Below are positions 1 through 36,669 of a stretch of 36,669 nucleotides of DNA, piece by piece (position 1 is the first letter of the stretch; the number at the start of each line of letters is the position of its first letter). Location: assembly GCA_039589315.1 (NCBI GenBank), contig JBDHHQ010000046.1, positions 1 to 36,669 of the forward strand. Direction: 5' to 3'. Both the position numbers and the translations under genes were made by a program. Source of the stretch: Gemmatimonadota bacterium (GTDB lineage Bacteria; Gemmatimonadota; Gemmatimonadetes; Longimicrobiales; Gaopeijiaceae). The notes beneath the pieces were generated by a model that was not told where the DNA came from, made no database searches, and saw nothing but the letters and a program-made list of their open reading frames with translations.

Positions 1-1608
1 GGCGAGTTCGCGTTCTCCATCTCGTTGGCCCTCTCCATTCTCTACGTCGCTCTGGTCACCCGGGCGATGGTCGCGTCGCGTCGCGGAGGATCCATCATGG
101 CGGCCGTGCTGGCCGCTACCGCGTTGAGCCATGTCCTCACGACGCTGGCGGCGGTGCTCGCTTCCATTCCAGGCGCGCTGTGGCGAAGGTCCCGCCCCGC
201 CGTGCTGACGTCGTGGTGGCTGGGTTTCGCGCTGGCCGGCGTGTGGGCTCTGCCCTTCCTGGTGCGGGCGGGCGAGATGGGACACCTGCCCTGGATCCCC
301 GGGACCTCGCCGTCGTTGCTGGTCCCCGTCGAGCTCTGGTTCGTGCTGCCGGGTGCCGTCCTGGGACTGCACCTGCTCTGGAGGTCCGGCCCAAGGGCCC
401 TGCCCCTGCTGACGTTGATGGGTGCCAGCGGGGTGGTGCTCCTCGTGCCCTCGGGCCTGGAGATGCGGGACCGCCTGCTGCCCTTCTGGTACTTCGGGAT
501 CCACCTCCTGGCCGGGCTGGCCGTCGGTCGTGGGATCGAGACGTTTCTGGAGACGCGGTCCGCGAAGGCCCTGGCCACGGCAGTGGGCGTCGGGGGCCTG
601 TTGGCGGCGCTGTTCGTTCTGCGGGACGTCTCGACGGTACGAAGCTTCGCGGCGACGAGCCTCGAGGGCTATGAAGCCCAGGACGCCTGGCCCATGCATG
701 AGCGCCTCATCGAGGCCGTTGCGGATTTGCCACCGGGGCGGGTCCTCTGGCAGAGCGACAGCACCCTCGCCGCCCTCGGCAGCGTGAACGCCCCGGCCCT
801 CCTCCCATACTGGTCGGCCGATCACCCCACCCTCCACGGGCTCTTGGTCGAGTCGAGCCGGTCTGCGCCCTTCACCCTGACCGTCCTGGGTGAGGTCTCG
901 CCGGCTCCCGCCAAGCCCTCTTTCCGGGTGTGGCCGGACGAGGCGAGATACGACCTGGAAGTCGGCGTGGCCCACATGGCGTTCATGGGCGTTCGGTACT
1001 ACGTGACCTTCACCGATCGGGCCACGGCCACAGCCAATCTGCGACCCGATCTTCGCCCCCTCCGGTCGGATGGGGATTTCGCCGTCTTCGAGGTTGACGC
1101 TCGGCCCCTGGTCACGCCCGCTCGGAGCGGCCCGACCGTCCATGCGGGACCCGACTTCGACGTCGTCGCCCGGTCGTGGTTCCATCGCCGGGGGCGGTTG
1201 ACCGAGTGGCTGGTCGAGTCGGGACCGCCGGACTGGCCGCGTGCGACGGGAGACCCCGTCGATTGGCCCCCGGCTCCCGCAACGGCGTCGCACGGTCTGG
1301 TCACCGCCATCGTCGAGGAGGGCGACAGGATCCAATTCCGCACCAGCGCCGTAGGCGTCCCGCACCTCGTGCGCGTCTCCTTCTTTCCGAACTGGCGGGT
1401 CCGGGGTGCCGAGGGACCCTACCGGGCCGCACCGTCCTTCATGGTGGTCGTGCCGACGCAGGAGACCGTGACGCTGAGCTTCGAGGACACGTGGGTGGAG
1501 TGGACCGGTCGGCTTCTGACGGGGACGGCCCTCGCCTGGCTGTTGATCCAGGCGGTGCGCAGGCGCCGGGCGAGGAACACGGCCTCGGGAAAGGCGGGAG
1601 GCGCCTGA
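1..1608 (+). CDS. 5'-truncated polytopic membrane protein, PTPS-related (PF10131-like) / GT-C-like
   Basis: Frame is open from base 1 (GEFAFSISLA...). Many TM segments. Shares LSHV, PPGRVxWQSDST, HPTLxGLLxESS, GVRY and FPNW...GPYRAAP with the 10746-12869 paralog. Confidence 0.8.
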   Translation, partial: GEFAFSISLALSILYVALVTRAMVASRRGGSIMAAVLAATALSHVLTTLAAVLASIPGALWRRSRPAVLTSWWLGFALAGVWALPFLVRAGEMGHLPWIPGTSPSLLVPVELWFVLPGAVLGLHLLWRSGPRALPLLTLMGASGVVLLVPSGLEMRDRLLPFWYFGIHLLAGLAVGRGIETFLETRSAKALATAVGVGGLLAALFVLRDVSTVRSFAATSLEGYEAQDAWPMHERLIEAVADLPPGRVLWQSDSTLAALGSVNAPALLPYWSADHPTLHGLLVESSRSAPFTLTVLGEVSPAPAKPSFRVWPDEARYDLEVGVAHMAFMGVRYYVTFTDRATATANLRPDLRPLRSDGDFAVFEVDARPLVTPARSGPTVHAGPDFDVVARSWFHRRGRLTEWLVESGPPDWPRATGDPVDWPPAPATASHGLVTAIVEEGDRIQFRTSAVGVPHLVRVSFFPNWRVRGAEGPYRAAPSFMVVVPTQETVTLSFEDTWVEWTGRLLTGTALAWLLIQAVRRRRARNTASGKAGGA

Positions 1609-1683
1609 CTCGTCCCGGCGTCGCGGGCTCCCCTTGTCCATGCGGCGACGAGAGCTCGCGAATTCCACGTGGGGACTACGTCG

Positions 1684-2424
1684 TCAGTGCGCCGTCGTGT
1701 CCGGGAACCTCTGCTCGCCCCAGTTTGGATTGGGGATGAGCGCCGCCAGGGCCTGACACATTCCCAGCGCGTAACTCTCCATCTGCCAGGCATGCAGGTC
1801 GGAGGTGTGCACCGTCCCGGCGACCGCGTTCACGAGCGGGCCCGCCAGCGCCTTCCCCACGAAACGCCCCACGTAGGCCCGCGTGGGTCCGGGTCGGCCC
1901 TGCAAGGACCCCCGGAACTGAGCGTCGCGGTAGAGACGATCGCACGTCTTCAACACTGCGGCCATGGCCAGCGGCGGCAGCTTGCGGTACTGCCAGAAGA
2001 CCTCTTCGAGGGCCACCTCGAAGTCGTGGTGGCCCCGCTCCACGACCTCTTGCGCCGCCGATTCCACCTGGGAGTCGGCAGGCCAGGGCTGGGAGTCGCC
2101 CGTGGCGAGCCAGTCGAGGTTCACGCCGAACACGCGGCCCACCCGCACCAGGTAATCGACTGGCGGATCCCGGTCCGAATGGTAGTTGCGCACCGCCTCG
2201 TAGCTGATCTCGTAGTCTCCGCCTTCGGTCAGGCGACGCCAGAAGTCCCGGAGTGTCTTGCACTGCACCGCCTGGCGGACGTACTCGAGCCTACGGGCGA
2301 ATCCGTTGCGGGAACTGGACTTGAGAGAGCTTCGTACGGCCTGGGTGTACAAATGTGCCTCCCGTACCGCGTTTGTGGGCCCTGGGGAAGGGGCGAATCT
2401 CCCACCGGAAACATCCGTTTGCAA
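1684..2424 (-). CDS. Putative XRE/Cro-like HTH protein (start uncertain)
   Basis: ISYEAVRNYHSDRDPPVDYLVRVGRVFGVNLDWLATG resembles the XRE-family recognition helix and its 'xxDWLxxG' end. Confidence 0.6.
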   Translation of the reverse strand: MQTDVSGGRFAPSPGPTNAVREAHLYTQAVRSSLKSSSRNGFARRLEYVRQAVQCKTLRDFWRRLTEGGDYEISYEAVRNYHSDRDPPVDYLVRVGRVFGVNLDWLATGDSQPWPADSQVESAAQEVVERGHHDFEVALEEVFWQYRKLPPLAMAAVLKTCDRLYRDAQFRGSLQGRPGPTRAYVGRFVGKALAGPLVNAVAGTVHTSDLHAWQMESYALGMCQALAALIPNPNWGEQRFPDTTAH

Positions 2425-2435
2425 GTAGACCCACG

Positions 2436-2696
2436 CTAATACGGTCGTTGGGGGGACGCAAGAACCGTGTGTCGAGGCGTGGTTGTCGGGCAGCAGGCTA
2501 CTCCGCCTCGGGTCGCCGCGGCGGGACCATCGGGCGGCGTTGACAGATCGGCCCAGACGGTCGACAACTTGGCCTGCATCGCTTCGAGCCTCCCCCCGAG
2601 GACTGCATCCGTAACGGCGTGGGCCCGTGGGGCGACGCGGGCCTCGAGAGCCGCAGCGAGCGCGACGCCGAGGAGGAAGCAGGTGCTCATGGACAT
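2436..2696 (-). CDS. Possible small hypothetical protein
   Basis: ORF with hydrophobic N-terminus (MSMSTCFLLGVALAAA), co-oriented with the HTH gene. No family recognised and the RBS is weak. Confidence 0.25.
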   Translation of the reverse strand: MSMSTCFLLGVALAAALEARVAPRAHAVTDAVLGGRLEAMQAKLSTVWADLSTPPDGPAAATRGGVACCPTTTPRHTVLASPQRPY

Positions 2697-2776
2697 CTGT
2701 CGAGATGGCGACGACCTCGGAGCCGGTGAAAGGCAGCGCCTAGACCCGGTGAGTGTACGGGCCACCTGATCCGTCC

Positions 2777-4937
2777 ATGCGCCTCGCCCACCTGGCCTTC
2801 GTTACCTCGATATTCCTGAGCGCCTTCCTGCTGTTTCTGGTTCAGCCCCTGGCGACCCGCCTGTTGTTGCCGGCCTACGGCGGCAGCCCGGCGGTCTGGA
2901 ACACGGCCTTGGTCTTTTTCCAGACGACGTTGTTGGCCGGATACCTGTACGCCCACTTCCTGTGCCGCCGAGTGTCTCCCCGGGGGCAGGTCATCGCCCA
3001 CGGGCTAGTCCTGTTTCTGCCGCTACTGCTGCTCCCGCCCCGGCTGCCGGTGGAGCTCGGCGCCGCGGTGGCCTCGGCCGGGTGGCCCGCCGCATCATTG
3101 CTGGCCACCCTCGGCCTGCTCGTGGGGGTGCCGTTCTTCGCCCTGTCGACGAACGCCTCTCTGATCCAGTACTGGTGGTCCAGATCCGGCTTCCCCGCAA
3201 GCCATGACCCCTACTGGCTCTACGGCGCCTCGAACCTCGGCTCGCTGTTGGCTCTGCTGTCCTATCCCTTCGTTCTGGAGCCAGCCCTGGGCGTGAGCCG
3301 GCAGAGCGTGGCCTGGGCGGCGGGGTACGGCCTCTTCGCCGTGCTCACGTTCGGCGTGGCGCTCCGGGCCGCGCGTGCTCCGGGCCCGCCGACTGCGAGC
3401 GCGCCTCCTGCGGGAGACGTGGAGATCGACGTCGACGCCGCCACCCGAGGATCGCCGGTGACCGTGGGCCGGAAGCTCCTCTGGGTGGCACGGTCGGCGG
3501 TGGGGTCGAGCCTGCTCCTGGCCATCACGATGCAGATCACCACGGATCTGGCGCCGGCCCCCCTACTCTGGGTGATCCCGCTGGGATCGCCTGCCCCGGC
3601 GACCGTTGGCCGGCGCGACGGTGGTGGCGGTCTCGGCGTCCGTAGGGCTTCTTCTGGTGCGCGGGCAGTACCCCTTCGAGGTCATGCTGGCATTGGCCCT
3701 CGCGACCTTGTTCTTCGGGGCGCTCCTCTGCCACCGGGACCTGGCGGCGGACCGCCCGTCCACGGACGAGCTCACGGGCTTCTACCTGTGGATCTCGTTC
3801 GGCGGCGCCCTGGGCGGCGCGCTCAATGCGCTGCTGGCACCGGTGCTGTTCGACTCGATCGCCGAGCTCCCCCTCACGCTCATGGCGCTCAGCGTGTTGC
3901 TCTACTTCGCCCCTGCCGCCGGTACCTTGCTCACCCCCTATCGGCCGTCGTGGCGGGTGGGCACGCTGTCGGCCATCGCCCTGATGACTCCCATGTTCGT
4001 GGCTCTTCGGAACGCGGAGATCGCCACCGCCGTTCTCGTCCTGGTGTTGGGTCTCGGTGTGGTCTGGGGCGTGGCGACGGCTCGGTACGTGGGACTGGTG
4101 GCGGTTTCGGTCTGGCTCTTGTGCGCGCTGTTGCTCACCGGGTTCACCGACGCGGATTCCATGGTCGCCCGGGAACGGAGCTTCTTCGGCGTCGTGCGGA
4201 TCCTCGACTCCCCGGACGCCATCGAGATGATGCACGGTACCACGGTTCACGGTCGGCAATTCCACGACCCGGAGTTGAGCCGGCTCCCCATCACCTACTA
4301 CTACCCGGACGGTCCTCTCGGCTCTTTGGTCGCCGAGGCGCCGGACGGGGCACGCATCGGCGTGATCGGCCTCGGTACCGGTGCCCTGGCCGCGGCGGCC
4401 CGGGCCGGACAGGAGGTCGTGTTCTACGAGATCGATCCCGTAGTCGTCCGACTCGCGCGGGAGCACTTCAGCTACCTGGACGACTCGGCCGGCGAGGTTC
4501 GCGTGGTGCTGGGCGACGGACGGCTGGCCCTCGAAAAGGAACCGGATGCCAGCTTCGACGTCCTCATCGTGGATGCGTTCAGCAGCGACTTTGTTCCCAC
4601 CCATCTGCTGACTGACGAAGCGCTCCAGCTCTACCTCGCAAAGGTACGCCCGGGCGGCATCGTGGGCCTCCACACTTCCAACCGTCACGCGGACCTCCGC
4701 CGCGTGGTACGAGGATTCGGAGAGACCAACGGCACGAGCGTGCTCTTCTCCGACTACTCCCCTACGGCCGAGGCTCGCGAGCGAGGCGCAGTGCGCACGT
4801 TGGCGGCGGCCCTGCCTACCGACGCGACGACCCTGGAACGGCTCGCCGGCTCGCCACTCTGGACCCGCTTTGCCGCCGACGTGCCCGCCGTCCACTGGAC
4901 GGACGACCATGCCGACCTACTGAGCGTCTTGCGTTAG
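2777..4937 (+). pseudogene. Fused membrane domain / spermidine-synthase-like SAM-fold protein, frameshifted near 3581-3585
   Basis: N-half from ATG 2777 (LSAFLLFLVQP, GGSPAVWNT, DPYWLYGASNLGS, APAPLLWVIPL). C-half in another frame (HGTTVHG, IGVIGLGTG, EIDP, GDGR, DAFSSD, WTDD), which is open only from 3576. Confidence 0.8.
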
Positions 4938-4986
4938 GGCCCGGCCAGGGTCGGCAGCCGCGGCAGCGGTCGCCTCGCGCAGCGTC

Positions 4987-5015
4987 TTGCTGACGGGCCG
5001 GCGCCGCTACATAAT
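4987..5015 (+). promoter_or_regulatory. Sigma-70-like promoter
   Basis: TTGCTG-N17-CATAAT, ending 39 nt upstream of ATG 5055. Confidence 0.5.
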
Positions 5016-5054
5016 GCGGGCGAGCGCAAGGCATTGGCATTGAAAGGAGTGCGC

Positions 5055-5483
5055 ATGACGGACGCCGGAAAGCGGGTCCGGGTGATCCTCCGCTGGGTCC
5101 AGGTCAAGGACACCCTCGATCCCTTCTTCAAGGACAAGGGGCAGTTCCGCTTCTGGTCCAAGGTCACCAGCGGGGGCCAGACGCAGGAGTTGAAGTTCCC
5201 CGAGAAGGGCCACTACTCCATCTCGGACCACCCCCGCTTCAGCAAGATCGACAAGCTGGACAAGGTGCTCTGGGACGGCGAGGTCGGCGACACCATGAGA
5301 GTCGAAGTGTTCGGGGAAGAGGTGGACCGGTGGAGCAAGAACGACCCCCTCGACAACTACAGCCGGCTCTTCGACGGGCCCGTCGAGAGCTGGGTCGGCC
5401 GTCATCAGCCCGGCGACGAGGGGTCGGCAGATCCCGAGAACCTGAAGCTCTGGCGCATCGGCTACGACGTGGAGATGGGCTGA
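5055..5483 (+). CDS. Hypothetical soluble protein
   Basis: AAGGAG RBS before ATG 5055, strong GC3 codon bias, upstream promoter and downstream hairpin. Confidence 0.75.
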   Translation: MTDAGKRVRVILRWVQVKDTLDPFFKDKGQFRFWSKVTSGGQTQELKFPEKGHYSISDHPRFSKIDKLDKVLWDGEVGDTMRVEVFGEEVDRWSKNDPLDNYSRLFDGPVESWVGRHQPGDEGSADPENLKLWRIGYDVEMG

Positions 5484-5543
5484 CGGTCCCGGGGGTCCAG
5501 TCAGGGCACGATCCCGGATCCTCACGCAGCCCGCCGTGAACGG

Positions 5544-5578
5544 AACCGCCCCGGTCGACTCGGTCGACCGGGGCGGTT
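5544..5578. terminator. Probable bidirectional terminator hairpin
   Basis: Perfect 16-bp inverted repeat AACCGCCCCGGTCGAC-tcg-GTCGACCGGGGCGGTT between convergent genes. Confidence 0.75.
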
Positions 5579-5627
5579 TCTGATCGAAGGGAGCCATCCC
5601 TTCCGCGGAGGTCGCCCTCCGAATTCG

Positions 5628-6929
5628 CTACTCCACGAGGCGCAGAACCAGGACCAGCTCGCCCTGCGTGGGCCCGAGGCCCTGGGCACCGGCCGGTCCG
5701 ACGAATCGCGCCAGCACCGAGCCCTTGCCGGCCTGAAGCTCCTCGACGAACATGGTCACGATATTGTTGAACTCGATCGGGAACGCCGCCCCCTGAAGCA
5801 CCTGGTTGGGTGCGGCCACCGCGACGTTCACGACGCGCGGGCTCTCCATACCATAGGTCGAGACCACTTCCTGGTTGATCGCGTCCCAATACGCGGTCGG
5901 ATCCAGGTCGATCAGATCTTCGAGACCCTGCTCCGTCGGCCCGATCATCCCCCCCGGCTCGGCCAGGTAGGGGGTGCCGAGCTCGATTGGGCAGGAGTTG
6001 CAGGTGGCGATGTTGGACCGATAGAAGTCCCCGCCCTGGCCCGTGTCGGCGCAACCGTCCTCGGGGTTCGGCATCCGCCACGGCAGGTAGATGCCCGGCG
6101 TGACCTCGAAAGCGTCCTCGCTCTGGGACGGGTTCGGGAGCTTGAGGGCGATCGTCCGCCCTATGTCACCGTCGTAGGTGTAGCCGGCGGCGTCCAAGTG
6201 GCCGTTCCTGAAGGCGCTTCCCCACCCGGTTCCGTTGGTCTGCGTCCCCCCGGGTGCCCCCGAGGCGGTGTACGTCGAGCACATGTGGCCGGTACAGGCA
6301 CTCGAGGTGCCGTCGGTGTGATAGGGAGCGTACCCGTCCTGCCCGTCCTCGAACGCCCACTCTTCGGCAATGTCTGGGAGGTTGTTGGCGGGACCGGTGT
6401 CTTGCCCACCACCGGCCACCTGGTCCATACCCTCGTCCCAGAGGTCGAAGAGCACGAACGGCTTGACGCACGTGGCCTCACCCGCGGCCGTGGCCGCCGC
6501 CGCCGCCATGGCCCGGACATGCAGGTCCTTGAACCCCAGAAGCCGAGCAAACCAGGTTCCCAGAGACTGACTCTGCACCCACACGCGGACCTTCCGCTCG
6601 GCCTGTATCACCTGGACGGTCACCCGGCTCGGGTCGACCAGGAGGTTGCGCACGACGTTCTGCGACGCGAAGTCCAGAGCTCGAGTCGTTGCAATCCCTA
6701 CGGTGTCCGCCACGGGAGGGGCCTCCAACCATACGCTCGCGCCGGCCAGCGCCGACGCGTCGGCCACCCGTTGGGCTTCCCCTCTGGCGGTGTACGCCAT
6801 GGCGAGGTCGATGCACAGCGCCGCGATGGCGAGGAGCACCACCATGATCACGGCAACGAATGCCAAAACGCCGCCTCGCTCGTCGCGGAGCGTTCTCATC
6901 CCGTTACCAACCCGGTTCGGTCTCATCAT
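5628..6929 (-). CDS. TadG/TadE-like Flp pilus-associated protein
   Basis: N-terminal pseudopilin motif DERGGVLAFVAVIMVVLLAIAALCIDLA...AQRVADASALAGA, CVKPF, C-terminal LRLVE. AAGGAGG lies upstream of ATG 6929 (alternative start 6899). Confidence 0.8.
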   Translation of the reverse strand: MMRPNRVGNGMRTLRDERGGVLAFVAVIMVVLLAIAALCIDLAMAYTARGEAQRVADASALAGASVWLEAPPVADTVGIATTRALDFASQNVVRNLLVDPSRVTVQVIQAERKVRVWVQSQSLGTWFARLLGFKDLHVRAMAAAAATAAGEATCVKPFVLFDLWDEGMDQVAGGGQDTGPANNLPDIAEEWAFEDGQDGYAPYHTDGTSSACTGHMCSTYTASGAPGGTQTNGTGWGSAFRNGHLDAAGYTYDGDIGRTIALKLPNPSQSEDAFEVTPGIYLPWRMPNPEDGCADTGQGGDFYRSNIATCNSCPIELGTPYLAEPGGMIGPTEQGLEDLIDLDPTAYWDAINQEVVSTYGMESPRVVNVAVAAPNQVLQGAAFPIEFNNIVTMFVEELQAGKGSVLARFVGPAGAQGLGPTQGELVLVLRLVE

Positions 6930-7056
6930 CCTCGTTCTGGCCTCCTTGAAGGACCCCGGCGTCGAGCCGACTGGCCTTCCGTCCGCGCCACGAAAACGGT
7001 CGCGACTGGCCGCACTCCACCTTGGCGGGGTATGCCATCTCCTGCAAGGTTCGTGC

Positions 7057-7070
7057 GCAAAGCGAGTGCC
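7057..7070 (-). promoter_or_regulatory. Sigma-54 (-24/-12) promoter-like motif
   Basis: Minus strand reads GGCACTCGCTTTGC, i.e. GG-N10-GC with GGCAC and TTGC, about 130 nt upstream of the tadG-like gene. Confidence 0.55.
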
Positions 7071-7441
7071 CGAATCAATGGACCCCTCGTCGAATGTTTC
7101 CCGCTCTTCGTGCCCGGAACGTGGCGTCGCCGCCACACCTGTAGCCCTCCGTAACGCCCTAGTGGCGGTCGGGCGACCGTGCCCCTGTGCCTTGAAAGGG
7201 CACGGCTTCCTGCAGCAGGCCCGCTTCCGCGCCTCTGCGGTAACGCAGCCCGATCCGGCGACGGCACGTCGGTCCGCGTCCCGCGCGACCAGAGGTGCGA
7301 CTTTCGTGCCGTGCTCCCCACCGCTGTCCCCCGGCGGCGATCCCGGCTTATTCTGACTCAGGCGACCTCCCGGCGGCCGAGCCGCCGTGGCCACCTCCCC
7401 ACACATTGAGGCGCCGGCCCAACGCCGCTTCAGACGGACCC

Positions 7442-8185
7442 ATGAGATCCAAAGTAATTGTCATCCCCTGCTACGACGAGGCTGCCCGTTTCGTCCAGGA
7501 CCCGTGGCTCGAGTTCGTCGACGACAACGAGGGCTTCCGTTTGATCTTCGTCGACGACGGCAGCTCAGACGACACGCGTCGCGTACTCGAGCGCCTGTGC
7601 GAGCGGCGTCCGGATCGGCTGGCCTGCAAGCCGCTGCCCCGCAACCGGGGGAAGGCCGAAGCGGTGCGGGCAGGCGTGCTCGATGCGTTCGACCAATCGC
7701 CCGACGCCGTCGGCTTCTGGGACGCCGATCTGTCCACGCCTCTCGAAACCGCGTCGGACTTCCTCCGCATACTGATAGACAGGCCCGAGGTACAGATTGT
7801 CACAGGGGCCCGCGTCCAGCTTCTGGGCCGAACCGTCGAGCGGTCGGCGCTGCGCCACTACGCGGGCCGGATCTTCGCGGCCCTGGCCTCGATGGCACTG
7901 GGGCTCCGCGTCTACGACACCCAGTGCGGCGCCAAGCTCTTTCGGGCCACGCCGGAGATGCGGGCCGTCTTCTCGGACCGGTTCGTCTCTCGTTGGGCGT
8001 TCGACGTGGAACTGCTCGCTCGGCTCGGCGCGCAGTTGGGCTCCATGGAGGCAGCGGCTGAGACGATCTACGAGCTCCCCCTCGACACCTGGATCCATGC
8101 GTCCGGCTCGAAGGTCCGCCCGTTGGACTTCCCCCGGAGCGTGCTGGACCTGTTTCGCATCTCCCGCCGGTACCTGCCCCGGTAG
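7442..8185 (+). CDS. GT2 glycosyltransferase, polyprenol-phosphate glycosyltransferase (DPG/DPM synthase-like)
   Basis: VIPCYDE, VDDGSSD, NRGKAEAVRAG, FWDADLSTP, YDTQCGAKLF, WAFDVELL, GSKV. Confidence 0.9.
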   Translation: MRSKVIVIPCYDEAARFVQDPWLEFVDDNEGFRLIFVDDGSSDDTRRVLERLCERRPDRLACKPLPRNRGKAEAVRAGVLDAFDQSPDAVGFWDADLSTPLETASDFLRILIDRPEVQIVTGARVQLLGRTVERSALRHYAGRIFAALASMALGLRVYDTQCGAKLFRATPEMRAVFSDRFVSRWAFDVELLARLGAQLGSMEAAAETIYELPLDTWIHASGSKVRPLDFPRSVLDLFRISRRYLPR

Positions 8186-8228
8186 CTGGCACAACGCCGG
8201 CTGGAGTGGAGCAGCGTCGCGCCAATCC

Positions 8229-9779
8229 CTATCCGCCCACCGGACACCCGGGTGGCCATCCTCCCTGGGGGGCAGCTTGGGGCGGTTGGCCCACCGATGC
8301 CCGCAGCGTGACCACGGCCGCTGTCGCGTCGCAATACCACACGTCCCACCCACTGCCTTCGGTCAGCGTGTGGACCAGCAGGGCCCTCGGGGGCAACAGG
8401 GCCACCGTGATGCCGAGGGAATCGAGAGCGGTCTCCCATCCCGGTCCCAGCTCGGCAATCTTCAGTGCCTCGCCGACCAGGTCCTCGCCGTAGTGATCCG
8501 TTCCCCCGTCGATGAAGACCCTCTGCTCGGGCCAGGCCAACAGCATGTAGCCACCCCAGGTGACGTCGTGGAAGACGCGCCCTTCGAGACCGGCCGATCG
8601 CGCCTGCTCGACCGCGGCAATCGGAAAGACGCCCGGATCGAACTCGTCGGGCACCACGGCGACGCCGCCCGGCGATCCCCGCGTGACAGCCAGGATGATC
8701 AGCACGACCAGGGTCGCGGCCGACCACGGCCCCGGCCGGCTCCGGGCCTGGTCGCGGGAAAAAGCCGCACGTACTCCTCCCCGGTCCGGAAGTCTGCGCC
8801 AGAAGGGATCCAGGTGGAGGGCCGCGACGGGATATGCCACGAACCCGAACAGCGCGAGGTTGCGGCGGGCCCGTAGGGCGAAGAGGAGATTCGAAGCGAT
8901 GGCCAGCGTCCGGGGCCACGTGGGCCGACGCCGGCTCCAGGCGATGGCGGCCAGCACCACGGCGATGCCCGCCAGCATCACCGCGCCGCTGGCCGTGCCG
9001 AAGTCGGGCGGCTGAAACTCCTCCGTGACCTCCAGCAGGAGGGTGAGGCCGAAGAAGTCGCGGACGTGCCGGTGGAGCTCGAGGCCAGTGGGGTTGATCA
9101 CCGTGGCCGCCAGCCCCAGGGCCAGCAGGGCGACGTGGGCCCGGGCCCGGCCGAGCCACTCGGCCCGGTCCTGCGCCGCGACCGCTTCCAGCAGGTCGCC
9201 CGCCAGGTAGGTCCCGACCAGGAGCAAGCCGTAGACGAAGCCGCCGTGCATGTTGCACCAGACGGCGAAAAGGGGCACCGCCCACCCGGCCCGCTTGACG
9301 CTCGTGCCTTCGAGGAGCGGGAACAGGAGCGCGACGCCGAGCATGGTGAACAGGTGCGGCCGCGCCACCCAGTGGGCCGAGCTCATGACGGCGGCGCCCA
9401 TGATCGCCAGGTAGGCGAGGACGGGCTCCACGCCACGGGACAGCAGGAAGCGGCACAGCAGGCCGTAGCTCACGGCCAGGATCAGGCCGGCCGCGACGGC
9501 CACCCCGGCCAGGCCACCGACGCCGTGGACCAGGGCGAAGAACAACTCGCTCCCCCACTCGAACGCCAGGAACGGCTCTCCCGCTCGCGTCCAGGAGAAG
9601 ACATCCTGGTGGAGGACGCCCCCCCGCTCGAGCATCAGCTGGCCGAGACGGATATGACGGGCGAGATCGCCGTCGCTGTTCACCAGCCGGCCGGCGAACC
9701 CCAGGGGAATGACGAGGGCCCAGAGGACGAACACCAGCTCCGACAGCGACGGGCGGGGCAAGCGCACCGGTCCGTTCAC
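8229..9779 (-). CDS. Polytopic membrane protein, GT-C-like
   Basis: First loop DGDLARHIRLG (DxDxxxH), ARPHLFT, WCNMHGGF, INPTG, EEFQPP, WGGY and VFIDG motifs, with about 11-13 TM segments by eye. Confidence 0.75.
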   Translation of the reverse strand: MNGPVRLPRPSLSELVFVLWALVIPLGFAGRLVNSDGDLARHIRLGQLMLERGGVLHQDVFSWTRAGEPFLAFEWGSELFFALVHGVGGLAGVAVAAGLILAVSYGLLCRFLLSRGVEPVLAYLAIMGAAVMSSAHWVARPHLFTMLGVALLFPLLEGTSVKRAGWAVPLFAVWCNMHGGFVYGLLLVGTYLAGDLLEAVAAQDRAEWLGRARAHVALLALGLAATVINPTGLELHRHVRDFFGLTLLLEVTEEFQPPDFGTASGAVMLAGIAVVLAAIAWSRRRPTWPRTLAIASNLLFALRARRNLALFGFVAYPVAALHLDPFWRRLPDRGGVRAAFSRDQARSRPGPWSAATLVVLIILAVTRGSPGGVAVVPDEFDPGVFPIAAVEQARSAGLEGRVFHDVTWGGYMLLAWPEQRVFIDGGTDHYGEDLVGEALKIAELGPGWETALDSLGITVALLPPRALLVHTLTEGSGWDVWYCDATAAVVTLRASVGQPPQAAPQGGWPPGCPVGG

Positions 9780-9908
9780 TCCGCTCGGGCCCGGGGGCCC
9801 TGGCGTGGCCCAGTGTGGCGTGCGCCACGCCCGGGGGCGGCGCCCTTTCGCCCCGGCGCGCGGCGGTCGACACTAAGCCTGATAGAAACCACCTCGCTCC
9901 GAGAGCCG

Positions 9909-10742
9909 ATGGAACACGATCTCTTCCAGCTTCACGCCGATCTCGAAGAATCCCATTGGTGGTTCCTCGGCCGCCGGGACATCATGCATCGCGTGGTGCG
10001 CTGGGCCCTCCCGCCGTCGGCCGAGTCCCTGATCCTGGACGTGGGGTGCGGCACCGGCGCCAACATCGGGTCCCTGTCCACCGATTACAAGTGCGTCGGC
10101 GTAGACCCGTCGGCCGAGGGCATCCGCCTCGCTATGCAGCGCGTCACGGATGTGACCTTCGTCCGTGGTCAGGCGCCGGACGACGTCGAGCAACACGCCG
10201 CAAAGGCAGATCTGTTCATGCTGATGGACGTGCTCGAGCACGTGGCCGACGACTTTCGCTTGCTCTCGTCGCTGTTGGCCGTGGCGAAGCCGGGCGCGCT
10301 GGTGCTGATCACCGTTCCTGCCCACCCCTACCTGTGGAGTGAGCACGACGTACGACTGCACCACTACCGGCGTTACGAGCCCCCACGCCTCCGACGGGTA
10401 TGGGAAGGCCTTCCGGTGGAGGAGTTGCTCTTCTCCCACTTCAACACCCGACTGTATCCCATCGCTCGTGTCGTGCGGGCCGTCAGCCAGCTCCGTGGGC
10501 GTTCTGCTGGACTCCGCAACACCGATCTGACCATGCCGCCGGCTCCGGTCAACCGATTCCTCCGCCGCACCTTTGCAGGAGAAGCAGCGCGGCTGTTGGC
10601 GGTCGCGAACGGAGGGGCGCGACGACCCTATCCGACAGGGCTCTCGCTCATGGCCCTCCTGCGGCGGGGCGAGGGAACCGTCGAGCCCCGCTTCCGGCCC
10701 GCCGCTGTCCCCGCGGACCGGCACCGGCCACCATCGGCGTAG
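9909..10742 (+). CDS. Class I SAM-dependent methyltransferase
   Basis: EESHWWFLGRR, ILDVGCGTG, DVLEHV, ITVPA, WSEHDVRLHHYRRY; start ATG 9909. Confidence 0.9.
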   Translation: MEHDLFQLHADLEESHWWFLGRRDIMHRVVRWALPPSAESLILDVGCGTGANIGSLSTDYKCVGVDPSAEGIRLAMQRVTDVTFVRGQAPDDVEQHAAKADLFMLMDVLEHVADDFRLLSSLLAVAKPGALVLITVPAHPYLWSEHDVRLHHYRRYEPPRLRRVWEGLPVEELLFSHFNTRLYPIARVVRAVSQLRGRSAGLRNTDLTMPPAPVNRFLRRTFAGEAARLLAVANGGARRPYPTGLSLMALLRRGEGTVEPRFRPAAVPADRHRPPSA

Positions 10743-10745
10743 GGA

Positions 10746-12869
10746 TCAGCTCGTCAGATCCTCCCCCGCCGACCGACTCGGGGGTTGTCCCTGTCTGATC
10801 GGTAAGCCCCCGACCCACCTACGCCCCGCCGGCACAGCCACGAGCGCCAGTCCCAGCAACGTCAGCAGCAGCCCCGTCCACTCCACCCACGTGGATCGGA
10901 ACCGGAGGCGAACTTCTTCGGAGGTGGGCACCACCAACATCAGGTTCGGCGCGGCGCGGTAGGGACCCCTGGCTCCCTCGGCGTCCCAATTCGGGAAGTA
11001 CGACACCCTGATCAGATGAGGGAGGCCGACCGCCGAGGTGGTGAAGCGAACCTGCCGTGGCCCGACCTCGAAGCCGGTGACCGGGTTGGCAGGCCCCGGC
11101 GCCCCCGAGGTGGGTCCGGCCCCGAGCTCCCGTGCCGCGCTGTCTCCCAGCTCGAGGCCCGGGTCCCCAGCGACGACCCACCGGTCGAGCGCCTCGGCCT
11201 GCTCGAACCAGGCCCGGGCTGCGGCTCCGAGCTCGCTCGTGCTCACGACCCTCGGATCATGGCGGGCCACCTCGACGGTCTGCACGCCGGCGAGCTCGAA
11301 GATGGCGTAGCCGGCCCGGTCCACGCGCCGCTCCAGATCCGGGTGGCCGTCCGCCGCATCCCGGACCGCGTCGGTGAAGGCGATGAAGTAGCGCACGCCC
11401 AGCATGCGCATGTGCTCCACGCCCCTGGCGAAGTCGAAGGGGTATCGAGCGTCCAAGACCCGGAAGCGGAGGTACGGCTCCGGGCTGGTCTCGCGGAAGA
11501 CCATGGCGACGTACGGCTCCGTCAGCGACGACTCCCGGAGCAGTCCGGGCAGCGTGGGATGGTCCGGGTCCCAGTAGGGGAGAAGGTCCAGGGCGAACGA
11601 GCGGCCGAATCGCACGACCGTGCTGTCGGACTGCCAGTGCACCCGGCCGGGCGGCAGCAGGCGCACGTCTCCCAGTAGCTGTTGGAACTCGTCCGCCGCC
11701 GGGGCCGCAGGGTAGCCCTCCAGGACCTCCGTGGCGTACTCCCGCACCGTGCCCGGTCCGCGGAGGACGATGAGTGCTCCGATCAGGAGCACACTCACGC
11801 CGAACCCCGCCGCGTCGACGGGCGAACGATCCCGCAGGGTCCGCTCCAGCGACGACGCGACGAAGACCCCCGCCAGCACGTGGACGCCCACAAACCACAG
11901 GGGGAGCAGCCTGTCGCCCATCTGCAGCCCGGGAAGCCAGCTGAGCACCGGGCTCAGAGCCGTGAGCGCCAGGAGAGCGAGCCACGTCGCACCCCTCGGC
12001 ACCAGCCGCGCCGCACCACCCACGGCGAGCGGAAGCACGAACAGGATCTCGAGGGGGAAGACGGCGTTGGCTGCCAGCTCGAGATTCCACTCGGTGCGGG
12101 CCAGATAGCCCGATCGAGCCAGGAACGGGAAGGCCCACAACCCAGCCAGACAGAAGCCCAGGATCCAGGAGGTGAGCACGGTCCGACGGGCGCGCCGCCG
12201 GGACAGGGCGGCGCAACCCGCCACGACCGCACCGAAAGTCGGAATCACGTGAGACAGGGCCGTGAGCGCCAGTACGACCGATGCCGAGACCGGCCTGGGC
12301 GTTCCGTCACGGAGCGTCCGGGTCAAGATGCCGATGTACAGGACGCAGAAGAGCAAGGACCATGCATACGAGAACTCACCCAGCAGCGTCGAATAGAGGT
12401 TTCCGCCCAGGTGCCAGTGACTCTCCATGAGCAGGACGCACGACCCGACCAGAGTCGTGACCGCGGCCGAGAGCGAGGACAGCCCACCGGAGCGAGCGAG
12501 GAACCACACGGCCCAGGGAAAGCCGACTGCGCTGAGGACCGCCACGACCTTCAGCGCCACGGTGAGCGGAAGCGCGACCGAGAGGCTCGCGACCATGCCG
12601 GCGGGCAGCGGGAAGTAGAAGTAGTAGAGCGGGAATCCGCCGAACCAGCCGGGACTCCAACCCAACACCCTCCCCTCCGACAGCCAGTGCTCGACCCAGT
12701 AGGAGATGGCGTAGAGGTGGCCGCCGAGGTCGACGCCCGTGGGGACAGCGGGTGTGAGCACCCGGGTGGGGCCGACGAGGAGGAGCACGGCCAGGGACGC
12801 CAGGCCGGGTCCCAGGATCGCGTACCGGTATCGGTGGGCGCGGTCGCCCTCGACGGAAGTCGCGGTCAT
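10746..12869 (-). CDS. PTPS-related (PF10131-like) / GT-C-like membrane protein, paralog of 1-1608
   Basis: TGVDLGGH, GWSPGWFGGFPLYYFYFPL, GGNLYSTLLGEFSY, many TMs and a large C-terminal extracytoplasmic loop. Confidence 0.85.
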   Translation of the reverse strand: MTATSVEGDRAHRYRYAILGPGLASLAVLLLVGPTRVLTPAVPTGVDLGGHLYAISYWVEHWLSEGRVLGWSPGWFGGFPLYYFYFPLPAGMVASLSVALPLTVALKVVAVLSAVGFPWAVWFLARSGGLSSLSAAVTTLVGSCVLLMESHWHLGGNLYSTLLGEFSYAWSLLFCVLYIGILTRTLRDGTPRPVSASVVLALTALSHVIPTFGAVVAGCAALSRRRARRTVLTSWILGFCLAGLWAFPFLARSGYLARTEWNLELAANAVFPLEILFVLPLAVGGAARLVPRGATWLALLALTALSPVLSWLPGLQMGDRLLPLWFVGVHVLAGVFVASSLERTLRDRSPVDAAGFGVSVLLIGALIVLRGPGTVREYATEVLEGYPAAPAADEFQQLLGDVRLLPPGRVHWQSDSTVVRFGRSFALDLLPYWDPDHPTLPGLLRESSLTEPYVAMVFRETSPEPYLRFRVLDARYPFDFARGVEHMRMLGVRYFIAFTDAVRDAADGHPDLERRVDRAGYAIFELAGVQTVEVARHDPRVVSTSELGAAARAWFEQAEALDRWVVAGDPGLELGDSAARELGAGPTSGAPGPANPVTGFEVGPRQVRFTTSAVGLPHLIRVSYFPNWDAEGARGPYRAAPNLMLVVPTSEEVRLRFRSTWVEWTGLLLTLLGLALVAVPAGRRWVGGLPIRQGQPPSRSAGEDLTS

Positions 12870-12897
12870 CTCCGCCGGGGCACTGCGGGCACCCAGA

Positions 12898-13422
12898 TCA
12901 CTCCACCCAGGAGCCGTACTCGGCCCGGACGTCGGCCCGGGAGAGCCAGTAGAGCAGGAAGACGGGGAAAGCCAGGAGGATGCTCAGCGCCACGATTATG
13001 CCGAACGTGGCCGAGCCGTACCAGTAGACCGCAGATACGTCCGGGACTCCGCCCACATACCGCTGGACCCACAACAAGCCCACCCCCATCGCCGACACCG
13101 ACCAGACGATCGCGAGCCACGCCCACAGGCGACACCGGCCGACACCCGCCCTGTGATGACGGCGTAGCGCCAGGGAGCCGGAAAAGAGCAGCAGCGCGAG
13201 CGCCAGCTGGATCAGCGCGCTGACGAGCCGCCAGGCAGCGGGAGGTAAGGCCCGGACCACCAGGGCGGCGAGCTCCGCGCCGAGCACGCGGGCCCAGTCG
13301 TCTTCGGTCCAGCCCAGCAAGAGCAGGTCGTCCAGCTTGTCGAGAAACATCAAGGCCGCCAGAACGATGCCGACCGTGCTCACGACCGTCGGCCAGCGCG
13401 GAGCTTCACCGGACCCGCTCAT
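12898..13422 (-). CDS. Hypothetical membrane protein (about 4 TM)
   Basis: Hydrophobic ORF; its ATG overlaps the stop of the upstream gene (ATGA). Confidence 0.7.
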   Translation of the reverse strand: MSGSGEAPRWPTVVSTVGIVLAALMFLDKLDDLLLLGWTEDDWARVLGAELAALVVRALPPAAWRLVSALIQLALALLLFSGSLALRRHHRAGVGRCRLWAWLAIVWSVSAMGVGLLWVQRYVGGVPDVSAVYWYGSATFGIIVALSILLAFPVFLLYWLSRADVRAEYGSWVE

Positions 13423-14015
13423 GCGTACTGCTCGTCGTAGTCGCCCACGCCGGCCAGGACGGCCTGGCCCCGGGGCGAGAGCCGATAGCCTACCCGCAGG
13501 CTCTCCGTAAGACCGATCCCCTTGAGCTTGCGAACCCTGGCCTTGAAGTCGGCGCGTTCCATCACGAGGTCCCGGGCCAGGTCCGCAGCGCGCTCCCGGG
13601 GCCTATCGCGGAGCAGTGTCAGGACGCGACGGGTCCAGGGACCCGCGGCGGACCGCGCGTCGAGACGCCGGAGGCGCCGCAGAATCTCCTCGAGCTCCTG
13701 CCCCTCCGGAATCCGCTCGCGCAGCTCGACGCGCGGATCGGGCCCGGCCAGGGAGAGCCGAATGCGGTAGAGGTCACCGCCCACGCGCCCCGTCAGATGG
13801 GATCGCAGCGAAGCCACGTCCTCGAACCCCGCCGCGGCGGCGTCGGATTCAGTGATCCCCTCGAGGGGCACGATGTCCACAGCCTCCACCGCCAACTGGC
13901 CGATCGACGTGAGAAGCGTCCCGCCCGCTTTCACGGTTGGACGCCGCCACTGCCGAAAGGCCAGCGTGATCGAGCCGTCGACGATTCCCCTCAGTGTGTC
14001 CTGCTTGAGCAGCAT
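13419..14015 (-). CDS. ASCH/PUA-like domain plus C-terminal winged HTH protein
   Basis: GIVDGSITLAFRQWRRPTVKAG, ITESDAAAAGF, DPRVELR, FKARVRKLKGIGLTESLRVGYRLSPRG. Confidence 0.8.
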   Translation of the reverse strand: MLLKQDTLRGIVDGSITLAFRQWRRPTVKAGGTLLTSIGQLAVEAVDIVPLEGITESDAAAAGFEDVASLRSHLTGRVGGDLYRIRLSLAGPDPRVELRERIPEGQELEEILRRLRRLDARSAAGPWTRRVLTLLRDRPRERAADLARDLVMERADFKARVRKLKGIGLTESLRVGYRLSPRGQAVLAGVGDYDEQYA

Positions 14016-14110
14016 CTCATGGCTGATTGAACGGGAGACCGCACCGATTCATGCCTGGGTTCCTCCATCAGCATGCCTGCAGCGAGGCCGACGAGCAAGG
14101 TGCGCGCGAA

Positions 14111-14145
14111 GGCGCCGCGGGCCCCGTGGTGGAAGGCCCGGCGCC
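14111..14145 (-). terminator. GC-rich hairpin after the hydrolase gene
   Basis: GGCGCC(GC)GGGCC...GGCCCGGCGCC inverted repeat just downstream of stop 14169; U-tract is weak. Confidence 0.4.
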
Positions 14146-14168
14146 AAACCGGACCGCAGCTCCAGGAC

Positions 14169-15548
14169 TCAGCGAGACCCTTCGACGATCGTCGGCGAAG
14201 CACCGTACGCCCGGGCCAGCTCCAGGAATTCTCGTTGTGCCTCGACATCAGCGAACAGCGCACCTGACGTCGCCAGGTTCTGGCTGGTCACCGCGACCAC
14301 GAGGCTGGAGAATGCGGCCACCAGCTCCGGCAGCGTGAACCGGCAGTGGCCGTACTGCTGTGACGGGAGGACCGTGATGCGACTCCCGGATCCAGCCAGG
14401 ATCACCTTCTCTTCATAGAGAGCCTGGTGCCAGAAGGGCACGATCGGATCACGCGTCGTGTGCATCGCCACCAGTGGGACCCGGAGGCGGCCGCTCGTCT
14501 CATACCGGCTCTCGACGTTGGTCAGCGCGGTCGGGTCGGCCGTGAAGCGCTCGACCCCTTCGTTGAGCGCCTCGTCGTCGTCGGATCCGCTGTACGATCG
14601 GCCAGTATTCCCGAACGCGTTCCCGCCCAGCACGGCCGTGGCATCGTTCGTCCCGAAGAAGCTGTACCGGAGGACGTCGACGGCCGCGCTCGCCAACGAC
14701 TCGGAGTCGCCCTCGTCCAACGCGACACCGGTGACGCGGAACAGCTGGTCAGCAGCCTCGGGATCGGCCGCGAGGGCCGCCCGGCTCTCTCCCTGCAGCG
14801 CTTCCCAGCGCGCGTCGGTGATCGTCTCCACCGGGTCCGGCACGCCGACGGCGCTCCCCGGCATGACCCCGGGGAAGTAGTAGTCGAACACGACACGGAA
14901 GTCTCCCAGGTGTTCGAGCTGCCGGCGGAAGTCCCCCACGGGACCGCACAGGGCCATGCCGCCGTCGTAGGCCTCGACGCTGCGTCCCTCCTCCAGGGCC
15001 AGGGCGGTGGACAGACCTCCCTCCGATGCTCCCACGAGATAGCTCACGGCCGGAAGCCGAAGAACCCCGACGAGCCCGCCCACATTCTGGTGGGCGAACC
15101 TGGCGAGGTCCTCGAGGTCTTCGGCCGCTTCGGCCGCGACCAGTCCGTTCCTGCGGTAGCTCGTGGTCGCGTATCCGTAGTAGCCGGACACCCCATTCCC
15201 GATTCCCCTGGCGATGTCTCTGATCTCCCTCCCGCCGATCTCGTCACTGGGCAACGCCAGGGGCGTGCCGGGAGGCCGGTCAGGGCCCGGATTGGTGTAG
15301 CCGTGGGCCCAGGTGATCATCTCGCCATTCCAGAGCGAAGGCAGGCATACCTCGAGGAGGGCTCCATCGCTCGATGCCCCGGTGACGCAATCCTGGAGCG
15401 ACTGAGGGGGCTCCACCGGGAGCTGGGGAGCGGGCGGGGGCTCAGGCGGAGGTTCGGTCGTCGAGTCACCACAGCCGGCCACGCCCAGCCCCGTCGCCAA
15501 AGCCAGAGCCAGGAGGGCCGATGTGCGAATCCCATGCCGTCCGGTCAT
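14169..15548 (-). CDS. Lipoprotein alpha/beta hydrolase
   Basis: AGGAG RBS before ATG 15548, lipobox VAG-C, Pro-rich linker, HGY, GASEGG nucleophile elbow, RDPIVP, YGHC. Confidence 0.8.
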   Translation of the reverse strand: MTGRHGIRTSALLALALATGLGVAGCGDSTTEPPPEPPPAPQLPVEPPQSLQDCVTGASSDGALLEVCLPSLWNGEMITWAHGYTNPGPDRPPGTPLALPSDEIGGREIRDIARGIGNGVSGYYGYATTSYRRNGLVAAEAAEDLEDLARFAHQNVGGLVGVLRLPAVSYLVGASEGGLSTALALEEGRSVEAYDGGMALCGPVGDFRRQLEHLGDFRVVFDYYFPGVMPGSAVGVPDPVETITDARWEALQGESRAALAADPEAADQLFRVTGVALDEGDSESLASAAVDVLRYSFFGTNDATAVLGGNAFGNTGRSYSGSDDDEALNEGVERFTADPTALTNVESRYETSGRLRVPLVAMHTTRDPIVPFWHQALYEEKVILAGSGSRITVLPSQQYGHCRFTLPELVAAFSSLVVAVTSQNLATSGALFADVEAQREFLELARAYGASPTIVEGSR

Positions 15549-15750
15549 GCCACTCCTGTCCATGTAGAGGCCTCGTCGCTCGATCCCGCCGGGGCCGTCC
15601 CGGGAGAGATTCCGGTCGCCCTCCCGGGCGTCGTTGCCCTGTGCGCTCGAGTGCTGCGCCCGCTCGATACGATCGCGGGACCGGTACAAGATGGTCTGTC
15701 GGGAGTTGACCGGACATGGCCTGGGGGAGGTCCAGCCTTGCGGTCCCACC

Positions 15751-15796
15751 GTGCAACCATATACTACATTGTGAGCATCACATTGTGAGATTGCAC
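15751..15796. promoter_or_regulatory. Putative operator with direct repeats in an AT-rich divergent promoter region
   Basis: ACATTGTGAG at 15766 and 15780, bracketed by the inverted pair GTGCAA (15751) and TTGCAC (15791). Confidence 0.5.
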
Positions 15797-15918
15797 GAGT
15801 CGTCGGCTCGCGACGACTTCGCCGAGCAGGAACGCGGGAGCGGTAGGCCGGGACGGGGAACGAACACCGGGCTCTGTCCGCTCCGAGCGCCCGGCTGTGA
15901 CCGCACTGCGAGGAGGGG

Positions 15919-16698
15919 ATGATGGGGATGAGGATGACGTTGGCAGCTGCGCTGCTGCTGCTTGCCGGTGTGTGGCCGGCGTCGGCCCAGAGCGGCGACG
16001 AGCCGGTCGAGGTTCCGCTCACCGTCCACGCTGGCCGGTTGGTGGTCCCCGTGGCCGCGCCGGACGGCACCGAGCTGGCCTTCCTCCTGACCACCAGCAG
16101 TGGTGTGACCGTGTTCTCCGAGACGGGGGCGGCCCAGGCCGCGGGTCAGTCAGGACTCACCCTGGCAGGCCTCCCGGTTCCCACGGATGAGACGCACACG
16201 GTCCCCGATGACGACCTGACCATCGACGGCAAGCGCTTCGACGGCATGATCGGCCCGAACATGCTCAACCAGTTCGACGTGCTCATCGACGCCCCCGGGG
16301 AGCGGCTCGTGCTCAAGCCCGTCGGCCGATCCGTCGAGTGGGAGGGCGTGGCGCTGTCGGATCCGGTTCGCCTGCGCGTCTACCACGGCGTGATCCTGGG
16401 CCTCGACGTCGAGCTGAACGGCACCGAGTATCCGGCTGCGCTGGACCTGGCGACGCCGACATTGGTGGTCAACGAGGGCGTGCGGACGGACGCGGGCCTC
16501 CACGACGAAGACACGGCGACGCTCGGATTGGGAAGCGCGGCCCACCCGGATCTTCCGGTGCGCGTCCTCGACCTGGAGATCTTCCGCAGGTGGTCGCCGA
16601 ACGGCGAGGGTTTCGTGATGGTGGGGGCAGCTTTGGCGCGCGACTGTGCGATCTCCCTCAGTTGGGTCCACCGGGAAATGAGGACGTGCGTGCGATGA
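15919..16698 (+). CDS. Secreted two-domain retropepsin-like protein with degenerate catalytic motifs
   Basis: AGGAGG RBS, signal peptide ending ASA-Q, DGMIGPNMLNQFDVLID motif. The DTG positions read TTS and DLA. Confidence 0.7.
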   Translation: MMGMRMTLAAALLLLAGVWPASAQSGDEPVEVPLTVHAGRLVVPVAAPDGTELAFLLTTSSGVTVFSETGAAQAAGQSGLTLAGLPVPTDETHTVPDDDLTIDGKRFDGMIGPNMLNQFDVLIDAPGERLVLKPVGRSVEWEGVALSDPVRLRVYHGVILGLDVELNGTEYPAALDLATPTLVVNEGVRTDAGLHDEDTATLGLGSAAHPDLPVRVLDLEIFRRWSPNGEGFVMVGAALARDCAISLSWVHREMRTCVR

Positions 16699-17021
16699 GT
16701 CAGGACTACCTGGGCGAATTCGAGCAGATGGTGCTACTGTCGATCATGCGACTCGGCCAACAGGCGTACGGCCTCGCGATCAGGGACGAGCTGGAGAGCG
16801 TGGCAGGCAGGAGCCCGTCCAGCGGTGCGCTGTACACGACCCTGGACCGGATGGAGAAGAAGGGCCTGCTGGCCTCCTCCGCGGGTGAGATCACCCAGGA
16901 GCGAGGTGGGCGTCCGCGCCGCTATGTGCGGGTGACTTCCGAGGGCCGGGCGTTGCTGGCCCGTTCCCGGAGCACCCTCCTGGCTCTGTGGGACGGGCTG
17001 GAAGGGGCGCTGGACCGATGA
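16695..17021 (+). CDS. PadR family transcriptional regulator
   Basis: LGEFEQMVLL, AYGLAI, GALYTTLDRMEKKG, RGGRPRRYVRVT; ATGA overlaps at both ends. Confidence 0.9.
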   Translation: MSQDYLGEFEQMVLLSIMRLGQQAYGLAIRDELESVAGRSPSSGALYTTLDRMEKKGLLASSAGEITQERGGRPRRYVRVTSEGRALLARSRSTLLALWDGLEGALDR

Positions 17022-19621
17022 GCGGCTATCACCCACCCCGCTGGCTCGAACGGGTCCTGGAGTGGGCCCTCCCCGGCGGGCTTTCCGGACAGGGCGCACT
17101 CGGGGACCTGGCCGAGGAGTTCGAGCGGCGAGCGCTCGAGTCTCCGAACCGAGCCCGGATCTGGTACGCCGCTCAAACCGCCTCGGTGGTGGTGTATCGC
17201 GTCTTCACCGGGAGCGGCGCCGAAGGCTCGGCGACCAACTCCGACTTCCTGATGGACCTGCGCTGGTCCTTCCGTTCCATCCTGAAGCATCCGGGATTCG
17301 CTTTCGGCATCGTCGCCGTCCTCGGGTTGGGGCTCGGCGCCAACGCCGCGGTGTTCTCGGTCGTTGACGGGACGCTCCGGAACGCCAGCTGGTGGACCGT
17401 CCCGGACGCGACCGTGGCCGTCTGGCCCGGCCGGGAGTTCTCGTACGGCATGATCGAGCTTTACCGGGAAGAGCAGACCGCCTACGAGGCCGTAGGCGGC
17501 TACGTGGAGCTCGCCTTCGCCGTGCGAACGCCGGACGGCGAGAGCGAGAGCGTGAACGGGGTGCTCATCACGCCGGAGCTGTTCCGTGAGCTGGCGATTC
17601 AGCCGACCTTCGGCCGTGCCCTCGCCGACGACGACGCCCTCTTGAGCGTGGAGCGAGTCGTCGTGATCAGCGAGGCCCTTTGGCGGCGATCGTTCGGAGC
17701 GGATCCGGCGATCCTCGGGAGCCGGATCGATATCGGCGGCGCGCCCGTCACGGTGGTGGGGGTGCAGGGCCCCGGGGGGATGGCACCGGGCGGTCGGGCC
17801 GAGCTCTGGTTCCCCCTGGTCATGGATCCCCGGGACGACGACTACTGGAAGGCCCAGAGCCACACCATGATCGGCGTTCTCCGCGACGGCGCCCGAATGG
17901 ACGACGCGTCCAGAGAGCTCACGGCCTTCAACGAGAAGCTCTCGCGGCTGTTCCCCATGTTCTTTCCGCCGGGTTGGGCGGATGGCCTGGCGGGTATCGC
18001 CCGTGCCGACGAGACCCAACGCCGCCTGATCTCCACGCCGTTGCTGCTGCTGCTGGGCGGCACGGCGCTGCTCATGTTGGTGACCGCCCTGAACGTCGGG
18101 AACCTGTTGCTCGGCCGGGCCGTGAATCGGCGTAAGGAGCTGGCGGTGAGGGCTTCTCTGGGGGCCGCCCGAGGGAGGATCGTGCGACAGCTCCTCGTGG
18201 AGGGTTTCGTGCTGACCGTCCTGGCGCTCGGCCTCGGCCTCGCCAGCGGCGCCCTGGGCGGGAGCTGGATTGCCACCCTGTTCGTGGGCGAGGCCGTCGT
18301 CGCGAGCAGCTCGGTGCTCTCACCCTCGGTGCTCGCCTTCTCGCTGGCCTGTGCCGCCGTGGCCTGGCTGGTCCTGAACGGCGTCCCCATCGCCCACTTC
18401 CTTCGCACTCAGCGCTCCGGGCCGAGCCTCAAGCCGGATTCCGGCACGAGCATGCAGCGCACCCTGGTCGCGGTGCAGGCTGCGCTCGCCACCCTGCTCC
18501 TCGTTTCGGCGACGCTGCTCATCGCAACGGTGGACAACCTTCGGCAGGTGCCGCTGGGCTTCGACGCCAGCGGGCTGGTCACCGTGGAGCTGTCCCCGCC
18601 CGAGGACCGCGTCGAGTCGACTGCCGTGGCTCGCGAGCTGTACGGCCGCCTGGTGGAAGGGGTCGAAGGGCTGCCGGGTGTCGCGGCCGTGGGCCTCACG
18701 GGCTGGCTACCGTTGAGGACGCTGGCTCCACCGACGCCCATCAACCTCCAGGCGGCGCCGGTCGATCCGGCCCAGGCCGTCAAGGCGCCCATGCACATGG
18801 TCGACCCCGGGTTCTTCGCGACTCTCGAGGTCGAGCCGTCCGCCGGCCGGCTACTCGGGTCCGAGGACCGGGCCGAGGAGCCGAGCGCGGTGGTCGTCAA
18901 CGAGACCCTCGCCGAGATGCTCTGGCCCGAGGGCTCCGCCATCGGGCAGATGATCGCCATCGACCCGCACGCCTGGGACACGTGGGTCCCGGTCGTCGGT
19001 GTGGTGCCCGACGTGCGCTCGGGTGAGATCACGGGCCCGACCGGACCGGCTCTGTACGTGTCGCTGGCCGAGAGCCCTTCCCGCGACGTGACGCTCCTGG
19101 TCCGCACGGCCGGAGCCACGCCGGGGCTGATCCCCATGCTTCGCTCCGCGGTGCGGGACGTGGATCCCCTGGTGCCGATTCGAACGGTCACGGGCATGCG
19201 TGATGTCGTACGCGCGGCTTACGCCACGTCGTGGGTGATGATGGGTCTGTTGATCGTGCTCGCCGTGCTCGCTACCGGGCTGGGCACGATCGGCATCTAC
19301 GCCGTGCTCGCTCATCATGTCGCGCTCAAGAAGAAGGAGATCGGCGTGCGGCTGGCCCTCGGCGCCCAACCGGGCGTCGTGGCGGGAGCGGTGGTCCGCT
19401 CCGGGCTCATCCTGGCAGGTATCGGTATCGTCATCGGGAGTCTGGGCGCCGCCCTGTCGACCCGCTTCCTCGAGTCGTTGCTCTTCGAGGTGTCTCCCCT
19501 GGCGCCGTGGGCGTTCGTCGCTCCGGCGTTGGCGCTGGCCCTGGCCGCGGCAGTGGCAGCGTGGGTACCGGCCGCCCGTGCCGGGAGACTGCCACCGGCG
19601 GAGGTGCTGCGGAGCGAATAG
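17018..19621 (+). CDS. Duplicated MacB/FtsX ABC permease (ADOP-type)
   Basis: DLRWSFRS, LGLGANAAVFSVV, RRKELAVRASLGA, EIGVRLALGA, PAARA...EVLRSE. Confidence 0.92.
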   Translation: MSGYHPPRWLERVLEWALPGGLSGQGALGDLAEEFERRALESPNRARIWYAAQTASVVVYRVFTGSGAEGSATNSDFLMDLRWSFRSILKHPGFAFGIVAVLGLGLGANAAVFSVVDGTLRNASWWTVPDATVAVWPGREFSYGMIELYREEQTAYEAVGGYVELAFAVRTPDGESESVNGVLITPELFRELAIQPTFGRALADDDALLSVERVVVISEALWRRSFGADPAILGSRIDIGGAPVTVVGVQGPGGMAPGGRAELWFPLVMDPRDDDYWKAQSHTMIGVLRDGARMDDASRELTAFNEKLSRLFPMFFPPGWADGLAGIARADETQRRLISTPLLLLLGGTALLMLVTALNVGNLLLGRAVNRRKELAVRASLGAARGRIVRQLLVEGFVLTVLALGLGLASGALGGSWIATLFVGEAVVASSSVLSPSVLAFSLACAAVAWLVLNGVPIAHFLRTQRSGPSLKPDSGTSMQRTLVAVQAALATLLLVSATLLIATVDNLRQVPLGFDASGLVTVELSPPEDRVESTAVARELYGRLVEGVEGLPGVAAVGLTGWLPLRTLAPPTPINLQAAPVDPAQAVKAPMHMVDPGFFATLEVEPSAGRLLGSEDRAEEPSAVVVNETLAEMLWPEGSAIGQMIAIDPHAWDTWVPVVGVVPDVRSGEITGPTGPALYVSLAESPSRDVTLLVRTAGATPGLIPMLRSAVRDVDPLVPIRTVTGMRDVVRAAYATSWVMMGLLIVLAVLATGLGTIGIYAVLAHHVALKKKEIGVRLALGAQPGVVAGAVVRSGLILAGIGIVIGSLGAALSTRFLESLLFEVSPLAPWAFVAPALALALAAAVAAWVPAARAGRLPPAEVLRSE

Positions 19622-19668
19622 CCGGGGACACCGGCCAGAGCGCGTCTTGGGGCACTCGACAGCTCGGG

Positions 19669-22338
19669 TCAGTCCGCCCGCATGGCGTCGAGCGGATCGA
19701 TCCGGGTGGACCGCTGGGCCGGCAGCAACGCTGCCACCCACGCCGCCCCGAGCAGCAGGACGGTGACGGTGACCAGGGTGACCGGGTCCGTCGGGGAGAT
19801 CCCGTACAGAAGGCTGGTCAGCACCCGAGTAGACGCGACGGCCCCGACCACCCCCACCACCAGACCCACCGCGACCATGCCCATGGCCCCGGCCAGCACC
19901 GTTTTCCGTACGGCCCCCGGCTGCGCGCCCAGCGCCAGGCGGATGCCGATCTCCCGGGTGTGTCGGGCCACGGCGTACGACACCACGCCGTAGATGCCTA
20001 CGAAGGCCAGGAGAAGCGCCACACCGGCGAATGCCCCGAGCAGATAGAGGGTGAAGCGCCGCTCGGCCAGGCTCCCGACCAGGCGGGTCTCCATGGACGA
20101 GAACCGGGGCGGGACGTCGGGATCGAGCCTCTGCAGGGCCCGGCGTAACGCAGCGGTCGCCTGGGCCGCGTCACCGGTAGCGGCCCGGACCACCATGTTC
20201 GACTCGAATCGGAGTCTGCTGGGGCGCTGGTCCGGCGGGAAGTAGGCCACCGGATCCGCCTCTCGAGCCAGTGAGCGGTAGTGTACATCGCTCACGACGC
20301 CGATCACCGTGGCGAACGGGCGCTCCTGCCAGAAGGCGTCCATTCCCCCACCGCTCACTTGCCTGCCGATGGGATCCTCGCCGGGCCAGGCCTGATCGGC
20401 AAAGGACTGGCTCACCACCACGACGTGGGCACCGTCCGGTCCGTCCCGCCCGTCGAACAGTCGGCCCCGGATCAGCTGAAGGCCCGCGGCGTCGAAGAAC
20501 CCAGCGCTCGCCAGCACATAGCCGCCGACCGTGTGCTTGGAGAGGTCGCCGTCGAGGTCGAGGCGTCCGCTCGGCACGCCGGCCAGCGGCACGGCGCTCA
20601 CGACACCCGCGTGCGAGATCTCGGGCTCGGCCACCAGCGCGGCCTCGAGCTCCTGGTAGAAGCGGGCGTGGTCGGCGGCCTCCTCGTATTTGATCAGGCT
20701 CAGATCCACGTCCGCGGTGACCACGCCCTCGATGTCCACGCCGGAGTCCACGTCGAGCAGGGTGGCGAAGCTGCGGACCAGCAGGCCCGAGCCCACCAGG
20801 AGCACGAACGCCAGGGCCACTTCAGAGCCCACGAGAGCGGTCCACACCCCGCGGCCACCGCCCAGGGTCCCTCCTCGGGCGCCGGCCTTGAGCGCCGGTG
20901 TCACGTCCACACCAGAGAGCCGAAACGCCGGTAGCAACCCGAAGACCAGGGCCGTGACGATGACCACCGCCGCCGTGAAGGCAAGGGCCACGGGGTCGAT
21001 GGAGATTTCGGCCAGGCGCGGCAGGCTGACCGTCCCGAGGCTCCGCAGCGTGCGGACCAGGACCGCCGCGAGGGCCAGACCGGCGCCGCCGCCCAGCGCG
21101 GCCAGCACCAGGCTCTCGGTCAGGAGCTGACGCAGAAGCCTGCCCCGGTCCGCCCCCATGGACGCTCGGATGGCCATCTCCCGTTGGCGGGTCTCGCCGC
21201 GGGCGAGGAGGGTGCTGGCCAGGTTGGTGCAGGCGACCAGCAGCACCAGGGCCGCGGCACCGAGGAGCAGCAGCAACGGCCGGCGGGCCGACCCGGCGAG
21301 CTGCTCCTTCAGCGGCAGCACCAGGGCGCCTTCGGCCAGGAAGTCGGGATCGGCTGGCTCGTCTGCCACCACGGCCTGTGTGATCGCGTCCAGCTCCTGG
21401 TCGGCCATCTCCGGGGTGACTCCCGGCGCGAGCCGTCCGACGACCCGCCAGTTGTGAGCTGTCCGACTCGTGGAGGTGGGAAAGACGGGCCGCCACAACT
21501 CGGCGCCGAAGGGGAAGTCCAGAGCGGAAGGAACGACGCCGATCGCCTGAAGCCGCTCCCCCGCGACCTCCAGGACCACCTCGTCCAGGGGGCGAGCCGA
21601 CAGCTCGTTGCGCCAGAAGTCCTCCCGCAACACGACGACCCCCGGCCCACCCTCCACGTGGTCCGCCGGCACGGTCAGCCTGCCTGTCACGGGACGAACA
21701 GGGAATACCTTCCAGAAGTCTTCGGTGATGCCGCCCACCCTCACCCGCAGCGGACGGTCGGCCCCCAGCACTGTCGTGGTCCAGCCGTTGAAGGCGGTGA
21801 GTCCGGTGAAGCTCCGGCTCTGCTTCCGCCAGTCCGAGAAGTTGGGCCAGGCGACGGGCAGCGAGCGGGACCGGGTGTCCTGCCACTCGTCGACCCAGAC
21901 CACCGCGTCGGGCTCGGGATAGGGCAGCGACCGAAGCAGCACGCTGTTCACGACGCTGAAGATCGCCGTGTTGGCGCCCATGCCGAGGGCCAGCGTCAGC
22001 ACCGCGACGACGGTGAACAAGGGGGACTGAACGAGCGTGCGGGCAGCGAACCGGAGGTCCGTCGCGAGGTTGGACATGAGGATCCTCGTGCCGTGGGCGG
22101 TCCGTGATGGGGGGCTCGGCGGCGCGCCCCATCGCTCCCGGAGCGCATGGGTGAGCGTGTCAACGAGTAGCCGGGTCCAGAACCTGAACCGGGACGGGGT
22201 ACCGGTCCGCTCCCGCTGGGCCCTGAGATGCAGGAACAGCCGCTCCATGTCCGGGCCATTCCTGAGGCGGAAGTCCCGCGGAAAGAGCCGGAGGGCACCG
22301 CGATACACGTGGAGCCCGGTGTCCAGCTGGGGGGTCAT
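19669..22338 (-). CDS. Duplicated MacB/FtsX ABC permease (ADOP-type)
   Basis: [66 protein letters not shown]. Confidence 0.92.
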
Positions 22339-22658
22339 GTCGCGGCGGCCTTCTTGGCGTCAGCCACCCATCGACCGAGCATCTCGGCCTCCTCGGCGAG
22401 GCGGGCGCGGCCCGGCGCGGTGAGTGTGTAGTACTGGCGGCGCTCGTCGTCGGGCGCGCCCGCCGGAGGTTCGATCCTGCACAGCAACCCTTCCCCCTCC
22501 AGCGTTTCCAGCGAACGATACAGCATGGCCGGCCACAGGTGCATGTGGCCCTCCGTGCGGCGCAGCACCTCGCTCTGGATGCCGATGCCGTGGAGGTCCT
22601 CACCAGCGAGGGCCAGGAGGATCTGGAACCACTGGGGCTTCATCGGTCGTGGGATCAT
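22335..22658 (-). CDS. PadR family transcriptional regulator
   Basis: [32 protein letters not shown]; stop overlaps the permease ATG. Start 22658 or 22643. Confidence 0.88.
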
Positions 22659-22688
22659 CGACTCGCACCCGCCAAAGTGTAGATCAAG

Positions 22689-22713
22689 TGATATATGTAT
22701 CCTTTGATATATG
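22689..22713. promoter_or_regulatory. Putative PadR operator (direct repeat)
   Basis: TGATATATG at 22689 and 22705 in an AT-rich patch just upstream of padR. Confidence 0.45.
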
Positions 22714-22972
22714 GTTGGGCGCAAAGGTTGGAAAGGGGAGTCCGCGAGTCGGACTCTCCCACGGATATCGCGAAGACGGGTCCGATGAGGAGGAACGGCT
22801 CGGAGAGAGGCGAGTCCGCGCACACTGCTCCGCCTGTGGCTCGCGGGGCTCATGGACATTTCACCTGCGGTCGGCCATCGTCCACGCTAGCGCCGCGGGT
22901 TTCGTGTCGGAGCGCAGCATCGAAGGCGTAAGGCGCGAAGTCGAAGGGGACGATACAACCGAGGAGTCAATC

Positions 22973-23308
22973 GTGAACGACGACAGCACCAGCCCGGCGA
23001 CACCCTCCACCGATTCGACGTACGAGGTCCTCGTCGACGACAATTACCACTACATGGATGAGAAGGAGCGTTACAGCGCAGGAGTGTTTCCGACCTATGG
23101 CGAAGCCCTGGCCCACGCCAAGCAGATCGTGGACGAGTCTCTGCGCGAGTTTCTCGAGCCCGGCAACAGCGCCGGCGACCTCATAAGGAGCTACGTCCTT
23201 TTCGGAGTAGATCCGTGGATCAGGCCGACGCCCGAAGGAATCGAACGCTTTTCGGCCAGGGACTACGCGAGACAACGCGCAACGGAAATCGCGAGCCCGG
23301 ACCCGTAG
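22973..23308 (+). CDS. Small hypothetical protein
   Basis: GAGGAG RBS and GTG start. YEVLVDDNYHYMDEKERY...FSARDYA reads like a real protein. Confidence 0.7.
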   Translation: MNDDSTSPATPSTDSTYEVLVDDNYHYMDEKERYSAGVFPTYGEALAHAKQIVDESLREFLEPGNSAGDLIRSYVLFGVDPWIRPTPEGIERFSARDYARQRATEIASPDP

Positions 23309-23425
23309 CGAGCCAGCCGGCCAGGAGCGAGATCGCCCTGGGCTGTCCCCCGTTCCGAGTCTAGGTTGTTGTCGGGCCCCCCTACATCGGTCACCCCCGG
23401 AAAGCAAGACGGGCGATACAAAACG

Positions 23426-24649
23426 ATGACCAGCCGAAGAGAGTTCCTGGCGGTAGCCGGGGCTAGCGCGCTCGGAGGCCCCGGCCGCACACAAGCCAAA
23501 CCCACCGGCTGGCTGGACCTGGATCCACCGGCGAATCCACAGCCCGCCAACGACCGCATCGACCCCTGGATCGAGCTGGACCGCGCGGCGTTCCGCACGA
23601 ATCTCGGGTTCCTCGCCGCGCGCGCGGGGCGTCCCATTCTGGCGGTCGTCAAGTGCAACGGCTATGGCCTGGACCACCGGGTCGTCGGCCCGCTGCTGGA
23701 CTCTGCGCCAGAAGTCTGGGGACTGGCGGTTGTCAACGCCGAAGAGGCGGTCCAGCTACGTGACAGCGGGGTTCGAAAGCCCGTCCTGCTGATGGGCGAC
23801 TTCATCGCGTCTGCCGAGGGTGACCTGTCGGAGCGGGATATCACGCTGGCCGTGTACACGGCCGACGCCCCGGATCGGCTGGCAGCCATGGCCCGGAGAA
23901 CGGGAAGAGCCGTCAAGGTACACCTCTACATCGACACCGGCTTTCACCGGCTCGGCATGGACCACCGGTCAGCGGGGCCCTGGGTCGAGTCATTGGCGAG
24001 GAGTGAAGCTGTCGCCATAACCGGCACGATGACGGAGCTCACGCAGAGACACGAGTTCGACCGGCTGCAGATCGCCCGATTCGCGGAGTTCGCCGACGCC
24101 ATGCAGAGCAAAGGCATCGGACTCGGTCTGCTCCATGCGTCTGCCTCGGATGGAATCATCAATCACCCGGAGGGCCGGTTCGACATGATTCGTCCCGGCA
24201 ACCTGATCTACGGGATCCCCGCCAGTGCGGCGGACGACGAAGAAGCCGCGCCGGTCCGCGTGGTCTACCGAATGAAGACGCGCGTAATCAGGGTGGTTCA
24301 GCTGCAGAAAGGCGAGACCCTGGGCTACGACCAAGCCTTCGCGCCGGAGCGCGAGACCGACGTGGCGATCATCAAGTGCGGCCGCACGGACGGCTACGTC
24401 TATCGACAGCTCGGCCAGGGCAGCCACGCACTCATCAAGGGCCGTCCGTATCCGCTGGTCTCAGCCATAAACTCCAGCCACTGCTACGCGGACCTCGGGA
24501 AGAACCACGGTATCGAGCGTCTGGACGTGGTTACGATGATCGGGCCCGAGGAAGGCCTGCGGCCTCAGGACCTGGCGGCGATGAACCAGGGTCTGGGTCG
24601 CTACGAGGGCTTCAACATCAGCGCGCGGGTACCGAAGTACTTGATGTGA
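23426..24649 (+). CDS. Alanine racemase-family PLP enzyme with Tat signal peptide
   Basis: SRREFL twin-Arg motif, WIELD, AVVKCNGYG (PLP Lys), IDTGFHRLG, DMIRPG, GETLGY (catalytic Tyr position). Confidence 0.85.
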   Translation: MTSRREFLAVAGASALGGPGRTQAKPTGWLDLDPPANPQPANDRIDPWIELDRAAFRTNLGFLAARAGRPILAVVKCNGYGLDHRVVGPLLDSAPEVWGLAVVNAEEAVQLRDSGVRKPVLLMGDFIASAEGDLSERDITLAVYTADAPDRLAAMARRTGRAVKVHLYIDTGFHRLGMDHRSAGPWVESLARSEAVAITGTMTELTQRHEFDRLQIARFAEFADAMQSKGIGLGLLHASASDGIINHPEGRFDMIRPGNLIYGIPASAADDEEAAPVRVVYRMKTRVIRVVQLQKGETLGYDQAFAPERETDVAIIKCGRTDGYVYRQLGQGSHALIKGRPYPLVSAINSSHCYADLGKNHGIERLDVVTMIGPEEGLRPQDLAAMNQGLGRYEGFNISARVPKYLM

Positions 24650-24987
24650 AACGTCGCCGGCCAATCGACCTTCGCTGGTCGCTCCGGCCACGCCGAGTAC
24701 CATCTCCCCCGCGCCACCACCCCCGAACACCACCCCCGGAGTCGCCCGTCAGCTTCACCCTGGACTACGGCCGCTGTCCCGTGAGACCAGCTCCCTGATG
24801 AGAAGATCGGCGAGCTCATCGAAGTGTTTGAGAGGGCACACGCTCAGGTTCTTGATCGCTGAGCCCGTTACGGTCGCGCGCCGCGGTCGCACGACCCGAC
24901 GACGCTCCCGGCCCTCAGCGCGCGAAGGCCAGAGACCTAGGTGGCCCCTGGCCTGTACACGAAGACGATGGTCGGTGTCCGTCTACG

Positions 24988-25350
24988 CTACGTCGTGACG
25001 ACACGATCGGCGGCGGCCACCTTTTCGGCGAGATGCGTCGGCGTCAGATACCCTTCGCCACACCAGGCCGTGACAAGCTCTTCCGCGACCCCACGGGCGC
25101 GGCAGCACGCGCCTCACCCATAGACCGGGATCTGGTTGGACCTCATGTACTCCAGCAGTTCCTTGACGCTGGGCAGTCCCACCGGCTGCACGTTGGCCGC
25201 GACGGTCTCGTTGAAGAGCACGACGGCGTCTCCCTGCAGAGCGATCTCCACGTCGTGCCCGGCCTCCTTCGCGCCCTTGGCCATGAGCAGGTTCAATCCT
25301 GCGCGAGTCGGATCTTCCGATCCGGACGAACCGAGGTAGAGGAACTTCAT
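24988..25350 (-). CDS. DsrE-family protein, probable selenoprotein (in-frame UGA at 25114-25116)
   Basis: GGGAGG RBS. MKFLYLGSSGSEDPTRA...LQGDAV...IPVYG-[UGA]-GACCRARGV...KVAAADRVVTT-TAG gives a complete 120-aa DsrE with UxxC. Confidence 0.85.
25066..25113 (-). promoter_or_regulatory. Candidate bacterial SECIS element
   Basis: Directly 3' of the UGA: inner stem CCGCG-CCC-[GUG]-GGG-U-CGCGG and outer pairing GGC..CGUG/CACG-GCC. The GU-containing apical loop is about 19 nt from the UGA. Confidence 0.65.
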
Positions 25351-25586
25351 CGCTGCCCTCCCTGCGAGTGTCGCTGGTTGCCACGCGTACACATTCCAGT
25401 CGCCGAACCTGTCCGGGCGACGAGCCATGCGTATCAACTGAAACGTATCACGCCACCACAGAAAAACCTATTCGCTCGACGCCTTGGCGGCACAGTTTCC
25501 GGCACAGTGTGGCAGAGTCTTCGGTACCGCCACGGTCCATCCCATCCCGCCGCTGCGGGCCAAGGATAGTCGGCGGGTCCGAGACG

Positions 25587-26051
25587 TCAGATCGCCAGGG
25601 CAGTCAACGGCTTCAGATCCGGCTTGACCCAATGGGACCGGGCCTCCGGGGACCAGAGCACCTCGTCACTGAAGAACTCCGAGGCCAGCCGCCTCTGATC
25701 CCAGAACTGTCCCACCAGGGCATTCGCCAACGAGAGCACGTCGCCCTTGTCCGGGCTGAACGACCGTAGAAACATCCGCACGACCGCCAGCCAGAAGACC
25801 GTCAGGGTCTCGTGATACCCCCCCCGCGGGGTGGTGGAGATCCCATGGGCATGGTTGTACCGCTGGATGCCCAGGATCATGCGCCGGGTCGCTTCGTGCT
25901 CCCTGTAGTGGTACAGGTACCAGAGCGCCACGGACAGGTGTGCCCGATGGTCCCACTCCGCCCTGGGCAGCGCACCCGACTCGAAGTCGTCCACCAACTC
26001 GGCGAGCTCTACGCACGTCCTGAAGGGCCGCGGCCCGGCCTGCCTCTTCAT
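25587..26051 (-). CDS. Conserved-looking hypothetical protein with His-rich motifs
   Basis: WDHRAHL, GYHETLTVFW, EARSHWVKPDL; ATG overlaps the glutaminase stop (ATGA). Confidence 0.75.
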   Translation of the reverse strand: MKRQAGPRPFRTCVELAELVDDFESGALPRAEWDHRAHLSVALWYLYHYREHEATRRMILGIQRYNHAHGISTTPRGGYHETLTVFWLAVVRMFLRSFSPDKGDVLSLANALVGQFWDQRRLASEFFSDEVLWSPEARSHWVKPDLKPLTALAI

Positions 26052-27670
26052 GATGCCTCCTCCAGGGCCGTCACGACGTCCTCGTGGCCAGCCCGCAATG
26101 CGTCGTCCAGGGGCGTCGCACCCCACCGGTCGAGAGGTGCGGGATCGACGCCGCTACCCAGAAGGTACGACACGACCGCGACCTGTCCCTCCGCAGCGGC
26201 CAGGTGCAGCGGAGTGCGTCCGTCGTAGTCGGCGTGGTTGGGGTTCGCGCCCTCGGCGACGAGGACGCGCAAGCCCGGGAGGTCGCCCTCCGACGCGGCC
26301 CAGCACAGGTCCACGACGCTCGCCTGGCGGGCCCTCCGGTCCTGGCGGCGGGGGTCCTTCTTCCCATGGGCGCCGCCCACCAGGCTGTCGTAGTTGTGGA
26401 AGTTGAATTTCTTTACGAGCCGCTGGCAGAACTCGACCCCCCGCACGCTGTTGCCCAACGCGTCCAGCCGGGGGGACCACACGGCCAGGCCCATGACGTT
26501 GGGAACGACCACCACGATCGCTCCGCTCACGCCGCTCTTCGCGGGCAGCCCGACGCTGAACGCCCACTCGCCGCTGAAGTCGTACATGCCGCAGGAGTAC
26601 ATGAGCGACAGGCACTTTTGCACGGTCTCAGGACCGAAGACCACTTCTCCGGTCAACGGGCAGACGCCCCCGTTGGCCAGAGTGGCCGCCACCACGGAGA
26701 ACGCCCTGGCCGTGATCTGGAGTGAGCAGCACTGGAAGTAGAAGTCCAACACCTCGAGCAGATCCGTGCCCTCGGGAAACGCCCCGTTCTCACGCAGGAA
26801 GTACCCCAGCGCGAAGTTCCGGTCGGCGGTCCGCCGCTCGGAGAGGTAGGTGGCGTTGTCGAAGCCGGGCGCTACCCCGCCGGAGAGCCGGGTCCACATG
26901 TCCACCACATATTCGAATCGCTCGGCCACCCCGAGGTCGGGTCGGATCAACGCGGCGCTCATGATGGCACCGGCGTTGATCATGGGGTTGTGGGGCAGCC
27001 CCTTGCTGTTGAGCGCCAGCTCGTTGAAGCTCTGGCCGCTCGGTTCCCGACCCACGTGCCGATGCACGCCCTCCTCGCCGTGGTGCTCGAGGGCAAGGCT
27101 GTAGCTGATGGGCTTGCTCGAAGACTGGACCGAGAAGGGCACGCCGGCGTCGCCCAGCGACAACCGTTGACCGTCGACCGTGCACAGACCCAGTCCGAAG
27201 AGATCGGGATCGACCCTGCCCAGCTGGGGGATGTACGACGCCGCTTCCCCGCCCTCATTGGCCCGAGTCGCCTCGAACAACCGCTCGATGTCAGCCGAGA
27301 AGCTCGCGAAATCCGGCACCGCGAGGTTCCCGAGTAGGGCCCGCTCGACGAGCAGGCTCGATGGCTGAATCACCCGCCGAAAGGCGTCCCTGTCCAAAGG
27401 AATCGGATCGTCGGCCGCCTCGTCCTCCAGCGCCCGGATCAACGAGAGGGTCTTATCCAGCCGAGGGTCCCTCGCCTCGAGCCCGGCGACCTCGAGCTTC
27501 CTGATCAGCTTCCGCGGGGATACCTGATCCTGCCCCGGGTCGGCCACCAGGTCGAAGAGCTGGCCATCCCGTCCCCCCGCTCCTTCTCCGGGGCGAGTGT
27601 CCCCCGGATCGAAGGAGGACACGCTCACCGCCTCGGCCAACCGGGGCGGGTTCTGCGCTAGCGAGATCAT
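26048..27670 (-). CDS. glsA: Glutaminase A with N-terminal EF-hand-like region and C-terminal ankyrin repeats
   Basis: ASYIPQL, QSSSKP (SxxK), GREPSG, HNPMINAGAI, SCGMYDFSG, PAKSGVSG, GNSVRG; ankyrin DYDGRTPLHLAAAEG and DRWGATPLDDA. Confidence 0.93.
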   Translation of the reverse strand: MISLAQNPPRLAEAVSVSSFDPGDTRPGEGAGGRDGQLFDLVADPGQDQVSPRKLIRKLEVAGLEARDPRLDKTLSLIRALEDEAADDPIPLDRDAFRRVIQPSSLLVERALLGNLAVPDFASFSADIERLFEATRANEGGEAASYIPQLGRVDPDLFGLGLCTVDGQRLSLGDAGVPFSVQSSSKPISYSLALEHHGEEGVHRHVGREPSGQSFNELALNSKGLPHNPMINAGAIMSAALIRPDLGVAERFEYVVDMWTRLSGGVAPGFDNATYLSERRTADRNFALGYFLRENGAFPEGTDLLEVLDFYFQCCSLQITARAFSVVAATLANGGVCPLTGEVVFGPETVQKCLSLMYSCGMYDFSGEWAFSVGLPAKSGVSGAIVVVVPNVMGLAVWSPRLDALGNSVRGVEFCQRLVKKFNFHNYDSLVGGAHGKKDPRRQDRRARQASVVDLCWAASEGDLPGLRVLVAEGANPNHADYDGRTPLHLAAAEGQVAVVSYLLGSGVDPAPLDRWGATPLDDALRAGHEDVVTALEEAS

Positions 27671-27671
27671 G

Positions 27672-28952
27672 TCAGCCTCCCTGGGTGACGGCGCGGTTCG
27701 AGTCCGCCAAGCCGGTAAGGGTGTGCCGGTCCCGCGCGTAGGCGCGCTCCGCGTGCTCGAACAGATCGATGCCGTACTCTTCCGCGATGCGAGAGGCACG
27801 CAGCCCAACCGTGGCCCGGATGGCCGTGAGGATCACGACCGTGCCGCACGCTGCGAAGGTGGCTGCTGCCACCACGCCCACGACCTGTGCCCACATGAGC
27901 CCGGGGTCGCCTGCCAACAGGCCGTCCGCTCCACCTGCGTTCACCGCCGTCGTGGCGAACACGCCGGTCAGGATCGATCCCACGATGCCTCCCACCCCGT
28001 GGCAGGCGAACACGTCCAGCGTGTCGTCCAGGCGAGTGCGGCTCAGCACTCGCAGGGCCGCGAAGCTGGCACCCGCCGTCACCGCGCCGATGAGCATGGC
28101 CGCCATCGGCGTCACGAAGCCTGCCCCCGGTGTGATGGCCACCAGTCCAACAACCGCGGCGATCGACGATCCGGTCGCAGTGGGGCGACCCGACATGAGC
28201 CCCTCCAGAGCGATCCACGCCACGACCGCCGCCGCGGCACTCAGCATGGTGGTCACCACCGCGTGGGCAGCCAGCCCGTCGGCGGCAAGCGCTGAACCGG
28301 CGTTGAATCCGAACCAACCGAACCAGAGCAGGGACGCGCCCAGCACGACGAACGGCACGTTGTGAGGGGTGGCCTCCGTCTCCGAGTCCGTGGCTCCGTT
28401 CCTCGGTCCAAGCATCATTGCCGCCACCAGGGCTGAGACCCCGGCGCTCACATGGACCACGGTTCCGCCGGCAAAGTCCAGCGCACCCATCTCTCCGATC
28501 CACCCGCCCGGCCCCCATACCCAGTGTGCCAGCGGATTGTAGACCAGCAGTCCCCAAAACAGGATGAACAGCACGTAGGCGCGGAACTTCATCCGCCCCA
28601 CGACGGCGCCGGAAATCAGCGCGGGTGTGATGATGGCGAACATCATCTGAAACGCCATGAAGGCCATGTGGGGAATGCCCTCGGCGTACCGCGGCTCGAC
28701 GGCCGCCGTGACGCCACCGAGGCCGATCCACTCCAGCCCTCCGACCCACGCCGAGCCGGGGGCGAAGGCCATCGAGTACCCGATCAGGGCCCATTCGATG
28801 GCGATGATGCCCAGGGCGACGAAGCTCATCTTGATGGTGTTGACCACCTGCTTCTCGCGCACTAGGCCGCAGTAGAAGAACGCCAATCCGGGCGTCATGA
28901 GCAGCACCAGGGCGACGCTCACCAGGACCCACGCCGTGCTTCCGGTATCCAT
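27672..28952 (-). CDS. amtB: Ammonium transporter
   Basis: LMTPGLAFFY, FQMMFA, DFAGGTVVH, WFGWFGFNAGS, DDTLDVFACHG (both pore His present), C-tail EEYGIDLFEH. Confidence 0.95.
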   Translation of the reverse strand: MDTGSTAWVLVSVALVLLMTPGLAFFYCGLVREKQVVNTIKMSFVALGIIAIEWALIGYSMAFAPGSAWVGGLEWIGLGGVTAAVEPRYAEGIPHMAFMAFQMMFAIITPALISGAVVGRMKFRAYVLFILFWGLLVYNPLAHWVWGPGGWIGEMGALDFAGGTVVHVSAGVSALVAAMMLGPRNGATDSETEATPHNVPFVVLGASLLWFGWFGFNAGSALAADGLAAHAVVTTMLSAAAAVVAWIALEGLMSGRPTATGSSIAAVVGLVAITPGAGFVTPMAAMLIGAVTAGASFAALRVLSRTRLDDTLDVFACHGVGGIVGSILTGVFATTAVNAGGADGLLAGDPGLMWAQVVGVVAAATFAACGTVVILTAIRATVGLRASRIAEEYGIDLFEHAERAYARDRHTLTGLADSNRAVTQGG

Positions 28953-28996
28953 GATCTATGTCTCCTCTCCACGCAGTCGTGTATTGCCCGGGAACG

Positions 28997-29029
28997 GTCC
29001 GGGCGCCCACGAGGGGTAGGCGCCCGGAC
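28997..29029. other. Intercistronic hairpin between glnII and amt
   Basis: 11-bp perfect inverted repeat GTCCGGGCGCC...GGCGCCCGGAC with no U-tract. Confidence 0.55.
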
Positions 29030-29043
29030 GCGCACCGCGGATG

Positions 29044-30141
29044 TCAGCCAGCTCCGACGAGGGCAGCAGATGCCCTCGGCGATTCACTCGTGGCCGTCGC
29101 GCCGCTCACGCCGCAGATCGTCTCGATGAGGAGGGCGCAAACCCGGTAGGGATCGGAATTGGCTCCGGGCCGGCGGTCTTCCAGGTATCCACGGCCACGC
29201 TCCTGGACCTGCCGGGGGACCCGGATCGACGCGCCCCGGTCGGCAACGCCACTCCTGAACTCGTCGATGGAGCAGGTTTCGTGGAGCCCTGTCAGCCGGT
29301 CAGCCAAACCGGCGCCGTATTCGGCGATGTGCTCGGCATGACGGGTCTGGAGCGCGAAGATGGCGTCTCGGATCGCGGACATACCGCCGGGCTCACGCAT
29401 GGCACGGGTCGAGAAGTTCGTGTGGTTCCCGGCGCCGTTCCAATCGCCGGAGACCGGCTTGTTGGAGAAGCTGGCGGAGATTCCGAAGTCCTCTCCGATC
29501 CGGTGGAGCAGCCACCGCGCGATCCACAGGTGATCCGAAACGGTCAGTGGATCCGCCGTCTCGCCGGCCACGCCCCGGTAGCCGATTTGGAACTCCCACT
29601 GCCCGGCCATGACCTCGGCGTTGACGCCGTAGATCATCAGATCGGCCTCCAGGCAGGCCCGGGTGTGGGCCTCGACCATCTTCCGTCCGAAGGCCCGGCC
29701 CGCACCCACACCGCAGTAGTACGGGCCCTGGGGCTCGGGGTAGCCATCCTTGGGGAAGCCCAGGGGCTGCCCGTCGGCGAACAGTGTGTATTCCTGTTCG
29801 AACCCGACCCACGGGGCGTGATCGTCACCCGCCTGCTCCAGGACGGCCCGAAGCCGAGCCCGGGTGTTGCTCGCGTGGGGGAGGCCGGCGTCGTCGAAGG
29901 TCTCGCACAGAACGAGGTATCCACCCACCCGAAGCGGGTCGGGCACCACCGCGACGGGCCTAAGCGTCACGTCCGAATCGTCTCCGGCAGCCTGGTTGGT
30001 CGAGCTGCCGTCGAAGCCCCATTCCGGGAAGGACCAGGGGTCGACCGGCCCACCGTTTAGCTCCACGATCCGGGTCTTGGACCGGATTCGCTGAGTGGGC
30101 TGGGCGCCGTCGACCCAGAGGTATTCTGCCGTGGTATGCAT
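29044..30141 (-). CDS. glnII: Glutamine synthetase type II
   Basis: AEYLWVDG, RSKTR, WGFDGSSTNQA, GFEQEY, PQGPYYCGVG, NAEVMAGQWEFQIG, DWNGAGNHTNFST, RLTGLHET, DRGASIRVP, GYLEDRRP; 365 aa. Confidence 0.95.
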   Translation of the reverse strand: MHTTAEYLWVDGAQPTQRIRSKTRIVELNGGPVDPWSFPEWGFDGSSTNQAAGDDSDVTLRPVAVVPDPLRVGGYLVLCETFDDAGLPHASNTRARLRAVLEQAGDDHAPWVGFEQEYTLFADGQPLGFPKDGYPEPQGPYYCGVGAGRAFGRKMVEAHTRACLEADLMIYGVNAEVMAGQWEFQIGYRGVAGETADPLTVSDHLWIARWLLHRIGEDFGISASFSNKPVSGDWNGAGNHTNFSTRAMREPGGMSAIRDAIFALQTRHAEHIAEYGAGLADRLTGLHETCSIDEFRSGVADRGASIRVPRQVQERGRGYLEDRRPGANSDPYRVCALLIETICGVSGATATSESPRASAALVGAG

Positions 30142-30224
30142 ATCGCTCTCCGTTTGATTCTGTCTCTGTGGTCTTGCTCGAGGACCGATTCCGATTCCCG
30201 ACTCAGTGACAGATGCGCGGAGTC

Positions 30225-30260
30225 GAGGCAGATTGGCTCATGAGGGTCGAAATCTGCCTC
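30225..30260. promoter_or_regulatory. Inverted repeat in the glnII/ECF divergent intergenic region
   Basis: GAGGCAGATT-N16-AATCTGCCTC with internal palindrome CTCATGAG. Confidence 0.5.
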
Positions 30261-30273
30261 CGGGAGCGCCCAG

Positions 30274-30834
30274 ATGACCGACGATCGCGACATAACCCTT
30301 CTGCTTCAGGCCGTGGGAGACGGAGATGATCAGGCCTTGGAACGGCTGATCTCGTTGGTTCAGTCGCGTCTCCAGGAGATGGCGGCCTACCGCATGCGGC
30401 AGGAGCGGGACGGCCACACCCTTCAACCCACGGCCCTGGTGAACGAGGCGTACATGCGACTGGTCAGGGGCGAGCCACGGTGGGAAAACCGGGCCCACTT
30501 CTTCGGCGCCGCCGGCGAGGCCATGCGAAGGGTGCTGGTCGACCACGCTCGGAAGTTCCAGGCCGAAAAGAGGGGGGGCGGAGCTCAGCGGGTGACCTTC
30601 AGCGCTTTGGAGGTGGCCGCTCCCGAGCCGAACGTGGACGTGTTGGCGCTGGACCAGGCCTTGCAGGCTTTGGAGGAGCACGATGCACGGCTCGCCCAGG
30701 TGGTCCGGCTACGCTACTTCGTGGGGTTGAACATCGAGGAGACCGCGGAAGCGCTCGAGATTTCGGTGGCCACCGTGAAGCGGGACTGGACCTACGCCCG
30801 GGCCTGGCTCATCGAGCGGATGGAGGACGACTGA
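30274..30834 (+). CDS. ECF sigma factor, TIGR02999-type
   Basis: ITLLL...GD..AL, HTLQPTALVNEAYMRL, WENRAHFF, MRRVLVDHAR, AEKRGGG, TVKRDWTYARAWL. Confidence 0.92.
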   Translation: MTDDRDITLLLQAVGDGDDQALERLISLVQSRLQEMAAYRMRQERDGHTLQPTALVNEAYMRLVRGEPRWENRAHFFGAAGEAMRRVLVDHARKFQAEKRGGGAQRVTFSALEVAAPEPNVDVLALDQALQALEEHDARLAQVVRLRYFVGLNIEETAEALEISVATVKRDWTYARAWLIERMEDD

Positions 30835-30838
30835 AGGT

Positions 30839-30876
30839 GGAGAAGGGAGCCGGGCACCTGCCCGACTCCCCTCTCC
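30839..30876. terminator. Hairpin immediately after the ECF gene
   Basis: GGAGAAGGGAGCCGGGC-ACCT-GCCCGACTCCCCTCTCC imperfect long stem; no clear U-tract. Confidence 0.5.
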
Positions 30877-31308
30877 TGCCTCAGGCCCCAGGCTACCGAG
30901 GCCGCTTCACGTCGATGGCGGGAAGCCCCCACCGGTTGCGGGAATTCCACCTCCGGGGACGACCGTAACGCTTATCGTTCGGTCGCTCCCGCCAGACGTA
31001 TTTGGCAAGCCGGATCATGATTGACTCCTCTCTCTATGTCATCACCGGACGGTTCCGGTGTTCATGGAGAGATGCGCGAAATCCCCCCCGATGGGCTCAT
31101 CCTCCCAGACGGCCCTGTCCACGGGCCACCAGGGCCTCTTCGAGCCGGTCGCTGCTCTTGACCGAGGCGGGGTCGTCGGGCCCGAGAAGCTCGTTCGACG
31201 GCGCGCGGCCGTCGACGTCGGCGGCCAGGTCCGCTGAGGACTTGCCGGCGCCGGAGCGCGGGTACAGAGTCCACCACACAGCGAACAAACTCATCCCGAG
31301 GTAGGAAG

Positions 31309-32157
31309 ATGCTCTTCGCCACGACGACCCTGGCAGCGCGGATCGAGCGGGCTGAATGTGGACTCCTGGCCGATTCGGCCCGAGCGGTCGCTGAGGCGCG
31401 CCCCGGGGCCAATCCGGTGGTGCGCCCCCTGGCCGGCGGTGTGGCCATCTACGCCGGCGAAGACTCGCCCCTGAACAAGGTCGCGGGGCTCGGTTTCGAG
31501 GGGTCCGTGGACGAAGCCGAGCTCCAGCAGATCGAGCACCTCTACGCGGAGCGGAAGGCCCCCGTGCAGGTGGAGCTGTCCTGTCTGGCCGACCCCTCGG
31601 TGGGGATCCTGCTCACCGGCCGCGGCTACGCGCTCGTGGGATTCGAGAACGTGCTGGGCCGAACGCTGTCCGCGGACACCCTGCCGTTGCCCTCAGAGGT
31701 CCCGGACATCACAGTCGCCGTGAGTGAGGACCAGGACTTCGAGGCCTGGTTGAACACCGTGGTCACGGGCTTTGCCAGCCCCGACGAGCAGGGCGTGCCT
31801 TCCCACGAGTCTTTCCCACGGGAGGCCCTGGAGGAAGCCATCAGCGACATGGCCCGCGCCGACGGGCTGGTGCGCTATCTGGCCCTCCGGGAAGGGGCGC
31901 TCGCAGGGGGCGGGAGCATGCGTCTCGGCGACGGAATCGCTCAGCTATGCGGCGCCGCGACACTGCCGGCGCATCGACGCCGAGGCGTTCAGACCGCGCT
32001 GTTGACTCGTCGTCTCGCCGACGCCGCGAGCGCGGGCTGCGACGTGGCCGTGGTCACCACCCTGCCCGGTTCCAAGTCTCAGGAAAACGTACAGCGAAGG
32101 GGGTTCGAAGTGCTGTACACCCGTGCGATCCTGGTACTTGCGGACCCGGGGTCCTGA
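31309..32157 (+). CDS. GNAT family N-acetyltransferase
   Basis: LAARIERAE, SPLNKVAGLG, GAATLPAHRRRGVQTALL (acetyl-CoA motif A), SQENVQRRGF. Confidence 0.88.
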   Translation: MLFATTTLAARIERAECGLLADSARAVAEARPGANPVVRPLAGGVAIYAGEDSPLNKVAGLGFEGSVDEAELQQIEHLYAERKAPVQVELSCLADPSVGILLTGRGYALVGFENVLGRTLSADTLPLPSEVPDITVAVSEDQDFEAWLNTVVTGFASPDEQGVPSHESFPREALEEAISDMARADGLVRYLALREGALAGGGSMRLGDGIAQLCGAATLPAHRRRGVQTALLTRRLADAASAGCDVAVVTTLPGSKSQENVQRRGFEVLYTRAILVLADPGS

Positions 32158-32216
32158 CGGTCCAACAACGAGGCTGGATCCCCAGGGGATCGGCGACCTC
32201 CGGTTACCTGCTCCAA

Positions 32217-32260
32217 TGGGCGCTGCTGGACTCGAACCAGCGACCTCCTGCTTGTAAGGC
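32217..32260 (-). tRNA. 3' fragment of tRNA-Val(TAC), probable att site
   Basis: Minus strand reads GC-CTTACAA-GCAGG-AGGTC-GCTGG-TTCGAGT-CCAGC-AGCGCCC-A: anticodon loop, perfect T-arm and acceptor 3' strand. The D-arm and most of the 5' anticodon stem are absent. Confidence 0.88.
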
Positions 32261-32356
32261 CCACCAGGGAACCGCCCATTTCCACGAGTTTCGTGTAGGC
32301 ATTGGGCTCCTTTAATCGGTAGCAGGTACCCGGCTCCACGAGGGCGTGAGGGGCGC

Positions 32357-34135
32357 TCAGCGCTCGAGCGCCATGCGCAGCGTCGCCCAATGACGAAAGA
32401 CGTTGTGGGCCGCGGTCGCCGGCAGCGGTTCGCGTAGGATCCGGGCCCGCCGCAGTCGGCCTTTCACCCGGCGGACGCCGTTGTGCCACCTGCGACGCAA
32501 GGTTGGGATCTGTTGGACCTCGTCTAGAAGGGCGAGGCCGAAGCTCGGTGGGATGAGGTCGTCCAGCCGGCTGGTGGTTGTCATGATCCATCGCTTCAGC
32601 ACGGCCGGGTGTGCGCGGATCTCCCCTCGCCAGTCGGCACGATAACCCTCCCTCGCTGCCGGGGAGATGGCTGCCATCTCAGGAGCCAGCTCGGCCACGG
32701 CTCGACGGTAGAGCTTCTTCCCGGTCAGCAGCCGAGAGGGAACGCGCTTCATGAAGTCCAGGACATCCGCATCGAGCCACGGGTTACGGACGGTTGCATG
32801 GGCTCCGATGAAGCGTTCCCGCCAAGGCAGCATCTCGTGGCCGATGCGTTGATCGAAGCCGATCTGGAAGCGGATCGTGTTGAGAACGCGCGATCCCGGC
32901 TGACGGTCGATGATGTCCCTGACCTCGTCGTGAATCGACTCGTTGATCCGTCCGAGTAGCCCGCGGGGAAAGCTCCCGGACACGGTAGGCGGAAGACGTA
33001 GCTCGCGGAACCTTGCCCGCCGCCATAGGTGCAGCTCCGTCTCTACCACCGTGGAGCCGCTGAAGCCCATGCGCTCTTCGCCCACGAAGACGACCGGCGC
33101 GCTCGCGGCGGCAAGCTCCGGACCCAGCTCCTTCCACATGTCCACCTCGTATGCCGCCACCGCGGCCGCCTCACTCATGGTCGCGTTGGCGCGGAGGTGC
33201 TCCATCAGGTTTCCGTGATAGCTCTCATACATTCGGTGTGACAGGCCCAGCGTCGCCGCGACCGTGCGCGCCACGTAGGCATCCCCACCAGGTTCAGCGT
33301 CGCCGTGGACGTAGGAAAACGTACGTACGTCACTCCGCCCGAGCGTTTTACTCAGAACCGACGCGATCCCGATGGAGTCGAATCCGCCGCTGAGCGACAC
33401 GTAGAGATCCCGCCCCGGTTCCGCTCGTCGTCGCACGGCCTGAACCATGAGCTCCTTCAGATCGGCCACGAGGTTCGACTCGTCTACCTCGCCTTCCGGT
33501 TCCCGCAGGCCGTGCGACCAGTACTCCCGGGAAGCCATGCCTCCGGCCCGCAGCTCGTGGACGTGGGCGCGAGGCAGGACGCGGATTCCGTCGTAGGGGG
33601 TGCGCCCGTTGAACGGAATGCCAGCTGCCAGCAACCACCCGATCCCCAGGACGTCCAGTCCATGCTGGTCGGTCGGCTGGGCACCTAGATTACTGGTAAC
33701 ATAATGGCCGGTAGCGTCTTCGCTGTGGAACAGACGGCGGGACCCACTTCGATCGGGGATGACCAGCAAGCGGTCCTCGGCGCGGTCGATGACGATCAGC
33801 GCGAACGATCCCCGAAGATCCGGGACCAAAGACTCACCCCTTCGTCGGAACTCCTCCGCGACCCAAGCAGCAGACTTGCCTTGGTCGTTGAGAAGCTCCC
33901 CGTGCAGGACCACGGCAACACGGCCACTCGCATCCTCGCCGAGCTCCGCCTCAGAGCTGAGGCCCAGGTGTAGCGTCCATGCGGTAGACTCGAACGTCAC
34001 ATCCGGGTCTCGCCCGTAGCATCTCCGAAACCCTCGGTGTGCAGCTTCCGGGTCCGCGGTCGAGCGGCGCGCGCAGAATGCTTCGACCCTGGACCTGAAA
34101 GCCTCGCGTATCGGGACAGCCGAAGGGTGCGACAT
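32357..34135 (-). CDS. Asparagine synthase-related (AsnB-like) protein, start 34135 or 34171
   Basis: HGELLN, LRGSFA, DRSGSRRLF, SLSGGFDS (PP-loop), RNPWLD; no N-terminal Ntn Cys. Confidence 0.85.
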   Translation of the reverse strand: MSHPSAVPIREAFRSRVEAFCARRSTADPEAAHRGFRRCYGRDPDVTFESTAWTLHLGLSSEAELGEDASGRVAVVLHGELLNDQGKSAAWVAEEFRRRGESLVPDLRGSFALIVIDRAEDRLLVIPDRSGSRRLFHSEDATGHYVTSNLGAQPTDQHGLDVLGIGWLLAAGIPFNGRTPYDGIRVLPRAHVHELRAGGMASREYWSHGLREPEGEVDESNLVADLKELMVQAVRRRAEPGRDLYVSLSGGFDSIGIASVLSKTLGRSDVRTFSYVHGDAEPGGDAYVARTVAATLGLSHRMYESYHGNLMEHLRANATMSEAAAVAAYEVDMWKELGPELAAASAPVVFVGEERMGFSGSTVVETELHLWRRARFRELRLPPTVSGSFPRGLLGRINESIHDEVRDIIDRQPGSRVLNTIRFQIGFDQRIGHEMLPWRERFIGAHATVRNPWLDADVLDFMKRVPSRLLTGKKLYRRAVAELAPEMAAISPAAREGYRADWRGEIRAHPAVLKRWIMTTTSRLDDLIPPSFGLALLDEVQQIPTLRRRWHNGVRRVKGRLRRARILREPLPATAAHNVFRHWATLRMALER

Positions 34136-34226
34136 CGCGGATCGTGACGTCAAGCTCAATGCCGGCTCCATCTTGGGGCGTCTCTCATAGGGCTGTGCCG
34201 GGCACAGCGCCGCAAAAACCGGGCCG

Positions 34227-34466
34227 GTGCGCCTGCATCGCGGCCCCGAGGTCACTCCCTTTGCCGCTCAGCCCCGATCGAGGCGTCGCCACCGGAAGGA
34301 CCCGCCCCACCGCACGCAGCGGAGTCACCCGCTCCTACCCTCCAGACCCTCCTCCTCGCGCTGCGCTGCCCTGATGGCCCGCATCTATGAAGTCTTCCCG
34401 CTGCTCCGTCCCTCGTGCGGGGGATCCATGCGCATCCTCGCCTTCGTCCCCCGAAAGGTCTTTTGA
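34227..34466 (+). pseudogene. IS91-family-like transposase C-terminal remnant
   Basis: AALMARIYEVFPLLRPSCGGSMRILAFV matches the typical 'WAxLLARIYEVFPLxCPxCGGxMRILAFI' tail, with W and the first C decayed. Confidence 0.65.
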
Positions 34467-34688
34467 AATCCCTTTCCGTGGTCAACGAAGCCAACTCGGC
34501 CGTCGTGGCCATCAGGCGCGCCGCGCAGTTACTGGAGAGCTCGGGTGACCAGACCCTGCATGAGTCTTCGAGCCGCTGGATGCATGCGACGAGATGACGG
34601 AGCTCGTGGCGCCGGAAGGGTAGAGGAGCTTGACGATGGGTTCGACCTGTAGCGATGCCACACGCCTGGCCTGTTACTTGCTTCCTTA

Positions 34689-35231
34689 GTGGGGGCGAGC
34701 GCGGCGCTCCGACCCCACTGGCTCGGACGACGCGACATTCGCCTGCAGGTAGGGGGCCGCTTGGAACCAACCGCGTTGCGGCAGCGCGTCGCTGTGGTGC
34801 GCAGGGCTCGGTCAGGGGAGTGGGGCCGTATCCTCGAGATCCTCGAGACCGCCAACTTTCACCGCATCGGCGGGCTGGAAATGCCCGAGTTTCCCCTGAG
34901 TGATTGCTTCGTCGCGGAGGTCGACGGGCTGGTAGTCGGCGTCGCAGGGTACCGGATCTTGGGTCCCACCTTGGCCAAGACCACGCTCCTGGCCGTGCAT
35001 CCAGATTTCAGGCAGGGTCGAAGCATCGGCGCCGATCTGCAGCGGGCCAGAATGGACCACGTCAAGACCCTCGGAATCCGCATGCTGCGGACAAATGTCG
35101 ACGATCCTCGCGTCGTGCAGTGGTACGAGCGACGATTCGGTTACCGTCGAACGGGCGCTACAGTACCCAAGACCGAGCCATTCGGTCGCGATGACATCGA
35201 TCACTGGACCACACTCGAAGTGGACCTGTAG
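34689..35231 (+). CDS. GNAT family N-acetyltransferase (start uncertain)
   Basis: FVAEVDGLVVGVAG, LLAVHPDFRQGRSIGADL, WYERRFGY. Confidence 0.8.
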   Translation: MGASAALRPHWLGRRDIRLQVGGRLEPTALRQRVAVVRRARSGEWGRILEILETANFHRIGGLEMPEFPLSDCFVAEVDGLVVGVAGYRILGPTLAKTTLLAVHPDFRQGRSIGADLQRARMDHVKTLGIRMLRTNVDDPRVVQWYERRFGYRRTGATVPKTEPFGRDDIDHWTTLEVDL

Positions 35232-35744
35232 TCCTTACACGGGTCGCCCCCGGCATTCTCCACGCGACCGTGAACAAAGAGAAAGATCGGGTCCCCGCAC
35301 GATGGCGAGCCCGATCTCGTAGCTGTCTGCGCTACTGTTTGCCTACCCTAACCTCGGCGGCCGCCGATGCCGTCTCACGAGCATGGCTTCCAATCATCCG
35401 GCGCCGCGCTCGCGGCCTTGCCACCGCGGTTCCACGACAACCCGCGGGGGCCGGGGTCACGGAGCCGGGTGCGGCAGCGGCTGGATCTTCGGGATGGCCA
35501 CCATCGTCGTGGTAATGCGCTCGCCGATCGACGCTCGGTGCGGTGCTGGTCGTTCTAGGGCCCTACCGACTTCGGCTAACACGGTACCCACTGGACACAA
35601 GCAGGGTCGCTATCAGGACACTGCGCATGGGCACGTCTCGCCAGGGTGAGAAGACACCCATGTAGTGTAGCGCCGTGATGGTAAGGGAGCCTGAACGAAT
35701 CGTCATGTGCCCGAGAGACGGATCGGGCGGCTCCGGGCGCCGCC

Positions 35745-36224
35745 CTAGAATCGAAACGACACGCCGACCCCACCGAATGGGCGGCTCACTCGACTGATTC
35801 CAATCTCACCCGACAAGCGCAGTTGGCTCACGATGCGCACCCTGACGCCCGCCGAGCCCCGCAAATAAACACCTTCACTGCAGATGTCGCCCTCACAGGG
35901 CACCCGCCCGGCCCCGACCCCTCCCCGAACGAATGGTGCCACCACATCCATAGGAAACTCGTAGCTCGACGACACATAGATCGCCCATGCGAGATGATCG
36001 CTCGTCGTGATCGCTGCACCTTCGAATTGGTGATCGGTCCCGATCCCCAAACCGAGCCCGGACGGAAACATCCACTCGACAGTTCCGTTCAACCAGCCGT
36101 CGAGCTCTGACTCGTCGGATTCGACGTTGCGGTCGGCGCCGTAAGCAACCTCCACCGCGACCTGCGCTGCGGATTCGGCCGCGCTAAGGGCACACGTCAA
36201 TACGACGGCGATTGATCTCAACAT
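35745..36224 (-). CDS. Small outer-membrane beta-barrel protein
   Basis: Signal peptide (..SAA-Q), amphipathic strands, APFVRGGVGAG, C-terminal GVSFRF with terminal Phe. Confidence 0.75.
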   Translation of the reverse strand: MLRSIAVVLTCALSAAESAAQVAVEVAYGADRNVESDESELDGWLNGTVEWMFPSGLGLGIGTDHQFEGAAITTSDHLAWAIYVSSSYEFPMDVVAPFVRGGVGAGRVPCEGDICSEGVYLRGSAGVRVRIVSQLRLSGEIGISRVSRPFGGVGVSFRF

Positions 36225-36520
36225 CGTGTCTCGGAACGCCCGCGTCAGGAAGCCGCTTCGACAGGACCCTAAGGACGTACGATCAGCCGACGTTGCGCGT
36301 GACGGACAGGCCGGTGTGAGGGGACCGCAGGGGCCTCGTGGAGTCCGCGACCGGGGACAGCGAGCGCCCGCGGCCTACCCAGTCGCGCGAGGTCCTGAAG
36401 AAGTGCGGGATTCAGGACTCCAAGCAGAAAGCTCCTAGAACGGCGAAGGCGAAGCAGCTGCCGCCCGCACCGCACCTCCCGCGCTCCCTTCGCATCGGTC
36501 CGCTGCGCCCGGACGGCAGG

Positions 36521-36669
36521 ATGTTACCATTCTGCCGGACGATTGGGAGCTTGTTCGGGAAGGCGCGGCAGGGGAACAAGGGGGACCAGGTCGATGCCGA
36601 CCAGCTGTCGGAGTTGCTCCGGCGCGGCGGCCTCCGAGCGGTCTACCACGGGAGCGCGCACGGAGCCAC
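36521..36669 (+). mobile_element. IS110-family transposase fragment, N-terminally truncated and running off the window
   Basis: GNKGDQVDADQLSELLRRGGLRAVYH matches KxDxxDAxxLxxLLRxGxLxxVY. The N-terminal GxD strand is missing. Confidence 0.7.

Follow-up and report, generated by a model that had tools for sequence, protein, structure and literature searches.

The DsrE-like gene and its surroundings

The minus strand of the window (the whole 36,669-nt stretch of DNA analysed) carries a 120-aa coding sequence that runs from an ATG at 25350 to a TAG stop codon at 24990-24988 and is crossed at codon 79 by an in-frame TGA (25116-25114). Read through this TGA, the product has the form MKFLYL...IPVYG-U-GACCRARG...ADRVVTT and is predicted from its sequence, its Pfam match, and its orthologs to be a DsrE-like selenoprotein. 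It matches the Pfam DsrE family (PF02635) over residues 1-119 and model positions 1-115/116 (E 1e-14), with a score of 55.1 bits against a curated cut-off of 22.7 bits, and the frame is the one that an earlier note on this DNA had drawn past the TGA to the TAG. No NCBIfam family is matched at E 0.1 by the window protein or by a Rokubacteria-type ortholog. Translation would begin behind a Shine-Dalgarno-like sequence, AGGGAGGG (25363-25356, minus strand), 5 nt 5′ of the ATG, and AGGAG-type sites precede the same start codon in orthologs too.

The gene stands alone in the window, where it is convergent with an alanine-racemase-like gene. A 179-aa ORF ends 236 nt upstream of it and is itself preceded by glnA, amtB, and a glutaminase gene. 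Within the window, no tusA, dsr, or hdr gene adjoins the DsrE-like gene. A strong hairpin without a U-tail lies 3′ of the stop codon (24926..24954, minus strand; z -2.45 for 24900-24990) and may serve as a terminator or stabiliser. The promoter and terminator scan returned no sigma-70 promoter and no terminator, and no clear ECF promoter is apparent by eye. Further upstream on the minus strand, at 25508-25489 and 25451-25430, are direct repeats of the patterns ACTGTGCC-N4-ACTGTGCC and TGATACG x2, both unique in the host genome. The former pattern is present in 13 viral contigs, and in L173 (by Pfam) and L168 (integrase-like by eye) an integrase gene is found no more than about 250 nt away from it. 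These repeats may, as a weak suggestion, be a relic integrase arm site at an insertion boundary.

Other parts of the window have features of their own. On the minus strand at 26048-30141, a type II-like glnA, amtB, and a eukaryote-style glutaminase gene with EF-hand and ankyrin repeats form one run, placing glutamine synthesis and hydrolysis side by side. An asparagine-synthetase-like gene with short ORFs on its flanks lies at 32357-34770 (minus strand); such genes are known from lasso-peptide-type clusters. About 13 kb of long ORFs at 3537-16671 (minus strand) yield a single Tad/TadE domain as their only Pfam match.

Conservation of the UGA codon and its motif

Of 78 loci examined from genomes and metagenomes, 76 cover codon 79, which is TGA in 68 (a count that takes in the window gene itself and a frameshifted duplicate from genome G030), TGC in 3, a Ser codon in 4, and a misaligned frameshift in 1. 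The 41 codons that follow the TGA are conserved at 63-78% identity in orthologs of different phyla with TGA at the same codon, and thus the conservation of the 120-aa frame across the TGA is, by this comparison, not due to chance. Among 96 close database proteins, 79 stop with VYG or VFG as their last residues, at position 78, and the set contains no full-length Cys form. A close relative of 78 aa from an independent Logan assembly (P0252) ends at the same position.

More distant homologs indicate what the UGA replaces. Among the best 150 representatives from a profile search, 134 cover the region; 65 of these have no residue at the UGA column, mostly ending just before it, and the 69 with a residue have Cys in 43, Ser in 13, and another residue in 13. 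U79 also falls on the first Cys of the CxxC motif in YchN (1JX7) and on the Cys of 3MC3, a DsrE3A structure; the two are weak profile matches of low similarity (E 0.011 and 0.002, respectively). These alignments bear out the earlier expectation that the UGA would fall on a conserved Cys, and codon 79 is accordingly placed, as a putative selenocysteine (Sec), at the DsrE catalytic-Cys column.

Around the UGA, 14 loci including the window have a common U79-G-A-C82-C83 motif (25102..25116 in the window, minus strand), i.e., UxxC with an adjacent Cys, which is invariant in all of them. These UGACC loci form a clade with a support of 100/99, whose named members, a Betaproteobacterium, an Anaeromyxobacter, and a Solibacteraceae, show 63-71% identity. 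The argument that a further Cys beyond this motif's UxxC points to relay or redox chemistry stood for one residue and fell for another. Cys83 is kept in 14/14 UGACC loci and is found also in 4 Cys-form representatives and at locus L135. Cys97 is private to the window gene, the other 13 UGACC loci having Ser there, and it was rejected as a functional residue.

Some related DsrE proteins differ in architecture. Export-like N-terminal leaders, several with a twin-Arg-like RRR as judged by eye, occur in L155-L159, P0115, and P0161 and in L030, L032, L033, L035, L102, and L160; C-G-x-C is the motif of the Cys forms among them, and another group, which lacks an active-site Cys, has S-G-G-S-S. Among the profile-search representatives, P0099 is a 427-aa fusion of one or more Usp domains with a C-terminal DsrE domain (CEGCC). 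A scan of longer proteins at E 1e-8 gave no DsrE fusion, which is weak evidence.

A SECIS-like hairpin

Folding and codon constraint point to a bacterial SECIS-like hairpin at 25102-25083 (minus strand), with an 8-bp stem (CCGCG/CGCGG plus CCC/GGG) and a U bulge. Its GUG loop (25094-25092) starts 19 nt past the UGA, the predicted energy is -12.3 kcal/mol, and the hairpin has the features of the bacterial SECIS consensus as set out in the portion of PMC13188914 cited here. Its stability is no better than that of shuffled sequence (z -0.1 to 0.9), and the filter used to recognise such hairpins is a loose one, passed by 410/1000 random host TGAs and by 6/7 non-TGA homologs.

Codon usage in the loop is more telling. 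In 49 distinct TGA sequences, the Arg86 codon in the loop is CGT 30 times, CGG 19 times, and CGC not once, although CGC accounts for 85/172 of the other Arg codons in the same TGA genes and for 4/7 of the Arg86 codons in non-TGA homologs. Since Arg86 is never encoded by CGC in genes where CGC is common elsewhere, the loop is, on this codon evidence, under synonymous constraint. The lower stem differs between the two clades, each of which has compensatory changes: the UGACC clade keeps the five lower pairs in 9/9 distinct rows with one compensatory change (63/500 shuffles, not significant), and in the non-UGACC clade the pairing is displaced by a single base and three pairs have changed on both sides, with a covariation score reached in 9/500 shuffles (28 rows). 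All of these sequences are related, so that the changes are not independent events.

Selenocysteine machinery and other probable selenoproteins of the host

The host genome encodes SelA (531 bits), SelB (335 bits), SelD (370 bits), and tRNA-Sec (75 bits), all above curated cut-offs, on contigs C1, C26, C5, and C139, respectively. The selD gene itself has one TGA, in the motif GAG-U-ACK. Of the 51 tRNAs found, the tRNA-Sec (anticodon tca) is alone in having a UCA anticodon. Beyond the host, 25 genomes were checked for selA and selB. All 18 with the TGA form have selA (16/18) or selB (17/18) over cut-off; in the other 7, which have Cys or Ser forms, both genes score over cut-off in 4 and neither does in 3. 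The earlier note had predicted selenocysteine genes in the host, which are present, and its proposal that the UGA encodes Sec gains support from the TGA conserved in 68/76 loci, the host machinery, and the constrained loop codon. The gene is thus best read, with a probability of about 0.96, as an intact, stand-alone selenoprotein gene of the DsrE-like (COG2044 or 'predicted peroxiredoxin') type in which Sec is inserted by read-through.

Other probable selenoproteins accompany it in the host. A rough codon-bias heuristic for UGA read-through yielded 209 candidates and is insensitive, the window DsrE-like gene being missing from them; 19 were hand-picked by eye for scanning, their motifs having been recognised beforehand. 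Twelve of these 19 match catalogued selenoprotein families (two FdhA, three Prx-like, two AhpD, two OsmC, a DUF3179 protein, an HMA-domain protein, and an ArsM-like methyltransferase), and the remaining seven are unsupported or plain gene junctions. Besides the ArsM-like gene, the probable host selenoproteins (two FdhA, two OsmC, a DUF3179 protein, three Prx-like, two AhpD, an HMA-domain protein, and SelD) lie in the host genome (G000) at C6:5052, C3:170974, C96:4570, C12:23251, C20:6092, C6:90082, C42:2548, C6:83168, C74:7083, C29:55289, C138:2195, and selD on C5. Most of these genes have G-loop hairpins.

Two more TGAs are possible read-throughs, L126 (C98:18734; HGH-U-YGHE near the C-terminus) and L131 (C53:88178; PIGW-U-MEEY); neither product matches a Pfam or NCBIfam family, and both TGAs may be plain stops. 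The host also has a 2.7-kb run of 18 tRNA genes (C68:16206-18887), all on the same strand, that partly duplicate tRNAs elsewhere in the genome and are possibly a mobile tRNA array.

Distribution and gene neighbours of the orthologs

Searches of 200 genomes from the order, 60 relatives, and 400 genomes from the phylum turned up no further UGACC gene; these samples overlap, and in the 400-genome one the scoring was limited to 11 candidates per genome. Other UxxC forms are present in four order-mates. The same-genus genome G215 (94% complete) has selA and a Sec methyltransferase gene and no match to the window DsrE-like gene; synteny is not kept there, the alanine-racemase-like gene having other neighbours. 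The UxxCC subclade is patchy in distribution and spread across phyla, a pattern that fits lateral movement. Searches of viral and plasmid sequences gave one partial viral match and one distant plasmid DsrE, which do not point to a phage or a plasmid as the vehicle.

The neighbours of the orthologs vary, with one recurrent exception, an upstream gene for an ArsM-like methyltransferase that has an in-frame TGA of its own (e.g., WTG-U-IAGA). In loci whose upstream DNA extends for at least 600 nt, and with L096 counted by a fragment only, this gene lies directly upstream in 6/12 UGACC loci and 13/39 other-U loci, or, counted by distinct proteins, in 4/8 and 11/32. Of the 51 loci whose flank is long enough, 32 have no such gene upstream, and those with the link group in two subclades of the tree and so are not independent. 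A third, distant DsrE lineage of the Cys form stands beside such a methyltransferase in 2/20 loci that were picked by the methyltransferase. In seven loci, genes for a SigH-like sigma factor and an RsrA-like anti-sigma factor precede the methyltransferase gene. Operons of the Rokubacteria/Deferrimicrobiaceae type (L040, L041, L069, L082, L086, and L090) consist of a SigH-like sigma factor, a zf-HC2 anti-sigma factor, one or two Sec methyltransferases, and the Sec DsrE protein, with up to three selenoprotein genes in tandem. No description of the methyltransferase-DsrE link was found in the literature searched, and an earlier one may exist.

In the host, an ArsM-like Sec methyltransferase gene is found on contig C53 (TGA at 47086; L114:6466-7257), with the motif LWAS-U-IGGA and a clear SECIS-like hairpin, and it is not adjacent to the DsrE-like gene in the window. 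The link between methyltransferase and DsrE is optional, since G215 has the Sec methyltransferase without the DsrE gene.

These methyltransferases differ from solved ArsM at the arsenic-binding positions. In 10/10 sequences, the C72 column has Val or Thr and the C174 column has Gly; C224 is the only As-binding position kept, as Sec or Cys, and the C53 protein likewise lacks the other two Cys. The orthologs' neighbour therefore does not have the three Cys (C72, C174, and C224) of an arsenite methyltransferase. Its best NCBIfam matches are nonetheless arsenite-methyltransferase families, all under cut-off (for NF008823, 207-235 against 263). The idea that an ArsM-like partner means arsenic was downgraded, as two As-binding Cys are missing from the alignment.

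Proposed function and competing explanations

By analogy with characterised DsrE proteins, the selenoprotein probably has a sulfur- or selenium-carrier or redox role. By the pathway established in bacteria, the hairpin would be bound by SelB and Sec-tRNA, which would insert Sec79. The protein would then form a small homo-oligomer, as in DsrE3A and DsrE, and on the same analogy the Sec79 selenolate would attack a substrate with sulfane sulfur, selenium, or a disulfide, giving a Se-S adduct, which would be resolved by Cys82 with Cys83 as a helper or handed to an acceptor. Gene order in the orthologs suggests, as a tentative identification that falls somewhat short of even odds, that the acceptor or partner is the Sec-containing ArsM-like methyltransferase lacking the arsenic-binding cysteines. 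Since some orthologs adjoin the ArsM-like gene, often behind a SigH/RshA-like pair, sulfur or selenium detoxification is suggested, in which the pair would deal with reactive S or Se species under thiol stress by capture and then methylation.

In its fullest form, this reading would make the DsrE protein and the Sec methyltransferase an undescribed, laterally spread two-selenoprotein module under a SigH/RshA-type thiol-stress sensor, with Sec79, Cys82, and Cys83 capturing sulfane sulfur or selenide and the methyltransferase forming a volatile product, the two acting in trans in the present host. The proposal as a whole is speculative and somewhat unlikely. If true, the module would be the first concrete function for a family uncharacterised since 2005. 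The lead of most interest here is that orthologs are repeatedly found next to a Sec methyltransferase gene and genes for a redox-sensing sigma/anti-sigma pair, as this points towards methylation-coupled S/Se detoxification in soil and groundwater bacteria.

The explanation that competes best, although it is rather unlikely, is that the selenoprotein is a general thiol or peroxide oxidoreductase that has neither an S or Se cargo nor a dedicated partner and whose UxxC alternates between selenolate/thiolate and selenenylsulfide. The UxxC spacing is thioredoxin-like, Table 3 of PMC1088965 lists the DsrE-like type among thiol-dependent redox selenoproteins, and homologs are labelled 'predicted peroxiredoxin' by JGI; the solitary position of the window gene and the variable neighbours of its orthologs would also suit such an enzyme. 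However, Pfam and PDB sequence matches put the protein in the DsrE fold family, and the DsrE members that have been tested are sulfur carriers. Three DsrE lineages share the link to one methyltransferase family, and three Sec-Prx-like genes are already present in the host.

Binding of As(III) or another soft metal by U79, C82, and C83, with the protein serving an arsenite methyltransferase as metallochaperone or reductant, is quite improbable. Three chalcogen ligands within five residues, the sub-threshold matches of the neighbour to arsenite-methyltransferase families, and a MerR regulator and heavy-metal P-type ATPase near L054, L055, and L096 would agree with it, but two of the ArsM As-binding Cys are missing from the neighbour, the same methyltransferase linkage is seen in the larger U-G-x-C clade, which does without a third Cys, and no arsenic-resistance family occurs among the 64 neighbour ORFs scanned. 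Least probable of all are a nonsense pseudogene, an error of assembly, a functional protein of the 78 aa that databases record, and a UGA read as Trp or Cys, given the same TGA and conserved downstream frame across phyla, the co-occurrence of the TGA form with selA/selB, the constrained loop codon, and tRNA-Sec as the sole tRNA with a UCA anticodon among those found.

Comparison with known DsrE-like and ArsM-like proteins

The family of the window gene is not new. As the earlier note had stated, Sec-containing DsrE-like proteins have been described: a 'DsrE-like protein, UXXC' was tabulated for the Sargasso Sea in 2005 (PMC1088965), and a DsrE-like selenoprotein was tabulated for Desulfovibrio vulgaris (PMC1794560). 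Further examples are catalogued in PMC9312934 and in PMC13188914, where, in the portions cited here, WP_014524487.1 is 'predicted with high confidence' with its function uncharacterised, and such proteins are called largely uncharacterised. The window gene is almost certainly an ordinary new member of this family, known since 2005, that databases truncate to 78 residues. It has in common with the catalogued proteins the Pfam domain (PF02635), Sec at the catalytic-Cys column, UxxC, and a SECIS just past the UGA, and it differs in belonging to the UGACC subclade, with the conserved adjacent Cys83, a W-S/C-G-x-G insertion, and no NCBIfam model; its likeness to the D. vulgaris protein and WP_014524487.1 is one of family description. 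The gene call itself is a routine correction, one that applies also to the 79/96 close database proteins cut just before the active site, and because of this truncation the subclade is invisible to annotation. What the analysis adds is the patchy, cross-phylum UxxCC subclade without an NCBIfam model, together with the position of about a third to half of the orthologs directly behind a Sec ArsM-like gene.

By sequence, the closest solved structures are DsrE3A (Metallosphaera Mcup_0681; SSO1125, PDB 3MC3) and E. coli YchN (PDB 1JX7), the identity of 3MC3 as DsrE3A being taken from PMC4175335. YchN has CxxC...RG, and U79 of the window protein is aligned with the active-site Cys of both. DsrE3A is trimeric and bears thiosulfonate on its Cys, according to the portion of PMC4175335 cited here. 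In contrast to the window gene with its UxxCC, DsrE3A has Cys-X7-Cys and is encoded in dsrE-tusA-hdr clusters of sulfur oxidisers; the alanine-racemase-like, glutaminase, AmtB, and GlnA genes around the window gene place it outside DsrE3A and DsrEFH.

Two other DsrE-like proteins are associated with selenium. SaoD of the SAO system is DsrE-like, has CxxC that is sometimes CxxCC, and belongs to a selenoprotein gene cluster (Haft and Gwadz, bioRxiv 2022.07.06.499078). In the portion of that preprint cited here, it is stated to be 'never detected' as a selenoprotein, and identity with SaoD was rejected, the window protein being Sec-bearing, with no NCBIfam match at E 0.1 and no SAO genes nearby. 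YedF/FdhU, as presented in the cited portion of PMC5322559, is a fusion of SirA and DsrE with CGXC that is linked to SelD and proposed for Se redox or detoxification. A DsrE domain and a CGXC-type motif are common to both, and the window gene has no SirA/TusA domain and is not beside selD, which lies elsewhere in the genome; identity with YedF was rejected on these grounds.

The methyltransferase side also has known relatives. The neighbour of the orthologs and the C53 gene of the host, which have UxxG, fall in the broad group of Sec ArsM-like methyltransferases and their fusions (NF008823, the ArsM/AhpD fusion NF041537, NF041536, and NF047649), from which they differ in matches below the curated cut-offs, in the two missing As-binding Cys, and in having DsrE as a separate gene. 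The ArsM-like fusions join a second Sec redox domain to the methyltransferase, much as the separate DsrE gene would do in trans.
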